64,000 nucleotides of DNA from Escherichia phage vB_EcoP_PhAPEC5: sequence record NC_024786.1. One strand, written 5' to 3'. Under the pieces are notes generated by a model. The model searched no databases. It worked only from the letters and a program-made list of their open reading frames with translations, and was not told the DNA's origin. The translations under genes were made by a program, and so were the position numbers. This document shows, one piece after another, positions 1 through 64,000 of this stretch. Each line of letters opens with the position of its first letter. Positions within the stretch are counted from its first letter, which is position 1.

Positions 1-30
1 TTAGTTATCTATCACGGTGTTCGTGACCTG

Positions 31-702
31 TTGTATAAACGCTCTGCTAAAAACCCTGCTGAAGAAGGATTCTGGCCTAACAACATCGTGGATATGCAGT
101 CAGTCACCATTGACATGAAAGCTACTCCACGACTGACTGTTGCTACCAAACTGCCTCGTGTAGTCTCCACCATCGAAGGTGAAGATATTAACTGGCATAT
201 TGATGTAGCAGGTGGTAAAGCACCATTTACTTATAAGTGGCAATTCAAAGCTGATACTGCTGGTGCAGTATTCGCTGATATTGACTCTGGTAGTAATGCA
301 TCCGCTGCTACTGCAACATTAACCCTTAACAACGTAACAGCTGCTTCTGCTGGTACTTATAAAGTGATTGTTACTGATGCTAATGGAACCACGGTAGAAG
401 ATACCTCACTGCTGGCTGTAGGTTACTACGAAGCAAGCTCACTGGTAGCTACTCCTGCTTCACTGGCTCTGTCTGTTGCTACTGATACTGCTGCTGGTAA
501 GACTGTAACCATTGTTGCTATGCCTGTTGGTTCATCTGCTGGTACTTTGTCTATCAAGACTGCTCCAGATTCTGCCCGTGCTACAGCTACCATTGCTGGT
601 AGCGTACTGACAGTTAAACCTGTGGCTGCTGGTGAAGCTACTTCTGTAGTAGTTACCAACGGTACTGTAGATGTAACCATCGCTATTACTGTTGCAGAGT
701 AA
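31..702 (+). CDS. Ig-like repeat protein, probable capsid decoration protein (N4 gp17-like); true N-terminus may lie upstream of the window
   Basis: Long Thr/Ala/Val-rich ORF with beta-sandwich-like repeats (e.g. TVKPVAAGEATSVVVTNGTVDVTIAITV); frame begins near the window edge; followed by a rho-independent terminator. Confidence 0.45.
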   Translation: MYKRSAKNPAEEGFWPNNIVDMQSVTIDMKATPRLTVATKLPRVVSTIEGEDINWHIDVAGGKAPFTYKWQFKADTAGAVFADIDSGSNASAATATLTLNNVTAASAGTYKVIVTDANGTTVEDTSLLAVGYYEASSLVATPASLALSVATDTAAGKTVTIVAMPVGSSAGTLSIKTAPDSARATATIAGSVLTVKPVAAGEATSVVVTNGTVDVTIAITVAE

Positions 703-752
703 GAGTATTCCTTATTTGGGGTTATAAACCCTGAAAGGAAACCCTCAAGTTT

Positions 753-782
753 GACCTCCCTATTGAAGGGAGGTCTTTTTTT
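753..782 (+). terminator. Rho-independent terminator
   Basis: Stem GACCTCCC / GGGAGGTC with loop TATTGAA followed by a T7 run. Confidence 0.75.
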
Positions 783-807
783 GACTTAAACAAACTGGAG
801 CCAGGAA

Positions 808-996
808 ATGTATAAAGAGATTGCAGTATTCTCGTTCATATTAGGTGGGTTCTTTGGTGCAGGATTTGTAGGTATTTCTAATACCTACTTTGGTTCTACT
901 CCAAATACTGTAACGCAAACCCTCAAGCATGAATGTGAATTGAATATCCCTCGTAATCAAAACTGCGTAATGCAGTTCGTACCGGAGAAGAAATGA
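808..996 (+). CDS. small hydrophobic protein (hypothetical)
   Basis: ATG start with GGAG RBS upstream; Gly/Phe-rich hydrophobic N-terminus. Confidence 0.3.
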   Translation: MYKEIAVFSFILGGFFGAGFVGISNTYFGSTPNTVTQTLKHECELNIPRNQNCVMQFVPEKK

Positions 997-1178
997 AACT
1001 TACCCAGTCCCAAGCAATCTTCCTTCGCATGGTTCATGGTGGTTCTGCCACCAGCAACCGTAATAACAAAACCGCACAGTCTCTTAAGAAGCTGGGCTTA
1101 GTACAGTTCAATACTGGTCTTGGGTGGTCATTAACCCCTACCGGAGTACTTCAACTCAACGAATTAAAAGGTAACTAA
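993..1178 (+). CDS. hypothetical protein
   Basis: ATG overlapping upstream stop (ATGA); basic 61-aa ORF. Confidence 0.3.
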   Translation: MKLTQSQAIFLRMVHGGSATSNRNNKTAQSLKKLGLVQFNTGLGWSLTPTGVLQLNELKGN

Positions 1179-1505
1179 ATGAAAACTTTAATTGCTGTTG
1201 CTGTAGTAGCTTTATCAGTTATGTCATTCGGTGCTCAAGCATCTAGTCGTGCAACCTTGCTGGAAGCTGCTGCTGATTACAAAGCTAATAATACAAACTT
1301 TGTGAACCAGGGTTACTTCATGGGCATGGTTACCATGGGGGTGGAAGCAGGAAAGAACTGTGTACCTGACGATATGAAGTTGGGGCACATTTTTGACAGA
1401 GTGGCTTCTATTATTCTGTATGACCGAAAGGTTAATGCAATGAAAGTACCGTCAGACATGGTTCTGTTAGCGATTGATACAGCGTATCCCTGCGTTAAAT
1501 CTTAA
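1179..1505 (+). CDS. secreted/periplasmic protein with N-terminal signal peptide (hypothetical)
   Basis: N-terminus MKTLIAVAVVALSVMSFGAQASS resembles a Sec signal peptide with AxA cleavage site; two Cys in the mature part. Confidence 0.45.
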   Translation: MKTLIAVAVVALSVMSFGAQASSRATLLEAAADYKANNTNFVNQGYFMGMVTMGVEAGKNCVPDDMKLGHIFDRVASIILYDRKVNAMKVPSDMVLLAIDTAYPCVKS

Positions 1506-1539
1506 TTAGTAATTCCATTAACTTTAGGAGAGTAAGTAA

Positions 1540-2592
1540 ATGGCGAGCATTGACTCCTTGACTGTATGTAATACACGCCAAGCCCGTAATTTTATTATCC
1601 GTGCCCTGCAAGCAGGTAACGTACCGTTCCTGACTTCATCACCAGGCATGGGTAAATCTGCAATTATCCGTTCTGTTGCAGAAGAATTTGGCATGAAGCT
1701 GATTGACCATCGTCTGTCTACTTCTGCCCCGGAAGACCTGTCTGGTCTACCATTCCGTAATGGTGACCGTGCAGAATTTATCCCATTCGCTGACTTATTC
1801 CCTATCGAGGGAGATGAAGTACCGGAAGGTTATAATGGCTGGCTCCTGTTCCTTGATGAGTTCAACTCAGCTAAGAAAGAAGTAGTAGCTGCAGCATACA
1901 AACTGATTTTAGACCGCATGACTGGACAGAAGAAACTTCACCCTAATGTGATGATTATCTGTGCCGGTAACAAAGCTACTGACCGTGCCATCGTTAACCC
2001 ACTGGGTACTGCAATGCAGTCCCGTGTTGTCCACTTCGAAATGGAACTTAACTTCGACATCTTTGTTGAAGACGTGATGATTCCACAAGAATGGGATGAG
2101 CGTCTGGTTGCATTCTTACATGCTAACCCTGGCTATCTGCACGACTTCGATCCTGCCCATAAGAACAAAACGTTCTGTTGTCCTCGTACCTGGGACTTTG
2201 TTAACAAAGACCTCAAGAACCAACCAGAAGGTGCTCTGCCTGATGAAGATTCCCTATACTACAGTGGTTTTGTTACACCAGGTAAGGCCGTAGAGTTTGT
2301 TCAGTTCACTCAGGTATACAATCGTATGATTACGATTGAGAAGGTAGTCAAAGACCCTTTAGGCTGTGCACTACCGGAAGATAATAACCTGTGTTGGGCT
2401 ACCGTTAACCATCTGGCTAACAAGACCACTGAAGATAACTTCGCTGATGTTCTTCAGTACATTGAACGCTTTAAAACGTTCACCCATAAGATTCTGTACT
2501 TCCGTACAGTAGGCAAAGCATTACCAGAAATTCAGGCTACCCCCGAATGGCGTAAGGCTGCTGCCAATATCTCTCGTTACATTCACGGGTAA
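1540..2592 (+). CDS. MoxR-like AAA+ ATPase
   Basis: Walker A SSPGMGKSAI, Walker B LLFLDEFNSA, sensor/arginine region; strong AGGAG RBS; immediately followed by a VWA-domain partner. Confidence 0.8.
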   Translation: MASIDSLTVCNTRQARNFIIRALQAGNVPFLTSSPGMGKSAIIRSVAEEFGMKLIDHRLSTSAPEDLSGLPFRNGDRAEFIPFADLFPIEGDEVPEGYNGWLLFLDEFNSAKKEVVAAAYKLILDRMTGQKKLHPNVMIICAGNKATDRAIVNPLGTAMQSRVVHFEMELNFDIFVEDVMIPQEWDERLVAFLHANPGYLHDFDPAHKNKTFCCPRTWDFVNKDLKNQPEGALPDEDSLYYSGFVTPGKAVEFVQFTQVYNRMITIEKVVKDPLGCALPEDNNLCWATVNHLANKTTEDNFADVLQYIERFKTFTHKILYFRTVGKALPEIQATPEWRKAAANISRYIHG

Positions 2593-2599
2593 TCACATC

Positions 2600-3775
2600 A
2601 TGAACCAGATACCTCAGCACACACTTAGCGATGAACAACTCATGCGTGAGTATGACCGTATACAAGCGCAGGCATTTTTAGGCCGCAGTGCAGCGTTTTT
2701 TGGTTCATTGCTGTGTAGTCTTAAGTTCTCATGGAAACGTGAAGACTGTCCCACTGCATGTACTGACGGGATAGAACTCCATTTCAACCCAGACTTCTTT
2801 ATCTGGATGTGCCCTGATGCGAGAGAAACAGTGCTAATGCACGAACTCTGGCATGTGGCATATCTACATGGCATCCGCTGTGGAAGCCGTGACCCGGAAA
2901 TCTGGAACCAGGCATGTGACCACTTCATTAACCTTCAGTTAGAAGAAGACGGTTACAAGTTCACTGGTATCGACAAAGGCATTTGCAAAGACCCTCAATA
3001 TAAAGGATGGGTTGAAGAAGACATCTACGATGACCTGATGAAGAACCCTCAGAAAAGGCAGAAGCCGTCAGGGGGTGCTGGAGCAGGTCTTGCTGGCGAC
3101 ATGAAAGCTCCCTCTTCGGGGCAGTCCCAGGGTGCTGTTGTCAACAACGTAGTACGTGCAATGCAAAGCCAGAAGATGGCTGGTGGAATAATGCCAGGTA
3201 AAGGTGCTGGTCGTATGGAAGAGGTTATTACCCAATTCCTTAAACCAGTGGTTCCATGGCAGGAAGTCCTTATGGACTTCTTCACTGACATTGATGACTC
3301 ACGCTATACGTGGGCCAGACCTAACCGTCGTTTCACTGACATCTATCTACCGTCATTGGAAGATGATGAAGGACGTTTACGACACCTAGCTTACTTTGAG
3401 GATGTATCTGGTTCTATTAGTAGTTCTGACTCTCTGCGTTTTAACTCAGAGGTTGCCTACGTTAAAAGCCAGTTCAATCCTAAGAAGATGACCCTTATTA
3501 CCTTCGACGATATTATCCAAGAAGAAATAGACATCACTGAAGAAGATACCTTTGAAGAGATTAAGATTACTGGTCGTGGTGGTACAAACCTTGAACCAGT
3601 GCGTGAATGGATTATTGAGAATAAGCCAACCGCTGCAATCATATTCTCCGATATGTATGTTCGTCCTATGGAAGAGTTACCATTTGATATCCCTATCATC
3701 TGGTGTGTTCTGAATAATCCTAATGCTACCGTACCTTTTGGGGAGGTAGTTCATATCCCTAAAGGAATGAAATGA
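2600..3775 (+). CDS. VWA-domain protein with N-terminal HExxH metallopeptidase-like domain (partner of the MoxR ATPase)
   Basis: HELWH motif in N-terminal half; MIDAS-type DxSGS motif (FEDVSGSISSSD) in C-terminal half; gene order matches MoxR-VWA pairs. Confidence 0.55.
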   Translation: MNQIPQHTLSDEQLMREYDRIQAQAFLGRSAAFFGSLLCSLKFSWKREDCPTACTDGIELHFNPDFFIWMCPDARETVLMHELWHVAYLHGIRCGSRDPEIWNQACDHFINLQLEEDGYKFTGIDKGICKDPQYKGWVEEDIYDDLMKNPQKRQKPSGGAGAGLAGDMKAPSSGQSQGAVVNNVVRAMQSQKMAGGIMPGKGAGRMEEVITQFLKPVVPWQEVLMDFFTDIDDSRYTWARPNRRFTDIYLPSLEDDEGRLRHLAYFEDVSGSISSSDSLRFNSEVAYVKSQFNPKKMTLITFDDIIQEEIDITEEDTFEEIKITGRGGTNLEPVREWIIENKPTAAIIFSDMYVRPMEELPFDIPIIWCVLNNPNATVPFGEVVHIPKGMK

Positions 3776-4224
3776 TTATTAACCGCAGTCGTTTATTAGA
3801 GCTGGCTCCTATAAAGAACATGGTGGACTCTAAGCAAACCAGTAATGGTTTCTCTTGGGGTCTTACAGAATGCGGATACGATATTCGTATTAAGCAGGAT
3901 GTGACCATGTTCTTGGGGCGACGATTCGTACTAGCGTCAGCCATAGAAGAGTTCGACGTCCCACCAAACCTTATGGGCCGTGTACTTAATAAGAGTACAT
4001 GGGCCAGAAAGGGGATTGATGCAAGCATGACAACCAATATCGAACCGGGGTGGAAAGGTTTCCTTACCCTTGAGCTTCGTTATTCGGGTATTTTGCCTGT
4101 TAAAATAAAAGCTGGTACTGGCATAGCTCAGGTTATCTTCGAAGAGATAGCAGAGCATTGTCGTTATGAAGGTAAGTACCAGTGTCAACCAAACAAACCA
4201 GTAGCTGCTAGACCTTCAAAATAA
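3772..4224 (+). CDS. dCTP deaminase/dUTPase-fold protein (putative)
   Basis: ATGA overlap with upstream gene; motif GFSWGLTECGYDIRI resembles the dUTPase/dCTP-deaminase Gly-rich/DLR region. Confidence 0.45.
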   Translation: MIINRSRLLELAPIKNMVDSKQTSNGFSWGLTECGYDIRIKQDVTMFLGRRFVLASAIEEFDVPPNLMGRVLNKSTWARKGIDASMTTNIEPGWKGFLTLELRYSGILPVKIKAGTGIAQVIFEEIAEHCRYEGKYQCQPNKPVAARPSK

Positions 4225-4254
4225 AAGGCTATCCAGCTTAACCAAGGAAATAAC

Positions 4255-4458
4255 ATGTCAGTATTCACTACTAAAGCAAATGGTCAGAAAGTAACTGTTA
4301 TAGCTGCAAACGTAGCATTCGTAACAGATAATGGTGGTCAAGCATGTATCACTTTTAACAATGGTGATGTACTTCAAACTGAAGTAGGTTACGACTCTGT
4401 TCGTAAGAACGTAGCTAAGGCACTGTCTGGGGCTAAGCCTAAGGCAGAAGCCGAGTAA
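4255..4458 (+). CDS. hypothetical protein
   Basis: ATG with AAGGA RBS; 67-aa ORF. Confidence 0.35.
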   Translation: MSVFTTKANGQKVTVIAANVAFVTDNGGQACITFNNGDVLQTEVGYDSVRKNVAKALSGAKPKAEAE

Positions 4459-4531
4459 GTAGCTGCCTAAATAGCCCAGCATAGTTGGGCTATTTGTGAA
4501 GAAACTAACTCAACCCCACATAGGAACCATC

Positions 4532-4792
4532 ATGGAATCTTTAGCAGCAATCCTCATTCTGTTATTTGCACTAGCTGTATACCTTATCCCTACTATTATT
4601 GCTTTTGCACGAGGCCATGCCTCTAAGTGGGGCATTGGTGTACTCAATATCGTATTAGGCTGGTCTTTAGTCTTCTGGGTAGTAGCACTGATTTGGGCAC
4701 TGTCTAACAAAGGGCAGTCTCAGACTACAATCGTTAACGTTGGTAGTGGGAACCAGTACAACGTGTCTCAAACGAGTCAGTCTGATAAGTAA
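4532..4792 (+). CDS. Imm-like superinfection immunity membrane protein (putative)
   Basis: Two TM segments with motif PTIIAFARGHASKWGIGVLNIVLGWSLVFWVVALIWAL, resembling the T4 Imm family; tracked ORF starts at GTG 4496, ATG 4532 with AGGA RBS preferred. Confidence 0.5.
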   Translation: MESLAAILILLFALAVYLIPTIIAFARGHASKWGIGVLNIVLGWSLVFWVVALIWALSNKGQSQTTIVNVGSGNQYNVSQTSQSDK

Positions 4793-4867
4793 CTAACCTA
4801 AGCATCATTGCATAGTGGTGCTTGTGGAAGTTACTTCCAGCTCATTGCTTATCCATCTCCTAATCCA

Positions 4868-4895
4868 AGCCCACCTAACCCGTGGGCTTTTTTAA
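4868..4895 (+). terminator. Rho-independent terminator
   Basis: Stem AGCCCAC / GTGGGCT, loop CTAACCC, followed by TTTTTTAATT; lies inside the tracked ORF 4808-5296, arguing for the downstream ATG 4910 as true start. Confidence 0.65.
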
Positions 4896-4909
4896 TTACA
4901 GGTACTCTT

Positions 4910-5296
4910 ATGTCAAACAGACAAAATGGTAAGTCTATCTTATATGGACTGGACTTAAGTAAACTGGAACAAACTGCAATGCTTACTTTAGGTAAAACTA
5001 TACATGACCAAGTAGAAGAGAATGGAATTGGTCCTGATGTTTATGCAGCAATGCAAGCTGCTATTCAGAAAGGATGGACTAGTAGATCATTTAATGTTTT
5101 CCCATACATCCCTCCTGAGCCTCATCTGAAATCTAAGGTAGACAGAATTATAGATAAGTTCTGGCTTAGCCCGTGTTATAACGACATGCATCTTTACCTG
5201 GCTCAAATACAAAAGAATACCCGTACTGAGGATGTGTTTAAAGGTAAGAGCACTACCCATCATTACCCTTGGTATAGAAGAGGTAGTAAATACTAA
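4910..5296 (+). CDS. hypothetical protein
   Basis: ATG downstream of terminator; tracked ORF begins with TTG at 4808. Confidence 0.4.
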   Translation: MSNRQNGKSILYGLDLSKLEQTAMLTLGKTIHDQVEENGIGPDVYAAMQAAIQKGWTSRSFNVFPYIPPEPHLKSKVDRIIDKFWLSPCYNDMHLYLAQIQKNTRTEDVFKGKSTTHHYPWYRRGSKY

Positions 5297-5739
5297 TGCG
5301 TATCCCATTTCTAAGAAAAAGAGAACGAAATCCTGTTCTTTATAATAAAGGCATAGAGGATGAGTATGAACTCAACCGTAAAGCCCGTTCCTACGCAACA
5401 AAATTGTTTATGGGGACTAATACCCCTGATAGATTACTGGACTTTGTTTTCGAACAAGTCTTTATCATATACAGCTTAGCTATGTCTGCTGGTTCACAAG
5501 AAGTAAGTGATAAGGCAAGAGATGCTCTCTGTATGCTCCGTAGGGAGTATGAAGCCCTCATGTATGTAGACTTATACTCCTTTAAAAAAGAAACCGCTGT
5601 AGCGTGTTCTGTGGCTCTTACTGAAGGTATAGCAGTATTACAGGAACTACCTCGTAGTGAGTTTAAACTGGTATATGTTCAGGCCAAGAGGATTACAGAA
5701 AGCCGTAGTGGTATTACCAACTATCTAAGGTCATTCTAA
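5296..5739 (+). CDS. hypothetical protein
   Basis: ATG start; 147-aa ORF, 1-nt overlap with next gene. Confidence 0.4.
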   Translation: MRIPFLRKRERNPVLYNKGIEDEYELNRKARSYATKLFMGTNTPDRLLDFVFEQVFIIYSLAMSAGSQEVSDKARDALCMLRREYEALMYVDLYSFKKETAVACSVALTEGIAVLQELPRSEFKLVYVQAKRITESRSGITNYLRSF

Positions 5740-6683
5740 TGATTAAGGCAACTGTCATTGCAGATTCCGTTCATCATGCAACTGGTACTCGTATTACCAC
5801 CTTTGAATTGGTTTACCCCCGATTCATTCATAGTGAGTTTATGACCCACCGTGTATTCAACCGCAATGCCTCAAGTAGTCGTGCTATCCCTACCTCTAAG
5901 TTCATTGAACAGGTTCGTAATGAACCAGTGATGCCAAGTCACTGGGGCAAGAACCAGAAAGGTATGCAAGCAGATGAAGAACTCACTCCTATGGAGATTG
6001 AGGATGCTAAGTTTATCTGGGATAACGCTGCATCTTCTGCTGCTGTATATGCTGAACAACTACGTCGTGGACAAGTACATAAGCAGATTGTTAACCGTAT
6101 TCTGGAACCATTCACGCATATCCGTGTGGTGGTAACTTCAACTAGCTGGGCTAACTTCTATGGCTTACGTGACCATGAAGACGCCCAACCAGAGATTCGT
6201 GAACTGGCTCAAGCAATGCGTAAGGCTCATAATGAAAGTGTTCCAACAAAACTCATGCAAGGGCATTGGCATATGCCGTATATCACTGATAATGATCTTT
6301 ATGTTGCTTACGATTTCTGCAAACATCAGCGAATTACTCGTGATGAACCAAGTAGTGAAGAAGTGTATGGCTTACTTCTTAAAGTAAGTGCTGCTCGCTG
6401 TGCTCGTGCTTCTTACAACAATTTCGAAGGTCGTCCTTCTACTATTGAAGAAGACTTAGGATTGTTTGCTAAGTTAGTTGAGAACCAACCTATTCATGCA
6501 TCCCCTACTGAACACCAGGCAACTCCTATGCTGTTCGGTGATAAGTTCATTAACAACCAAAACCCATTAACCTGGGAACAGGGTGTTACTTCAATGGATC
6601 GTGAAGGTAAGCTGTATTCAGGCAACTTACTGGATTTCATCCAATTCCGTAAACTAATCCCTGGTGAAACCATTACAGAATAA
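5739..6683 (+). CDS. ThyX-like flavin-dependent thymidylate synthase (putative)
   Basis: Motif SEFMTHRVFNRNASSSRAIP resembles the ThyX RHRx7S signature (first Arg replaced by Thr). Confidence 0.4.
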   Translation: MIKATVIADSVHHATGTRITTFELVYPRFIHSEFMTHRVFNRNASSSRAIPTSKFIEQVRNEPVMPSHWGKNQKGMQADEELTPMEIEDAKFIWDNAASSAAVYAEQLRRGQVHKQIVNRILEPFTHIRVVVTSTSWANFYGLRDHEDAQPEIRELAQAMRKAHNESVPTKLMQGHWHMPYITDNDLYVAYDFCKHQRITRDEPSSEEVYGLLLKVSAARCARASYNNFEGRPSTIEEDLGLFAKLVENQPIHASPTEHQATPMLFGDKFINNQNPLTWEQGVTSMDREGKLYSGNLLDFIQFRKLIPGETITE

Positions 6684-6823
6684 GGTAATTAAATGTCTCA
6701 AGAAGATGCACTGTTTATTATCCGTAATTTCCTAGATGCAAATTGGGAACAGTTTTCTGAGTTCTGTGAAGAACTAGGAGAATCTGCTGAGGAAACTTAT
6801 GAAGCAACTAGTGGGTAATCAAA

Positions 6824-7060
6824 ATGAAACGTTTAGCTATCCAAGCAATGATTATAAGTATCATCCTGGTTCTGGAGTTTGTATTTGCACTACATGGTGC
6901 ACAGAGCCTGGAAGAGATGTTCTTCGTAGTGGCCCGTTACTCTGCTTGTTCTATTGGCTTATGGTGTGTGTATTACTATACACGCGATTATGTAGCCATT
7001 AAGGAACATGATGATGCTAAGGAACGTCTACGACAATTCGTAGAAGAGAATCGTAAGTAA
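6824..7060 (+). CDS. small membrane protein (hypothetical)
   Basis: ATG start; hydrophobic N-terminal segment IISIILVLEFVFAL then charged tail; ends just before a terminator. Confidence 0.35.
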   Translation: MKRLAIQAMIISIILVLEFVFALHGAQSLEEMFFVVARYSACSIGLWCVYYYTRDYVAIKEHDDAKERLRQFVEENRK

Positions 7061-7065
7061 ACCTA

Positions 7066-7092
7066 AGACCTCCTCCGGGAGGTCTTTTTTTG
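7066..7092 (+). terminator. Rho-independent terminator
   Basis: Stem GACCTCC / GGAGGTC followed by TTTTTTTGA; near-identical stem and tail to the terminator at 753-782. Confidence 0.75.
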
Positions 7093-7119
7093 ATTATATT
7101 AACTCTTTTAGGAGGGCAT

Positions 7120-7347
7120 ATGCCTGCTAAATACCGTATCAAAGACACACCAGTACTCGGTGGGGCTGCCGATGAATATACTAAACAGGGAGACATTGTT
7201 TATCAATGCACTAAACATGATTACGGCTGTGCCAGTGATGATACTCGTGCAACAGGTTTTATGCATATATCCGTAACACTTGACCCTACTGGCGATTACC
7301 CATTCTTTACTATCCCTGTCCATAACCTGGAGCAAATCCATGATTAA
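7120..7347 (+). CDS. hypothetical protein
   Basis: ATG 7120 preceded by AGGAGG RBS (7110-7115); tracked ORF starts at TTG 7090. Confidence 0.4.
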   Translation: MPAKYRIKDTPVLGGAADEYTKQGDIVYQCTKHDYGCASDDTRATGFMHISVTLDPTGDYPFFTIPVHNLEQIHD

Positions 7348-7666
7348 CCCTGAAGTTATTCATAGTAAAACTGGTAAGGCTGTTCCACTTAGCGATATTG
7401 CAGTTACCGGTGATATTGCTGCTTGTCCAGCTAACATCGCTTCCCTGTGTATGTGCATTGCTGCACTAGCAGAGGAACGTAAATTATGGCTGGAACCAAG
7501 CAAAGAGATGATTCAGGCTGGTTTGGCAGAAGTACAAAGAACCGTAGACCAGTGGCATGAAGAGTCATTCGCTGGCTTATGTATGCCAGAAGATTTAACT
7601 GATGATATGGCATCAGATATGGCTGTATTCGTCCTTCAAGCAATGGCAGGTAAACGCAATGGCTAA
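7340..7666 (+). CDS. hypothetical protein
   Basis: ATG 7340 overlapping upstream stop; Cys-containing 108-aa ORF. Confidence 0.35.
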   Translation: MINPEVIHSKTGKAVPLSDIAVTGDIAACPANIASLCMCIAALAEERKLWLEPSKEMIQAGLAEVQRTVDQWHEESFAGLCMPEDLTDDMASDMAVFVLQAMAGKRNG

Positions 7667-7850
7667 TGTAAACATCGCCTCAGAGAAAACGTATAGCATT
7701 CAGATTAATGGCTTAACCGAATATCAGGTCTTATTCCTAATGAATGCTTTTCAAAACAGTCCAGTGGGTCACCATCCTAATGATGAACCACGGGAAGAAG
7801 CTGAACTTCGTAAAGCTATTTTTGATAAGTGTAAACAAGTACTACTTTAA
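7659..7850 (+). CDS. hypothetical protein
   Basis: ATG 7659 overlapping upstream stop codon; 63 aa. Confidence 0.3.
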   Translation: MANVNIASEKTYSIQINGLTEYQVLFLMNAFQNSPVGHHPNDEPREEAELRKAIFDKCKQVLL

Positions 7851-7877
7851 GCAACATTTAAACTGGAGAGTAAATAA

Positions 7878-10439
7878 ATGTTAGTTGCAGATACCAATCA
7901 ATCAGCCACTTCAGCGACACTGGGTGGCAAAGAAGCAATCGCCTTTGGCATCTCTGATGACCCGGCATTCTTTCACGTATTAAGTACTTCCTTATATAAC
8001 AACCCCACTCTGGCAGTAGTTCGTGAGACTATCTGTAACAGTTGGGATGCTCATATTGAAGCAGGTAAGACTGATACTCCTATCAGTATTACTATTGATA
8101 CCGACAATTTTATTACCTTCCGTGACTATGGTAACGGTATCCCGGATGAACTAATTGGTTCCATCTATGGTGTCTATGGTGCATCTACTAAGAAGTCCAA
8201 CAGTAGTGTTACTGGTGGCTTTGGTCTGGGATGTAAATCCCCATTCGCTTATACAGATAGCTTCCAGGTTACTTCATGGAACCAAGGGAAGATGTCTGTA
8301 TATAACGTAGCTAAGGCTGCAATTGAGAATGATGGTAAACCGAGTATTGTTCCTATCGTTACTGGTATTCCTACTGAGGAATCTGGACTGGAAGTTAAAT
8401 TCCAGCTAGGCAAGCATGATGTAAATACCTTTGTGCATTACATCACATCAATTGTATTTAACGGTGAGATTAAGGCTGAGCTTAGTATTCCCAAACTTGT
8501 TCGTGAAGAAACAGGTAATAGTATTCAGCAGGGTGACTACACTCTGCTGAATACCCTAGGCATGTCATTTGAACCTGGTTCATATGATATGACTGGTAGT
8601 TGGTATCAAGGCTATATGGGTAACAGTAACATCTTTGTTCGCTACGGTAACGTAATGTACCCAATAGTATCTAGTCCAGCTAGTGAAGAGGCTGTAGGTC
8701 TTATTCTTAACTTCATGAATATCATTGGAGCTGATAATTTAGTAGTTCAGGCTGCACCGGATACCTTAGCGATTGCCCCTAGCCGTGAAACACTGTCTAA
8801 CCAGAAGTTAACTGACGATGGTATTACTGCTCTATGTGTAGATTTAGTAGACCGTATGGAGAAAGAGATTAAGGCTAAGATTCCCGAAGCTATTAAGCAG
8901 ATTGAAAAGTATGCCTCCGAATCCTCTGCTGGGTACTGGGAATATCCGTCTTTCTTGGGTGTTGTTACGGACAGAATTGTTCAACGCTATATGTCCTCTA
9001 GCTTGTGGGCTAAGCAACGTAAACATCATATTAAGCACTGGCGTAATCTATCCAATAAGGCATTATTAGCTCGTCCTGAATATGCAGGTCTTAAGAAACT
9101 GTATAGTAAGGCTATGCGTGCTCTTAAGCATACTCGTACAGACGGTACTTCCTTATTCCAGGATTTAGTATACCGTCATCTGCATTTACCTCAGCTTGTT
9201 GCTTTAAAAGCCACTGGTGTTAAGTGGTCTGGTTACATAATGAACCAGGGTAACAGTGTTGGCCTGGTAAAAGGTAAACTTACTGACTACTTTAAGATGG
9301 GCTATAACAACCATTTGGGTATCGGTATATTCACTACCAAGAATGTTGTAGTTACCCGACGTTTATCTGACTGTGCAGACTCTTTCTCATACTTCCCTGA
9401 GTACAACCGAGGTGACCTGGAGCGTACTGCTTTTGTTCACGTCGTTGGTCCTAAAAAGGGCGAAGCAGAAGAAGCTGTAGCTAAGTTCACTGCTATGGGT
9501 TATCGGGTAATTGACCTTACTCAATATAATGAGTGGGACAAGCCAACTAACTTCCGCAGGGAACAGGCTAAGATAGCTGCTGAGAAACGTGCTAGTACAA
9601 TAGCTGCCAATAAAACCAAAGCAGGAGGTAAAACTAATGCATTAGTTTCATTGAATGCAGTACTAGGTACTACCCCTGTACGGGATAAAAGTGGTGATTG
9701 GGTATCTAAGCCGTATATCCAGAAGGAATTTGCTGACCCGAGCTACCATGAGAAATCTGGTTTCGTTGAAGTAGAATTGCCCAAGTACTACGTGCTAGCC
9801 AATCAGGTTGGTTCTGGTAGACCGGAAACTGCCAAGATTGGAACCATGTGGAAATGGTATGAACTGTCCGATGAGATGAAAGCAGAGACTGTTGTCTGTC
9901 GTAATCAAATCGAAGTTAACAAGGCCAAACGCCGTGGTGCTATTCACATTGACGATATTCGTCTTAATGAATTGATGTCTGTTATTACCAGCAAGGGATT
10001 CAAGAAGTATGTCAGTGAACAGCGTATTGGTGTTCTGGAATACGTAGGACTGGATGACAGGAAATATTGGGAAATTCTCGATATTCTGGGTCTAACCTTC
10101 AAACCATTACAGAGTCTGGTTCTTAAACCAGAGTACGAATGGGCATGTGACTTCCTAAGAAACCATCCACGTAACAAAGAGAGACTTGTTGAGATGGGCC
10201 TCATTAAGTCAGTAGATGACTTGGAACCATATGTAAGGATGGTTAATCCTCGTATGCACAAGCATTACGAAGTACTTACCAGGTACAAAGAGTTATTCTG
10301 TTATAGCTGGAGTGCTGGTGACATCTTACAAAACCTAGACTTGGGTAATTTAGTCAAGTATCTCAAGAAAAATCCAGAGGATATTCCTGGGTTTAAGTCC
10401 CTCTACCGTAATCGCCTAAATAAACTGAAAGGTAAATAA
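7878..10439 (+). CDS. rIIA: rIIA-like protein with N-terminal GHKL (HATPase_c) ATPase domain
   Basis: GHKL-like boxes ETICNSWDA, RDYGNGIP, TGGFGLG in the N-terminus; 853 aa; immediately followed by a rIIB-sized partner. Confidence 0.65.
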   Translation: MLVADTNQSATSATLGGKEAIAFGISDDPAFFHVLSTSLYNNPTLAVVRETICNSWDAHIEAGKTDTPISITIDTDNFITFRDYGNGIPDELIGSIYGVYGASTKKSNSSVTGGFGLGCKSPFAYTDSFQVTSWNQGKMSVYNVAKAAIENDGKPSIVPIVTGIPTEESGLEVKFQLGKHDVNTFVHYITSIVFNGEIKAELSIPKLVREETGNSIQQGDYTLLNTLGMSFEPGSYDMTGSWYQGYMGNSNIFVRYGNVMYPIVSSPASEEAVGLILNFMNIIGADNLVVQAAPDTLAIAPSRETLSNQKLTDDGITALCVDLVDRMEKEIKAKIPEAIKQIEKYASESSAGYWEYPSFLGVVTDRIVQRYMSSSLWAKQRKHHIKHWRNLSNKALLARPEYAGLKKLYSKAMRALKHTRTDGTSLFQDLVYRHLHLPQLVALKATGVKWSGYIMNQGNSVGLVKGKLTDYFKMGYNNHLGIGIFTTKNVVVTRRLSDCADSFSYFPEYNRGDLERTAFVHVVGPKKGEAEEAVAKFTAMGYRVIDLTQYNEWDKPTNFRREQAKIAAEKRASTIAANKTKAGGKTNALVSLNAVLGTTPVRDKSGDWVSKPYIQKEFADPSYHEKSGFVEVELPKYYVLANQVGSGRPETAKIGTMWKWYELSDEMKAETVVCRNQIEVNKAKRRGAIHIDDIRLNELMSVITSKGFKKYVSEQRIGVLEYVGLDDRKYWEILDILGLTFKPLQSLVLKPEYEWACDFLRNHPRNKERLVEMGLIKSVDDLEPYVRMVNPRMHKHYEVLTRYKELFCYSWSAGDILQNLDLGNLVKYLKKNPEDIPGFKSLYRNRLNKLKGK

Positions 10440-10443
10440 TCTG

Positions 10444-12486
10444 ATGAAAATCGAACTGATTTCTATCATCGCACTGGCAGTTGACAGTCGAAACCTCACA
10501 CTGTGGAAGCCTGATGGCTCCACGGTTGTATATCCTCAGAGCGACCCACGGGTTGCTCGCATTGTATCTGAAGCACAGACCAAAGGTCTTGGCACTACCC
10601 AGGACCAAATAGAAGTAAACATTGCACCAGAAGTAGAACTACGTACTGAATATCTGGAAGCAGAGAAGAACACCAACGGATTCGTCCGTTTCTTCAAGGT
10701 AGCTAAAGCTAAACTTAAAGAGTTCTTCGAAGATAGCACAGGTGTTTCACCAGCCCGTATCGTCTCAGATATTAAGCTGGGTAATCCTACTAAGACGCTT
10801 GTGTCTAAAGCTATGGATACCTTCCTGGCTGTACAGGCTAATGAACCAGAAGTAACGGTAGCAGACGGATGTTACGACAAACGTGACAATCTGATGTGGG
10901 TTACTGGCTGGGACAGGGACCATAACCATCCTGCACTGGTTCGTTTTATTAACGACGTACTGTGGATGGATTCCGGTCTTACTGACATTGTGCTTAGACA
11001 AGAATGGCCTATTGCAATTCGTGCAGTATCTGATGATGAAATGGGTGAGTTTGCTAAACAAGCCCAGAACATCAAAGGTGTACATGTTGTATTTACCAAT
11101 CGTGAAGAAACACCACTGCCTTATGTGGAAGTAGCTAAAACTACGAACCAGGATAAGCTGGCTGCTGCTTCAGAGAAGCTAGCTGCATTAGGTGCTATCA
11201 GTACCGATGATGCTAACTTCCACACTGATGTGAAGGAAGATGAAGTGGTTGTTGCTGTTACTAACAATGGGGTTATCCCTGGAGTTGAGAACCTACATCG
11301 TCACCTGCGTCAGTCTGCCAAGCTGAAAGACTACAAGGGCTTTACTAAATTCCTTGAACGTCTGGCTCCGGTTATTAAAGACCGTCTGCACTCAGTGGAA
11401 GACCTGATGAAGTTCATGGAAACTGCTGAACTGCCTATTGCTGATGATGGCTCTATCCTGTTCTTGAAACGCCTTAAGTATAAAGGCACGGAAGATGGTA
11501 AACGTGTATTCGTTGACTGTCACTCAGGCAACATCCGTCAGTGGGTAGGCTGTAAAGTACAGGTACGAGAAGACCTGGTAGACCCTGACCGACGTCAGGA
11601 CTGCTCTAACGGTCTGCATGTGGCATCCATGAGCTACATTCGTCACTTCGGTGGTAACGTAACTATCCTTGGTAAAGTAGCACCAGAAGATGTTTTTGCT
11701 GTTCCTGAGTACAACACTAATAAGATGCGTGTAGCTGCGTATCACATTATTGCTGAACTTCCAGAAGAGGAACGTTGCAACGTTAACAGTGGTATCTACC
11801 TGTCTAAGACAGAAGTAGGTAAGAAGTTGCTTAATGATGCCATCGTTGGGAACCATAGTTCACCTACTACACTTATTATGGTTGGTGGTCACTATGGTAC
11901 TAACCTCAAATACACTAATCTCTCATCTGGTTCTGTAGAACAATTCCGTACAGTTGCTAACAAAGAAGCACTGAATATGGAAGAGTCACTTAATGAGGCT
12001 TTAGCTGCTGAACCAGTGAAAGCTACTGACCTTAAACCTATTGTTAATAAGGCTCCTACTGTGAAAGAACAAATTCAGGAACTGGTTAAAGAGTTCCTTA
12101 ATGCTACTACTCCAGAAGATAAATTAGCTGCTGCTGATTTACTTGTGGAAATGCGAGGTAAGGCTCGTAAGCCTTGGGCTGCTTTAGGTGTTGGTTCTGA
12201 TGTGGTGGCGAAAATTGCTGATGTACGTACAACCTACACAGCTAAACCTATCGGTAAACCAAAACCAGTGAAGCAAGCTAAGGTTACTAAAGCTGCTCCT
12301 AAACCCATTAATGGAACACACGCTGATAATCTGCGTAGCATCCTGAATGATACGTCGTACTCCGACTATCAGAAAGGCCATGCTCTGCAAGACTATAAGC
12401 GTCATGCCAAGAAGTCATTCGCTGCAATGGGTCTGACTGAAGAAGAAGCTAAGTTAGCTACCAAGCTGACTAAAGCTGCTAAGTAA
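10444..12486 (+). CDS. rIIB: rIIB-like protein (putative)
   Basis: 680-aa ORF directly downstream of the rIIA-like gene; assignment by position and size, no diagnostic motif recognised. Confidence 0.45.
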   Translation: MKIELISIIALAVDSRNLTLWKPDGSTVVYPQSDPRVARIVSEAQTKGLGTTQDQIEVNIAPEVELRTEYLEAEKNTNGFVRFFKVAKAKLKEFFEDSTGVSPARIVSDIKLGNPTKTLVSKAMDTFLAVQANEPEVTVADGCYDKRDNLMWVTGWDRDHNHPALVRFINDVLWMDSGLTDIVLRQEWPIAIRAVSDDEMGEFAKQAQNIKGVHVVFTNREETPLPYVEVAKTTNQDKLAAASEKLAALGAISTDDANFHTDVKEDEVVVAVTNNGVIPGVENLHRHLRQSAKLKDYKGFTKFLERLAPVIKDRLHSVEDLMKFMETAELPIADDGSILFLKRLKYKGTEDGKRVFVDCHSGNIRQWVGCKVQVREDLVDPDRRQDCSNGLHVASMSYIRHFGGNVTILGKVAPEDVFAVPEYNTNKMRVAAYHIIAELPEEERCNVNSGIYLSKTEVGKKLLNDAIVGNHSSPTTLIMVGGHYGTNLKYTNLSSGSVEQFRTVANKEALNMEESLNEALAAEPVKATDLKPIVNKAPTVKEQIQELVKEFLNATTPEDKLAAADLLVEMRGKARKPWAALGVGSDVVAKIADVRTTYTAKPIGKPKPVKQAKVTKAAPKPINGTHADNLRSILNDTSYSDYQKGHALQDYKRHAKKSFAAMGLTEEEAKLATKLTKAAK

Positions 12487-12548
12487 TAGCCTGTTCAAAT
12501 GCCCTCACTTGTAATAAAGTGAGGGTAAATTTGAAGAGGAAATGTACT

Positions 12549-12944
12549 ATGAGTAATGTATATCGTGTAAACCGTAAGGCTACTGATGAAGACATCATTC
12601 GAATGAATGCTGTTGGATTGTCTCTGGCAACCATTGCTAAAACATTGGGTGTTCACCCAACGACCGTGACCTTACGGTTGCGTTCTTTAAACATTGAACC
12701 AGCCGACACACGTCGGACGTTCATGGAGAATGTACTCCGTCCATTACCAACCCATGTGGCAGATTGGCTGTCAGAGCAAGTTGGTCCTGCTTATGAGATT
12801 CGTTCATATGTAAGGGACTTGATACTGGAGGCATATAATAATCGCCACCTTAACCAAGAGAGTGAGCATGACAAGTTCATCCGTTTGTACGCTGGAAAAC
12901 ACACGGCAATGGTTTCTAAAAGCCATACCGAATCCGACGAGTAA
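12549..12944 (+). CDS. HTH DNA-binding protein (putative transcription regulator)
   Basis: Helix-turn-helix-like segment LSLATIAKTLGVHPTTVTLRL; ATG 12549 with GAAGAGGA RBS; tracked ORF begins at GTG 12519 inside a hairpin. Confidence 0.45.
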   Translation: MSNVYRVNRKATDEDIIRMNAVGLSLATIAKTLGVHPTTVTLRLRSLNIEPADTRRTFMENVLRPLPTHVADWLSEQVGPAYEIRSYVRDLILEAYNNRHLNQESEHDKFIRLYAGKHTAMVSKSHTESDE

Positions 12945-13332
12945 GAACATTAGTACCCAGATTGGTTGTCATCTGGAAGAAGTGGTGGAAATGCTGGATG
13001 TACTCCAGACTAAATTTCCTGGTTACAAAAATAAGTTAGACGATGCCCGTAAGCATTTACGCTTCATTTCTAACTTACTGAAGCAGGAAGAAGGCAGTTT
13101 CTTCATTCAGGAAGAAGACCGTCAAGAACTTCTGGATGCACTGGCTGACCAGATTGTTACAGCAACTGGCGTCGGTACTTTCCTTGGGATGAATGTCCCT
13201 GGAGCATTGGCTGAAGTCAATCGCTCAAACTATTCTAAGTTCGACGAAGACGGTAATCCTATCTTCAATGAGAATATGAAAGTAATGAAAGGCCCACATT
13301 ACACCAAGCCTGACCTCAAACCATACATCTAA
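12868..13332 (+). CDS. MazG-like nucleoside triphosphate pyrophosphohydrolase (putative); start uncertain
   Basis: EExxE-type helix HLEEVVEML and downstream acidic helix ELLDALADQIV; overlaps upstream gene by about 77 nt if ATG 12868 is used; alternative starts at 12982/12991. Confidence 0.4.
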   Translation: MTSSSVCTLENTRQWFLKAIPNPTSKNISTQIGCHLEEVVEMLDVLQTKFPGYKNKLDDARKHLRFISNLLKQEEGSFFIQEEDRQELLDALADQIVTATGVGTFLGMNVPGALAEVNRSNYSKFDEDGNPIFNENMKVMKGPHYTKPDLKPYI

Positions 13333-13353
13333 CCCTCTACGGAGGGTTTTTTA
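13332..13353 (+). terminator. Rho-independent terminator
   Basis: Stem CCCTC / GAGGG, loop TACG, followed by TTTTTT. Confidence 0.6.
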
Positions 13354-13365
13354 CTGGAGATTTAA

Positions 13366-14676
13366 ATGTTTTCCAAACCTACCAAAGCCCCATTGAACCA
13401 GGGGCAAGAAGCGGTTGCGAAGGAGTTCTTCGACTTCCTGCTCGACCCTAATGCCTCAGAATTCAATATCAGTGGACCTGGGGGAACTGGTAAGACATTC
13501 CTGATGTCGCACCTCATTGATGACACTATGCCTGCATATATGGAAACTTGCTCCCTAATGGGAACCAAGCCTCTGTATAACGAAGTTGTCATGACAGCGA
13601 CCACGAACAAAGCTGCTGAAGTTCTGGCTCAAGCTACGGGGCGTCCAACGTCTACCTATCATTCCTTCCAGGGGCTGATTGTTAAGAATGACTTTAAGAC
13701 TGGTGAGGCTAATGTTGTACCGTCTAAGTCATTCACCATTAAGAAGAACAAGATTATCTTCGTAGATGAAGCATCCATGATTGACCGTCAGTTACTTAAG
13801 TATGCTCGTGAAGGTACTCACCAGTGCAAACTGGTATTCGTGGGTGATGCTTCCCAGCTTCTGCCTGTTAAAGAGAGTAAGTCTCCAGTGTATGCAGGTA
13901 ATATCCCAACACACTATCTGACTGAACAGATGCGTACCGATACACCAGAACTCAAGGCATTGCATCAGCAATTGCGTGATACGGTGGAAGGTAAGACAGG
14001 CTTCCTGCCTATTAAATGTATTCCAGGCATCATTGACTGGGTACAGGAGGAAGAGATGGAGAAACTGGTTCTCAGTCACTTCACTCAACCCACCAATAGT
14101 CGTATTGTTGCTTACACAAATGACCAGGTTATTAATTACAATAACTACATTCGTGAAGCTAATGGCTACGTGGGTGAATACTCCATTGGTGAGCAGCTTG
14201 TTTCTAACTCAGCCGTTCGCTTGGGTGTGGATGACCGTCTGTCTATCGAGCAGGACGTAAAACTTATCGACCAGGATAGTAGTACTCGCATGATTAAAGT
14301 TACAGGTGACCTGGAACTAGAAGTCCGTGATAGTACTCTAGACCTTGGTTATGGTGGTATTGTTAGTGAAGTACCGGTTCCTACCGACCCAGACTACTTC
14401 AACCGTTTGGTTAAGTGGTTAGGTAAAGAGAAGAACTGGGAACCTTATTTCCGTCTTAAAGAAACCATTCCAGACCTTCGTGCTACTCATGCATGTACTG
14501 TTCATAAATCACAAGGCTCTACTTACGACACAATCTTCATTGATGCAAATGACCTCTCAAGCTGTCGCCAACCGGATATGGTTGCTCGTCTGCTTTACGT
14601 CGCTGTGTCTCGTGCCCGTAAGCGTGTAGTGTTCTATGGCAATCTTGCCAGTAAGTACGGTGGTCTAACTTTCTAA
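13366..14676 (+). CDS. Dda/RecD-like superfamily 1 DNA helicase
   Basis: Walker A GPGGTGKT, Walker B IIFVDEASMI, C-terminal VHKSQGSTYD motif. Confidence 0.8.
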   Translation: MFSKPTKAPLNQGQEAVAKEFFDFLLDPNASEFNISGPGGTGKTFLMSHLIDDTMPAYMETCSLMGTKPLYNEVVMTATTNKAAEVLAQATGRPTSTYHSFQGLIVKNDFKTGEANVVPSKSFTIKKNKIIFVDEASMIDRQLLKYAREGTHQCKLVFVGDASQLLPVKESKSPVYAGNIPTHYLTEQMRTDTPELKALHQQLRDTVEGKTGFLPIKCIPGIIDWVQEEEMEKLVLSHFTQPTNSRIVAYTNDQVINYNNYIREANGYVGEYSIGEQLVSNSAVRLGVDDRLSIEQDVKLIDQDSSTRMIKVTGDLELEVRDSTLDLGYGGIVSEVPVPTDPDYFNRLVKWLGKEKNWEPYFRLKETIPDLRATHACTVHKSQGSTYDTIFIDANDLSSCRQPDMVARLLYVAVSRARKRVVFYGNLASKYGGLTF

Positions 14677-14686
14677 GGGAGGGTAT

Positions 14687-15217
14687 ATGCCTCAGATTGG
14701 TTCAGCGACTATTGGTCAGGTTGCCAATAGTAGTGAGATAGTCAAGCACCTGTTCTTAGCAGAACTGGTTCGTCTTGATGGTGTGTTAAACGGTATCATT
14801 GATAAGAATGATCGTATCAATGGTGTAGATGTATCGGCTGGATTCCTTCACCAAGGGGAGTTCTATCAGCGTTCTAACGCTACCAGACCTCCAACCTACG
14901 GAGAACGATTAACGCTTAATCCAGAGCTTTGGCCTGTAATGGACAAGTATCTGAAAGCCTCCAGTCGTCTGATTACGGAAGTACATCTTGTGAACCAGAC
15001 TGTATATCGACTGGTTCGTGGTTGTATGTCCTATCAGGATGTACGTGATGCTCTGCCTGAATGTCTGGTAGCACAAGACCAGACTGGTCAGTACAAAGAG
15101 CTACAGCGTACTCGTGAAGCAGCTTGGACTCTTGCTGGTGATACTATGGCAATCAAACAGTATGAGAAGATTCTACCTTCTATTGAGTACTATGCAGCTT
15201 CCCATCTGATTTTCTAA
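14687..15217 (+). CDS. hypothetical protein
   Basis: ATG start with GGGAGG RBS; 176 aa. Confidence 0.4.
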   Translation: MPQIGSATIGQVANSSEIVKHLFLAELVRLDGVLNGIIDKNDRINGVDVSAGFLHQGEFYQRSNATRPPTYGERLTLNPELWPVMDKYLKASSRLITEVHLVNQTVYRLVRGCMSYQDVRDALPECLVAQDQTGQYKELQRTREAAWTLAGDTMAIKQYEKILPSIEYYAASHLIF

Positions 15218-15226
15218 GGTAAAGCT

Positions 15227-16897
15227 ATGCGTTACATCACCTCTCAGGATACTGGCAAGTATCCTATTGCTATCCTCGGTCATCAAATCCGAAGGGAGGA
15301 GATGATTAAAACCTACCTGCTGCCTTATGACCTAAGCATGGAAGATTTCATCTTCCTTGAGCTTCATTCTGCCCCAGGTAAGAAGAAGACTCCTGCAAGG
15401 GAGATTAAGGAGTTCATACAGCAGGAACTGCAACAAGTACTGGATGACGCAGAGACTCAGTACATTATCTGTACCGATTCTGACTACTTCAAAATACTGA
15501 CTAAAGAAGCTAAAGCAGAGGCTAACCTCGGCTATGTTTGTGATTCAGTATGGGGTAAGCAGAAGGTTATCTATACACCTAGCTACAGACAGGTCTTTTA
15601 TGATCCACCTGTAGTGAAAGCTAAGATTGCTCAGGGTATGGATGCATTACTTAACCACATTCGTGGGCAGTATGCTGAACCAGGACAGGGAATCATTGAG
15701 TTTGAAGCCTATCCGGATACACCAGAAAAGATTAAAGCCTGGCTAGACCAGTTGCTTGAGATGAATAAGCCTCTGGCTATAGACATCGAATCATTCGGTT
15801 TAAAGCACTATAACGCTGGTATAGGGACGATTACGTTCTGTTGGAGTAAGACACAAGGCATAGCCTTTAATGTGGACTACGAGCCGATTAAGGGGGCTAC
15901 TGAAGCACCCTATGGGCGTATTAACAGGAACGATGTTGTTCGTAACCTGTTACGTGAATTCTTCATTAAGTACACTCAACGGCAGATGTATCACAACATT
16001 AGCTATGACGTGTACATACTTATCTATCAGTTATTCATGGATAACCTGATTGATACGGAAGGCTTACTAAATGGCATGGAGATCATGCTACGTAATTGGG
16101 ACTGTACTAAGTTAATCACCTACCTGGCTACTAACAGTTGTGCCGGTAATCATCTTAGTCTGAAAGAACAGGCTCAGGAATATGCTGGTAACTATGCTCA
16201 GGATGATATTAAAGACATTCGTCTTATACCTAATGAGCAACTGTTACGCTACAACCTCATTGATGGTTTGTGTACGTGGTACACCTACGAGAAGCACTGG
16301 GATACTCTCATTGCTGATGACCAATTAGATGTTTACAACAACATCTTTAAACCAGCCTGCGAAGACATTATTCAGATGCAGTTAACCGGTATGCCCATGA
16401 ATATGGAAACCGTTAACCAAGTGGCTGAAGAGATGGAAACTGACAGGAACCAGGCTTTGAAAACTATTCGTGAGTCTAAGCTCATGAAGAATTTCACCCT
16501 GATGCTTCGTCAGGAATGGGTAGATGATAAGAATGCTAAGCTTAAGAAGAAGCAGGTAACATTGGCTGATTGTGACATTGAGTTTAATCCTAACTCCGGT
16601 CCTCAATTACAGAAACTGTTATTTGATTATATTGGCTTACCGGTTCTTGGTCTTACTAAGAGCAAGCAACCTGCTACTGACGGTGACACTATTAAAGCAC
16701 TGCGTACACATACGCAGAGTGAAGATGTTAAGGAACTGCTCAATGCACTTATCGACTATAAACTCGTGGATAAGATTATCACTAGTTTTATACCAGCTTT
16801 CAGGAATGCCCAACCGGGGCCGGATGGCTGGCACTATCTGTTCGGAAACCTTAATCTGGGAGGCACAGTCTCCGGTAGGCTATCGGCTTCAGAGCCT
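15227..16897 (+). CDS. DNA polymerase, family A, exon 1 (3'-5' exonuclease and N-terminal polymerase part)
   Basis: Exonuclease-like motifs (IDIESFGL, YNLIDGLCTWY); ORF ends with GRLSASEP, the first half of the Pol I GRLSSxxPNLQNIP motif; tracked ORF continues 7 codons into intron sequence (KINWAI stop). Confidence 0.75.
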
Positions 16898-17603
16898 AAA
16901 ATAAATTGGGCTATTTAAACCATGTGAATTCAGGGGAAACCCAGACCGGGCAATCCTGAGCCAAATCAACCATACCTGCCTTAGGAGGCACATGATGGAT
17001 ATCAAGAATCTGTACGAGAATACTGACCTATCTCAAGCAGAAATATCAAAGCGTTTGGGTATTAATTACAAAAAAGTCTCTAAATATATTATGGAGAACT
17101 ACAGTAAAGAATACCGCCAAAGCAGAAATGCAAAGTCTTACCGACGCTCCAAGCTGGGGAAAAATAACCCCATGCTCGGTAAATTCGGCAAAGACCATCA
17201 CAACTACAAAGGTTTAGTATCCGATAGTAAGGGCTACTTAATGGTACTTAAACCCGATTGGTATACTGCACGCAAAGGTAGCAAACATGTTTTTGCTCAC
17301 CATGTAGTGGTATGTGAGGCACTTAATATCAGTGAAATACCTAAGGGCTGGTGTGTGCACCATTGTGATGAAAATCCATACAACAACGACTTTGATAATC
17401 TTGTATTGCTAAGTGTTCCTGACCACGCTCGGTTACACTCAGCATTGAAAGGTGCAACGACTATCTCGAAAGAGAGTACACTCATGTGGGTGGAAGCGCA
17501 TGGCACGCCTTACTATCTGGCGTGATGATATAGTCTGCTCTGCATAGGAATATGCAGCAGTCGAAAGACGGGCATGGATTAACGACCCATGCTGAACAAC
17601 AGG
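16898..17603 (+). mobile_element. Group I self-splicing intron (predicted) carrying an HNH endonuclease ORF
   Basis: 5' exon ends in T pairing as U-G with intron GGGCT (P1); last intron base is G; P-like AATTCAGGGGAAA, Q-like AATCCTGAGCC, R-like GCAACGACTAT and S-like GATATAGTC elements; joining exons restores GRLSASEP-NLQTIP. Confidence 0.65.
16992..17525 (+). CDS. HNH homing endonuclease (intron-encoded)
   Basis: HNH core CVHHCDENPYNNDFDNLVLLSVPDHARLH; AGGAGG RBS at 16983-16988; lies entirely between the two DNA polymerase segments. Confidence 0.85.
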   Translation: MMDIKNLYENTDLSQAEISKRLGINYKKVSKYIMENYSKEYRQSRNAKSYRRSKLGKNNPMLGKFGKDHHNYKGLVSDSKGYLMVLKPDWYTARKGSKHVFAHHVVVCEALNISEIPKGWCVHHCDENPYNNDFDNLVLLSVPDHARLHSALKGATTISKESTLMWVEAHGTPYYLA

Positions 17604-27164: not shown

Positions 27165-27258
27165 GATGGGGTTCAATTCCCCCCAGTGGAGTAATCCACT
27201 AGCGTGCTTGGTGCACGAATAAGACTTAGTACTGGTGGTTCGATTCCATCCCCCGTTA
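27165..27258 (+). ncRNA. tRNA-like T-arm elements and hairpins
   Basis: TGGGG-TTCAATT-CCCCC hairpin, AGTGGA-GTAA-TCCACT hairpin, then T-arm GGTGG-TTCGATT-CCATC with acceptor-like CCCCGTT-A; no canonical cloverleaf found. Confidence 0.25.
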
Positions 27259-27452
27259 CCTGAAGTCGCCAGGTACTTATGGCAAACGGGTAGTAACGAA
27301 CTAGTCATTCGTCAAACGCCCACCCAATTATGAGTCAGCAAGAACGCCTTCACTTAAACTTAAACAAAAAAGCTTAACGCAATAATTATGTAGGGGTATG
27401 TAAGGATTGCGAAGAAGGAGCCAGTTAGAGCCTGGCATGACTCGCCCATTAT

Positions 27453-27526
27453 GTCCGCTTAGCTTAGACTGGGAAAGCAACCGACTAATAATCGGAAGGT
27501 CACTGGTTCAAATCCAGTAGTGGACA
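27453..27526 (+). tRNA. tRNA candidate (74 nt; anticodon loop CTAATAA, apparent anticodon AAT)
   Basis: Manual cloverleaf: acceptor GTCCGCT/AGTGGAC (7 bp, one G-T), U8, D-stem GCTT/AAGC with GG in D-loop, 4-bp anticodon stem CCGA/TCGG, 5-nt variable loop, T-arm ACTGG-TTCAAAT-CCAGT, discriminator A. Confidence 0.45.
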
Positions 27527-27756
27527 CCCATTCAGCAGTAACATAGTCCTGATTGCATAGCACTCTAAAGACAACACTGGTAAGACAGTCCAGTGGCTGC
27601 TAATGTATTGTTATTCCCCTCGACGGGAATTTCGCTAGTGAAGGTAACACTTAAAAATCCAAACCCACGTCTTACTACTATCGGGCTATCAACCCACGGT
27701 CGCTTAACCCTATAGTGGTAGTAGTTTGACGGCCTGCCTCGTTGACTGCGTTAAAG

Positions 27757-27797
27757 TCACTAAGTCCCTCAGAGCCGTCACTCTGGGGGACTTTTTT
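27757..27797 (+). terminator. Rho-independent terminator closing the structured region
   Basis: Stem TCCCTCAGAG / CTCTGGGGGA followed by TTTTTTATTT. Confidence 0.6.
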
Positions 27798-27825
27798 ATT
27801 TGAGCATTAATAATTGGATAATCAA

Positions 27826-27985
27826 TATGATTGATCTAATCTTAACCCCGTATGCCTATGAGGTAACGGATAACCGAGGATGTAAGTCTTTGGTATTTGC
27901 AGGTAGCGTAGCCTATAACAACGCAGTCATGTTTAAATACAAACTTAAACCACTCTATGAGGCTAATAATGGCAACAGTAAGTAA
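27826..27985 (+). CDS. small hypothetical protein
   Basis: ATG 27826 (tracked ORF starts at TTG 27800); 52 aa. Confidence 0.3.
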
Positions 27986-28349
27986 AGAATCAATCGAAGC
28001 TAAGATTAAGAGCGTCTACTATTTCAACGGTGCTGATGCAGTAAAGTCTGCCTTCGTTAACCCTTCTGCACTTCCGGCAGACGATTTGGCTAACCTGGGC
28101 CTGGTAACATACTGTATTATCATCCTGGAAAATGGCTTCAAAGTTGAAGGTGTATCTGCCTGTGTTGACCCAACCATCTATGATGAACAAAAAGGCCGTC
28201 AGTATGCATATGAAAATGCATTCGATAAGATTTGGGAAATGGAGGGTTACCTCCTACGTCAGGCATTACATGAGAAAGAGGAGACTGCTAAGGCTCTGGC
28301 TTCCTTTGCAGAAAACAACACCTGTGATGGTGGTGGTTGCACCATTTAA
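27969..28349 (+). CDS. hypothetical protein (possibly N4 gp49-family)
   Basis: ATG 27969 with GAGG RBS; sits two genes upstream of the virion RNAP as the N4 gp49-family gene does; weak similarity to the N-terminal half of the next ORF. Confidence 0.35.
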   Translation: MATVSKESIEAKIKSVYYFNGADAVKSAFVNPSALPADDLANLGLVTYCIIILENGFKVEGVSACVDPTIYDEQKGRQYAYENAFDKIWEMEGYLLRQALHEKEETAKALASFAENNTCDGGGCTI

Positions 28350-28467
28350 CAAATAAGAGTAAGGTGGTTTTTACCGAAAGGTACTGAACTACCCGACATG
28401 TGGTAAGGCTCATGAAGCCAAAACAAAACAAGCCCTCTTAGTGAGGGCTTTATCATTTGAGGTAGTT

Positions 28468-28956
28468 ATGTCAGAAGAAATTAAAGTTCACTTCACCAAC
28501 TACATTGGAACCAAGTGTGTAAATGGATTCCGGATGAACAAGGAAACATATTGCAAACTTCGTGGCTGGGATGTGCCTGCTAATGAAGACCCATTAGAAG
28601 TAGGTTACTTAGTAGAATACCCGGATTCTAAACCTAACCATGAGCAATTCCGTGGTTATATTAGCTGGTCACCAAGGGCTGCATTTGAAGCTGCATATTG
28701 TGATGTAGATAAGGGTTGTACTTTTGGTCACGCCGTAGAGCTTCTCAAAGCAGGCTTCAAACTAGCCCGTAAAGGTTGGAACGGTAAGGGAATGTATATC
28801 ACCTTAGTAACCGGTGAAAATTGGGCTATAGATAAACATGAGAATACTGTTTGTGAGAAACGGGATTGGCTGGGTATTAAGACCGTTGATAACCAATTTA
28901 TGCCATGGGTTCCATCCCAATCGGATGTATTAGCTGAAGACTGGGTATTAGTCTAG
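28468..28956 (+). CDS. DUF2829/Tad2-like domain protein (candidate anti-Thoeris sponge) fused to an N-terminal domain of unknown function
   Basis: C-terminal half carries KGWNGKGMYITLV ... PWVPSQSDVLAEDWVLV, matching the remembered DUF2829 pattern; ATG 28468 with GAGG RBS; tracked ORF starts at GTG 28441. Confidence 0.45.
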   Translation: MSEEIKVHFTNYIGTKCVNGFRMNKETYCKLRGWDVPANEDPLEVGYLVEYPDSKPNHEQFRGYISWSPRAAFEAAYCDVDKGCTFGHAVELLKAGFKLARKGWNGKGMYITLVTGENWAIDKHENTVCEKRDWLGIKTVDNQFMPWVPSQSDVLAEDWVLV

Positions 28957-28966
28957 TAAGAATTAA

Positions 28967-28992
28967 AGCCCCTCATTAGAGGGGCTTTTTTA
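28967..28992. terminator. Bidirectional rho-independent terminator at the strand switch
   Basis: Stem AGCCCCTC / GAGGGGCT with loop ATTA, A-tract upstream and T-tract downstream; between convergent + and - strand genes. Confidence 0.65.
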
Positions 28993-28994
28993 TT

Positions 28995-31900
28995 TTAGTT
29001 TACTAAGTTCATCCAAGGATTCAGGTTATGGGCACGAAGACCCTGACCAAAGCCCCATGAGTAATCCAGACTACCCTTAGCAGCAATGCTAAAGATGTTA
29101 TCCTGAATAGGTAAACCAACGTTACCAAACATGGTAGGAGTTGGAGCCAGCATAGCCATTGCTGCATGTACTGGGTTATTACGAATCATGGAAACTGCAA
29201 CTTTTGCAGAACGAATCTTAAAGTTGTAGAACCACATCAGACCAACACTTTCCATATACCCACGGAAGCGACCAGGTAAACGGTCATAGTTAACGAACTC
29301 TTCCGTCACACGTCCTAGTGCTTCTTCACGAGTCTTACCCTTACGCTGAGTCAATTCATCATAGATGATTGCTTTAGCGATAAAGTCAGAGTACTCAACC
29401 GTCTTCTGTATACCCTGGAACAAAGCAGTATCTTTAGTGATAAGTGCATAGCGACCGGCAGTACGTACTGACTTAGGTAACTTATCAGCCAGCTTATCCA
29501 TGTATTCATGAAGTTTACCTTCAGTAATCAGGATGTCATCACGACCGATACCAGCATCTGCAATTGAAGAGAACTCACCAGCTTCTAACAGAGGCCAGAT
29601 ACTCATACGCTTATGGCTATCAGTAATGGACTGAATCTCAGCCTTAAGTTTACGAATCTGGTTCGGGTTAGTAGCTGCACGTAATTCTGCTTCTGCATCT
29701 ACCTGACGCAGACGAGATTTAAGGTACTGGTTAATCTCAGCAGTTTTCTGTGGGATGCTCTTAGCAATGTTCTTAACTGGTACACCACGAGCAACCATCT
29801 GGTAAAGGTTAGCCAAGAAGTTAACAGCAGGTACGACTACTGACTTAACTACAATCAGAGTCTTAGCTTCTTTAACTAAGTTCTGAACCAGGTTCTCACC
29901 ACCCATTGTGTACTTATAAGCACGGTTGCCAAATACACCCAGCATAGCTTTCTTGAAGGTATCCAGTGTTTCCGGGGACCAACGAGAATTACCAGACCAA
30001 GCATCACCTACAGAAGCTGCACGATAACCAAGTGCATCATTAAGCATGTCACGACGCACCCACAATTCACCCTCACCGAACAAACTCTCTGCTTTCTGAC
30101 GTGTTTCACTGTTCATCAGCTTAAGAGCATCAGCAGTTACTGGGTCCAGTTTTGAACCAAGAAGGTTAACGTACTGGGACTTATTAGAGGCAGACATCTT
30201 AATGTCATTCTCATACATGCTATGCAGGTTCTCAATCAGCATATCGTTGAAACGCTGAGCCTTAGCTTCTTCCACCTGACGACCACGCCATATACCAATT
30301 GCACGGGCAAGATGGTTCTCACCTTCAATATGCTTCAGCATGTTAGGGTCAATGGATTGCTCATAGGCAACCACATTACCTTTATCATCATATACAGGCA
30401 GGAGTGGTTCATTACCACGTTCACCACGAGCCAGTGCTTTAGTGATACGGTCTACGGAAGGCTTGTCAGTGATACGACCAGCTACCATGGAACCCATCGT
30501 AAAGCCTGTGCCGAGGTCTACGCCACCAGCAGTATCACGAACGTTCTGTAGGATACCCTGTGAGAATGGAGCCTGTGCCTGTACCGGTGCGAAGTAGTAG
30601 CTACGTGCCGGACCACGGTTAGCAGAGCTACCCTGATAAGTACCCAGACGTACATAAGATTTCTCAATCAAATCAGCAAACTGATTATCTTCAGCAACAA
30701 TCAGATTAACACCCTGTTTGTTCTCACTAGGGATATGCCCTTTGTACTGGTTCAGGGTTGCACGCATATCAGATTTGGCTTTAGCCATTTCATCTTTACG
30801 TTGACCAACTAGATAAGAGGTAGCAAAGTCCATCCCATCAACTTCTGTCTGAGCCAGTGAAGATAACATCTCACGGTCGGACTTGTTCATTGCTTCCAGT
30901 GCATACAAAGTAATCAGCTTATCCAGTTGAGCTACATCTACAGTAGAGCGAGCAGCCTGACGTTCACCCAGCATACGAGAGATTGCAGTAGCATTACGCA
31001 GCAGGTTATTACCGACTGTACCGTTAATCATGTACTGAGCCAGTTGCTTAGATTTACGGTTAATCAGGGGCCAGTTACGACCAGCTTGCTTCTGCAAATC
31101 TGCTTCCAGCTTGTTCACTTCACGGTCAACAATCTTCTGGTCAGATAGCAGGTCACGGATTTCAGCCAGAGACATAGTGTCACGCAGAACAGCTAAGTCA
31201 GTTTTACCCATACCAGTGTGCATTGCTTTCCACTCATCATTAGTCAGCTTACGGCTGAACTTAGATGCGATAGTGGTAGGCAAATGTTCACGGAATTGTT
31301 GACGGTCAGCTTGTACCTGTGCACGAACTGCTTTAATTAAATCATATACAGAAGCATTGCTCTTAGTACGACCGGTTAAGTCATTAACCAGGTCATGGAA
31401 AGGTTGCCATACCTTACCCTGGTTCATTGCAGCCATAACACCTTCAGCTACGATTGCACCATTCTTCTCTGTAGCAATAGCAGCTACCAGTTGTGCAGCA
31501 TGAGCAGCACCTTTGACCAATGGGTTCTTAGTATTAGCTGCAACTTCACGAGCACTCTCTAAAGCACGAGTAGACAATGCATCAATAGAATCCACCAGAT
31601 ACTGGTTAGCACGGTCAATAGCATTACCACTAGGTGTGGCAACGGAATCATAGAATGACTGTGCATTGAGACTAGTCTGCATGATTGTCTGTGCCAGTGC
31701 ATCCATACCTTCCTGTACGTTAGTAGCTTTAGTGTCACCTGCTACACGAGCATTCAGGCTAGCCATTGCAGCAGTACCAATGTTAGTCAGCATTGCATCA
31801 ACGGTATTACCGGATTGCTTATCTGCTTTCATAACTGGAATGTCAACCAGTACATTACGTACATCTTCACTTACCATTGCCAGAGCTACAAAGGTAGGCA

Positions 31901-34900
31901 GTAAGGAAGAACGACCCTGTGCATCAAACTCAATGTTGTTAGCACCCATGATGGTATCGAACTTCTGCTGTGCATAGTAACGGTCAGCAGGGTTAGTACT
32001 ATCCGGGTCAGCCATGAATGATTCAACGGTCAGGTTCTTGGTAACATGTGCATAGTATTCCTGTGCACGAGAAAGAGCAGCCGGACTAATAGCAGCTTCG
32101 GTAGCCAAAGCAGCAACGATATTAGTGAACAGGCGTTGTTCCTGCATATTCATAGTGAAACCATGAGCCTGAACATCACGGGTTACTTTAGTAGCATTCA
32201 CTACTGCATCAGAGAACTTACCTTTACGAATTACTTGCTGTACTGGTTCTGAACCAATGTAGTTAGTAATCAGCTTATCAAAGGTCTTCCCTAGCTCTTC
32301 CAGACGATTATTGTCACCATATGCTTTGTTATGGAACAAGGTAGTGTCTTTGGATACAGCAGCAGTAGGAGCCTGTCCACGCATAACTACTGAGGAGTTA
32401 AACAGTAATCCTGAGAACATATCATCTGCATTAGCAGGAGCTTTCTTGCGACCAAATACCAGACGCTTGATTGCTTCATATACAGACTGAACCATAGTTT
32501 TCAGTGCTGTGGTCTTCTTCTGCTTACCAATCAGTTCACGGTTGGTTAAGCCCCAAGCCATGTACTCATTCAGTGCAGCAGCTTTAGCCATTGCTGGTTC
32601 AATGAAGCCATTAGACAAATGACCATTAATGGTATTGAGTGCATCAGCATATGCTTCACGTACTGCCGGAGATTCATCCTTAACATCCAGAGTACGGAAC
32701 TGGTTCATCAAGTCTTCAATATTCTGGACTGCTTCGTTAGGAGTACCCTCATAATGAGCCAGTACGGATTCAAAAGTAGAAGCATGTACCAATTCATGAA
32801 CCAGAGTCTCTAAGGAAGGGGTAACTAAGTAGATGGTCTTATCGTCGAAGTTAGTCCAGCCATATGCATTACCCGCTTCGGCAGCTTCAATATCTTCAGG
32901 TGCTGGGCGAGTAATGTTCTTCTCAATAGCGTAAGCATCCAGTTGAGCAGGAGTACCGTAAACAACCTTATAGTCTTTGGCAGCAAGGGAGTTCTGTACT
33001 TCTTTCAATACTGCCTGCTGTTCAGGAGACATCTCTTTAGCCAGCTTAGTGATAGCAGTATTGGACAGCAGACGTACACCAGACTTAAGTACACGACCAA
33101 CCTGTTCCATTGCCGGTACTTCTTTCACTGGTTCTGCTTTAGCAGCACGCACTGCATCACGTCGCTTGTTTAATTCAGCATCAAACAGTTCATTCAGCTT
33201 AGCTACTTGCTGGTCTACCGTCAGACCTTCCAGAGAGATTTTACCGTTGTTCACGTAAGGAGCACCCACAGCAGCCATCTGGTCAACAGTGGTCTGTACC
33301 TGGTTCATTACTTTGTGGCGAATATCTACACCCAGCGCAATGTTACGCAGGTTACGTTCAATCTGTTCAGCACCTACACGTAACAGGTCATCGGTAGCAC
33401 CTTCACGCTGGTCATATTCCAGAGCAGATTTAGCGATAGCCTGTTTGGTTTCATCAGACAGTTTGCTGAAATCTACATTCTTCATGAACTTAGCATAGGA
33501 GTCATAAACATTCTTGATAGGGTTCCCCTGCCAAGAAGTGTATACAGCCTCGTTAGCTTTACGACTTGCATCAGTGATGTCATTGATACCAATGTTCATA
33601 CCATCAAAGATTTTCAGGGTATTCTTCGGAGCACCTTTCATAGTAGAAAGGGTCTGCATCATCATGCCATCACCAGTGCCGATGGTCATAAATGGAATAC
33701 CTGCAACACCTGCCTGAGAAGGAGCATAGATGCTCATTGGCACACGCATACGGTCATCTAAGTTGGTAGCCAGTACTTGGTTAGCAACATCAGTATTCTC
33801 ACTACCAGCAATGTAGAAAGTCTGTGAACCAGTCTCAATCATTGGAGCCAGCGGAGATAATGATTCCTGGATTTCATTCAGTTCTTTCTGAGTTAAGAAA
33901 TCACCCTTCTTCCAGGTTGGGTCTTTTTCTTTTTCTGCCAGCTTAGCCTGTACTGCTTGTTGGAACATATCCTGCAATACCAGAGACTGAATCTGGGTAG
34001 CCTTCTGCAAGTTCTCAGTAGAGTGCATCAGACCATCGCCAACAGTATTCTGAATACCAGTACGCATTGGTTCAACGAACAGGTGGAGCATGTTCTCTTG
34101 TAAGTTCTTCAGGGCATTACCGGATACGGTAAATTTCTGAGGGTCTAACTTACCAGTCAGAGCACCATCTACTTGCTGAATAGACAATTCACCTTTACGC
34201 ATAACTGGAACATTGCCAGTCAGTGCTTCCATAGAAGTAAGGAAAGTATCCAGCATTGCCTGAGCATCAGCTTCAGACGCAGCCTCCTTACCAAACATTG
34301 CCATAGCTGGGGAAATGCTAGGGTCAGCAGCCCGTGCTTGCAGAACGTCACTGAAGCGTTCGTAGATGGTGTCAGTAATTGCACTAACCATCTTGCCAGC
34401 AATACCACGTGCACCAGAACCATAGATGGTAATGGTAAGTGGGTTCTTAGCGATACCACGTTTCAGGTCCAGAGTACCGTCTTCATTCAGGTTAAAGTCT
34501 TTAATGAACAGGTCCATTATCTTCTGGAGATGATTCATCTGGCTCATAACAGGAACGTTGTTACGGTAAGTAGTACGTAACTCATTCAGTGCTTGTTGAA
34601 GACCATTGGTAGATGCTTCATACAGGTCAACACTGTCATCCTGTGAACGATGTTCGTTCATAGTCTTACCGGCTTTACCGAAGAACAGACCACCTTTAGC
34701 AGTATTCTTAATCCAGTCTGGGGTGAACTTACCACCAGTCATTAATACCATTGCGTTAATTGGGCCGTTGGTTACACCATCAGCTTCAACGTACAGTGGG
34801 GTATTAAAGTTGGCACGGTCATCGCTGTTCAGGTAACGGGCATATTCCATCAGAGCCATGAGAGCTACGAAGGATTTGTCACCACCCAGGGAGGTCTTAA

Positions 34901-37900
34901 GAATATCTACTGCATCAGCAGGCAAGTGACCAGACTTATCAAACTCAACCATCATATCAACAGCAGGTTTCAGATTACCTTCCAGAGCCTTGGTCAGCTT
35001 TTCAGACATAGCTTCACGGGACATGTTATGTACCTTGATACCTAATGCCTGAGCCAGGCCTACCTGGAAGTCAGAGAACGCTTGGCTGTTTTCATTACTC
35101 AAGTCGATAGTAGAGAAGGTCGGCAGAATTGCTTCACGAACCAGTTTACTGGATTGTGGGTTATTCTTACCAAGCATCTGCATACGACCTACACGGGTCA
35201 TGTTGTAACCGTAGTGAATAGGTGTATCCAGACCAGCTTCTTGTTCCTGTACCTGATTAATTACACCGAACAGGGAATCATATGCCATAGACACAGACAG
35301 GTTTTTACCTTCCAGTGACTTAGCAGTGTTCACGTTCAGCAATTCAGGATTAAGAGTACCAGCTCCCATCAGCTCCAGAATATTGTCACGGCCCATTGCT
35401 TCATAGAAGTTAACCATCGGCATGTGCACACGGAACTCAGTAGCCTGTTCGGCTTTCAGAGCAGCTTTCTGTTCTGGGGTATTCTTAACAGCAGGGTTAC
35501 GCAACTGAGTTTGAGCCACGGAAGGAATGTCATCACCAAAATACATTTTCTCTTCTGGTTCTAAGAGGACAGCTTCCTCAATAGCAGTAGGGAACTTGTT
35601 AATGGCATCGTTATCATCCAGCTTCTCAATAGTATACAGGCCAACAGTCTTATTGGAGTCTGGGTCAATCTCAGACACATCCAGCATAGACTCTTTAACT
35701 TCACCCATCTCAATGAGGGAAGACAGAATCTCTGTAGCCATTGCCATAGGAATACCCTTGGTATAACCCAGTGGTGCATTAGGGTTACGATTCAAACCCC
35801 AGTAGGATTCAATCTTCTGAGCCAGTGAGTTAGTAGCTTCAACCAGAGTCTGGGCATTCTCAAACTCAGCCAGAATACCTTCTGGTAACAGAGATGCTTC
35901 TACACCAGTAATAGCAGCTACGTCTTTCATATCTTTAACGGCAGCATTCTGTGTAGCAGTCAGTCGCCATTGCAGTCCAGCAAGTACAGCAGTCTCTAAC
36001 AACTGGTCATTGAACTTAAAGGTATCTCCGTCTTTCTCTACGATGTTAAGTAACTTACCACCTACCCAACGGTTAGCTTCAGTACCTTCTGCAAAACGTT
36101 TACCAACATTCTTATTAGCAAGGAACTTAGCCAGTCGCTCAGACAGAGTAGTCTTCAGAGTTTCCCCAAAGTCCATCAAGTCCTGATAACGTTTCATCAC
36201 ATCACTAGTGAGAGCGTTATTTTCTTTTTGAGTGAATGCTTCAAAGCGAGCAGCAGAAGAGAGTGCTTGCTTAATATCAGCTAAAGGAGATTCAGAACCA
36301 ATGGTACGAGACTTAGGTTCCTCTGGTAAGGCAAATGCTTTCAGGAACTGGTTCGGTGTCTTTTCATTGTTATAGACAGGGAACACTGTTTCCATTTCAG
36401 AAAGAGGTTTGCCACCCACTGTATATTCTGCTTTCAGCTGAGCCAGTGATACTTCATCCTTCTCCACGTTGTTAGTGTTACGACCAGAGGTATCTACACC
36501 AACCAGAATCTGTGCATTATTAGCTTCAACGAAAGACTGAACAGTATTGAATTGTTCAGCAGTCAGCTTCTGATTATCAAACAGTTGCAGAGATACGAAT
36601 GGTTGCTCACTACCTTTGTAGAAGGTAGCACGTACAGCACCTGTATCCAGAGACATGTCACGATAGCCATCATGACCAAATACGTCAGACAGGCTGATAT
36701 GGTCACCATTAGAACCAACCACAGTACCATCAGCAAACAGCCATGGACTCTCTCTACGGTCACCATACTTATTAAGAGTTTCCTGTGAAATAGTATTTTC
36801 TTTCACATAAGCATCTACTGTTTCAGATTCAGTAGTAGAGACTTCTTCTGCTTTTGGACTAGTCTCCTTAGTAGGAGCAGTCTTATTTTCTACCACAGGT
36901 TTAGCTTTAGGCTGTACAGTAGTAGTGTCCTCTTGCACTGGTGCAGGAGATTTATCAACCCGATTCACTGGTTCATTAGTCTGTTGAGACTGAGTGGCAT
37001 CAAGACCACCTTGACGGAACTCTTTAACTACCTGGGCAGCTGGCTTGTTCAGACGTGAATCTAACGAGGTAACTTTCACATGAGAAACATTAAGCTCCGG
37101 GTAAGCCGTAGCAAGTGCATTAGCAATATCAGCTACGGTCTTGGCTTCCAGTCCTACTTGCTGGGCAAACTTAACAGACTTGGTATCGTAAGGATTGACA
37201 CCGAGGCCAGTACGACTACGTACCCATTCACGGGAAGGCGAGAGAGCCTGATAATGAACAGACTTATTCTTATCCGCATTCCCCGAAATCAGATGCTCAT
37301 TCAACGCTCCGACCTTATTCTGCATGTGCTGGGCGAACTTCATAAAGTCGCTCAGATAAGCGGAGGCCAAATCGAAGTTACCAGAGTTATACGCAGAACG
37401 AATGCGTTTCGCATGTTGCAACGCAGAGTACTGTCCTTCATTAGAACGAGACTCATCGGTTTTAATCTGTTTACTAACAATATCTTGAGGACGTAAGCCT
37501 AGTTCTTCTGCTTTAGCGTCGAACTCACGTGCACCCTGTAACAAGGCAGCAGCAGATTGCAGGGCAGCACGTTGACGATTCCCCAGTGTAATCTTACCTT
37601 CACTTGCATGCTTCAGAACCATGTTCACTGAGTCTGCATCCAGTACTTCTGGAGATACATCAGCAGCCATAGCAATATTGTTTGCTTGGGCTTGATTAGC
37701 TTCTTCAGTAGATTTCAGCTTACCTGCTTCAGCCTGTTCCTGAATCATGGAATGGATGGCACGGAATGCACGAAGTACTTTCGGGGTATTCTGTACGTTA
37801 GCCATCAGGCCGGAGAACTGGTCAACAATTGCAGCAGCAGGAGAACCTTGTTCCAGATTAGCCAGAGCACCTGGGTCACGGTTAATGAAGCTATCCATAG

Positions 37901-39728
37901 ACATGATGTTGTCATACATCTGGATTGCAGCTTCCATTTGAACGTTAGGGTCTTCAGCAGTATTAACCAAGTCAGCCATCTTCTGAATAGCTTCTACACG
38001 GTTAGTGGAACCAGAAACAGCTTCACGGATTGCCGGATTAGCTTGTTCTAATTCTACTGGGTCAAAGTTCATTGCCTGTGTTAAGTCAGAAGCATATTGG
38101 GTAGCAGCAGCTTTCTCTTCAGGAGAGATGTCCATTGCGTCTACTGCTTCCTGTACAGTCGCCTGTGCTTGCTCTGCTTGAGCAGTAGCTTCCTGTGCAG
38201 CAGCACTAACCGTAGCATCAGCTACAGGGGATGCCTGTTCATTACGCTTAGCAACTTCTTCTCCACGTTGAACCAGGATGTTAGTAATAGGGGAGGCAGC
38301 TTTTGCTAATGCATTACCAACCAGAGAAGCACCAGCCAGGGTAGTACGTACAGTAGGAGCAACGGCAGCACCAGCAGCTTTAACAGTTGCACCAGGAGCT
38401 TGAGCAACTCCAGCACTACCGAAGCCATAGAGTGCACCAAGACCTGCTTGTTCACCGACCCCTTTGAGGGTATCACGGGATGCATCAACATTTTCCTTGA
38501 TTGCAGTGTTCTGTGCGAACTGTCCGAAGCCGGATTGAATACCTTCTTCAACTGTTTCACGCAGCATATTAGAACCAGCACCTGCCAGTGAACCTACCTT
38601 AAGTGGGTTAAGTTCAAAGCGAGATACCAGTGGACCGGTAGCAGCAGCAACTGGAGCAGTTAAGCCAGCAGCAGTGATACCTGTTTCAGATGCAGTCTGA
38701 CGTCGTGCTTCATCAGGAGATAAACCATCAGCAATATGCTGTTGGTAAACAGGAGACTTACTTGCCAATTCTTGATGGGACATCTTCATGATTTCAGAAG
38801 CAGTCTGTTGGTATGCACCACCAGCTTCCATGCCACCGATTGCTACAGCAGGTGCAGCAACACGACCAGCAGAGAGTGCAACCTGTGCAGGACGTGAACC
38901 TAACCCAGCAGCTAAGGTAATACCCTTAACAGCTTTGTCACCACCTACCATTACTTTACCAAGTGCAGATACACCACGAATAAGTGGACCACCAGTAAAG
39001 AGGGAACCAATACCTTCGCTCAATCCGTCGGAAGCAGCCATACCATTATCAAGTGTATTAGCAACAGAATCAAAAGCGTCACGACCAATGCGAGACAAGG
39101 AGGCAACCAAATCACTCTCCCCGTTTTTAATGTCTTCTTCGTAGAGTTTCTGGTTCTCTTGTGCAGTAATCTGGTTCTGATTCTGAACAACTTTACGGGT
39201 AGCAGTCAGTGCATCAGACTGTAGATTGTGTACACCTTCATTCAACCAATCCATCCCGGAAGCAATGGATGCCCCGGCATTATCATTGACCAGACCTGTG
39301 CCAAGAGCAGCAATGCCCCCAAGGGTATTAGCAACACCAAGACCAACACCAGAAAGAGTATCGCCAAATGCTTCTGCGTTAGTACGTTGTTTAGATAAGT
39401 CCTGACGTACAACATCAGCAGCATTAGCTCGGCTATTAATAATCTGTAGACCTTGCTCATTACCATACTTATTAAGGATTTCTAATGGGGAGGCTTGTGT
39501 GAAATCAGCCTGAAGTGAACCTGGTTCGAATGCACCGATTCCAAGATTACCTACTCGTCCAGTCTGGAGATTGTAAGCATTCTCTGGGGTTAATTGGAAA
39601 GGGCTTTGCCCTTGTGCAGCTTGCTTCTGGGAGGTTGCAGTAGAGACATCGACTTGCTTAGCATTAGTGATGCTGTCTGCGAAACCTGCCAGACGGTCAA
39701 ATGTTGACATAGCATGTTTCCTGTTCAA
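28995..39728 (-). CDS. virion-encapsidated RNA polymerase (N4 gp50-like giant vRNAP)
   Basis: Single 3,577-aa ORF at the start of the minus-strand late block; size and position match the approx 3,500-aa N4 vRNAP. Confidence 0.85.
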   Translation of the reverse strand: MNRKHAMSTFDRLAGFADSITNAKQVDVSTATSQKQAAQGQSPFQLTPENAYNLQTGRVGNLGIGAFEPGSLQADFTQASPLEILNKYGNEQGLQIINSRANAADVVRQDLSKQRTNAEAFGDTLSGVGLGVANTLGGIAALGTGLVNDNAGASIASGMDWLNEGVHNLQSDALTATRKVVQNQNQITAQENQKLYEEDIKNGESDLVASLSRIGRDAFDSVANTLDNGMAASDGLSEGIGSLFTGGPLIRGVSALGKVMVGGDKAVKGITLAAGLGSRPAQVALSAGRVAAPAVAIGGMEAGGAYQQTASEIMKMSHQELASKSPVYQQHIADGLSPDEARRQTASETGITAAGLTAPVAAATGPLVSRFELNPLKVGSLAGAGSNMLRETVEEGIQSGFGQFAQNTAIKENVDASRDTLKGVGEQAGLGALYGFGSAGVAQAPGATVKAAGAAVAPTVRTTLAGASLVGNALAKAASPITNILVQRGEEVAKRNEQASPVADATVSAAAQEATAQAEQAQATVQEAVDAMDISPEEKAAATQYASDLTQAMNFDPVELEQANPAIREAVSGSTNRVEAIQKMADLVNTAEDPNVQMEAAIQMYDNIMSMDSFINRDPGALANLEQGSPAAAIVDQFSGLMANVQNTPKVLRAFRAIHSMIQEQAEAGKLKSTEEANQAQANNIAMAADVSPEVLDADSVNMVLKHASEGKITLGNRQRAALQSAAALLQGAREFDAKAEELGLRPQDIVSKQIKTDESRSNEGQYSALQHAKRIRSAYNSGNFDLASAYLSDFMKFAQHMQNKVGALNEHLISGNADKNKSVHYQALSPSREWVRSRTGLGVNPYDTKSVKFAQQVGLEAKTVADIANALATAYPELNVSHVKVTSLDSRLNKPAAQVVKEFRQGGLDATQSQQTNEPVNRVDKSPAPVQEDTTTVQPKAKPVVENKTAPTKETSPKAEEVSTTESETVDAYVKENTISQETLNKYGDRRESPWLFADGTVVGSNGDHISLSDVFGHDGYRDMSLDTGAVRATFYKGSEQPFVSLQLFDNQKLTAEQFNTVQSFVEANNAQILVGVDTSGRNTNNVEKDEVSLAQLKAEYTVGGKPLSEMETVFPVYNNEKTPNQFLKAFALPEEPKSRTIGSESPLADIKQALSSAARFEAFTQKENNALTSDVMKRYQDLMDFGETLKTTLSERLAKFLANKNVGKRFAEGTEANRWVGGKLLNIVEKDGDTFKFNDQLLETAVLAGLQWRLTATQNAAVKDMKDVAAITGVEASLLPEGILAEFENAQTLVEATNSLAQKIESYWGLNRNPNAPLGYTKGIPMAMATEILSSLIEMGEVKESMLDVSEIDPDSNKTVGLYTIEKLDDNDAINKFPTAIEEAVLLEPEEKMYFGDDIPSVAQTQLRNPAVKNTPEQKAALKAEQATEFRVHMPMVNFYEAMGRDNILELMGAGTLNPELLNVNTAKSLEGKNLSVSMAYDSLFGVINQVQEQEAGLDTPIHYGYNMTRVGRMQMLGKNNPQSSKLVREAILPTFSTIDLSNENSQAFSDFQVGLAQALGIKVHNMSREAMSEKLTKALEGNLKPAVDMMVEFDKSGHLPADAVDILKTSLGGDKSFVALMALMEYARYLNSDDRANFNTPLYVEADGVTNGPINAMVLMTGGKFTPDWIKNTAKGGLFFGKAGKTMNEHRSQDDSVDLYEASTNGLQQALNELRTTYRNNVPVMSQMNHLQKIMDLFIKDFNLNEDGTLDLKRGIAKNPLTITIYGSGARGIAGKMVSAITDTIYERFSDVLQARAADPSISPAMAMFGKEAASEADAQAMLDTFLTSMEALTGNVPVMRKGELSIQQVDGALTGKLDPQKFTVSGNALKNLQENMLHLFVEPMRTGIQNTVGDGLMHSTENLQKATQIQSLVLQDMFQQAVQAKLAEKEKDPTWKKGDFLTQKELNEIQESLSPLAPMIETGSQTFYIAGSENTDVANQVLATNLDDRMRVPMSIYAPSQAGVAGIPFMTIGTGDGMMMQTLSTMKGAPKNTLKIFDGMNIGINDITDASRKANEAVYTSWQGNPIKNVYDSYAKFMKNVDFSKLSDETKQAIAKSALEYDQREGATDDLLRVGAEQIERNLRNIALGVDIRHKVMNQVQTTVDQMAAVGAPYVNNGKISLEGLTVDQQVAKLNELFDAELNKRRDAVRAAKAEPVKEVPAMEQVGRVLKSGVRLLSNTAITKLAKEMSPEQQAVLKEVQNSLAAKDYKVVYGTPAQLDAYAIEKNITRPAPEDIEAAEAGNAYGWTNFDDKTIYLVTPSLETLVHELVHASTFESVLAHYEGTPNEAVQNIEDLMNQFRTLDVKDESPAVREAYADALNTINGHLSNGFIEPAMAKAAALNEYMAWGLTNRELIGKQKKTTALKTMVQSVYEAIKRLVFGRKKAPANADDMFSGLLFNSSVVMRGQAPTAAVSKDTTLFHNKAYGDNNRLEELGKTFDKLITNYIGSEPVQQVIRKGKFSDAVVNATKVTRDVQAHGFTMNMQEQRLFTNIVAALATEAAISPAALSRAQEYYAHVTKNLTVESFMADPDSTNPADRYYAQQKFDTIMGANNIEFDAQGRSSLLPTFVALAMVSEDVRNVLVDIPVMKADKQSGNTVDAMLTNIGTAAMASLNARVAGDTKATNVQEGMDALAQTIMQTSLNAQSFYDSVATPSGNAIDRANQYLVDSIDALSTRALESAREVAANTKNPLVKGAAHAAQLVAAIATEKNGAIVAEGVMAAMNQGKVWQPFHDLVNDLTGRTKSNASVYDLIKAVRAQVQADRQQFREHLPTTIASKFSRKLTNDEWKAMHTGMGKTDLAVLRDTMSLAEIRDLLSDQKIVDREVNKLEADLQKQAGRNWPLINRKSKQLAQYMINGTVGNNLLRNATAISRMLGERQAARSTVDVAQLDKLITLYALEAMNKSDREMLSSLAQTEVDGMDFATSYLVGQRKDEMAKAKSDMRATLNQYKGHIPSENKQGVNLIVAEDNQFADLIEKSYVRLGTYQGSSANRGPARSYYFAPVQAQAPFSQGILQNVRDTAGGVDLGTGFTMGSMVAGRITDKPSVDRITKALARGERGNEPLLPVYDDKGNVVAYEQSIDPNMLKHIEGENHLARAIGIWRGRQVEEAKAQRFNDMLIENLHSMYENDIKMSASNKSQYVNLLGSKLDPVTADALKLMNSETRQKAESLFGEGELWVRRDMLNDALGYRAASVGDAWSGNSRWSPETLDTFKKAMLGVFGNRAYKYTMGGENLVQNLVKEAKTLIVVKSVVVPAVNFLANLYQMVARGVPVKNIAKSIPQKTAEINQYLKSRLRQVDAEAELRAATNPNQIRKLKAEIQSITDSHKRMSIWPLLEAGEFSSIADAGIGRDDILITEGKLHEYMDKLADKLPKSVRTAGRYALITKDTALFQGIQKTVEYSDFIAKAIIYDELTQRKGKTREEALGRVTEEFVNYDRLPGRFRGYMESVGLMWFYNFKIRSAKVAVSMIRNNPVHAAMAMLAPTPTMFGNVGLPIQDNIFSIAAKGSLDYSWGFGQGLRAHNLNPWMNLVN

Positions 39729-39813
39729 ACTTATATCGTATATAGGTAACTTACTCTACAGTAAGCCTGTGAAAGAAAAAAGCCCCGTAGGGCTTTTATT
39801 AGTATGAAGTATT

Positions 39814-41769
39814 TTAGCGAGGTTGCATATACTCAGGTAAACCTTGAGCCTGACGTAAGTATCGTGCAGCACGTTCTTCATCTTCCTTAGCTCGTGCTCG
39901 GTCCACACTAGACTGTGACTGGAAACCTCTTGGAGCCAGGTTAGCTGGGTCTGCTTGCACTTGTCCCTGTGCTGCTTGAAGCATTGCAGCAGCTTTAGTA
40001 ACAGCTTCCTGACGTGCAGGTAACAGTGCAGTAAGGCCACTCTGCCCAGTGTTAATCTTGTTTTGGGTATTTGTCAGTGCAGCCACAGCAGCATCATAAG
40101 CAGTCTGTGCTGCCTGAATGTTCTGTGCAGCCTGTGCGCGACCAAGGTTACGCACACTACCTTCCAGTGGTTCACCTCGTTGTACACCCTCAATTAACTG
40201 TTCTACCTGACGGTCATTAAGACGCATACCATTACCAGCTTCATTGGTAATGAATGGGTTAACCGCATCAATAGCACGGCTAATGTATCCTTCAGGTACG
40301 CCAGTCTGTGCACGCTGCATAACAGCAGCAGCCATAGCCGGTGACATATTCCCACGTTGGGAAATATCAGTCAGTCGGTTCAGTACCCAGTTACGGTCAG
40401 CACCTTTAAAGTCACCTTCCAACAGACGGTTAGCAATCTCACCTACTGGGGTATTATCAGTGACTGTACCAAGGAAGTCAGTGTTAAGACTGCCGGTGTT
40501 ATCCTGCATAGAACGAGTACCAATCATACCTTGAGCCAAGGTAGATACGGCTTGGTTGCCTTGTGCAGTCTGTCGCATAGCCAATGGATTAGCACCAACT
40601 TCTGCTTGTGCAATAATTGGTTTAATCTCTTCCCATGACATGTCTTTATAAGCACCGACACCAGCATTAGGGAGTGCAGCCCAAGTATCTTTAAGGTTGC
40701 CATTCTTACGCTGTTCGAAGATAGCCTTACCAATCTTATCCTGGTTCTCAGCAGAAAGAGGCTGGCTTTGCCAATCTGAACCAAGAACTTTGGGAGCGAA
40801 GTCTTGCAGAGTAGCTTGGTTAATCTGGAATGCACCAACAGGTGATGCACCCTGGTTCGTCTTCATACCTTCCTGGTGCTTAACTACATCCCCAATACTC
40901 ATTTGAGTAATAGGGGTAGAAGTACCAGCAAACTGGTAAGTAACATCATAAGGGGAACCCTGACGTGTACCAGCAGTACCTGGAGCAGAAGCAGCACCCA
41001 CACCATTCCCATATACACCAGGATAAGCACTAGCCAGTAATCCCTGCAAACGTGCCTGTGCAACCGGGGACAGGTTCTTACTATATGCTTCTGCCAACAG
41101 ACGGGCATCATTAGGGTTCTCAGCACCACGGGTAATCTGTGACATTACACCCATAGCTGCCTGACTGTCAGCATCATTACGTTGAGCCACACCCAAGTCA
41201 AAACGGTTCTGTGCCTGATTAATAGCCTGACCACCCTGACCTTGAAGACGACCCATCATCTCCAGTTGTTGGTCAGCAGGAAGTGCAGACAGTGCCTCAC
41301 GAGTCTGCCCCAATGCAGCATTAATACGGTTCTGGTCACCGGACTGATAAGCCTCAGATAGCAAACGAATAGCAGGAGAAGCATTATCTAATGCAGAGTT
41401 AGTATCCTGTAAACGACCAAAGCGATATGCATTGTAGTCATTGGTTCCCTGCTGGCCTTGTTGGGTCAGTAATGTACCTGCTCGTTCATCCAGGTTTTGG
41501 AGGGTACGCTGATTTACCAGTGAAGGGTCAACCCCCTGAAACAGAGCACCAGATGCCAAAGCATTACGGTACTCATTCGGGTCTTGGTACTGCATAGCAT
41601 TCATCATGACGGCATTGCCAGCCTCCTGCTTGGCAGCGTTCTGGAAATTACCCAGTGCATCACTTAAGCCGGAGGTGGCGTTACCAATCATGCTGCCAAA
41701 TGTGCGAATGCTGTCACCTACTCCAGAGAAGTTAGGTGCATCAACATTACGCCATGTAATTTGAGCCAT
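39814..41769 (-). CDS. virion structural protein (N4 gp51-like by position)
   Basis: 651-aa Gln/Ala/Gly-rich ORF immediately downstream of vRNAP on the same strand. Confidence 0.4.
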   Translation of the reverse strand: MAQITWRNVDAPNFSGVGDSIRTFGSMIGNATSGLSDALGNFQNAAKQEAGNAVMMNAMQYQDPNEYRNALASGALFQGVDPSLVNQRTLQNLDERAGTLLTQQGQQGTNDYNAYRFGRLQDTNSALDNASPAIRLLSEAYQSGDQNRINAALGQTREALSALPADQQLEMMGRLQGQGGQAINQAQNRFDLGVAQRNDADSQAAMGVMSQITRGAENPNDARLLAEAYSKNLSPVAQARLQGLLASAYPGVYGNGVGAASAPGTAGTRQGSPYDVTYQFAGTSTPITQMSIGDVVKHQEGMKTNQGASPVGAFQINQATLQDFAPKVLGSDWQSQPLSAENQDKIGKAIFEQRKNGNLKDTWAALPNAGVGAYKDMSWEEIKPIIAQAEVGANPLAMRQTAQGNQAVSTLAQGMIGTRSMQDNTGSLNTDFLGTVTDNTPVGEIANRLLEGDFKGADRNWVLNRLTDISQRGNMSPAMAAAVMQRAQTGVPEGYISRAIDAVNPFITNEAGNGMRLNDRQVEQLIEGVQRGEPLEGSVRNLGRAQAAQNIQAAQTAYDAAVAALTNTQNKINTGQSGLTALLPARQEAVTKAAAMLQAAQGQVQADPANLAPRGFQSQSSVDRARAKEDEERAARYLRQAQGLPEYMQPR

Positions 41770-41781
41770 GATGGGTTCCTA

Positions 41782-42246
41782 TTAACGAGTTAGTTTATTA
41801 GCTGCAATGTAAGCATCAGCCGAAGACTGGTCACGATTCTCTGCTGTAGCACGACTACGAGCACGGTCTTCCAGTGCAGTGTTATAAGACTTAATCTGGT
41901 TATTCAGGTTAGTGTTAGTAACACTCTTAGTGAAGTTCAACTGGTCTTTGGCTAACTTGTTAGCCTGGAAACCACCGTAGATATTCGCTAAGGAACCAAT
42001 TGCACCAAGTCCTAGTTGGAAAGTAGGTACGTTCATACCCAACTGATTAGCTGAACCAGATAAGAAGGAAGTTGGGGAAGCCACTCCTGTACCTGCATTC
42101 ATACCAATAGCTGCACCTGGGTTATAGTTCATAGCTGGGGTATTAAAGTTCTGATTGTTATTAGACATCCAAGACATAGCAGCTGGCTGTGGGGTTTGGT
42201 TGCCTGTTAAGAATGACAAATCCATGGGGATTCTCCTGTTAAACAA
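41782..42246 (-). CDS. virion structural protein (putative)
   Basis: 154-aa Asn/Gly-rich ORF in the structural operon. Confidence 0.35.
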   Translation of the reverse strand: MFNRRIPMDLSFLTGNQTPQPAAMSWMSNNNQNFNTPAMNYNPGAAIGMNAGTGVASPTSFLSGSANQLGMNVPTFQLGLGAIGSLANIYGGFQANKLAKDQLNFTKSVTNTNLNNQIKSYNTALEDRARSRATAENRDQSSADAYIAANKLTR

Positions 42247-44893
42247 GGTCAGTATTAAGAGTCATATCAGAGTAGCTGCCAACCATGTTTAAAGACATGT
42301 CAGCTATATCCGAACCAGTCATGAGAGTACGTGATAGAAATGAATCCATCGACTCCATTGACACAAATTGCATAGGGTCAATTACACCCTGTCCAGCAGT
42401 ACCAAACATTTCTTCATACTGCTTATTAATTGCCATCATATCAGTATTGTACTGCTGCATTACATTCTCTGCTTTCTGAATAGTAGCAGCCGTGGATGCA
42501 TTAATATACTGACTAATGCCGTTACCTACTGAACTTGTAAGCTGCATGATGTTTTGGGCATTCATCATTTCACTGGCTAAGGTAGATAAGGATGTACCGG
42601 TAGACAGAGCAGTACCAACGTTCATAGCCACCATAGAAGCAACAGCAGCAATGATAAAACCTAGCTTATCACCAAACAGTGAAGTGGATACTTTAGTGAT
42701 AATAGATACCAGAATCATTGCAGCAATGGCGTTTGCTACAGCACCTACTATTACAGCAGCTAACCCAACAAAACCAAGTGATGCACCAACTGCACCGTAT
42801 GCTCCTAGGATACCTGCACCACCAGCACCCATAGTGAATACAGATACAACCACAGCAACTACAACAACCACAATCTTAAAGGCAGATGTCGTATACCACT
42901 TCTGCTTAACCTTCTTATATGAGTTCATCACTAAGTAGGAACAAGCAGTAGAAAGTTGAGTACTACGGGTCAGTGACATCGAACGGTAGATGTTAGTGTG
43001 TAGTGGGATAATGAACCCACTCTCTTCTGCATCACCCATTGCTTCGGCAACATCAATGCTTACTGACTTATTTTTATATACCCTGTTGTTGTGGTTTAGC
43101 CCCAGTACCCTAAGTTTACGATAGGTGTTGTTACCGTCCTGCCAGAGCAACTCATACTCCTGCATAGAATAGAACGTAGTGGTAACTTCCAGTTTCTTAG
43201 TCGAACCAGAGTTACTGGCAGTACGTATATTCTTGCGAGTAAGAGTTATATCCCCTGCATATCTGGCCCGAAGTTGTCCTTGCTTAGCACCAGACCATGC
43301 TTCACCGGAATGGGTAGTTTCAGACACATAGTTCCAACCAATGGTCATGTCGTATTTGTACTGCTTATTACTATGTACCCTAAACTCTCGCTTAGGTATA
43401 ACGGGGTATTCTGGCAAGGGTGGGGGTGTTCCAACAATTTGGCCTTCCTGTCTGTTCCACCATTCTACATATGCATCGACTGCATCGTTTGCTGCCTGAT
43501 AACCTGCAATCACTGCTTCCAGTGTGGGGTAGGTTGGGTCAGGTGGAAATGCTTCAGTAGCCATCTGAAAGAAACGGTAAATGTATTCCTTAGCAGTATC
43601 CTCTGGAGTATTAAGGGATACACCGAATGTGCCATAGATGTACTGAATATCACCTATGTCGTCATTCTTCTTAAGCTCGGTTACTACTTTATCAAGCTTA
43701 CCACCCGTAGCTTTATAGAGTGCCTTCTTACAGTGGGGGTAGATTGGGCCATTCTCTACCCATTGTTTATCATTCCTGATTGGGATAAATGGATAGAATC
43801 GGTTATCAGTAGCTTCAGTTTCAAACAGTGAATCGAGTGCAACGTTACCAGAGTTCTGCTTATAGATAAGCATCTTAGGAGTACCAACAGCAGTCATCTC
43901 AGTATCAGTACGAGTAGTCTGGGATGAGTACTTACGAACCAGTGTCTCTGTAGTTGTAGTAATTGTATCAGTGCGAGTAACACCTCCACCTAAATCAACT
44001 ACATTGGTAGTTACAGTAGTACTGGATTGAATCTCACCAAACTTTGTATGAGTCATTACCCTGTCAGATACAACTACAGTTACATCGTCAGGCTTCTCAG
44101 TGAATCCTCTACGGTAAACCTTAACGTAGGAGTTCCAGTTATCCACACTTGGTTCAGTAACAGTACTATCTTCATCCGGTCTACCATCAGAGTAAACAGA
44201 ATGAGTCTGTATAGTCTTAGTAAGATTGGCTGTATTAGCTGTCGTATCACTTGAGATGGTAGTCCACAACAAAGTAGATGGTAAGTCATCTTCACTATCG
44301 TAGACAGTAGTCGGACCTACTACCGGTGGATTGATGGTAGGGGACTTATAGAATGAGTAATCAGCATAGAGATACAAAGCACCTGGTTCAAAGTTAGTAG
44401 GTGTGAACGTAATGGTAGAACCACCATCCAGGGAGGTCATAGTAATTTCATTGGTATCTTCGTCAATGTCTACGTCGAATCGTTCCATGATTCGACTTGG
44501 GGCATTCTCATAAAGATACTGGTCACACCATTGTTCAAAGTCAGCAAAGCCAATCTCTGCTGCCTGAACATAGACTGATTCTCCAGCAGGTGGGGTAATT
44601 TGACCCTCTATAACAGTAGGATCAATCTTAGCCAGTACACCTAAAGAAGAACCAGCCATACCAACTTCTGAGTCATAGTGGTTCTTACTCCAGCTAGAGA
44701 ACAGTCGCATACGAATACCCGGTCCATTCAGATAACTATCAGAGATAGTGTCTGCCATAGTGAAGCCTGTATCAGCAACAATCTTACCGATGACTACAGT
44801 CTTCATATAGTTTGGACGTTTGTGTATATCCCCTGCCATGTTATAGACAGAAGATGCTACGTATACTTTGGTCTTCCCACTGAATAAGCCCAT
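42239..44893 (-). CDS. large virion protein with C-terminal multi-pass hydrophobic region (putative ejection/channel protein)
   Basis: 884 aa; C-terminal Gly/Ala/Val-rich transmembrane-like block (VVVVAVVVSVFTMGAGGAGILGAYGAVGASLGFVGLAAVIVGAV...). Confidence 0.4.
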   Translation of the reverse strand: MGLFSGKTKVYVASSVYNMAGDIHKRPNYMKTVVIGKIVADTGFTMADTISDSYLNGPGIRMRLFSSWSKNHYDSEVGMAGSSLGVLAKIDPTVIEGQITPPAGESVYVQAAEIGFADFEQWCDQYLYENAPSRIMERFDVDIDEDTNEITMTSLDGGSTITFTPTNFEPGALYLYADYSFYKSPTINPPVVGPTTVYDSEDDLPSTLLWTTISSDTTANTANLTKTIQTHSVYSDGRPDEDSTVTEPSVDNWNSYVKVYRRGFTEKPDDVTVVVSDRVMTHTKFGEIQSSTTVTTNVVDLGGGVTRTDTITTTTETLVRKYSSQTTRTDTEMTAVGTPKMLIYKQNSGNVALDSLFETEATDNRFYPFIPIRNDKQWVENGPIYPHCKKALYKATGGKLDKVVTELKKNDDIGDIQYIYGTFGVSLNTPEDTAKEYIYRFFQMATEAFPPDPTYPTLEAVIAGYQAANDAVDAYVEWWNRQEGQIVGTPPPLPEYPVIPKREFRVHSNKQYKYDMTIGWNYVSETTHSGEAWSGAKQGQLRARYAGDITLTRKNIRTASNSGSTKKLEVTTTFYSMQEYELLWQDGNNTYRKLRVLGLNHNNRVYKNKSVSIDVAEAMGDAEESGFIIPLHTNIYRSMSLTRSTQLSTACSYLVMNSYKKVKQKWYTTSAFKIVVVVVAVVVSVFTMGAGGAGILGAYGAVGASLGFVGLAAVIVGAVANAIAAMILVSIITKVSTSLFGDKLGFIIAAVASMVAMNVGTALSTGTSLSTLASEMMNAQNIMQLTSSVGNGISQYINASTAATIQKAENVMQQYNTDMMAINKQYEEMFGTAGQGVIDPMQFVSMESMDSFLSRTLMTGSDIADMSLNMVGSYSDMTLNTDLV

Positions 44894-44894
44894 A

Positions 44895-45737
44895 TTAGTT
44901 CAGCCCATTGTTAGACTTCAGCTTGGTCAGAATGGTATCAATACTTGCGTTAGTGAAACCATTAGGTGGGTTCAAGCCTTCATCAATAGTCTTCTGTGTA
45001 ATCCATGCATCAGTAAACAGCTTAGATGCTTTAACTTCTGCATCTCGTTGGTAAGAGGTAATCTGCTGAGAGTACAACTCTTTCTGCTTACCTACAGAAC
45101 CAGTAACAGTAGCTCCATCGCTTCGGGTATCCAGTGTCTGTGCACGCTGTGCTTCAGTCTGCTCAGTAATCAGTTTAAGCTGTTGAGGTAACATCTGGTC
45201 AGCGTTAAACAATGCAGCACAGTATGTTTCAGACTCAGTAGCAATCTTCAGTTTAGTAAGGGCATATTCACTCTTAGCAGACAGTGCTTGTACCTTAGCC
45301 AGTACAAACTGTGCTTTAGACGTTGCCAGTTGAACACGTGCAGTAACTGCCTGAATCTGTGCCATAGCAGCAGCCCAGTATGCTTGGTCACGACCAAGTA
45401 AGAACTGAACAGCATTACCCATGCACGTTTCCATCATAGCAATATATGCTTTGGTATATTCACCACCGGTAATACGGTTAGCTTTAAACTCAGCTTTAAG
45501 GTGATTGTGTGCAGATTCCATTAATGCATCAAACGTACCACTTCCACCTACTTCACGGGTAGTAAGTGATTCATTTGTTACTTTAGTAATAGCATCAAAG
45601 ATTGGGGAATTATCACCACCAGGGATATCCCATTCAGGACCGGACATATCAATATCAGGGAGGGTAAAGTCATCACCCTTAGTTAACTCTTCTAGGAGTC
45701 GGTTAGCTTCTACCTCAGCAGAACAAGACATAATCAT
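44895..45737 (-). CDS. virion structural protein (putative)
   Basis: 280-aa ORF in the structural operon; coiled-coil-like Ala/Gln-rich centre. Confidence 0.35.
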
Positions 45738-45807
45738 TCCTCTTGGTTCAAAAAGAAACGGCCCACGGAGTTACCCCAGTGAGCCGTGTTGAACTGTAGC
45801 TTATACG

Positions 45808-46449
45808 TTAATCGTTCAGGCTACCAGCAGCAATCTGTGCTTGAGCCAGTTGAGCCAATTCTGCTTCAGTCAGCGGAGGCAATACTTCAATGGAGAACTC
45901 GCGTGCTTCTGTTGCACGGATATCTGGTAAGCCATTCTTACCTTTACGGGTCGTAATGTTGATGAATTTACGCTCTTTAAGGAACTCGTAGATACAGTAC
46001 GGAATATGATAACCATTGTCGGTGACTTCACCGAATGGAACAAACTTACGTACAGTACCCATATATTCGTTAGCTACGGTGATAATCTCACCCGGCAGGT
46101 CTTTCTTCTTAGGATCAAGGTTCTGGATACGTACACGAATCAGTCGAGTCTGTTCTGCACGAATCTTCTGACCCAGGGTCATTTTCTTAACACCAGCTTC
46201 TTGTTTTTCACCCAAAGGATTAACAGCGGCTTCTGTTGCCTCTGGTTCATCACTTGCTTGTGCAGCTTCAATCTTCTCACGGAGCTTCTCAACGGAGATG
46301 TTGTTAGAAAACTTAATATTCATCAACGTTGCACGTTGCTTAAGAACATCAAGTTCGCTAGGCATTGCAATATCGTTAACGGTATCTTCGTTGCCCTGTA
46401 CGTCCAGTTCTACGTCAGCGGTCGGTTTATCGTTAATGCTCATGTTCAT
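45808..46449 (-). CDS. hypothetical structural protein
   Basis: 213-aa ORF just upstream of the capsid gene. Confidence 0.35.
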   Translation of the reverse strand: MNMSINDKPTADVELDVQGNEDTVNDIAMPSELDVLKQRATLMNIKFSNNISVEKLREKIEAAQASDEPEATEAAVNPLGEKQEAGVKKMTLGQKIRAEQTRLIRVRIQNLDPKKKDLPGEIITVANEYMGTVRKFVPFGEVTDNGYHIPYCIYEFLKERKFINITTRKGKNGLPDIRATEAREFSIEVLPPLTEAELAQLAQAQIAAGSLND

Positions 46450-46516
46450 ATTTCCTGTGGTTCAATTAGTTTTGTTAAGAGGGGGACTTATGTCCCCCTT
46501 GTTTTATTTCAGACTA

Positions 46517-47719
46517 TTACAGAGGAGCAACAGTCTTAATTACAGCCAGACGCTCTGGACGTTTAACCAGGATACCGTAGTACCACTTGATTGAACTGAA
46601 GCCAGTCTCACCATACGGGTCATTACGGTCAGCAGTTTCTTTACCCGGCATCTTAGTCATGATGGTGAACTTAACAGACTTACCATCAGTCTGGAAGCCA
46701 ATGGTAGAGAAGGAGTCATCACCAACTACCAGCATCGGGAACACGTCATAGTGTTCTTGGCCACTAACCATAGAAGAACGATAACCCGGGTTAGTAGTAG
46801 CTTGAGCACCAGCACCTGCCCAATGCAGCATCTCAGGAACCTGGATAATACGGAACTTATCGATACAACCAACTTCACCATTCATCAGAGTACCAGCATC
46901 AGCATAGTGCTGAATTTCGATGAATGCTTTATTACCGAACAGGTCTTTCATCGCTTTCAGTTCTGGAACCAGTTCAGAACCAACATACATTACACGAGTA
47001 CCACCAAGTACTTTGGTGTCAGTCAGTTTAGAACCAGTGATGATAGTAGTCTGAGTCGGGGTACGGTTCTCAGTAAGAATCTGGTCAAGACGCATCAGGT
47101 TCTTATAAGAAACTACAGACGGGGTAGCACCTTCACCAGTAATGGTGGCATCAGAGGTAGCAGCACCTGCATACAGTACAGTACCAGCAGCAGCCAACAG
47201 GTCTTTCTGGAGAACAGCTTCAGTCAGCTGTACAGCACCGTTCATCAGTTCACGAGACAGGTGTTCTTTCAGTTGGTCATCAGAATCAAAGTCCAGGGAC
47301 TCTTGAGTAAATTCGTAGAAGAAACCAAACTTATGGATAGAACCTTCACGGGACAGACGGGTAAAGCCTACACGGTTAACACGACCACCGTTCTCTGTCA
47401 GCAGAGGCAGTTTAGAGGTGATGTTACCAACGTCTCGGGAAGAACCATACAGGTTACCATTAACGATGGTAGCACCATTAGCATCAATACCCTGGTCGTT
47501 GATGTTCTTATCATCAAGCAGTGGAACGTACTCATACACCTTAACAGTCTTACCGTAGTTCTTCGGCATGTTGATGGTGTTAGCCAGTGGCATGAAGTAC
47601 TGGTCTTTACGAGACTGAATAATAGCTTTCTTCAGCCAGTAAAAGGTATTCATCTGGTCGGAACCAGCACCATCAATACTAGATTTCTGACCGTCAATCG
47701 GAGCGTTATAGTTTAACAT
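46517..47719 (-). CDS. major capsid protein
   Basis: 400 aa, matching the size of N4-type major capsid protein; position between scaffold-like acidic protein and upstream structural genes; highly expressed-type codon usage. Confidence 0.65.
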
Positions 47720-47735
47720 ATCATCTTATTCCTGT

Positions 47736-48956
47736 TTAAAGACTACCCGGTACTGGGAGTTTAGCGAAATCTTCATCACTCATAGCGAGTGGGTTTACAA
47801 TAGGTGTTGCTTTACGTGTAGCAGCCCGACTAGGGGAAGCTGCTTTAGCTTGCTCACTGTTAGCCAGAGTCTGCTTAGGTTGTGCTACACGCACTACCGG
47901 CTGAACCACTGGTTTAACTGCTTGTACCGGTTCTGGCTTAGCCACTCGATTAAATGCCCCTTGCTGTGCAAGGAGGTTACCGACGTGGTTATAAGCCTGA
48001 ATGAACGGAGTACCTACCGGAATCTGACCTAACATCTGAAGACGGTTCACTTCATTAGCAATGGTTTCATAAATACCATTCTCACGTTGTTCGTGAATAG
48101 TCTGTAGTAGGCCACGATTCTGGTAAAGAGCATCTTTACTGGCAGCATCCCATGTCGAGCCGATAACACCTAATGTAGCTTGTCCTTCTTGAGTAGACTT
48201 TAAGTCGTCAATTTCGGTTGCAAAATCTGCTTCGGTGTCGGTAACACGGTGATTGCCTCCCTGGTAGTTAATTTCATCTTCTGGGTTAAAGTCCAGAGGG
48301 TCTGTACCAGAGTCTTTCAACAACTTCTTAATGGCTTCAGGGTTCTTCTTATCCAAGTCAATCAGGTAAGAAAGTTTATCCTCATCCATCAAACTGTTGT
48401 TCTGTAACATCAGCAATACCTTACGGTACGGCTGTAGTTCTTGCATCTTGCGAGTATAGTTAGCACCCATCTGCATCAGGCTAATGGCCTCCTCCGGTGA
48501 ACGGGGAGTAATCATTTTACCGTTAGCTTTAAAAGGAGCCATCAACTTCTCGTAACCATCTTTATAGTTGAAGTCAGCAGGCAGACCTTCAGACTGTTTG
48601 CCTTCTTCATTCTGTTCCTGGCCTGGTTCAGTATTAGAAGGTTCAGCTTTAGTAATCGGCTTACCGTTACTATCAACTTCTGTGTCAACAACTTTATCAT
48701 CAACTTTATCAGAAGTTAAAGGATTTGCTGAATCTTCTTCATCAGGTTCAGTTTCAGGGGAGGTTTCTTCGGTTGGTAGGTCTTCAACAGCAGAGGTGTC
48801 AACTTCTTCATCAGGAGTCTGTACGCCGTTGGTTTCTGGGTTGTTCTGAGTGGAAGTATCTTCCTCAGCAATAATTGCTGGGGCTTCCATATTCAGAATC
48901 TCATCATCCGACATTGCGAGAATGTCGGAAGCTGTGGTTGCAGCTTCCGTAGTCAT
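47736..48956 (-). CDS. acidic scaffolding-like protein (putative)
   Basis: 406 aa, very acidic N-terminus (DEE/TE-rich); sits between portal and major capsid genes. Confidence 0.4.
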   Translation of the reverse strand: MTTEAATTASDILAMSDDEILNMEAPAIIAEEDTSTQNNPETNGVQTPDEEVDTSAVEDLPTEETSPETEPDEEDSANPLTSDKVDDKVVDTEVDSNGKPITKAEPSNTEPGQEQNEEGKQSEGLPADFNYKDGYEKLMAPFKANGKMITPRSPEEAISLMQMGANYTRKMQELQPYRKVLLMLQNNSLMDEDKLSYLIDLDKKNPEAIKKLLKDSGTDPLDFNPEDEINYQGGNHRVTDTEADFATEIDDLKSTQEGQATLGVIGSTWDAASKDALYQNRGLLQTIHEQRENGIYETIANEVNRLQMLGQIPVGTPFIQAYNHVGNLLAQQGAFNRVAKPEPVQAVKPVVQPVVRVAQPKQTLANSEQAKAASPSRAATRKATPIVNPLAMSDEDFAKLPVPGSL

Positions 48957-48975
48957 AGGAAATATCTCCGGTTAA

Positions 48976-49320
48976 TTATTCGTCTTCAGGTTCAGCACGA
49001 ACTACATCGAGTTCATCCTGTACCTGTAGAATAACATCAGCTTCACGTTCGCCCATACGAATGGCGAGGTCGAGCCAACGACGTAAGTGACCAGCAGCTT
49101 GAGCCATGTTCAGTGCATCTGCACGGTTGTTTGCTTCAAGCAGTGGGTCACCAGACTCTTGCACGTAACGTGCACAATCTTCTACACAGAACTGGCGAAG
49201 GATTACTTTACGGAACAGTGGGTTCTCCAGAAGTTTACGTACTTCTTCTGCATGTGCAACTGCACCTTTAGCAGATTCCAGTCGATGTTCCAGTCCAGCA
49301 ATTGTTAATTCTTTACTCAT
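48976..49320 (-). CDS. hypothetical protein
   Basis: 114-aa ORF between portal and scaffold-like genes. Confidence 0.35.
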   Translation of the reverse strand: MSKELTIAGLEHRLESAKGAVAHAEEVRKLLENPLFRKVILRQFCVEDCARYVQESGDPLLEANNRADALNMAQAAGHLRRWLDLAIRMGEREADVILQVQDELDVVRAEPEDE

Positions 49321-49333
49321 GTGAAGGTCTGCC

Positions 49334-51604
49334 TTACAGGTTCATGCCAAGAGCCGATGATGGGTCTTGACTAGGGTCATAGTATTGGGAACCAAGTGAA
49401 TAAGCTGGGTCTTGTTGAGCAGCTATGTCACGTTCTTGTGGAGAGTTCCCATCAGTCAAAGTATTATATCCAACAGCAGCAGATATGTTGGGGGTAGTTT
49501 CCCCTTCTTTAATGGGTGTTGTCAATGCCTTAGTTATCTGAAGGTTCTGGTTTCCTTGAGATTGTGCTTTTTGTTTTTCCATATCACGAGCATGTTTAGT
49601 ACCAGATTCCTGTTCCAGATAATCCAGGTCTTTAAGGTCACCAGCAGAAGCAGCCTCTTTAGCCTTAGCCATATTGAGTGCAATCTTGCTTTGTAACTCT
49701 TCATTCTCAAGCTGTGCTTTCTGAATTGCCAATTGCTTAAGCTGTTCTTCCATAGGGTCTGGCTGTGGTTGCCAAGTACGTAACTCATGAGCCAGGTCAG
49801 GCATACGTTTAAGTTCTGCAATCTTAGCTACAAGAGATAATGTAATAGTCTGGTCAACCGTATTACCCAATGTTTGAACCATGAAGCTCAAGTCCTGTGA
49901 CTTCTGGTTATCAATTTCAGCAGTGTTAATATCAACCTCAATGTCGAAGTTACCTTTAAGATCTTCACGGTTAATCTCTACATACTGTTCGTTAGTAATA
50001 CGTACTACTTCCTTCTCTGATAAGAACACAGCATTCATTGCGCAAATCTTAGTACCAATGTCTGCCATACCCTTAGCTAATCGACGAAGGATTGCCATCT
50101 CGCGTTTAGATGCTGCATCAAGTGCACCACGAATACCAGCAGCAACATCTCCATAAGCTGAACCAGTTACGCCACCAGAGAATGCTTTAACACCTGTTAG
50201 TGATTCAGCTTCCTGGTTTTGCATCTGAGTCATTACTATTGCCGACTGAGGTAACTCAGGGAACTTATGTTCCATAATGGACTGACTGGGGTTACCTTGC
50301 ATTGGGTTATATTCATAGTCTTGTCCATCATCATATCGACGACGGTTCAAAGTATCTAACATCCCTTTAGGATAACCACGCTGTCCGTTTGCACTTCGAC
50401 CCAGTAGGTCAATCATTCCACGCATAGTTGCACCAAGAATTGCTTGATTATCCCCTAACAGTTCAGCATCAGCTTCACCAAAGAGTTCACGTTTACGTGG
50501 CATGTATGGAACAACTACCAAAGGTAACTTACCATCAGGGAATGGGTTCTTCTCCATACGAATAAGGGTGGAACCAATCCAGGTAGCAACAATTGGTTCC
50601 AGTGAACCATCATCATCAATGTCGTAGAATCCCCAGTACTCATAAGCAACTACTTTCTTGCGTAGAGCATCCTTAAACTGGAAGTCACTAGGAGTTTTAC
50701 TTTCATGGTCTGGGTCAGTCATAGGACTGGAGCTTTCCCAGTCAATCTTATCTAGGTTGTGATAACGGTCTTTGTTCTTCATGAGGTCTGCTTTGCATGT
50801 CTCGAATGAGATAACTGCATACAGAGCCTTATCCAAATCACCATTACAGCTTGGGTCAATAACTACGTTGTTAGGGTTAAGCATCTCAACAGTAGGTCTG
50901 TTAACCAATGCCTTCTCTACTTCTACCTCAGTAACCCCAGTCTGGATTGCATATGTAGCTTCTCCAGTTTCATTGAAGTAGTTAACAGCTTCCTTGATAT
51001 CTTCTGGCATCGTCTCATCATACTCACGAGGATTCTCTGCCTGAAGCTGAAGAGCCTGTTGAAGAACATCTGCTTGTTCCTGGTTCTCAATTGGATACAA
51101 CTGAAATACCGGAGTTTCTGTTTTAATCTTAACAGTCTTACGTTCCCAACCGATACGAGCAATACCAGTACCATCATCTACGACACTATGTACGTAATCA
51201 TCTACCAGTTTTACTTTATTAAGCTGAGTACGGAATTGGTAGTTAAGCACTAACTCATTCTGACGTGCAGCTAACTCATCTTCAAAAGTAACAGGTGTTA
51301 GCTTAAAGAGTTTACTGGATGAGAGGAATGGTTCAGACAATGGTGCATAACGCCACTCTGCCTGACGGCGAACCAGTCTAGGTTGGACTTGTGAGCGTCC
51401 CTTAACCTTTGGGGGTTTAGCCTTACCCTTAACTTCCATCAAGTCATTCCACTCACGAATCTGTGACATGATTGCATCGTGAGCAGGTTTAGCTGATTCC
51501 AAATCACCCTTCAGTAATTGTATACTTGGTTCCTTCTTCCAGTCCGTTAGCTTCTCTGATTGAGCCGGGTCTGGTAAAGGCTTAAAAGTGTCTTGGTGTT
51601 CCAT
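49334..51604 (-). CDS. portal protein
   Basis: 756-aa ORF with size and position matching N4-type portal; C-terminal acidic/Gln-rich tail. Confidence 0.65.
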
Positions 51605-51612
51605 AGTTAATC

Positions 51613-52134
51613 CTATTCAAAAAGTTTACGGTCAGCCTGAATTTGTTTACCCAACTCAATTAGTTGGTTGTCACGGAGTCTAACAGTTGCCCGGAGTTCT
51701 TCAACCAAACGTCTGCCTTCTTCAAGACTGTTGTCGAGTCTGGCTGCATGGCTTGCAAGACTTCTGCACTCAAGGGTTCCGGCTTCGGCTTGACGTTGAT
51801 ATACCGATGCTCGTCTTTCAGACTGTTGCATCCGGCTGTCGTAATCACTGCTAACGCGAGCAAGCTCGCTTGCGTAATTACTCTCAGCCGTCTGCAACCG
51901 GGAAGTGAGTAACCCGACTTCATAACTATGGTTTCTTTGGAGAGCATTGTATTTGTCCTGTAGTTTTTGTGTTGCCTTCAGGTCTTCAACCTTTTGGGCA
52001 TCCCACTTCTTTTGAACAGTAGACTGTCCATTAGAATTGCCCCAAAAGTAAATGGTGGCCCCAAGGACCACCACCAGAAGATAAGGCCAACCTTTAGAGA
52101 TTAGCATCTTCATTACATGCCTCCAGTGGTACAT
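51613..52134 (-). CDS. Rz-like i-spanin
   Basis: N-terminal TM segment ([16 protein letters not shown]) followed by coiled-coil-rich periplasmic domain; adjacent to endolysin; contains embedded lipoprotein ORF. Confidence 0.6.
51660..51923 (-). CDS. Rz1-like o-spanin (lipoprotein, embedded in Rz in an alternative frame)
   Basis: Signal peptide with lipobox-like TAGC ([14 protein letters not shown]), Pro-rich short mature part; entirely inside the Rz ORF. Confidence 0.55.
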   Translation of the reverse strand: MKSGYSLPGCRRLRVITQASLLALAVITTAGCNSLKDEHRYINVKPKPEPLSAEVLQAMQPDSTTVLKKADVWLKNSGQLLDSVTTN

Positions 52135-52729
52135 TACCGATTCGGTTAGCTACCCAACCATACGTAAAGTCTGGCATGTTCAATGAGGTGTAGTGGTTCA
52201 GTTGTTTAGCATCAAGTAACTTAATCATTACCTGACATGCTGCAACTTTGCCTCGTTTTTTCTGTAATGCTTTATATGCATTAACAGTACCTGCACCGAC
52301 TTTACCATCAACTTGTACTTTAGGGTAGTCTTTGCCATTACGGGACATTTCATTAAGAGATTGCTGCAACCACTTAGCTGGTCTAGTTACACCGGTATTA
52401 ACCCCAGCATCAACCAGTTTGTGTGTTACAGCAGGAGATATATCAGCGAAGGCTACGAAGTTAGGTTTAAGTACGTAGTCATCAATGTATATCTCAGCAG
52501 CCATCTCTTTAGATAAACCCCTCATGGAACCATCCCAACCATACTCAGTAGCCAGAACTTCTTTATGAGACTTAGCTACTGATTGGGTAATACCATGATT
52601 AGTTTCCCCACCTGGGTCACGAGGATTGTTTACGTACCCTCCTTCCATATAGAACACTGCCCCCAGAATAGCAGCGACAACTCCTCCCACTGCACCACCT
52701 TTTGCAGCAAGTTTCTGTTTAGCTTTCAT
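52094..52729 (-). CDS. endolysin, GH108-type N-acetylmuramidase with SAR-like N-terminus
   Basis: Motif EGGYVNNPRDPGGETNHGIT typical of glycoside hydrolase family 108; Gly/Ala-rich weakly hydrophobic N-terminal segment. Confidence 0.75.
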   Translation of the reverse strand: MKAKQKLAAKGGAVGGVVAAILGAVFYMEGGYVNNPRDPGGETNHGITQSVAKSHKEVLATEYGWDGSMRGLSKEMAAEIYIDDYVLKPNFVAFADISPAVTHKLVDAGVNTGVTRPAKWLQQSLNEMSRNGKDYPKVQVDGKVGAGTVNAYKALQKKRGKVAACQVMIKLLDAKQLNHYTSLNMPDFTYGWVANRIGNVPLEACNEDANL

Positions 52730-53045
52730 GAGAATCTTCCTTTGGATGGAATCGTATTAGTCTGCCTACAATGTTTAAGGCAAACAGTGCGATTGTAATA
52801 CTGGAACCATGTGGAATATCTTCAAGGATGTGACGAGGTAGTCCTGTCAGCATTGGTTGGATAATATCTACAGCAGAAAACAGAATTAATCCAAATGTAC
52901 TAATCTGAACAGATGCCCACTTCCAGGACTTCTTCCAGTTAGGTACTAGCCCTATCTTTCTTTTTAACCTGCAAACCATGCGAATATCTCCCGTCTTGCA
53001 GCAGCCAATACACCAATAATTGCACCTGCCCCAGCCCATACCCAC
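52719..53045 (-). CDS. holin-like membrane protein (putative)
   Basis: Two hydrophobic segments (FGLILFSAVDII, ITIALFALNIV) with charged C-terminus; directly upstream of endolysin. Confidence 0.35.
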   Translation of the reverse strand: MGMGWGRCNYWCIGCCKTGDIRMVCRLKRKIGLVPNWKKSWKWASVQISTFGLILFSAVDIIQPMLTGLPRHILEDIPHGSSITIALFALNIVGRLIRFHPKEDSHES

Positions 53046-53296
53046 TTACCAAAAATTCCAGCACCAGCAACTTTATGTTTAATGGTGATAAACTCTTCGA
53101 TGGTAGGTTCAGACTTAGTGATGCTCTCCTCTACCCGTTTAAGTCGGGTACTAAGGTCGCCCATAGACTCACTTAGCTTTTTAATAGACTCTTCCATTTT
53201 CTCCCTTTCTCCCGATTCACGAGTTTGGTTTTCGAAAATGTTTCTCAGTCTCTCTTCGAGTCTGGCTAGAGTTACGTTATCCGGTTCATTTCCCAT
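52964..53296 (-). CDS. coiled-coil protein with C-terminal TM segment (holin/antiholin candidate)
   Basis: N-terminal charged coiled-coil, C-terminal GAGIFGKWVWAGAGAIIGVLAAA TM-like segment; overlaps the next ORF by about 80 nt. Confidence 0.3.
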   Translation of the reverse strand: MGNEPDNVTLARLEERLRNIFENQTRESGEREKMEESIKKLSESMGDLSTRLKRVEESITKSEPTIEEFITIKHKVAGAGIFGKWVWAGAGAIIGVLAAARREIFAWFAG

Positions 53297-53553
53297 AGGG
53301 GATTTCTCAGGTTAGTTAAGTCAGGATTGACTGAAACAGTCTACATAAAGGATTGTTTGCGGTACAACAAAAACCCACCCCTACAGCCTAGTTGGCAGGT
53401 TGGAACCTGAAACATCGAGTAGCAATTGGGTCAACAGCAGTGAACACCAAAACAGTAAAACCCACATGGAGGCAATGAGCCTACGATGGGTCCCGATAAT
53501 TCAATACCCTTCTGATGATAAAACTAGCCCCACTTCGGTGGGGCTAGTTTTAA

Positions 53554-55689
53554 TTAAATCAATCCGTAAATGGTATTGTGTATTACGACGCCACCAACAA
53601 CAGAGGAAACGTTGAAATTAATTTCAGCTTTGTAAGCTCCTTGCGGAACGCAATCCACCAAAGCATAAAAGTTGAACGTGTTCCCTACTGGGATGATGTA
53701 CCCTATGGAATCTGCTACAGCATTCCCCAGCTGGTCCAAGAATCTCAATGACACCAGGGTGGTTGTTGTACTCTTAGACCAAAAACCAAATTGAAAGTAA
53801 CGCCCAGGTTCACAGTCAATAATTGTTTGGGTGAAGTTAGCTGCTGCGTCAACCGATGGCACAGATAAAACAAAAGAAGTTGAAAACATTAAATCATTAG
53901 GGACATCGTTTCCTACAGTAGCAGTGACAATGCCGGTTCCGGTTTGCGAGAGTGTCCAGTTAGATATGTTATTAAACTGCCCAGACCCATTACTAATACT
54001 ATTAATATAGGGGCTTACAATGCTTCCTAGATTCCAGTTAGTTGTGATGAATCCTGCACGGGGGAAGCACCCACGTGATGTAATCTTCTTACTAGAGCCA
54101 CCTACTAACTGACGGGTTGGAAATCCAGTACCTACAGTAGTGTTACCATACAGTGGAAGTGAGCAGTTATTAAAACTAACTACCCCGTCACCGTTACTAA
54201 CAATAGGCACTGTACTGTAGCCTTCCGGAAGCAGAAGCGTAGAATCTTTAATACTGAGTCGGGAGCTTCCATTCACAGTAAAGACTACAAAACTCTGCCC
54301 AGGTTGATACTCAATATTACCGTTAGCAAACACCAAGGTAGCATTATCACCCAATGCCATTACCGGGTCGAAGTAGCCTGCCTTTTTACCTGCTGGCAAT
54401 GAGCATGAATCAAAGATGAACTGCCCATTCTCAAAGGTAAATGGACCTCCATTATCAACCATCCAGCAGTGGTTGAACTTTATAACCTCACCTGCATTAG
54501 CCGGGGAATTAAAGATTACAGAGTTAGTAAAACTACGAGAAATGATGCACTTATCAAACAGGACACGATATGCATTATCTTTAAACTCAATACCCGCAGT
54601 AGATATAAACCCGCAGTTAGATATACGTAATTCTGCTACCTCCCTTGAGGTGCTACCACCCAAACACATCTTTCGAGCACCTTTACCTACAAAGGAGATT
54701 CCTGTTAATAAGGCGGTAGCATTAATGGCATCACGGGCTGTGTAATCTGTATTAGAGTTGGTTACGATTAAGTAATACTCCCCTGTTAAACCTTCCACTT
54801 CCGTAAGGGTACACTTATTAGCTCCTACTAAAGATCCCTTAGCCACATCCAGTACGATAGGTGCACTAATGGTCCCTGAGGTAGGTACAAGACAGTCGTA
54901 ACCGGCAGAGTTTACCTTGTTAATGAACGGAGCAATATCCCCCGTACCGGTATACCCAGCATCATACACGTCCACGGTGCCGTTGAAGAATTTCCTTTTC
55001 CATACCACCCCACTTCCTAAGAAGGTAACAATATTGTCTATAGTGGTATCCTCACTAACAGCTACCATAATACCACCACCAAGATTAAACCCGCTCACAT
55101 ACGAATCAAGGATTATGGAATCGCCGATTGATCCTGATAATGATGATAACTCAGAAACCGATGATGCAGTTCCTATATAAGATAAGCCATTTGGTTTATT
55201 TAAATCACTCCTAAGAGCGTCAACACCAACACTAACCCATGCTCCCAGATCAATTCCGCCAGTTGAGGATGGGGTAGTCCCAGCAGGAACCTCTTTAGGC
55301 AGTGCCCCATCCCAACGGTATTTACCATCAGTAAATACAACCAGTTCATTCTTAGCATTAACAGTTACGCCAGTAGCAAATGTATCGGGTAAGGTTACAT
55401 ACTCTTCCCGGGTAACAGCTAGAGCACCTAAGTCCACACTACCAGCAGAATGTACTAATATACCGGAAGTACTAAGACTTACAGCAGTAACCCCTGAATC
55501 AATGTCAGCAGGCAATGAGTAAGCTAGCTGAGTCGTCTTGTCATAAATAACTTTATAACCACTAAGCAGTGCACCAACCGAGAAGTAAACAACTTCGTTC
55601 TGCTTAACACCAAATTTACGGGCAATGGCTTGCTTATTGGTGAGAATACCAGTAGAGCCTTTACCGCCTTGTGAGAATAACTCGTTCAT
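53554..55689 (-). CDS. tailspike/tail fiber protein with beta-helix-like repeats
   Basis: 711 aa; Gly/Ser/Thr/Asn-rich with repeated hydrophobic beta-strand rungs (NCGFISTAGIEFKDNAYRVLFDKCIISRSF...). Confidence 0.55.
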   Translation of the reverse strand: MNELFSQGGKGSTGILTNKQAIARKFGVKQNEVVYFSVGALLSGYKVIYDKTTQLAYSLPADIDSGVTAVSLSTSGILVHSAGSVDLGALAVTREEYVTLPDTFATGVTVNAKNELVVFTDGKYRWDGALPKEVPAGTTPSSTGGIDLGAWVSVGVDALRSDLNKPNGLSYIGTASSVSELSSLSGSIGDSIILDSYVSGFNLGGGIMVAVSEDTTIDNIVTFLGSGVVWKRKFFNGTVDVYDAGYTGTGDIAPFINKVNSAGYDCLVPTSGTISAPIVLDVAKGSLVGANKCTLTEVEGLTGEYYLIVTNSNTDYTARDAINATALLTGISFVGKGARKMCLGGSTSREVAELRISNCGFISTAGIEFKDNAYRVLFDKCIISRSFTNSVIFNSPANAGEVIKFNHCWMVDNGGPFTFENGQFIFDSCSLPAGKKAGYFDPVMALGDNATLVFANGNIEYQPGQSFVVFTVNGSSRLSIKDSTLLLPEGYSTVPIVSNGDGVVSFNNCSLPLYGNTTVGTGFPTRQLVGGSSKKITSRGCFPRAGFITTNWNLGSIVSPYINSISNGSGQFNNISNWTLSQTGTGIVTATVGNDVPNDLMFSTSFVLSVPSVDAAANFTQTIIDCEPGRYFQFGFWSKSTTTTLVSLRFLDQLGNAVADSIGYIIPVGNTFNFYALVDCVPQGAYKAEINFNVSSVVGGVVIHNTIYGLI

Positions 55690-55738
55690 AACGACCTCTT
55701 TGTTTTTCTAGAAAACCCCTCAGAAGAGGGGATTATTT

Positions 55739-58450
55739 TTATCGTTCCCAAACTACATCGTAGTTAACTCCGTTGGTATTAAAGTCACCGGTGTATAAAA
55801 CTAGATTGTTAGCTGGAGAATTAAACCATGCAGCATTAGTACCAGAAGCGTTAACCAAAATCTGGTCAACAATTAGGGTAATGCTCATGTTTGTAGTACG
55901 GTTACGAATAGTTAACTTACGCACCATTGCAGGAATAGCAATTGTATTGTTAGCTGCACCATTGCCCACATAAGTCAATGTTCCATACTTCCGGGATGTA
56001 CTATTCACATCACTGATACCAGTCTCATTCAGTAACAGAAGACTGTTATTACTCAACAGCATATCTGAGTTTGTAATGGTTAATTTAGAAGCTAACTTGT
56101 TACAGTCCCCATAAGATTCTTGAATCTTGTTGTAAGTACTGATTGAGGCAGCAGCAACACCACAATCAATCTCACCAGCATTCATTAGGAACAACGTATC
56201 AAAACGAGCAACACCAGCAGCAGAGGCAGCAAGTACAACCGTCTTACCACGGAAGGTATCAATGAATACTGAACCAGTACGAACAGTGGCAGTGGTATTA
56301 AACGCACTAGCAGCTACCAGACGAAGTGCAACAGTACTCTCATGGTTCACAATGAAGTTAAATACCTGAGTACCACGGATAACACCATAACCCGAGCCAA
56401 TGTTAGAGCCATTATAGACGACAAGCATGTCGCGAAGGTTGCGTGCTTCAATACTATCCAACTGTTGAATATTAGAGCAGGCTACGTTCAAGCAAGCACC
56501 CAGTCTAACACCTGCACCAGAGTTATCACCAATAAACAGTAAGTCAGACATACGCCCAAAGTTAGATGAAAGCATATCAATAAAGTTTACTGTCTGTGCT
56601 GGTAACCAAGGAGCAGAGCCAGAACCATACCAACGCTGACAAGCGATGGCTGGGTCAGTTGGGCTAGTAACGCCAGCATCCCATTCAAAGCGAATACCAG
56701 ACATATCAGCAAACTGGGCAAAACGCATACTCCACCAGATACCATCAGTTGTGTTCGAAGGAACACAGTTGATAATTGTTGGAGTAGAAGAAGCAGAACC
56801 TGCACCCCAAATCTGTACGTTTGATAAGTCTACCCCACGCAACTTAATAGCATTAAAAGTATGACGTCCAGCAGGAATGACAATTCTAAATGTTGATTGG
56901 TCATTCATAGAGTTTCTTCCTTGAAGGGAAGAAATATGACCGAGTGCATCGGATAACTGAGCAAAATCATAATAAGCAGTATTAGCATCATTGCCTACAA
57001 TGAACGAGGTATACAATGTAGCTTCAGCCCAATCTGCTGTCAAAGAAGCATTAGCAGACAAGGTGATAGGAAAAGCCCCGGAACCAACATAGGTATAAAA
57101 TTTACCATCTGCTTGATTCCATACAGCATCCCGTTTTTTATTAACAGTTGCCCCTTGTTTAAAGGAACCGTTTACTAAATTATACCCTTCATGCGCCAGT
57201 ACTTTTCTATATAGTTCAAAATCTGTATTCAAATAATCTTGAACAGATATACCCGCAGAGCTATTAATAAAAGAAGCACCGGTAGTTAAAGCTAAATTCT
57301 CGCTTGAATTTGGTACAGGTAACAAATCAACAGTGATGTTACCTGGGGCGTACGTTAACTGACCATTACTGACAGACTGGATGTACACGTTAGTCGGTAG
57401 AACGGGCAGACCGTAAGACTTCTGTTCACTAACAGAATAAATAACCTTCTTATTATTCAGGAACTGGGTAGTATCTGTACTAAGAATTACCTCACTATCC
57501 TTAACGTTAGTAGCACGAGCAACTTCCTGAAGAGTATGGTCTGGTGCTTCAAGTACCCGAGCTTCACCACCAATTTGTACAATCAAACGGTCATTGGTTG
57601 CCAGTGGTTCTGTAAGAAGAATACGTTGGTTATCCGGGTCAGCAGTATACGACTCAGTAGTTAATCCTTTATACAAACGAAGACCATTCTTATACACAGC
57701 CGGGATAGACTGGAAGGTATAAGGAATAGCAATAATCTGTTCTCCACCTACAGCAGCTCCATTGTTGTATAACCAGTTAATCTGAACCCAGTCATTAACA
57801 TTAGGGTTATCTGGTAAAGCAGGAACCCCAGTCAGAAGGAATACTACTTCATCACCTTCTTCCAGAGGCTGAGCCAGAGTTACGGACAGATTGTCTACGT
57901 TAAAATCAAAGCCACGGCCTACATACTGCATGTCACCATTAATAATAATGAAAGGTACACCTACCGTATTATCCGGTACGTTGATTGTAGTTTCCCCACC
58001 AGCAGCAGAACCATTTGCGTATACCCATGGAATGTAAGCACCTTCTCCGGAGGAAGTACTACCACCATTAGAACCAGATGTAGCAACAGTAATCCATGAA
58101 CCGGTTGCAGTAGTATCGTTAGGCAGAATACCTGTATGATCTCCTTCCACATACAAGTAGTCAGTAACCTGACGATCACCTGCACGAGAGAAGCCATAGA
58201 TACGTGCATATTTAGCTTTAGTAGTTAATGCTTTAAGTTCTGCCTCAGACTGTACGCCAAGTACCATTCCATACTGGTTAAGGAAGTCATAGATAAGTTT
58301 CAGGTTACCCAAATTGCAGTACACAGTACGAACCACATGGTAAGCATTACCAAGTAACGCATCTACCATTGGGTCGTTGGAACTGTTCTGGCAGTAAGGA
58401 TTGGTCCAATCCTGATTTGCATCGAAGGGGGTATGTGCGTTCATCGCCAT
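55739..58450 (-). CDS. tailspike protein with beta-helix-like repeats
   Basis: 903 aa; Asn/Gly/Thr-rich repetitive rungs; adjacent to the other spike gene. Confidence 0.5.
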   Translation of the reverse strand: MAMNAHTPFDANQDWTNPYCQNSSNDPMVDALLGNAYHVVRTVYCNLGNLKLIYDFLNQYGMVLGVQSEAELKALTTKAKYARIYGFSRAGDRQVTDYLYVEGDHTGILPNDTTATGSWITVATSGSNGGSTSSGEGAYIPWVYANGSAAGGETTINVPDNTVGVPFIIINGDMQYVGRGFDFNVDNLSVTLAQPLEEGDEVVFLLTGVPALPDNPNVNDWVQINWLYNNGAAVGGEQIIAIPYTFQSIPAVYKNGLRLYKGLTTESYTADPDNQRILLTEPLATNDRLIVQIGGEARVLEAPDHTLQEVARATNVKDSEVILSTDTTQFLNNKKVIYSVSEQKSYGLPVLPTNVYIQSVSNGQLTYAPGNITVDLLPVPNSSENLALTTGASFINSSAGISVQDYLNTDFELYRKVLAHEGYNLVNGSFKQGATVNKKRDAVWNQADGKFYTYVGSGAFPITLSANASLTADWAEATLYTSFIVGNDANTAYYDFAQLSDALGHISSLQGRNSMNDQSTFRIVIPAGRHTFNAIKLRGVDLSNVQIWGAGSASSTPTIINCVPSNTTDGIWWSMRFAQFADMSGIRFEWDAGVTSPTDPAIACQRWYGSGSAPWLPAQTVNFIDMLSSNFGRMSDLLFIGDNSGAGVRLGACLNVACSNIQQLDSIEARNLRDMLVVYNGSNIGSGYGVIRGTQVFNFIVNHESTVALRLVAASAFNTTATVRTGSVFIDTFRGKTVVLAASAAGVARFDTLFLMNAGEIDCGVAAASISTYNKIQESYGDCNKLASKLTITNSDMLLSNNSLLLLNETGISDVNSTSRKYGTLTYVGNGAANNTIAIPAMVRKLTIRNRTTNMSITLIVDQILVNASGTNAAWFNSPANNLVLYTGDFNTNGVNYDVVWER

Positions 58451-59151
58451 CCTCGTTGTTCAAATTTAGTTTCGGTAATTGAAATACTTCCATTAGCCAG
58501 GTCGTAATCAACAACCTCACCACAGATGCTTTCATACGTTTGCAGATACTCTGCTGCTTTAGCGTTAGCTTCTGGAGTATTCAAACCAGTGTGGTAACGA
58601 TAACCCACCCAGTTATGAAGTGCTGTCATTAGCGTATCAGCTAAGTCAACTTCCTGTTCTTCGTCACCCGTAAGCACTGGGTGCTTAGCTTGATACGTTA
58701 CGTTAAGTGCCTCGAAGTGTCGAGGTCGCATACACTGAATAGTATCAGGTCGTGGGGTGAAGATAGCATGAGGGTCTGAATCGTCGTTAAGTCTACGTCG
58801 ATTCCCAGAGTTATCAAACACATTTAAGATTTTAATAACATCATCCTGGAAAGGTTTCATGAACCCATCCATGATGTAAGGATACTGAATCTCAAGAGTA
58901 GGCTTAGTAAATCTGGAGTAAGCATATTTGGATTGAAGAGGATAATCAGTACGTCCTTCCTTCATCTCCACAATGCAGCTATTAGTCTTAAGAGGGAAAC
59001 GACTATGCAGTCGTACCAGCCCCTCATTAATAGCTGCCAGTATCTCCGGCTTACTATCCGGTTCAATACCCAGCCTGTCATCCGTGACTGCACCAGTACC
59101 CTTCAAGGTACTTAGTGCCAAGCCACGATATACTTCCGATAATTTCTGCAT
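58441..59151 (-). CDS. virion protein (hypothetical)
   Basis: 236-aa ORF between terminase and tailspike genes. Confidence 0.35.
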   Translation of the reverse strand: MQKLSEVYRGLALSTLKGTGAVTDDRLGIEPDSKPEILAAINEGLVRLHSRFPLKTNSCIVEMKEGRTDYPLQSKYAYSRFTKPTLEIQYPYIMDGFMKPFQDDVIKILNVFDNSGNRRRLNDDSDPHAIFTPRPDTIQCMRPRHFEALNVTYQAKHPVLTGDEEQEVDLADTLMTALHNWVGYRYHTGLNTPEANAKAAEYLQTYESICGEVVDYDLANGSISITETKFEQRGWR

Positions 59152-59157
59152 GGTTCC

Positions 59158-60768
59158 TCACACAATGTATGAACGTAGTGGGTTAACACTATCTTCTTCT
59201 TCCTCATCCCACATCGGGTCACCCTTGTTATCCACCATAGTCATACCTGCTTGTGGCTTCCAAGGATTGAGATAACCCAGCATGGAGATAGTATCAATAC
59301 AGTCATCCTTACCTTTGATTCCATTAATGGTAGCTAGTTTAATCTGGCCCATGAACAGACCCATAATAGTTGTATCTCTCAACTCCTCTGGGAAGTACAT
59401 CTTACCAACCTTGAACCATGGAACTACCAGGTTAAAGCGTGACAGCTTAGAGGTTACAGGACGGATGCCTGGCTTACCACCCTCAGAGGATGCAAAGTTA
59501 AAGAAGACATTACGGTTAATCATTTCTTTCTGAAGAAGTGAGATGAATCCACCCTGCTGCCCTGTGACTTCAATACCAACATTTTGTGGTTGGTATTCTT
59601 GAACCAGACGGAACAAGTCATCAAAGTTTTTATCCATAAGCTGACGATTAGCCACACCGTCAACCCAGAACCAATCTCCATTAGAACTATAAGCCCAAAC
59701 TGATATGACACTGTAGTCACTGGTCTGTTTCTCCGAGGTAGCAAAGTCGGTCGTAATGTAATAGTTGTAGCAAGACTTCATCCTCAATAGCTGTTGTCTG
59801 CTGTACCATTTAATCTCACTATCCTGAACAAGACGTTCATCTTCAGAACTAATACGAAGCATAAGTTCCTGATAGAAGCCAGCCAACTTACCGGTCTTAA
59901 CTGCCATGTCATATTGGGCTTTTATGTAGTCATATGAAAAACGGTCATCCCATGCACCCTGAAACTCTTCCCTACTACAGGGAAACTTCTCACACACAGG
60001 CCATACGTTGACATCCCATGCACCAGACTCAACTGCTTCAATAATGATGTCTTCCTTATTAAATGGAGTACCATTGAAGATTACTTTACGACGTGTTGGG
60101 TCAAGAGCATGGTTCACACCTTTATAGACAGTATCCTTAATAGCTTCCATACTCGTCTTAGAGTTAGCATCACCATCACTAATCAAGTCATCCAGTACAC
60201 AGAGCGTCGGACGTTTACCATATATCTTCGTACCACGAAGACCTGTCTTAGCACCAAACAACTTAACACCCAGTCGATGTCCTTCTGCATTACGGAACTC
60301 TAACAGGTTATCTGTAAAGGTAGCTTCAGGTATCCACTGTTGAAGGAACTCACTATTCTTGTATCGGAACTCAATGTTCTTACGTGCAGACTTAGCACCG
60401 TTATCCATTGAGTCAGATACGTAAATCATCCCTTCTACCTTGCCCAGACTTGGTAAGTGCCCAAACACTGCCAAGAACAAAGTAAAGTATTCCATGAACA
60501 CAGCAGTCTTACCTGCACCACGGAAACACAGGTTAACTACATACTGGTTCGGGGTAATCATCTTATCCAGCATCTTCAGGTGAACCGGGGGTGTTTTGTT
60601 GGATTCACCTTCTTTGCCATTAACCAACTTAATAAAGTTAGCAAAGGTAAGAGCAAACTGACTGGGAACGTAGTTAGAAGAGTTAAGGTGGGAGTAATCC
60701 ACCTGGTCTAGCCATTCATCTAGTTCCTGTTTAATTAACTCAGACATCTGTAATGTCCTCATCTGCAC
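59158..60768 (-). CDS. terminase large subunit
   Basis: Walker A-like FRGAGKT, Walker B-like LCVLDDLISDGD, C-terminal nuclease-like region; 536 aa. Confidence 0.8.
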   Translation of the reverse strand: MQMRTLQMSELIKQELDEWLDQVDYSHLNSSNYVPSQFALTFANFIKLVNGKEGESNKTPPVHLKMLDKMITPNQYVVNLCFRGAGKTAVFMEYFTLFLAVFGHLPSLGKVEGMIYVSDSMDNGAKSARKNIEFRYKNSEFLQQWIPEATFTDNLLEFRNAEGHRLGVKLFGAKTGLRGTKIYGKRPTLCVLDDLISDGDANSKTSMEAIKDTVYKGVNHALDPTRRKVIFNGTPFNKEDIIIEAVESGAWDVNVWPVCEKFPCSREEFQGAWDDRFSYDYIKAQYDMAVKTGKLAGFYQELMLRISSEDERLVQDSEIKWYSRQQLLRMKSCYNYYITTDFATSEKQTSDYSVISVWAYSSNGDWFWVDGVANRQLMDKNFDDLFRLVQEYQPQNVGIEVTGQQGGFISLLQKEMINRNVFFNFASSEGGKPGIRPVTSKLSRFNLVVPWFKVGKMYFPEELRDTTIMGLFMGQIKLATINGIKGKDDCIDTISMLGYLNPWKPQAGMTMVDNKGDPMWDEEEEDSVNPLRSYIV

Positions 60769-61429
60769 GTACTAGTTTAGAACCAGCAATCTCTTTAGTA
60801 GGTACGCCACTATTGATTGCACTAATTTGCTGTTCAGCCAATGCAGCAAGTGTTGCCTTGAGGTCAGTCAATCCAGAGTTCTCTCTTAAGTCCAGATTGA
60901 TATTCGTTACCTGGTCTTTCGGTTTAGCTAAGTGAGTGAGGATAGAGTTAGCTGCATCACACCTTACTTTCTCACTTGCTGCTGTATTCATTAGTTCAAC
61001 CTGTACGTTGATAGCCTTCTGATAATTGTCCTGGTTCACAATCCACACTGGAACCAAACTTTGTTCCATGATTAGGTTAACTAACTTACCTCTGTGATAA
61101 GCAGATACGTAAGCACTAATATCTTTCTCACTGGTTCCTCGTGCTACAAGTTCTGCTTGTCGGTTGGGGAATGTCTTGAAGTAGGCTTCCTTATTCGAGT
61201 AGCCCATGTGTTTGTAAGTTACATACTGAACTGCATTCATGTAGTCCTGTGTCTTAAACTTACCTTCCTTCATAACACCAGAGTAAGAGATGAAGTTTTC
61301 ACGGAATGACTCAGCAACCAGTTGGTCTTGGGTTACGTTGTTAATCGTGTCTACCAACTCTTGGCTCACACTGTTCTTGAAGTTAGCAGGTAAGGCATTA
61401 ACAATCTGCTGCTTAGTTAGTTCACTCAT
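60740..61429 (-). CDS. putative terminase small subunit or DNA-packaging accessory protein
   Basis: 229-aa ORF immediately upstream of and overlapping the large terminase gene; assignment by position only. Confidence 0.35.
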   Translation of the reverse strand: MSELTKQQIVNALPANFKNSVSQELVDTINNVTQDQLVAESFRENFISYSGVMKEGKFKTQDYMNAVQYVTYKHMGYSNKEAYFKTFPNRQAELVARGTSEKDISAYVSAYHRGKLVNLIMEQSLVPVWIVNQDNYQKAINVQVELMNTAASEKVRCDAANSILTHLAKPKDQVTNINLDLRENSGLTDLKATLAALAEQQISAINSGVPTKEIAGSKLVRADEDITDV

Positions 61430-61600
61430 ACTTATCTCTCTACAAAGTTATGTCTATTAACGAAGATTCTTTTCTTGGGGTGAGATACCCCTTGAAGAAA
61501 CTCTATCACACAGTTACACTTTAGTCATGATATAGAAAAAGTTCATGATACTAAATAGTATGTAATGTTCCGATGACCCTATTCCCCAAGGAGTACCCCC

Positions 61601-61891
61601 TTGAGAATCTATATGAGAGTCCAAGACTCTGAAGACAAATACTCAGAGATAGACCACACCAAAGCTGGCTTTATGGCTGGTGATATAATCCTTACCCATG
61701 ACGAAGATACATTCCATGAGTTATCTGGAATGATGCTGTTAGAGAACCGTCCCGGTGTTACAATCCTAGAACCACAAGAAACTTACTCTTTAGAAAAGTC
61801 TATTCCATCTCTTGTGTTCTTTACAAAATTACCTCATAGTGTCTCCATCAAACGAAGCAAAGATAGCGTTCGGATGACGGTGATGATGTGA
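61601..61891 (+). CDS. early-region small protein, paralogue family member A
   Basis: Shares motif (DIILTHDEDTFHELSGMMLLENRPGVTILEP) with downstream ORFs. Confidence 0.45.
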   Translation: MRIYMRVQDSEDKYSEIDHTKAGFMAGDIILTHDEDTFHELSGMMLLENRPGVTILEPQETYSLEKSIPSLVFFTKLPHSVSIKRSKDSVRMTVMM

Positions 61892-62040
61892 TTAGTCATA
61901 CCGCCTAGTAGACAGTGGCGGTACTCGTAAAGAGTTAATAACTTCTACAGTCAGGGTTCCCCGGCTCCTTTCCTACTCCGTAGGTCTAACGGTACATAAG
62001 TACCTAGGGGGATGAACTGACCCGTGATTGAAAACGGTAA

Positions 62041-62076
62041 GGGGTAGAGTCGAGAGGCTCTACCCCATTTCTTTTT
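62041..62076 (+). terminator. Rho-independent terminator
   Basis: Stem GGGGTAGAG / CTCTACCCC (9 bp) followed by ATTTCTTTTT. Confidence 0.65.
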
Positions 62077-62092
62077 CTGGAGGTATGCAATT

Positions 62093-62491
62093 ATGAGCAT
62101 CTACTTTTTTGATATTGATATTACTGGTGTACTGCATAGACAAGAACCCCATTGCTTGGGAGAACCAGAAGCAGTAAGTAAGATGCTTGCCCCATGGCAA
62201 TCAGTATTCTTTCCTAACTGCGATGAATCCCATGAGGTTATTGGCTCTCTTTTCTTATCCAACCTTCAGCTTAACACTGAGATACTTACTGAACCAAAAG
62301 TATATGATCTCACTCAGTACAGCGAGTTCAACAAGTTCTTCCCCGGTGTACGCTTCTATAAGATAGATGGTTGGGAATTGATAGCTGACCATAACGTCTT
62401 TAATAAAACACTTTCCATTTACTTCAGACCTATCCCTAAAGGAAGGAAAATCAATCATGAAATTCATAATGACTATCCCCAGTTTTGCTGA
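62093..62491 (+). CDS. early-region small protein, paralogue family member B
   Basis: Motif VFFPNCDESHEVIGSLFLSNLQLNTEILTEP. Confidence 0.45.
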   Translation: MSIYFFDIDITGVLHRQEPHCLGEPEAVSKMLAPWQSVFFPNCDESHEVIGSLFLSNLQLNTEILTEPKVYDLTQYSEFNKFFPGVRFYKIDGWELIADHNVFNKTLSIYFRPIPKGRKINHEIHNDYPQFC

Positions 62492-62771
62492 AAGGACACC
62501 CATGTACACAAATGACTTCACTTTAGAAGAAGTCATGGATAGTAGTTCCCAACGTGTAATACTAGTTCCTACCTTAGAGGACTACCATGAAGTAAGGGGC
62601 CAATTATTCTTAGCGGGTAATGACCGTAAGGTTGTATGTATTATTCCTCCTTCCATCTACCCCGTTAGTAGTGCAGATGACGCTCTACCTTTCATGATGG
62701 TGTCCGATGAATACCAGTGGAATACCCGTTATGAGAATGACGAATACCGTTACTATTACGTAAGGAAGTAA
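62457..62771 (+). CDS. early-region small protein, paralogue family member C
   Basis: Motif VILVPTLEDYHEVRGQLFLAGNDRKVVCIIPP. Confidence 0.45.
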   Translation: MKFIMTIPSFAERTPMYTNDFTLEEVMDSSSQRVILVPTLEDYHEVRGQLFLAGNDRKVVCIIPPSIYPVSSADDALPFMMVSDEYQWNTRYENDEYRYYYVRK

Positions 62772-62774
62772 GCC

Positions 62775-63092
62775 ATGCACTTCTACGGTTTGAGTAGTCG
62801 TAGTACCTGTCCCCTTAATCTGGGGGTAGGTAAATCTCCTTGGTTGGGAATAAGTAAACCCATGACCATGTACTATGAACAATGTGAAAAAGCAGATGAG
62901 TTCATCGGAACCTGTTTAATGTTAGGTGCACCTATTACCTTTATTAGGATAGATACTTCCATTGAAGTTCCAGAAGATGTCACTGTATACATCTACTCCT
63001 CCAGCGAACCTATGGTAGCTACTACTCTTACAGGTAGACTCATTACTCTGTATCCTTCTTCCTCATATTTATCTAGCGGTGAGAGCTACTAA
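62775..63092 (+). CDS. early-region small protein (divergent family member)
   Basis: Weaker copy of the motif (ADEFIGTCLMLGAPITFIRI). Confidence 0.4.
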   Translation: MHFYGLSSRSTCPLNLGVGKSPWLGISKPMTMYYEQCEKADEFIGTCLMLGAPITFIRIDTSIEVPEDVTVYIYSSSEPMVATTLTGRLITLYPSSSYLSSGESY

Positions 63093-63361
63093 TGATTATT
63101 AGTAAACTATATGATGATTACGAACACCGTAAAGAAGTATCTAACCTAATTGCTGATGTACTTATCCTGGTTCCAGACGAGCAGTCCTTGCATGAACTAC
63201 AGGGATTGCTTTTCTTATACAATAAGAAAGCAGAAGTACATCTACTTGAACCAGGAACACCGATGTCCTGGCAAGGTGGCTTTAGTCCTTGGCATCTCAA
63301 TACGGATGAGTACATTCTAGCCTTCGAGAATAACACCTCCATCTATAAGGAAAGACAATGA
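63092..63361 (+). CDS. early-region small protein, paralogue family member D
   Basis: Motif VLILVPDEQSLHELQGLLFLYNKKAEVHLLEP. Confidence 0.45.
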   Translation: MIISKLYDDYEHRKEVSNLIADVLILVPDEQSLHELQGLLFLYNKKAEVHLLEPGTPMSWQGGFSPWHLNTDEYILAFENNTSIYKERQ

Positions 63362-63672
63362 AACTAAACACATCCCCCTATCCAATACAGTTAGAAGTAG
63401 TATTCGACTGGGGTATATTCTCAAAGAAGTACAAGAAAGCTAAAAGCATTGAACCAGAGGAACAAAGCAAAGGTGTTACTACACTGCTTCCCGATGGTTC
63501 GGTACTTATCTATGTACAGGATAGTAACCCTATCACATTGGTTCATGAACTTAATCACTTCTGCATATACACGTTTGGCTTCGTTGGCTTACCAATTAAT
63601 GATGAATCATCCGAGGCATACTGTTATTACATGGACAGTCTTCTTAAACAGGTACTAAAGCATGAACGTTAA
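63358..63672 (+). CDS. early-region small protein with HExxH-like motif
   Basis: Contains LVHELNHF; ATGA-type overlap with neighbours. Confidence 0.4.
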   Translation: MKLNTSPYPIQLEVVFDWGIFSKKYKKAKSIEPEEQSKGVTTLLPDGSVLIYVQDSNPITLVHELNHFCIYTFGFVGLPINDESSEAYCYYMDSLLKQVLKHER

Positions 63673-64000
63673 ACTCTTAGGTATGCGTGGTACAGCTTTA
63701 CTGCACTACTCTTCTGAACCAGAGAAAGCAATCATCCACCTTATGTCCTATGGGGATTCCACACTAATAATGGAACCAGGAGAGTTAGCAGACTTTGCAC
63801 AAGGACATAAGATTCTTACTAACAGCAATGCAAAGATAGTTATCTTGCAAAATGGTGAGTCAGCCTTCATCTTATTAGGTGATTATGCTCATGTGTTTAT
63901 CAAAGATGCTGCCGTAAGACATAGTAGTGGTAACCCTAACCATCCTGATTATTACTCTGGCATAGCTCGTATTATCACCCGAATCTCACCTCCTATTTAA
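63662..64000 (+). CDS. early-region small protein, paralogue family member E
   Basis: Motif LIMEPGELADFAQGHKILTNSNAKIVILQ; stop codon is the last three bases of the window. Confidence 0.4.
   Translation: MNVKLLGMRGTALLHYSSEPEKAIIHLMSYGDSTLIMEPGELADFAQGHKILTNSNAKIVILQNGESAFILLGDYAHVFIKDAAVRHSSGNPNHPDYYSGIARIITRISPPI

Follow-up and report, generated by a model that had tools for sequence, protein, structure and literature searches.

The question raised by this locus is which of two small, overlapping membrane-protein genes upstream of an endolysin gene triggers lysis, and where each of them begins. The preliminary description of the window (the whole 64,000-nucleotide stretch of DNA that was analysed) recognised a lysis cassette at 51613-53296, left the holin/antiholin identities and the true starts unresolved, and is right on all main points: every ORF was recovered where it had been placed, and the ORF list gives five tightly packed lysis genes on the minus strand (Table 1). 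Successive genes overlap by 16, 11, and 20 nt, and the portal gene (ATG 51604) begins after a gap of 8 nt; all five share one strand, with the tail-fibre/appendage genes on one side and the portal gene on the other, and the set is transcribed on the minus strand within the late region. The source phage is a Gamaleyavirus, of the G7C-like N4-like podophage lineage; the cassette region has 97.7% nucleotide identity to PhAPEC7 and 96.4% to G7C, and 55 phage records cover at least 80% of it. Gene anatomy, homology, hydropathy, the lipobox, start-site conservation, and dual-frame selection were all observed at this locus itself. We hold with considerable confidence that it is the N4-type multigene lysis cassette of Gamaleyavirus, in which a gp63-like protein would be the pinholin and a gp62-like protein an accessory regulator, together with a SAR endolysin and the spanins Rz and Rz1. 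For this reading the preliminary description had named two ways to fail, the lack of a predicted lipoprotein signal in the embedded ORF or missing transmembrane helices upstream; neither arose, because the lipobox is present and both upstream membrane-protein ORFs have hydrophobic helices. A search of NCBIfam returned nothing above cut-offs for any of the five proteins.

Table 1. Features of the lysis cassette and its upstream flank; roles of the two membrane proteins are putative, by orthology to N4.
Feature	Coordinates	Strand	Description
gp63-like gene	52964..53296	minus	ORF of 110 aa; putative pinholin
gp62-like gene	52719..52979	minus	86 aa from ATG 52979; putative lysis regulator with accessory holin-like activity
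SAR endolysin gene	52094..52729	minus	211 aa; GH108 + PG_binding_3
Rz i-spanin gene	51613..52113	minus	166 aa from ATG 52113; GGAGG before the ATG
Rz1 o-spanin gene	51660..51947	minus	95 aa; embedded in Rz, +1 frame
Intrinsic-terminator hairpin	53524..53551	minus	GAAG loop on a stem of 15 bp in the fold (flanking A-U pairs counted), then UUUU

The functional role suggested for each protein comes from experiments on the N4 cassette, gp63-gp62-gp61-gp60/gp60a, reported by Awuah et al. (bioRxiv 10.1101/2025.11.12.688109), where Stojkovic and Rothman-Denes (2007) is cited for the gp61 muramidase. Like the N4 cassette, this one sits between tail genes and the portal gene, with the same gene order and strand; the likeness extends to global amino acid identities of 59, 53, 66, and 55% for gp63, gp62, gp61, and gp60; to an identical Receiver motif, a 56-aa mature o-spanin, and a SAR-type endolysin N terminus; and to a gp62 ATG and Shine-Dalgarno sequence lying inside the 3′ end of gp63 in both phages. 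It is on 53-59% identity to the N4 proteins that the probable roles of the two membrane proteins rest. The two cassettes differ in that the gp63-like protein here does not have N4’s alternative Met13/Met17 starts, has a weak Shine-Dalgarno sequence in this lineage (ΔG −2.7 vs about −6 in N4), and diverges over its N-terminal 60 residues, and in that the endolysin here has an ATG start and 3 additional residues. Moreover, lysis regulation may differ from that of N4, since the lysis inhibition of N4 is reportedly absent from G7C, a sequenced relative of this phage.

As a discovery the cassette matters little: records of near-identical phages already annotate it, and its counterparts in N4 have been taken apart genetically. 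The five-gene set is already known: G7C gp60, gp60′, gp61, gp62, and gp63 are the same five genes, annotated there as Rz, embedded Rz1 (gp60′), an N-acetylmuramidase, gp63, and, in its short form of 261 nt, a “putative holin”; the Bas96 record likewise annotates all five, the o-spanin included. G7C, PhAPEC7, and Bas96 share 96-98% nucleotide identity with this cassette and differ from it in annotation only. The value lies in correcting that annotation. RefSeq/GenBank records call the gp63 homologues “hypothetical” or “tail length tape-measure protein” and the gp62 homologues “holin”; by N4 orthology, then, the most likely lysis trigger is mislabelled, and the holin label sits on the accessory protein. 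Rz1 is often missing from public records or given inconsistent starts: the PhAPEC7 RefSeq record cuts Rz to 72 aa and omits Rz1, and the annotated Rz1 start makes the gene 372 nt in G7C and 264 nt in Bas96. Together, the start-site and dual-frame analyses yield a coherent gene model for the genomes of Gamaleyavirus, a genus that supplies candidate therapeutic phages.

The GH108 motif that had been noticed in the endolysin corresponds to matches to PF05838 Glyco_hydro_108 (E = 6.4e-20; 71.9 bits against a gathering cut-off of 21.2) and PF09374 PG_binding_3 (E = 4.1e-8; 33.7 bits against 24.6), and the protein carries an EGGY motif, is 66% identical to N4 gp61, and aligns with Sen1395 (PDB 6V3Z; E = 1e-27) across EGGYVN...GG.T..GIT; it belongs to the GH108 N-acetylmuramidase class. 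Its N terminus is likewise SAR-like, as proposed: MKAKQKLAAK (net charge +4) precedes an uncharged stretch of 18 residues, GGAVGGVVAAILGAVFYM, with 50% Gly+Ala and a Kyte-Doolittle (KD) value of 1.87, and the signal-anchor-release domain spans residues ~7-28 (52646-52711). The combination of a weakly hydrophobic, Gly/Ala-rich TMD, a basic flank, and a muralytic domain is that of a SAR endolysin. N4 gp61 behaves as one; its Sec-dependent export, membrane tethering, and release, either on depolarisation or stochastically without a holin, have been demonstrated, and rapid-lysis mutations in N4 put a charged residue into its SAR domain (10.1101/2025.11.12.688109). The endolysin gene does overlap Rz, by 20 nt from the Rz ATG that is backed by a Shine-Dalgarno sequence; an overlap of 41 nt is obtained only with the maximal Rz ORF.

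The gp63-like protein has one hydrophobic segment, at its C terminus (a single 19-mer peak, KD 1.59, at residues 81-99); the TMD, at ~52997-53071, is 56% Gly+Ala, and its topology is ambiguous, with basic residues flanking both sides. The N-terminal domain is helical/coiled-coil and was assigned to the cytoplasm. Between the two lies the juxtamembrane Receiver motif PTIEEFITIKHKV (53069-53107), identical in N4 gp63, to which the protein aligns over its full length, with conservation of T65 and T71, the sites of N4 gp63 rapid-lysis mutations (10.1101/2025.11.12.688109). The protein thus has the traits of the gp63 family: a length of about 110 aa, an N-domain that is helical and variable, the Receiver motif, and one C-terminal TMD. 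Pfam has no family for it; PHROG 5211 (function unknown) matches at E = 7e-49. Related loci were initially sought with Rz alone, which gave 8 close relatives; this search was replaced by a gp63 alignment seeded with the PTIEEFI and FGKWVW motifs, which gave 50 related loci, and since the loci were seeded with both motifs, the invariance of these motifs in the set is partly ascertainment. An exhaustive, unseeded HMMER search with residues 60-110 returned 58 representative clusters, all of 63-137 aa and matching towards the C terminus, bar one repeat artefact, with Receiver variants that include PTIQEF, PTIKEF, and PALAEY. The Pfam and PDB matches of the family are all to generic coiled coils. 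Homology to XhlA-type “hemolysin” was considered and rejected: the gp63-like protein has only one weak match, to PHROG 1193 (E = 4.3e-4), and none of 32 family members examined matched XhlA in Pfam. Traits of the S21 type were also sought in the gp63-like protein, which has a single TMD, no Pfam holin match, and no second Met near its start; it would act like a pinholin but is not a member of the S21 sequence family.

The database labels invite the opposite assignment, in which the gp62-like protein is a true class II holin and the gp63-like protein an antiholin, a regulator, or an unrelated structural protein. In its favour, the gp62-like protein has two hydrophobic segments in the maximal ORF (53045..52719; 108 aa), with KD peaks of 1.72 and 1.45; the two TMDs have an N-in/C-in topology, with a +7 N-terminal tail in the 86-aa form; PHROG 1356, “holin”, is matched at E = 6e-30, alongside Pfam DUF7940 (E = 1.3e-13); and N4 gp62 shows lethality on CCCP treatment and releases lambda R slowly, so that the split between holin and regulator is not a clean one (10.1101/2025.11.12.688109). 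Nonetheless, most of the N4 genetics points the other way (10.1101/2025.11.12.688109). N4 gp63, and not gp62, complements an S21 pinholin defect; it forms small holes, does not rescue a lambda S105 defect, and kills irreversibly once the membrane is depolarised. Six rapid-lysis alleles map to gp63, clustering in its Receiver domain, and none of more than 60 mutants to gp62; deletion of gp63 selects compensatory SAR-domain mutations; and gp62 is a non-essential lysis regulator whose deletion leaves plasmid-driven lysis unchanged. Distant N4-like loci retain a gp63-like gene beside the endolysin, including those in which a gp62 homologue could not be detected. Nor is there support for the tape-measure label on gp63, which is 110 aa long, carries its TMD at the C terminus, and draws no Pfam match. 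We consider it improbable that the holin label is on the right gene, and the question of identity that had been left open is now largely answered: N4 orthology suggests that the gp63-like protein is the pinholin and the gp62-like protein the accessory.

A related reading would make gp62 itself a dual-start gene, with the long form (106-108 aa, from ATG 53039 or GTG 53045, overlapping gp63 by 76-82 nt) acting as the antiholin, in the manner of lambda S107/S105. The frame is indeed open from 53045 here, in G7C, in N4, and in many relatives, and Awuah et al. give N4 gp62 as 109 aa with two alternative starts, which they liken to the dual-start motif (10.1101/2025.11.12.688109). Against this, when gp63 was randomised synonymously, the start codons at −82/−76 were always present (P = 1.0), because they are forced by the Trp codons of the gp63 KWVW motif, and the extension frame was open by chance at P = 0.19-0.61. 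Shine-Dalgarno energies are −3.3/−3.6 kcal/mol at the long starts, near the background mean of −2.6, vs −7.4 kcal/mol at the short start, where GGGAG (52988-52992) and ATG 52979 lie inside the gp63 3′ end and the gp63 codons E103 (GAG) and A106 (GCA) are invariant. Synonymous diversity in gp63 is 0.333 where the extension overlaps it and 0.335 outside, so that the test for a dual start found no synonymous constraint. Finally, stops close the extension in L016-18 of the related loci, where gp63 is 84% identical to that of this phage, and in six further lineages (L034, L039, L043, L047, L061, and L062), and the short start persists. A second, antiholin isoform is likewise improbable, and the comparative evidence favours a single 86/87-aa gp62 over the 109-aa form of the N4 authors. 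By the same comparison the short start and its 16-nt overlap are favoured over the overlap of about 80 nt given in the preliminary description; 82 nt is what the ORFs yield mechanically, because the longest ORF was taken for gp62, but the figure depends on the disfavoured starts at 53045/53039.

For the spanins, both genes were found as described, with Rz1 wholly inside Rz in another frame and with a lipobox that matches a PROSITE-style pattern. Rz (maximal ORF 52134..51613, 173 aa) matches the Rz-like spanin PHROG 6197 (E = 1.3e-77), and its Shine-Dalgarno energy is −9.3 at ATG 52113 vs −2.8 at the maximal-ORF ATG 52134. It has the layout of a type II i-spanin: an N-terminal TMD (KD peak 1.61, residues 10-28 of the maximal ORF), a periplasmic helical domain, and a single Cys116. 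Translation from ATG 51947 would give an Rz1 precursor of 95 aa, and from ATG 51923 one of 87 aa; the Cys of the TTAG|C lipobox (codon 51828-51830) is residue 32 from the latter and residue 40 from the former, beyond the usual 15-35 window, and the ATG at −39 from the Cys is kept in L019 and L026, where the one at −31 is lost. Cleavage there would give an o-spanin lipoprotein of 56 aa, which is predicted to be sorted to the outer membrane because it has Asn, not Asp, at +2. The description of Rz1 as Pro-rich was overstated: mature Rz1 has 4 Pro in 56 residues (7%), with a short KPKPEP stretch only. Lambda Rz1 is about 25% Pro, and Pro-richness is a trait of that protein rather than a requirement of the class.

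The length of the embedded ORF was discarded as evidence for a gene, since a 105-codon open +1 frame is not rare when Rz is randomised synonymously (P = 0.025-0.16); conservation across related loci was used instead and is decisive for Rz1. That the frame is merely a chance opening in Rz, as its unremarkable length and the absence of any Pfam or NCBIfam match would allow, is extremely unlikely. An embedded +1 ORF with the lipobox Cys is present in every related locus with an Rz1 match, and the mature protein is mostly 56 aa (54-63 in a minority); tblastn identity of Rz1 in these loci is 40-87%, compared with 35-84% for Rz itself, and is 60% to N4. Furthermore, Rz synonymous diversity falls 2.8-fold, from 0.227-0.234 elsewhere to 0.082, exactly over the mature Rz1 overlap. 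This is an embedded o-spanin architecture with both frames under selection, and the N4 counterparts, gp60/gp60a, are spanins that complement lambda RzRz1 (10.1101/2025.11.12.688109).

By orthology to N4, lysis would proceed as follows. The gp61-like GH108 muramidase would be exported by Sec, its SAR domain keeping it in the inner membrane in an inactive state. The gp63-like protein, tail-anchored, would accumulate in the inner membrane and trigger as a pinholin, depolarising the membrane; the SAR domain is therefore proposed to slip out, and the enzyme to degrade the murein. The gp62-like protein, probably coupled translationally to gp63 through a Shine-Dalgarno sequence and ATG within the last 30 nt of that gene, may act as an accessory regulator with weak, late holin-like activity. 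Rz in the inner membrane and the outer-membrane lipoprotein Rz1 would then disrupt the outer membrane.

Three other systems are worth comparing. S21/R21 of phage 21 has the same logic, in which pinholin-driven depolarisation frees a membrane-tethered SAR endolysin, and no sequence relationship to this cassette. S21 has two TMDs, the first of which is itself a SAR domain, and a dual-start antiholin; in the gp63-like protein, by contrast, a long cytoplasmic N-domain is followed by one TMD at the C terminus. R21 is a T4-lysozyme-type enzyme, unlike the GH108 endolysin here. Lambda Rz/Rz1 is likewise a two-component spanin with the o-spanin embedded in the i-spanin +1 frame, and is also unrelated in sequence. 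XhlA/XhlB of Bacillus prophages resembles the gp63-like protein in architecture, with an N-terminal coiled coil and a C-terminal TMD, the gene lying just before those for a small multi-TMD protein and an endolysin; this resemblance is one of analogy, not membership.

Phages that are 90-100% identical in the flanks have 31-66% nucleotide identity across ~53097-53557, the region that encodes the gp63 N-terminal domain and includes the upstream intergenic segment; on its 3′ side this region stops precisely at the Receiver motif. It is tempting to see here a recombining divergence island, a swappable, lineage-specific timing or sensor module that sets whether and how an N4-like phage delays lysis. 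We put this forward as a long shot; if true, it could account for lysis inhibition in N4 and its absence in G7C. No sigma-70 promoter was found upstream of gp63 on the minus strand, in a scan that excludes N4-type late promoters. An intragenic “terminator” annotated in PhAPEC7 within Rz (52051-52075) was set aside; it is without evidence of function, since it lies inside the Rz TMD-coding segment and the scan gave 3 terminator-like sites against 2.2 expected. The hairpin that separates the cassette from the tail-fibre gene upstream, whose stop is at 53554, is of a different order: its fold has a ΔG of −26.1 kcal/mol (z = −6.18), none of 200 shuffles folds as well, and the PhAPEC7 record annotates a terminator at the equivalent position.

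The locus is an already known feature: the preliminary description of a lysis cassette was confirmed, and the evidence also bears out its interpretation, after some refinement. What is shown directly here is the gene anatomy, the homology, the start sites and the selection. An ORF listing over window 50500-54500, plus reading of the DNA, recovered all five of the ORFs previously claimed, on the minus strand and where they had been placed (see table). When window 51400-53500 was compared with phage genomes by megablast, Escherichia phage vB_EcoP_PhAPEC7 matched at 97.7% identity; ST4, SP5M, E20, Bas96, F22 and G7C matched at 96-97%, and 55 records had at least 80% query coverage. The matching phages belong to Gamaleyavirus (Schitoviridae, Enquatrovirinae) and are kin of coliphage N4, in which the gene order is identical. 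Annotation differs among the records: G7C lists gp60 (Rz), gp60' (embedded Rz1), gp61 (N-acetylmuramidase), gp62 (putative holin, 261 nt) and gp63 (hypothetical), and Bas96 explicitly annotates an o-spanin, whereas in the PhAPEC7 RefSeq record Rz is cut to a 72-aa fragment and Rz1 is absent. The region is labelled RIIA/RIIB lysis inhibitor in OY979416.1.

Lysis cassette and flanking features, in window coordinates
Feature	Coordinates	Strand	Length	Remarks
gp63-like ORF	53296..52964	-	110 aa	ORF listing
gp62-like maximal ORF	53045..52719	-	108 aa	ORF listing
Endolysin ORF	52729..52094	-	211 aa	ORF listing
Rz maximal ORF	52134..51613	-	173 aa	ORF listing
Rz1 ORF	51947..51660	-	95 aa	wholly within Rz ORF, different frame
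Tail-fibre gene	53554..55689		711 aa	flanks cassette
Portal gene	49334..51604		756 aa	other flank of cassette
Terminator hairpin, strong	53524-53551			between tail-fibre gene and cassette; dG -26.1, z -6.2

The N4 cassette was genetically dissected in a 2025-26 preprint (bioRxiv 10.1101/2025.11.12.688109). There, gp61 proved to be a SAR endolysin, and complementation of lambda RzRz1 succeeded with gp60/gp60a. The gp63 protein, 110 aa long with a C-terminal anchor, is irreversibly lethal; it complements the S21 pinholin, whereas lambda S105 is not complemented; rapid-lysis mutations such as T65I and T71A cluster in its juxtamembrane "Receiver" domain. N4 gp62 is non-essential, has late, CCCP-triggerable holin-like activity and is termed a lysis regulator, and G7C is cited as having no lysis inhibition (same preprint). 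Amino acid identity between the window and N4 is 59% for gp63, 53% for gp62, 66% for gp61 and 55% for gp60. The Receiver motif is identical, with T65 and T71 conserved; Met13 and Met17 of N4 gp63 are Leu in the window, and so the alternative N4 start is absent. We infer the activities of the window proteins from this orthology, and the N4 model, so transferred, is the best-supported fit to the cassette. The SAR endolysin would be held tethered in the inner membrane; the gp63-like protein would trigger as a pinholin and depolarise the membrane, whereupon the SAR domain would leave the membrane and murein would be degraded. The gp62-like protein, translationally coupled to gp63, would tune the process, and Rz/Rz1 would disrupt the outer membrane.

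The endolysin bears out the GH108 motif and SAR-like N-terminus previously ascribed to it. It matches Glyco_hydro_108 (E=6.4e-20) and PG_binding_3 (E=4.1e-8) and aligns with solved GH108-type structures, e.g., 6V3Z (E=1e-27), and it begins with MKAKQKLAAK followed by 18 uncharged residues, 50% Gly+Ala, by composition a textbook SAR sequence. NCBIfam gave nothing above its cut-offs for the cassette proteins. Rz has an N-terminal TMD and matches PHROG 6197 "Rz-like spanin" (E=1.3e-77). The SD evidence favours ATG 52113, with GGAGG upstream (dG -9.3), over the maximal-ORF ATG 52134 (-2.8); ATG 52107 shares the SD of 52113 at longer spacing. From ATG 52113, Rz is 166 aa, and its reported overlap with the endolysin holds, at 20 nt.

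The embedded Rz1 frame occurs in every related locus with a detectable Rz (32-87% identity in diverged loci by tblastn), always in frame +1 and contained entirely within Rz, as had been described for the window, and with the Cys conserved. Mature length is 56 aa in most of these loci and 54-63 aa in a minority. In the window, Rz1 matches the lipobox pattern at the Cys and has Asn at +2. "Pro-rich," however, was an overstatement: the window's mature protein of 56 aa has one Cys and 4 Pro (7%). The 95-aa precursor from ATG 51947 is slightly favoured, because a modest SD (-4.0) precedes this codon and because it is kept in L019 and L026, two related loci without an equivalent of ATG 51923, which itself has no SD (-0.9); a long signal peptide of 39 residues would follow. 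ORF length alone is indecisive (P=0.025-0.16, synonymous randomisation). Rz synonymous diversity among 15 enterobacterial genomes stands at 0.227 ahead of the overlap and 0.228 in the stretch coding for the Rz1 signal peptide, sinks to 0.082 across mature Rz1, and is back at 0.234 beyond it, a pattern that dual-frame purifying selection would produce.

The gp62-like protein matches Pfam DUF7940 (E=1.3e-13) and PHROG 1356 "holin" and has two hydrophobic segments and an N-terminal tail of +7. Both upstream membrane-protein ORFs of the preliminary description are present, but not their overlap of about 80 nt if the conserved gp62 start is used. In 50 related loci collected by gp63 alignment, the overlapping frame carries an ATG (window 52979) 16 nt ahead of the gp63 stop in all enterobacterial loci, and most distant loci with a gp62-like ORF have a start within ~22 nt of that stop. 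This short start has a conserved GGGAG SD (dG -7.4 to -8.9 kcal/mol), and the gp63 codons that supply SD and ATG, E103 (GAG) and A106 (GCA), are invariant in 15 genomes while their neighbours vary synonymously. For N4, a 109-aa gp62 and alternative starts are described (bioRxiv 10.1101/2025.11.12.688109). In the window, a long isoform might also be made from GTG/ATG at -82/-76 (53045/53039), but it bears no signature of selection. The SDs there are -3.3/-3.6 versus a background mean of -2.6; in synonymous randomisations of gp63, a start codon at these positions is forced by the KWVW motif (P=1.0), and the extension frame is open by chance at P=0.19-0.61. Synonymous diversity of gp63 is 0.333 where only the extension overlaps, against 0.335 in the conserved part free of any overlap, and stop codons close the extension in related loci L016-18 (gp63 84% identical to the window), L034, L039, L043, L047, L061 and L062. 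From these sequence comparisons, we conclude that the conserved product is the 86-aa form, overlapping gp63 by 16 nt.

In the gp63-like protein, residues 1-75 form a charged helical N-domain; next come the motif PTIEEFITIKHKV, the segment VAGAGIFGKWVWAGAGAIIGVLAAA, whose uncharged core is 56% Gly+Ala, and a short tail, RREIFAWFAG. Its one family match is PHROG 5211, whose function is unknown. A word-seeded search gave 344 homologue clusters, none of which carries a Pfam domain; their names are "hypothetical" or "tail length tape-measure protein," and many of the largest contigs are ~70-74 kb. An exhaustive HMMER search, run with residues 60-110, gave 58 representative clusters, 57 of them 63-137 aa long with the match towards the C-terminus; the remaining one is a repeat artefact. 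When 32 members were scanned against Pfam, and in a PDB profile search, the only matches were generic coiled coils. The "tape-measure" name is widespread, in NC_019423.1 (IME11), OM982646.1, OP870143.1, MH358458.1 and UniRef, for homologues that orthology to N4 makes likely pinholins; the mislabelling is plain in RefSeq IME11.

A divergence island at ~53097-53557 covers gp63 codons 1 to ~66 and the upstream intergenic region. Against ECBP1 (L026), nucleotide identity is 90-93% where the tail-fibre gene ends (3′), drops to 31-66% in the intergenic region and the first ~66 gp63 codons, and reaches 93-100% once the PTIEEF motif begins. The 3′ boundary is the same in IME11-type alleles (L020, L022), and the N-domain has at least 4 allele types among cassettes otherwise 95-98% identical. 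In the window/G7C lineage the gp63 SD (53297-53318, upstream of ATG 53296) is weak (dG -2.7 kcal/mol), unlike the TAAGGA of IME11-type alleles and N4 (-5.8 to -6.0); this could influence how much pinholin is made and when lysis occurs.

In six distant N4-like metagenomic loci (L035, L040, L052, L055, L056 and L059), a gp63-like gene lies near an endolysin gene, directly upstream in four and separated by a small membrane-protein ORF in L035 and L040. These endolysins are of types with no relationship to GH108 (Phage_lysozyme, PF11860 Muramidase, Amidase_2, Hydrolase_2) and apparently soluble, since all lack an N-terminal hydrophobic segment. If gp63-type proteins form pinholes only, these phages would require another holin; several of the loci have a different two-TMD ORF after the endolysin.

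The segment encoding the Rz TMD contains an 11-bp hairpin followed by a T-rich tract (52051-52075, minus strand), for which PhAPEC7 has a terminator annotation; a scan found 3 terminator-like sites versus 2.2 expected by chance, and the hairpin is probably not significant. Elsewhere, a 3577-aa ORF (28995-39728, minus strand) matches in size the giant virion RNA polymerase characteristic of N4-like phages, in keeping with the taxonomic assignment. The only tRNA gene in the window (27452-27530, plus strand) is tRNA-Ile by ARAGORN, with the unusual anticodon AAT, and is confirmed by Rfam (62.4 bits).

Follow-up and report, generated by a model that had tools for sequence, protein, structure and literature searches.

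The two adjacent large genes at positions 53,554 to 58,450 of the window, the 64,000-nucleotide stretch of Escherichia phage vB_EcoP_PhAPEC5 (NC_024786.1) that was analyzed, most probably code for the two receptor-binding proteins of a branched complex in this Gamaleyavirus, an N4-like podophage of the G7C type. For this two-spike explanation as a whole we estimate a probability of about 0.85. The arrangement is ordinary and well described, and is in essence already known. A first-pass annotation had taken the pair, of 711 and 903 amino acids, for tailspikes. Both open reading frames were found as described, and their domain homologies and a predicted fold bear out this assignment. The two genes and their upstream neighbor are:

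55739..58450, minus strand: RBP1, gp66-type primary tailspike PhAPEC5_68 (903-aa maximal open reading frame; PHROG 12242 'tail protein')
53554..55689, minus strand: RBP2, gp63.1-type secondary tailspike PhAPEC5_67 (711 aa; PHROG 4217)
58441..59151, minus strand: gp67-like adaptor or virion structural protein (Pfam SU10_adaptor, E 7.9e-6; PHROG 2125)

Neither of the tailspike reading frames is a chance product. The richness in glycine, asparagine, serine and threonine that had been noticed earlier was confirmed: these residues make up 37.0% of the 711-aa and 33.7% of the 903-aa protein, compared with 21.4% for the portal and 24.4% for the large terminase within the window. The deposited protein AGV99351.1 (PhAPEC5_67) is identical to the 711-aa product and AGV99352.1 (PhAPEC5_68, 901 aa) to residues 3-903 of the 903-aa frame. 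A second ATG of the RBP1 frame is located at 58444, preceded by GAGG 6 nt upstream, and forms an ATGA overlap with the stop codon of the gp67-like gene, by which the two genes are translationally coupled. Overlap, GAGG motif and deposited start taken together, RBP1 probably starts at 58444 and consists of 901 residues. A fusion or misassembly as the origin of the 903-aa frame was rejected, since the identical 901-aa protein is encoded on five further contigs of ~71 kb. The PhAPEC5 backbone shares ~94% identity with Gamaleyaviruses, and in PhAPEC7, EC1-UPM and St11Ph5, too, the RBP1 gene is flanked by the genes of the gp67-like adaptor and the secondary tailspike.

The N-terminal half of RBP1 was divided into the following segments:

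58046..58450, minus strand: aa 1-135, N-terminal virion-attachment (anchor) domain (PDB and PHROG matches; comparison with G7C gp66)
57815..58045, minus strand: aa 136-212, first T4 gp10-like XD domain, XD2-like (internal repeat and CBA120 matches)
57551..57799, minus strand: aa 218-300, second XD domain, XD3-like, presumed RBP2 docking platform (internal repeat and CBA120 match)
57311..57538, minus strand: aa 305-380, head domain TD1/D1, closing the conserved part ahead of the breakpoint (similarity to RBP2 and 5w6h)
57026..57310, minus strand: aa 381-475, linker and second head domain, where the swapped cassette begins (weak Tail_spike_N match)

Residues 1-381 matched Moo19 gp82 (PDB 9d80) with an E value of 1.8e-156, and the N-terminal ~380 residues matched B2 gp49 (PDB 9d83) with 2e-142. 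Residues 3-79 were additionally matched by PDB 9lc0 ('60 kDa protein') and by PHROG 29955 ('appendage'). The anchor is 75-91% identical to those of PhAPEC7, EC1-UPM, Bp4 and St11Ph5. In G7C the N-terminal 134 residues of gp66 bind the particle (PMC6517402). By analogy with G7C, Moo19 and B2, RBP1 would be held on the virion as a trimeric spike, fixed to the tail by its N-terminal roughly 135 residues. The XD domains form an internal repeat (aa 140-208 versus 224-295, E 8e-12). Residues 124-210 matched the XD3 region of CBA120 TSP4-N (PDB 7rej, residues 253-335; E 8e-13), and aa 140-379 matched the XD2-XD3-TD1 region of CBA120 TSP2 (6w4q, residues 19-244). For the XD2 domain of G7C gp66 the role has been stated as unknown (PMC8825819). 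The head at aa 305-380 showed 32% identity to aa 20-92 of RBP2 and also matched residues 4-76 of 5w6h. Within the next segment, Pfam PF18668 aligned to aa 423-467 with an E value of 0.0013, under the curated cutoff, and about 90 distant tailspikes share just the stretch of aa 381-475 with RBP1.

RBP2, in turn, begins directly with the TD1-TD2 head, and neither an anchor nor an XD region precedes it:

55225..55689, minus strand: aa 1-155, head (docking) domains TD1 and TD2 (PDB matches; Pfam Tail_spike_N, PF18668, aa 91-155, E 5e-23)
53557..55224, minus strand: aa 156-711, body of the TSP4 type with neck, D3', beta-helix D3 and D4, predicted to depolymerize the O78 O-antigen (CBA120 TSP4 identity)

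The head was matched by CBA120 TSP1 (4oj5, aa 1-172, E 4.6e-73), G7C gp63.1 (4qnl, aa 1-174, E 7.6e-70) and B2 gp48 (9d84, E 8e-67). An SGNH esterase like G7C gp63.1 was considered for RBP2 and rejected. The similarity to 4qnl stops at aa 174 and the body aligns to CBA120 TSP4; thus, RBP2 is the positional and anchor homolog of gp63.1 but not an esterase. RBP2 aa 20-711 and CBA120 TSP4 aa 346-1036 (PDB 5w6h) are 77.9% identical over 692 aa, and RBP2 is 95.8% identical to PhAPEC7_70 over all 711 aa. A published classification assigns a protein to the O78 subtype if it shares at least 30% identity, across its receptor-binding domain, with an O78 tailspike verified by experiment (PMC10408124). 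The 77.9% identity to TSP4 places RBP2 in this subtype, to which the PhAPEC7 RBP2 has been assigned as well (PMC10408124). TSP4 cleaves the O78 O-antigen (PMC8825819), and spotting on O78 is acquired when TSP4 aa 480-1036 are transplanted (PMC9965104). The same RBP2 module is carried by phages with O78 hosts, namely EC1-UPM (O78:K80) and AVIO78A (O78). From this sequence relationship RBP2 is predicted to bind and cleave the O78 O-antigen of E. coli, which would allow passage through the LPS layer of O78 strains, typically avian pathogenic ones.

XD3 of RBP1 is probably the site at which the RBP2 head docks, so that RBP2 would be attached to the virion indirectly and the two gp10-like XD domains of RBP1 would serve as the branching platform. 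This proposal follows the homologous systems. In G7C, binding of gp63.1 requires the XD3 domain of gp66 (PMC8825819), and gp66 and gp63.1 make a two-branched complex via XD3 (PMC8825819, PMC6517402). The proteins gp48 and gp49 of phage B2 co-purify as a complex (PMC11654681); PDB 9d80-9d84 were linked to that publication via protein names and sizes. Alternatively, each N-terminus might sit on the tail directly, as in some dual-spike podophages, giving two specificities and no branching. The TD1/TD2 head is present in both proteins and such heads can contact the particle in single-spike phages. We nevertheless judge this arrangement to be very improbable: the 711-aa protein starts at its head domain, with no anchor and XD region, RBP1 carries two XD domains, homologous heads dock on XD3 in G7C and CBA120, and the homologous pair of Shigella phage B2 is purified as a single complex. 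Moreover, ECBP1 retains an anchor-only RBP1 of 375 aa beside an O78-type RBP2, which is sensible only if RBP2 needs the anchor.

The C-terminal part of RBP1 comprises two segments:

55991..57025, minus strand: aa 476-820, receptor-binding module of subtype 'X33' with a right-handed parallel beta-helix
55742..55990, minus strand: aa 821-903, C-terminal all-beta domain (strands in the structure model)

A beta-helix fold had been proposed for both spikes from composition. For the RBP1 C-terminus it was obtained in a confident predicted model, and the RBP2 body is homologous to that of CBA120 TSP4, for which a beta-helix structure has been solved. In the RBP1 model a low-confidence loop at model residues 337-343 precedes a C-terminal domain of eight strands (model residues 347-427, pLDDT around 90), perhaps the counterpart of D4 in the CBA120 tailspikes. 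A Foldseek search of BFVD with the X33 model returned tail proteins of the 'pectate lyase superfamily', all with low TM-scores of 0.43 or below, which fits the beta-helix assignment but does not strengthen it. Residues 476-903 matched no Pfam family even at E <= 1, and the body matched no PDB chain either as a single sequence or as a 16-member profile. X33 is a member of the beta-helix class at the level of the fold and an orphan at the level of sequence. It has already been catalogued in the literature as an orphan subtype without an assigned receptor.

The X33 sequence family is rare, with 13 clusters among 1.84 billion protein representatives. Its DNA had no blastn match in 5,426 complete E. 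coli genomes, no relatives appeared in a scan of GTDB species representatives, and IMG/VR contained one distant locus with 28% identity (L002). Consequently, these searches offer no clue to a host or serotype for RBP1. Five different phage anchors carry the module; one of them is of the RBP2 type and belongs to a contig resembling Salmonella phages. Six residues are invariant across 16 members, D582, R633, Y679, H703, R710 and D731 (protein numbering, equal to alignment position +475); these polar residues lie inside the helix rungs and are kept in members down to ~27% identity.

The RBP1 beta-helix would recognize, and probably degrade, a surface polysaccharide. Rarity, the missing sequence link to enzymes, absence from the 5,426 E. 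coli genomes and occurrence on five anchors leave room for a further, tentative reading. X33 (aa 476-903) could possibly be the founding characterized member of a new polysaccharide-depolymerase family, with a receptor perhaps beyond the usual E. coli O-antigens, e.g. a capsule or some glycan that Salmonella has as well. In that case PhAPEC5 would have an additional host range, or the ability to strip capsules, that has so far gone unrecognized.

Two other roles of the module were weighed. It might act as an adhesin that binds a glycan and leaves it intact, or be a spare part of no relevance on an O78 host, with infection proceeding via RBP2 alone. No glycosidase or lyase family is matched by sequence, the beta-helix matches include the non-enzymatic adhesins PfbA and Vag8, and some Gamaleyaviruses such as ECBP1 exist without the module. 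To our knowledge, the function of the own domain of G7C gp66 has no settled answer either. We consider this role rather unlikely, because active sites typically show the kind of pattern that the six invariant residues form in the rungs, the model has mostly depolymerases as its nearest structural neighbors, and on T7-type, P22-type and P2-type anchors the module alone serves as the receptor-binding domain. Second, RBP1 might strip a capsular (K) or other exopolysaccharide from the same cell whose O78 O-antigen is attacked by RBP2, and the host range would then not be widened. This assignment is unlikely as well: EC1-UPM, whose host is O78:K80, has a different RBP1 module, and the RBP1 subtypes assigned so far in Gamaleyaviruses are O-antigen types, for example O45 for PhAPEC7.

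Recombination at the junctions between anchor and specificity domains had likewise been suggested, and the alignments agree with it. DNA similarity to PhAPEC7, Bp4, EC1-UPM and St11Ph5 breaks off at aa 376-382 of RBP1, and similarity to PhAPEC7 picks up again at 55731. Two hairpins were read from the sequence:

55716..55731, minus strand: terminator-like hairpin between the genes, CCCCTC-TTCT-GAGGGG followed by TTTTC, 3' boundary of the RBP1 cassette
53519..53547, minus strand: Rho-independent terminator after RBP2, CTAGCCCCAC-CGAA-GTGGGGCTAG followed by TTTTAT

The same intergenic hairpin has been reported as a recombination boundary in the phages of the G7C set (bioRxiv 10.1101/542787), and the PhAPEC7 equivalent of the post-RBP2 hairpin is annotated as a terminator. 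Specificity would evolve by cassette swap at fixed junctions: past aa ~376-382 of RBP1, at the hairpin that separates the genes, behind the head region of RBP2 and at the terminator that follows the RBP2 gene.

The scientific addition of this analysis is small, since earlier publications describe the branching of gp66 and gp63.1, the TSP4-type module for O78 and the exchange of cassettes across phage genera. In practical terms, the RBP2 module points to strains of O78, the main avian pathogenic serogroup, as the expected targets of PhAPEC5. Specificity can be re-engineered where the breakpoints lie, at aa ~376-382 of RBP1 and between the head and body of RBP2, and these are natural splice sites for chimeric spikes. 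For X33 there is now a beta-helix model of good confidence together with a handful of invariant residues, which makes a search for its receptor and tests of its mechanism straightforward.

Among cultured phages the nearest annotated relative of X33 is the tail fibre protein of Vibrio phage VP-HS15 (A0A6B9LHD6). It shows 31.7% identity over 83% of the C-terminal query, belongs to the same beta-helix family and was the top BFVD fold match. In contrast to RBP1, it comes from a phage of another host genus and has another anchor; the protein is uncharacterized and so gives no hint to the receptor. PhAPEC7 carries gp71 as an RBP1 of subtype O45 and gp70 as an RBP2 of subtype O78 (PMC10408124). Its RBP1 anchor is 75% identical to that of PhAPEC5 over aa 3-379 and the flanking DNA 90-96%, whereas its O45-type module and X33 have no detectable similarity from aa ~377 to the end.

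CBA120 TSP4 (ORF213; PDB 5w6h) is the O78-specific tailspike of a Kuttervirus myophage and shares the D1-D2-D3'-D3-D4 body with RBP2. It is a primary spike, anchored in the baseplate and equipped with an N-terminus of its own (AD-XD1-XD2-XD3, ~340 aa), whereas PhAPEC5 carries the TSP4-type body on a secondary podophage spike of the docking type. G7C, with gp66 and gp63.1 (Prokhorov et al. 2017; PDB 4qnl), belongs to the same genus as PhAPEC5 and has the same gene order of terminase, gp67, gp66, gp63.1 and lysis genes. Both phages have the RBP1 anchor with two XD domains, a homologous RBP2 head and the intergenic hairpin. Both specificity modules differ: the C-terminus of gp66 is unrelated to X33, and gp63.1 is an SGNH esterase deacetylating an O22-like O-antigen, whereas RBP2 possesses the TSP4-type beta-helix body. 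The Shigella phage proteins Moo19 gp82 and B2 gp49/gp48 (PDB 9d80-9d84; PMC11654681) are homologous to the RBP1 N-terminus and, in the case of B2 gp48, to the RBP2 head. Moo19 gp82 is one fused protein and B2 gp49 is anchor-only (410 aa). The Moo19 and B2 spikes carry esterase bodies, whereas RBP1 and RBP2 of PhAPEC5 each have a beta-helix body of their own.

The ORF listing placed two adjacent reading frames at 53554..55689 and 55739..58450 on the minus strand, as the first-pass annotation had proposed for a pair of beta-helix tailspikes. Their products are termed RBP2 (gp63.1-type secondary tailspike) and RBP1 (gp66-type primary tailspike), respectively. The gene order on the minus strand is:

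59158-60768 (-), large terminase, first in the tailspike region
58441-59151 (-), gp67-like adaptor, between the large terminase and RBP1 genes
55739-58450 (-), RBP1, 903 aa as maximal ORF
49-nt RBP1-RBP2 spacer, carrying a hairpin
55716-55731, this intergenic 6-bp GC hairpin, CCCCTC-TTCT-GAGGGG then TTTTC
53554-55689 (-), RBP2, 711 aa
53524-53547 plus T-run (-), strong terminator after the RBP2 gene
beyond the terminator (-), two small gp63/gp62-like genes
next (-), lysis genes: GH108 endolysin, followed by Rz/Rz1 spanins
after the spanins (-), SU10-type portal

This layout is common to PhAPEC7, EC1-UPM, ECBP1, Bp4 and St11Ph5, and in St11Ph5 the two tailspike genes are annotated as gp66 and gp63.1. 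Across its backbone the window shares 92-95% identity with other Gamaleyaviruses (Schitoviridae; G7C-like N4-like podophages). The 173-aa Rz-like gene (51613-52134, -) encloses a 95-aa ORF (51660-51947, -) in another frame with a lipoprotein-like signal, a classic embedded Rz/Rz1 spanin pair; the St11Ph5 equivalents are annotated gp60.2 and gp60.1. Elsewhere in the window, ARAGORN predicted one tRNA-Ile, whose anticodon, AAT, is unusual (27452-27530, +). The ORF at 28995-39728 (-), 3577 aa long and starting with TTG, is the counterpart of what is annotated in relatives as the giant virion RNA polymerase, and the sign of the GC skew flips near 30 kb, at the switch of gene orientation.

The 711-aa product and GenBank AGV99351.1 (PhAPEC5_67) have the same sequence, and residues 3-903 of the 903-aa product are identical to AGV99352.1/YP_009055578.1 (PhAPEC5_68, 901 aa). 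Thus, both ORFs are real and not of chance origin, and the DNA is that of Escherichia phage vB_EcoP_PhAPEC5 or of an isolate that does not differ from it in this region. Gly, Asn, Ser and Thr together account for 37.0% of the 711-aa and 33.7% of the 903-aa product, compared with 21.4% of the portal and 24.4% of the large terminase, which bears out the richness in these residues noted initially. The RBP1 ORF contains two in-frame ATGs within 58441-58450. The second, at 58444, shares bases with the gp67-like stop codon (ATGA) and is preceded by GAGG at 6 nt, whereas the first directly adjoins GAGG. Consequently, the second ATG is the likely start, giving the 901-aa product as deposited. The ATGA overlap suggests translational coupling of RBP1 to the gp67-like gene.

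The domain homologies of both spikes were observed directly, as were their identities, predicted fold and breakpoints. RBP1 residues 1-381 matched two Shigella phage proteins solved by cryo-EM, Moo19 gp82 (PDB 9d80, E 1.8e-156) and B2 gp49 (9d83, E 2e-142), both from PMC11654681. Within this part, aa 3-79 resemble PDB 9lc0 '60 kDa protein' and PHROG 29955 'appendage', aa 124-210 the T4 gp10-like XD3 domain of CBA120 TSP4-N (7rej), and aa 140-379 CBA120 TSP2 residues 19-244 (XD2-XD3-TD1). An internal repeat was found (aa 140-208 vs aa 224-295, E 8e-12), and aa 305-380 are 32% identical to RBP2 aa 20-92. This organisation corresponds to the published gp66 plan of a particle-binding domain of ~134 residues, ~150 residues binding gp63.1, and canonical head and receptor-binding domains (PMC6517402; PMC8825819).

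RBP2 residues 1-172 resemble the head domains of CBA120 TSP1 (4oj5, E 4.6e-73), G7C gp63.1 (4qnl, E 7.6e-70) and B2 gp48 (9d84, E 8e-67), with a Pfam Tail_spike_N match at aa 91-155. Likeness to the G7C esterase ends at aa 174, and aa 20-711 are 77.9% identical to CBA120 TSP4 aa 346-1036 (PDB 5w6h). Judged by sequence, the RBP2 body is of the CBA120 TSP4 type and not of the G7C esterase type. [quoted passage not shown] Phage S117 given tsp4 forms plaques on E. coli O78 (PMC11414711), and grafting of TSP4 aa 480-1036, equivalent to RBP2 aa ~154-711, onto another phage's TSP4 led to spotting on O78 (PMC9965104). The RBP2 module also occurs at 77-79% identity in EC1-UPM (host O78:K80) and siphophage AVIO78A (host O78). 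PhAPEC7 RBP2, 95.8% identical to RBP2, was assigned to the O78 subtype (PMC10408124). From the TSP4 literature, the O78 hosts and this subtype we strongly infer that RBP2 is O78-specific.

One branched RBP1-RBP2 complex per tail position is the best-supported reading (probability about 0.85). By analogy with homologs, from which oligomeric state, docking, catalysis and substrate of both spikes are taken, an RBP1 trimer would be fixed to the tail through its N-terminus and an RBP2 trimer would dock with its head domain onto RBP1 XD3. The RBP2 beta-helix would bind and processively cleave O78 O-antigen, drawing the tail to the outer membrane, and the RBP1 beta-helix would recognise a second glycan. 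Independent attachment of both spikes to the virion is very improbable: RBP2 has no anchor, and in ECBP1 an RBP1 consisting of the anchor alone (375 aa) is retained alongside an O78-type RBP2.

Breakpoints were mapped by blastn against five Gamaleyaviruses. The RBP1 anchor is conserved up to aa 376-382, in agreement with the PhAPEC7 boundary tabulated as '376' (PMC10408124 supplement), and the remainder of RBP1 showed no similarity to these phages. DNA similarity restarts at 55710-55734, at the intergenic hairpin; for the G7C set this hairpin has been suggested to mark a boundary of recombination (bioRxiv 10.1101/542787). RBP2 shares only aa 1-24 with St11Ph5, and aa 1-116 (75%) and aa 203-711 (86%) with the Bp4/EC1-UPM/ECBP1 group; all similarity stops just past its stop codon, at the terminator. 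The recombination points suggested in the first-pass annotation are thus borne out, with junctions after RBP1 aa 376-382, at the hairpin, behind the RBP2 head region and at the terminator. The stretch 53146-53544, from the gp63-like gene to the RBP2 terminator, is a further variable spot beside the tailspike module. It is conserved with PhAPEC7, similarity is absent in Bp4, EC1-UPM, ECBP1 and St11Ph5, and at the equivalent position Bp4 has an additional ORF of 654 nt, encoded on the other strand. RBP1 gene completeness also differs among Gamaleyaviruses. The anchor-only ECBP1 gene (locus L007, 5663-6790) is like that of Shigella phage B2 gp49, and in Bp4 (locus L005, 4664-7386) two ORFs of 600 aa and 304 aa make up a split RBP1; the O78-type RBP2 is kept in ECBP1 and Bp4 alike.

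From aa ~377 on, no similarity of RBP1 to PhAPEC7 RBP1 was found. Residues 381-475 gave a weak Tail_spike_N match, and ~90 distant tailspikes have only this segment in common with RBP1. The body of the C-terminal receptor-binding module (aa 476-903) is rare: it accounts for 13 clusters (50% identity) in a set of 1.84 billion representatives, and only 9 proteins were recovered in a 5.8-billion-sequence search. Neither a Pfam family nor a PDB sequence match was found, even by a 16-member profile; blastn gave 0 matches in 5,426 complete E. coli genomes, none was found in GTDB species representatives, and IMG/VR held one distant locus. The best annotated phage relative is the Vibrio phage VP-HS15 tail fibre (31.7% identity). 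The AlphaFold model from 9 sequences was poor (pLDDT 64); that of aa 476-903 from 16 sequences (pLDDT 90.3, pTM 0.84) is a beta-helix, so the outcome that would have refuted the first-pass proposal, a predicted structure lacking this fold, did not occur for RBP1. Residues invariant in family members down to 27% identity include D582, R633, Y679, H703, R710 and D731. We consider it doubtful that the RBP1 head is non-catalytic or dispensable.

Homologues of the module occur on several other anchors; therefore, it is a mobile receptor-binding domain. One (P0003, 80% identity) is attached to a docking head of the RBP2 type. It lies in an N4-like contig obtained from a sequencing run (L003), whose closest relative is Salmonella phage vB_SalP_TR2; an 877-aa RBP1 is followed there by the 616-aa RBP2 bearing this body (1361-5896). 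Hence the module moves between spike positions, primary and secondary, and also across phage genera. Another (P0004, 59% identity) fills the slot for the tail fibre in a contig of a P2-like myophage (L004, 6001-7917), with the baseplate genes J and I upstream of it and a gene for a collar fibre downstream. Further homologues are joined to T7 tail-fibre, P22 head-binding and tail-collar N-termini. 'PhAPEC5_RBP1, YP_009055578.1' is listed as RBP subtype X33 without assigned serogroup (PMC10408124 supplement). By predicted fold the RBP1 head belongs with the beta-helix tailspikes, and in sequence it is an orphan; it is already catalogued as X33. That X33 represents a new family of depolymerases and has an unusual receptor is a speculative and somewhat improbable reading, and capsule instead of O-antigen as the RBP1 target is unlikely.

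G7C gp66/gp63.1 has the same architecture as the RBP1/RBP2 pair, and RBP2 belongs to the O78 type of PhAPEC7 and CBA120 TSP4. The system is within a known kind, and at most the RBP1 module is a new, uncharacterised member of a well-described system.

What the first reader, a model, noticed from the sequence alone, without database searches (positions are those of the whole stretch)
61601..64000. Tandem array of small paralogous genes at the right end of the window
At least five consecutive ORFs of 89-132 aa share a core motif of the form hydrophobic-x-P-x-x-D/E-x-x-HEL/V-x-G-x-L-F-L followed by an h-x-h-E-P segment (GDIILTHDEDTFHELSGMMLL; VFFPNCDESHEVIGSLFL; VILVPTLEDYHEVRGQLFL; VLILVPDEQSLHELQGLLFL; LIMEPGELADFAQGHKIL), and a sixth has LVHELNHF. 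Genes are packed with ATGA-type overlaps on the + strand opposite the late operon. A diversifying paralogue family in an early region is typical of host-takeover or anti-defence genes.
Basis: seen in the sequence. Interest (0 to 1): 0.55.

Follow-up and report, generated by a model that had tools for sequence, protein, structure and literature searches.

The report
N4-like phage right-end paralogue operon
The right end of this N4-like coliphage carries a fast-evolving operon of small proteins, most of them diverged copies of one domain of unknown function (the phage N4 gp70/gp71 family), placed behind a conserved structured RNA with a terminator that no database lists; it is not an early host-takeover region.

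Summary
The window is a Gamaleyavirus (G7C/N4-like, Schitoviridae). Positions 61601-64000 are its right-end gene cluster, after the terminase genes and before the terminal repeat.

- **Paralogy.** It is real for four ORFs: A 61601-61891 (the N4 gp70 orthologue), B 62093-62491 (a gp71 homologue), C 62457-62771 and E 63092-63361. Shuffle z-scores are 6-11 and hhalign probabilities 71-92%.
- **Doubtful or unrelated ORFs.** D and G give weak matches, in register with the core motif (E about 1e-4; controls at least 0.05), so they are possible remote members. F is unrelated and carries an HExxH motif.
- **Coding status.** All seven ORFs are under purifying selection (dN/dS 0.17-0.31, against 0.025 for terS).
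- **Variation.** A-B-C-D is constant among the Gamaleyavirus records read here. The distal genes vary in content, order and copy number, and G/E chimeras exist.
- **Distribution.** The family has about 24 clusters among 1.84 billion representative proteins. Wherever context was read (N4-like coliphages and Achromobacter phages), members sit in this right-end cluster.
- **Function.** There is no Pfam or PDB relative, only a generic alpha/beta fold, so function is unknown.
- **"Early region".** This is not supported. The cluster lies at the genome end that N4 injects last.
- **Unexpected feature.** A 195-nt structured RNA (61889-62083) lies between A and B and ends in a strong terminator just before B's ribosome-binding site. 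It has strong covariation, no Rfam match, and is more conserved than the genes around it.

The parts
61430..61600 (.). Divergent intergenic region between terS (- strand) and gene A. It is nearly invariant among Gamaleyavirus. It contains the hairpin GGGGT-GAGAT-ACCCC (61477-61491) and the box GTTACACTTTAG (61513-61524), both recognisable in N4; the box is also in Achromobacter phages. Presumed promoter or regulatory region for both transcription units.
   Evidence: Alignments of the region across relatives. No sigma-70 consensus promoter was found there by the scan.
61601..61891 (+). Gene A, 96 aa from TTG 61601, with SD AAGGAG 7 nt upstream (92 aa if started at ATG 61613). Orthologue of N4 gp70, phrog_7213. 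It is the constant first gene of the cluster in every relative examined.
   Evidence: 41% identity to N4 gp70 and 64% to Moo19 gp86. phrog_7213 at 6e-45. dN/dS 0.26.
61889..62083 (+). Candidate structured RNA starting at A's stop codon. It has a P1 hairpin (61900-61922, conserved 11-nt loop) and a multi-branch domain closed by GUCAG..CCCC / GGGG..CUGAC that holds two variable hairpins. An unpaired CUCCU core (61965-61969; CUCCUU in most relatives) is invariant. A P3 hairpin and a terminator follow.
   Evidence: 93-100% nucleotide identity in 55 phage records, above the flanking genes. RNA fold z=-3.2. RNAalifold gives 39 pairs, 17 of them compensatory. The CM finds it full length in N4, Moo19, Jgk1, Achromobacter phages and metagenomic contigs. 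Covariation: 26/39 pairs against 11.3+-2.2 in shuffles, 0/500. No Rfam match.
62041..62076 (+). Intrinsic terminator (11-bp stem, 7 GC pairs, U-run) forming the 3' end of the RNA. B's Shine-Dalgarno GGAGG (62079-62083) follows directly.
   Evidence: Terminator scan. Annotated as a terminator in PhAPEC7. The stem covaries across relatives.
62093..62491 (+). Gene B, 132 aa. Family member, homologue of N4 gp71, phrog_9160.
   Evidence: 27% identity to N4 gp71, 2e-7. hhalign B-C 71-76%. dN/dS 0.17.
62457..62771 (+). Gene C, 104 aa. Family member, phrog_11661. Overlaps B by 35 nt.
   Evidence: C-E z=10. hhalign C-E 85-94%. Matches phrog_16338 at 7e-4.
62775..63092 (+). Gene D, 105 aa, phrog_12099. 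Possible very diverged family member (inconclusive).
   Evidence: hhalign against the super-profile 34.5%, E 4e-4, in register; controls at most 1%. The Moo19 orthologue shows the motif. dN/dS 0.24.
63092..63361 (+). Gene E, 89 aa. The central family member, phrog_16338, identical to PhAPEC5_75. Absent from several close relatives.
   Evidence: AF2 model pLDDT 69 with a beta-alpha-beta-alpha-beta core plus a C-terminal sheet.
63358..63672 (+). Gene F, 104 aa, phrog_1365. Invariant H63-E64-x-x-H67 and S85-E86-A-Y-C-Y-Y. Not a family member; possible minimal zincin.
   Evidence: No Pfam or PDB relative. 136 homologues; the long contigs among them are about 70 kb, the size of an N4-like genome.
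63662..64000 (+). Gene G, 112 aa, phrog_12606. Possible remote family member (inconclusive). Duplicated in IME11 and Mimir124. Some relatives carry G N-terminal halves fused to E-type C-terminal halves.
   Evidence: hhalign 23-55%, E 1e-4 to 9e-4, in register. Duplicates. Chimeras P0233 and P0245. AF2 model unusable.

Best explanation
This is the right-end accessory operon of an N4-like (Gamaleyavirus) phage.

Shown:
- The operon starts with gene A, a conserved orthologue of N4 gp70.
- A is followed by a conserved structured RNA that ends in a strong intrinsic terminator.
- Six translationally coupled small genes come next.
- At least three of those six (B, C, E), and perhaps five (with D and G), are diverged tandem duplicates of the same ~60-residue alpha/beta core as A.
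- The genes are real and under purifying selection, but evolve about ten times faster than the neighbouring terminase gene.
- The distal genes are gained, lost, duplicated and recombined between close relatives.

Inferred:
- The proteins are soluble, mildly acidic, non-enzymatic binding modules, because no catalytic residue is conserved.
- Each acts stoichiometrically on a host or phage partner. Duplication and divergence let the phage track variable partners.
- They are made in the middle or late phase, not the immediate-early phase, because this DNA enters the cell last.
- Expression of B-G depends on read-through of the terminator. The RNA upstream of it therefore sets or regulates how much of the array is expressed relative to A.
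For: - Identity of the locus: (terS/terL, then gp70-like..., then the DTR).
- Paralogy.
- Family extent: 24 real clusters among 1.84e9 representatives, all 90-130 aa. Every member whose genomic context was examined sits in this same right-end cluster in an N4-like phage.
- No conserved catalytic residues.
- Selection: dN/dS 0.17-0.31 against 0.025 for terS.
- Variable content. Chimeras.
- Terminator and RNA.
- Timing: PMC4496689 and PMC9163698.
Against: - No experiment or homology bears on function. 'Binding module' rests only on the absence of catalytic residues and on small size.
- Gene A and the RNA are conserved across two subfamilies. That looks more like a core function than an accessory one.
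- No promoter was identified, so the transcription class (RNAPII or host RNAP with N4SSB) is unknown. B-G could have a promoter inside the RNA region.
- The E model has only moderate confidence (pLDDT 69).
- Membership of D and G is unresolved.
Confidence: 0.55

Rival explanations
1. Anti-defence or host-takeover array. Each paralogue would inhibit a different host immunity or housekeeping protein, and diversification would be driven by an arms race.
For: - Fast evolution, variable copy number and mosaicism.
- Small acidic proteins, pI 4.6-5.5 for A-E.
- Gamaleyavirus and N4 are unusually resistant to restriction-modification systems, by an unknown mechanism (PMC11990801).
Against: - The genes sit at the end injected last, so they cannot protect incoming DNA or act before the early genes do.
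- No similarity to any characterised protein.
- They are only mildly acidic and do not look like Ocr/ArdA-type DNA mimics.
- A-B-C-D is invariant within the genus.
Confidence: 0.3
2. Regulatory module. Gene A (gp70) would be an RNA-binding protein acting on the structured RNA in its own 3' region to control terminator read-through into B-G. This is the architecture of the Bacillus subtilis hut operon: regulator gene, terminator leader, then the regulated genes.
For: - A and the RNA always occur together and in the same order, from coliphages to Achromobacter phages.
- A's stop codon lies inside the conserved sequence UGAUnAG.
- The terminator abuts B's Shine-Dalgarno sequence.
- The invariant unpaired CUCCU core can pair with the 5' flank and arm of the terminator. 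N4 has CUCCAA opposite UUGGGAG, where Gamaleyavirus has CUCCUU opposite AAGGGG (my reading).
Against: - There is no evidence of RNA binding. The fold search did not return HutP or other RNA-binding antiterminators.
- The alternative pairing is supported by a single covarying lineage and is weak in phiAxp-3 and L039.
- It does not explain why the regulated genes are paralogues of the regulator.
Confidence: 0.2
3. Genome-end or replication/packaging helpers. The family would act on phage DNA ends, concatemers or the terminase, given its position between terS and the terminal repeat.
For: - Position next to terS and the DTR.
- The authors of the LUZ7 study suggested a replication-related role for their mid-transcribed right-end ORFans (PMC9163698).
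- A is conserved like a core gene.
Against: - The distal members are dispensable in many relatives.
- Other Schitoviridae carry tRNA arrays or unrelated ORFans at this locus.
- No DNA-binding signature was found.
Confidence: 0.12
4. The motif is a chance resemblance among unrelated ORFs, or the ORFs are not genes.
For: For F the resemblance (HEL) is indeed coincidental. For D and G it is not proven.
Against: - Shuffle tests.
- Profile-profile comparisons with negative controls.
- dN/dS well below 1 for all seven ORFs.
- Structural matches between subfamilies.
Confidence: 0.02

Closest known systems
Phage N4 gp70 and gp71 (YP_950548, YP_950549), hypothetical proteins at the N4 right end
   Same: A is the gp70 orthologue (41% identity) and B a gp71 homologue (27% identity). 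Position after gp69 (terS), strand, intergenic RNA and terminator are all the same.
   Different: N4 has only these two members plus a 42-aa gp72 (129-nt ORF). The window has four firm members and up to six. Neither N4 protein turned up with a described function in the papers searched here.
PHROG families 7213, 9160, 11661, 16338 (also 12099, 12606, 1365), all 'unknown function'
   Same: Each window ORF is a full-length member of one PHROG, at E 1e-25 to 1e-66.
   Different: PHROGs keeps them as separate families. Here 7213, 9160, 11661 and 16338 are linked into one superfamily by profile-profile, shuffle and fold evidence.
Right-end cluster of 29 small ORFans (gp87-gp115) of the N4-like Pseudomonas phage LUZ7
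   Same: Same place in the genome plan and same strand as the early and middle genes. Small ORFans of unknown function, covered by mid-infection transcripts (PMC9163698).
   Different: Neither the protein family nor the RNA was detected in the one Litunavirus right end tested (vB_Pae-PA14, not LUZ7 itself). The link is an analogy of architecture, not homology.
B. subtilis hut operon / HutP antitermination (regulator gene, terminator leader, regulated genes)
   Same: Gene order: a small protein gene, then a structured RNA with an intrinsic terminator, then the downstream operon. This comparison rests on my own knowledge of the hut system.
   Different: No sequence or fold similarity to HutP was found. 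There is no evidence that gp70 binds RNA. The RNA is far larger and more branched than the hut terminator.
tRNA gene arrays at the same locus in other Schitoviridae (Salmonella FSL SP-058, Klebsiella KpCHEMY26, Sinorhizobium ort11)
   Same: Stable-RNA genes transcribed rightwards, immediately beyond the terS divergent region.
   Different: The window's RNA is not a tRNA (ARAGORN). The CM does not match those phages.

Membership tests
N4 gp70/gp71-like small alpha/beta domain family (defined here: PHROGs 7213+9160+11661+16338) | Significant sequence or profile similarity to other members across the strand-turn-helix-strand core (hILVPxxExxHEhxGxLhLxNxxxxVxxLxP) | tested here: met
   Met for A, B, C and E; family HMM E 1e-17 to 1e-31.
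N4 gp70/gp71-like small alpha/beta domain family | The same similarity, tested for D and G | tested here: inconclusive
   G 55% (E 1.2e-4) and D 34.5% (E 4.2e-4) against the super-profile, both in register. Four negative controls give at most 1%. G-type ORFs hit the HMM at 1e-3 to 1e-4 in many genomes. The G model has pLDDT 46.
N4 gp70/gp71-like small alpha/beta domain family | The same similarity, tested for F | tested here: not met
   hhalign probability at most 2.7% against every subfamily and 1% against the super-profile.
N4 gp70/gp71-like small alpha/beta domain family | Location in the rightward cluster between terS and the terminal repeat of an N4-like phage | tested here: met
N4 gp70/gp71-like small alpha/beta domain family | Shared predicted fold | tested here: met
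   The E model (pLDDT 69) matches BFVD models of the C family (TM 0.65), the E-like 108-aa family (TM 0.67), an N4 gp71 orthologue (TM 0.55) and Achromobacter phage proteins, with probability at least 0.98. Only one member was modelled here.
N4-type early genes (vRNAP-transcribed host-takeover genes) | Location in the left-end region that is injected first | tested here: not met
   The cluster is at the right end in linear records with mapped DTRs. vRNAP promoters are restricted to the left end (PMC4496689).
N4-type early genes (vRNAP-transcribed host-takeover genes) | Upstream vRNAP hairpin promoter (5-7 bp stem, 3-nt loop) | tested here: inconclusive
   A conserved hairpin lies upstream of A at 61477-61491, but its loop is 5 nt (4 nt in N4) and its flanks differ from the published promoters. 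No transcription data are available.
Known anti-defence proteins (e.g. Ocr/ArdA DNA mimics) | Homology to a characterised inhibitor, or extreme acidity with a DNA-mimic fold | tested here: not met
Zincin metalloproteases (for F only) | HExxH motif plus a downstream third ligand | tested here: inconclusive
   H63-E64-x-x-H67 and E86 are invariant in 6 orthologues. There is no Pfam or PDB profile match and no structure was modelled.
Rfam RNA families (for the 61889-62083 element) | Covariance-model match | tested here: not met
   No match in this stretch at E up to 1. No tRNA or tmRNA.
Terminator-type cis-regulatory leader (riboswitch or attenuator) | Conserved structured domain followed by an intrinsic terminator directly upstream of the regulated ORF | tested here: met
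   B's Shine-Dalgarno sequence starts 2 nt after the U-run.
Terminator-type cis-regulatory leader (riboswitch or attenuator) | Mutually exclusive antiterminator pairing, and a ligand or protein that switches it | not testable with these tools
   A candidate CUCCUU/AAGGGG pairing has one covarying lineage, N4. The effector is unknown.

The most novel reading that the evidence does not exclude
The 195-nt element at 61889-62083 is a new class of phage regulatory RNA, conserved across two Schitoviridae subfamilies. It would sense a signal, either the adjacent gp70 protein or a small molecule, and gate terminator read-through into a diversifying array of gp70-derived paralogues. The array would then be a conditionally deployed effector battery rather than a constitutive operon.
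Probability: 0.2. Interest if true: 0.75.

Novelty: new variant of a known kind. Interest (0 to 1): 0.5.

Why it matters
Tandem arrays of fast-evolving small ORFans are common in phages, so the array alone is ordinary. What this work adds:
- Four 'unknown' PHROG families and N4 gp70/gp71 are joined into one superfamily, found here in the right-end cluster of N4-like phages of the Enquatrovirinae and Rothmandenesvirinae. That gives one target for structural and interaction studies instead of many.
- The assumption that these are early genes is corrected.
- A strongly covarying, unlisted structured RNA sits exactly where expression of the array must be decided. It is more conserved than any neighbouring protein.

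N4 is a classic transcription model. A conserved RNA and terminator at its right end, in a region for which I found no published transcription map, is directly testable with existing in vitro systems (vRNAP, RNAPII, E. coli RNAP with N4SSB).

Tried and rejected
- **G membership by structure.** The AF2 model had pLDDT 46 and was not searched further. The afdb50 fold library was unavailable.
- **Promoters.**
  - No sigma-70 consensus upstream of A or B.
  - The k-mer ACTTTAG recurs 8 times on the + strand but with no common context, so it was rejected as a promoter motif.
  - A 13-mer shared with position 22784 lies in coding sequence with no hairpin, so it is chance.
  - I recalled a possible N4 middle-promoter word (AAGACCTG) from memory. 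It showed no meaningful distribution and I did not rely on it.
- **Literature.** Nothing on the function of N4 gp70-72 or on a Gamaleyavirus transcriptome.
- **Is the RNA a copy of a host RNA?** No match in 5,426 E. coli genomes.
- **Do the RNA and family occur in all Schitoviridae?** No. They are absent from the Litunavirus, Ithacavirus, Pylasvirus and Huelvavirus loci examined. An Erwinia phage gives only a weak 15-bit hit.
- **Annotation caveat.** The annotation of Klebsiella phage K57alpha1.2 over this stretch (primase, exonuclease) is out of register with the sequence. I ignored it.
Full report
**What the region is.** Megablast of 61400-64000 finds 57 phage records, all Gamaleyavirus or close relatives (G7C, Bp4, ECBP1, IME11, PhAPEC7 and others). 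ORF E is identical to PhAPEC5_75. In linear records with mapped ends the stretch lies at about 69-72 kb of about 72 kb. It comes directly after the leftward late genes (tailspike, gp67, terL, terS) and before a roughly 400-bp direct terminal repeat. PhAPEC7's authors note that its first ORF resembles N4 gp70. N4 has gp70, gp71 and gp72 in this place. In circularly permuted assemblies the cluster runs on into gp1 and gp2, but that junction crosses the physical genome ends.

**The ORFs.** Seven + strand ORFs fill 61601-64000.
- A: 61601-61891. TTG start with AAGGAG 7 nt upstream; this start aligns with the N4 gp70 N-terminus.
- B: 62093-62491.
- C: 62457-62771.
- D: 62775-63092.
- E: 63092-63361.
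- F: 63358-63672.
- G: 63662-64000.

From B onwards the genes are packed with overlaps or 3-nt gaps. All seven are under purifying selection: pairwise NG86 dN/dS is 0.17-0.31 across 5-7 relatives, so they are genes. They evolve about ten times faster than terS, which has dN/dS 0.025.

**Is the paralogy real?**
- Using only the window's proteins, Smith-Waterman scores against 2000 shuffles give A-E z=11.1, C-E z=10.0, B-C z=6.1, A-C z=3.7 and B-E z=3.5.
- Profiles of orthologue groups give hhalign A-E 91-92%, C-E 85-94% and B-C 71-76%. Negative controls (gp1, gp2, F) never exceed 3%.
- A and C also hit E's PHROG family.
- An AF2 model of E (pLDDT 69) has a beta-alpha-beta-alpha-beta core plus a C-terminal sheet.
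- In BFVD this model confidently matches only small proteins of N4-like phages: the C family, the 108-aa E-like family, an N4-gp71 orthologue and Achromobacter phage proteins.
- A, B, C and E are therefore paralogues.

**The other three ORFs.**
Both give weak matches, in register with the motif, to a super-profile: G 55%, E 1.2e-4; D 34.5%, E 4.2e-4; four controls at most 1%.
- The Moo19 orthologue of D shows the motif clearly.
- The G model was too poor to use. D and G remain possible remote members.
- F is unrelated. It carries an invariant HExxH and a downstream SEAYCYY block, with no Pfam or PDB relative.

**Extent and variability of the family.**
- A profile search of 1.84 billion representative proteins finds 26 clusters. 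Two are translated-repeat artefacts. The rest are all proteins of 54-132 aa, most of them 90-130 aa.
- Every member whose context I examined lies in the same right-end cluster of an N4-like phage. These are Gamaleyavirus, N4, Moo19, unclassified IMG/VR and Logan contigs and, more weakly, Achromobacter phages of the Rothmandenesvirinae.
- Only the Gly of the motif is near-invariant across the family. The His-Glu pair is replaceable, which argues against catalysis.
- Gene order across genomes shows A-B-C-D constant in Gamaleyavirus, with a variable distal part:
  - window: E-F-G
  - PhAPEC7: F-G-x-E'
  - Mimir124: G-G
  - IME11: G-F-G
  - UE-S5b: F-x
  - G7C: none
  - N4: A-B only
- Some metagenomic G proteins end in an E-type C-terminus (LEPGK..W..WHxNTDKY), so the paralogues recombine.

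**Function.** There is no Pfam, PDB or informative fold hit. The proteins are soluble and mildly acidic. Function is unknown. My best inference is non-enzymatic binding modules whose duplication and divergence track variable partners.

**Timing.** The 'early region' reading fails.
- In N4 the vRNAP hairpin promoters are confined to the left end, which is injected first.
- RNAPII start sites were mapped to the left half of the genome.
- The remainder of the genome enters only after middle transcription begins (PMC4496689).
- In the N4-like phage LUZ7 the rightmost ORFan cluster, which is analogous rather than shown to be homologous, is covered by mid-infection transcripts (PMC9163698).
- I could not identify a promoter. 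No sigma-70 consensus lies upstream of A or B.
- The terS-A intergenic region is almost invariant. It holds a hairpin (61477-61491) and a GTTACACTTTAG box, both recognisable in N4; the box is also present in Achromobacter phages.

**The unexpected feature: a structured RNA.** The 200 nt between A and B are more conserved than the genes on either side: 93-100% identity in 55 records.
- They fold better than shuffles, z=-3.2.
- They end in an 11-bp terminator with a U-run, and B's GGAGG starts 2 nt later.
- Alignment of ten diverse versions shows compensatory changes in every helix; RNAalifold gives 17 of 39 pairs compensatory.
- A covariance model built from these finds the element full length in sequences it was not trained on. 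It always lies between the gp70-like gene and the next small gene.

  | Sequence | Score |
  |---|---|
  | Jgk1 | 166 bits |
  | Logan contig | 178 bits |
  | phiAxp-3 | 56 bits |
  | IMG/VR L039 | 36 bits |

- On 18 sequences, 91.8% of cells pair. Twenty-six of 39 pairs show double changes, against 11.3+-2.2 in shuffles (0/500) and 3-7 in slid controls. The caveat is that this alignment was fitted to the model.
- Conserved G-U pairs point to RNA from the + strand.
- There is no Rfam match, no tRNA and no E. coli counterpart.
- The element was not detected in the one locus examined from each of Litunavirus, Ithacavirus, Pylasvirus and Huelvavirus. Three of these loci carry tRNA arrays at the same spot.
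- An invariant unpaired CUCCU core (CUCCUU in most relatives) could pair with the 5' side of the terminator. N4's CUCCAA/UUGGGAG against Gamaleyavirus's CUCCUU/AAGGGG is the only covariation for this pairing, so it stays a hypothesis.

**Consequences for expression.** Whatever the polymerase, B-G lie behind this terminator. Their expression relative to A is therefore set at this RNA. A simple alternative is a partial terminator combined with a 3' stabiliser for the A transcript.

**Verdict.** The array is an ordinary kind of phage feature. The superfamily link and the conserved RNA and terminator are new and testable.

Noticed in passing
window 61889-62083 (+): A 195-nt structured RNA candidate between gene A and gene B, ending in an intrinsic terminator. 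It is more conserved than the flanking genes, shows strong covariation and has no Rfam match. It is present from coliphage N4 to Achromobacter phages.
   Followed up: yes
window 61430-61600: The divergent terS/A intergenic region is nearly invariant across Gamaleyavirus. It contains the hairpin GGGGT-GAGAT-ACCCC (61477-61491) with flanks TTCTTTTCTT/TTGAAGAAAC, shared with N4. It also contains a GTTA(C/G)ACTTTAG box shared with N4 and Achromobacter phages, and a direct repeat TCATGATA (61525, 61543). Probably promoter or regulatory DNA of unknown class.
   Followed up: partly
proteins P0233, P0245, P0224 (relatives of G): Some G-family proteins carry an E-family C-terminal segment (LEPGKxxxWxxxxxxxWHxNTxKY). 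This means paralogues of the array recombine. The G family also has two alternative C-terminal halves that switch at about residue 63.
   Followed up: partly
L043, L046, L047 (Sinorhizobium ort11, Salmonella FSL SP-058, Klebsiella KpCHEMY26): In other Schitoviridae the same rightward locus beyond terS holds arrays of 4-11 tRNA genes instead of the RNA element and the paralogue array.
   Followed up: partly
window 27452-27530 (+): ARAGORN calls a tRNA-Ile with the unusual anticodon AAT among the + strand (early/middle-orientation) genes.
   Followed up: no
window 63358-63672 (gene F): A small (104 aa) protein with an invariant HExxH and a downstream SEAYCYYxD block. It has no Pfam or PDB relative; the long contigs that carry its homologues are about 70 kb, the size of an N4-like genome. 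Possibly a minimal metalloprotease.
   Followed up: partly
L003 (Klebsiella phage vB_Kpl_K57alpha1.2, OY979416.1): The deposited annotation over this cluster (DNA primase, exonuclease, all flagged as pseudogenes) does not fit the sequence, which is the terS/gp70 cluster. The feature table looks shifted relative to the sequence.
   Followed up: no
window 13020-13151 (-): A weak match to the RNA model (14 bits, E 0.038). Probably chance.
   Followed up: no
L045 368-528 (Erwinia phage Gutmeister): A weak RNA-model hit (15 bits, E 0.003) near the right-end gene gp92. It could be a very diverged version of the element in the Erskinevirinae.
   Followed up: no
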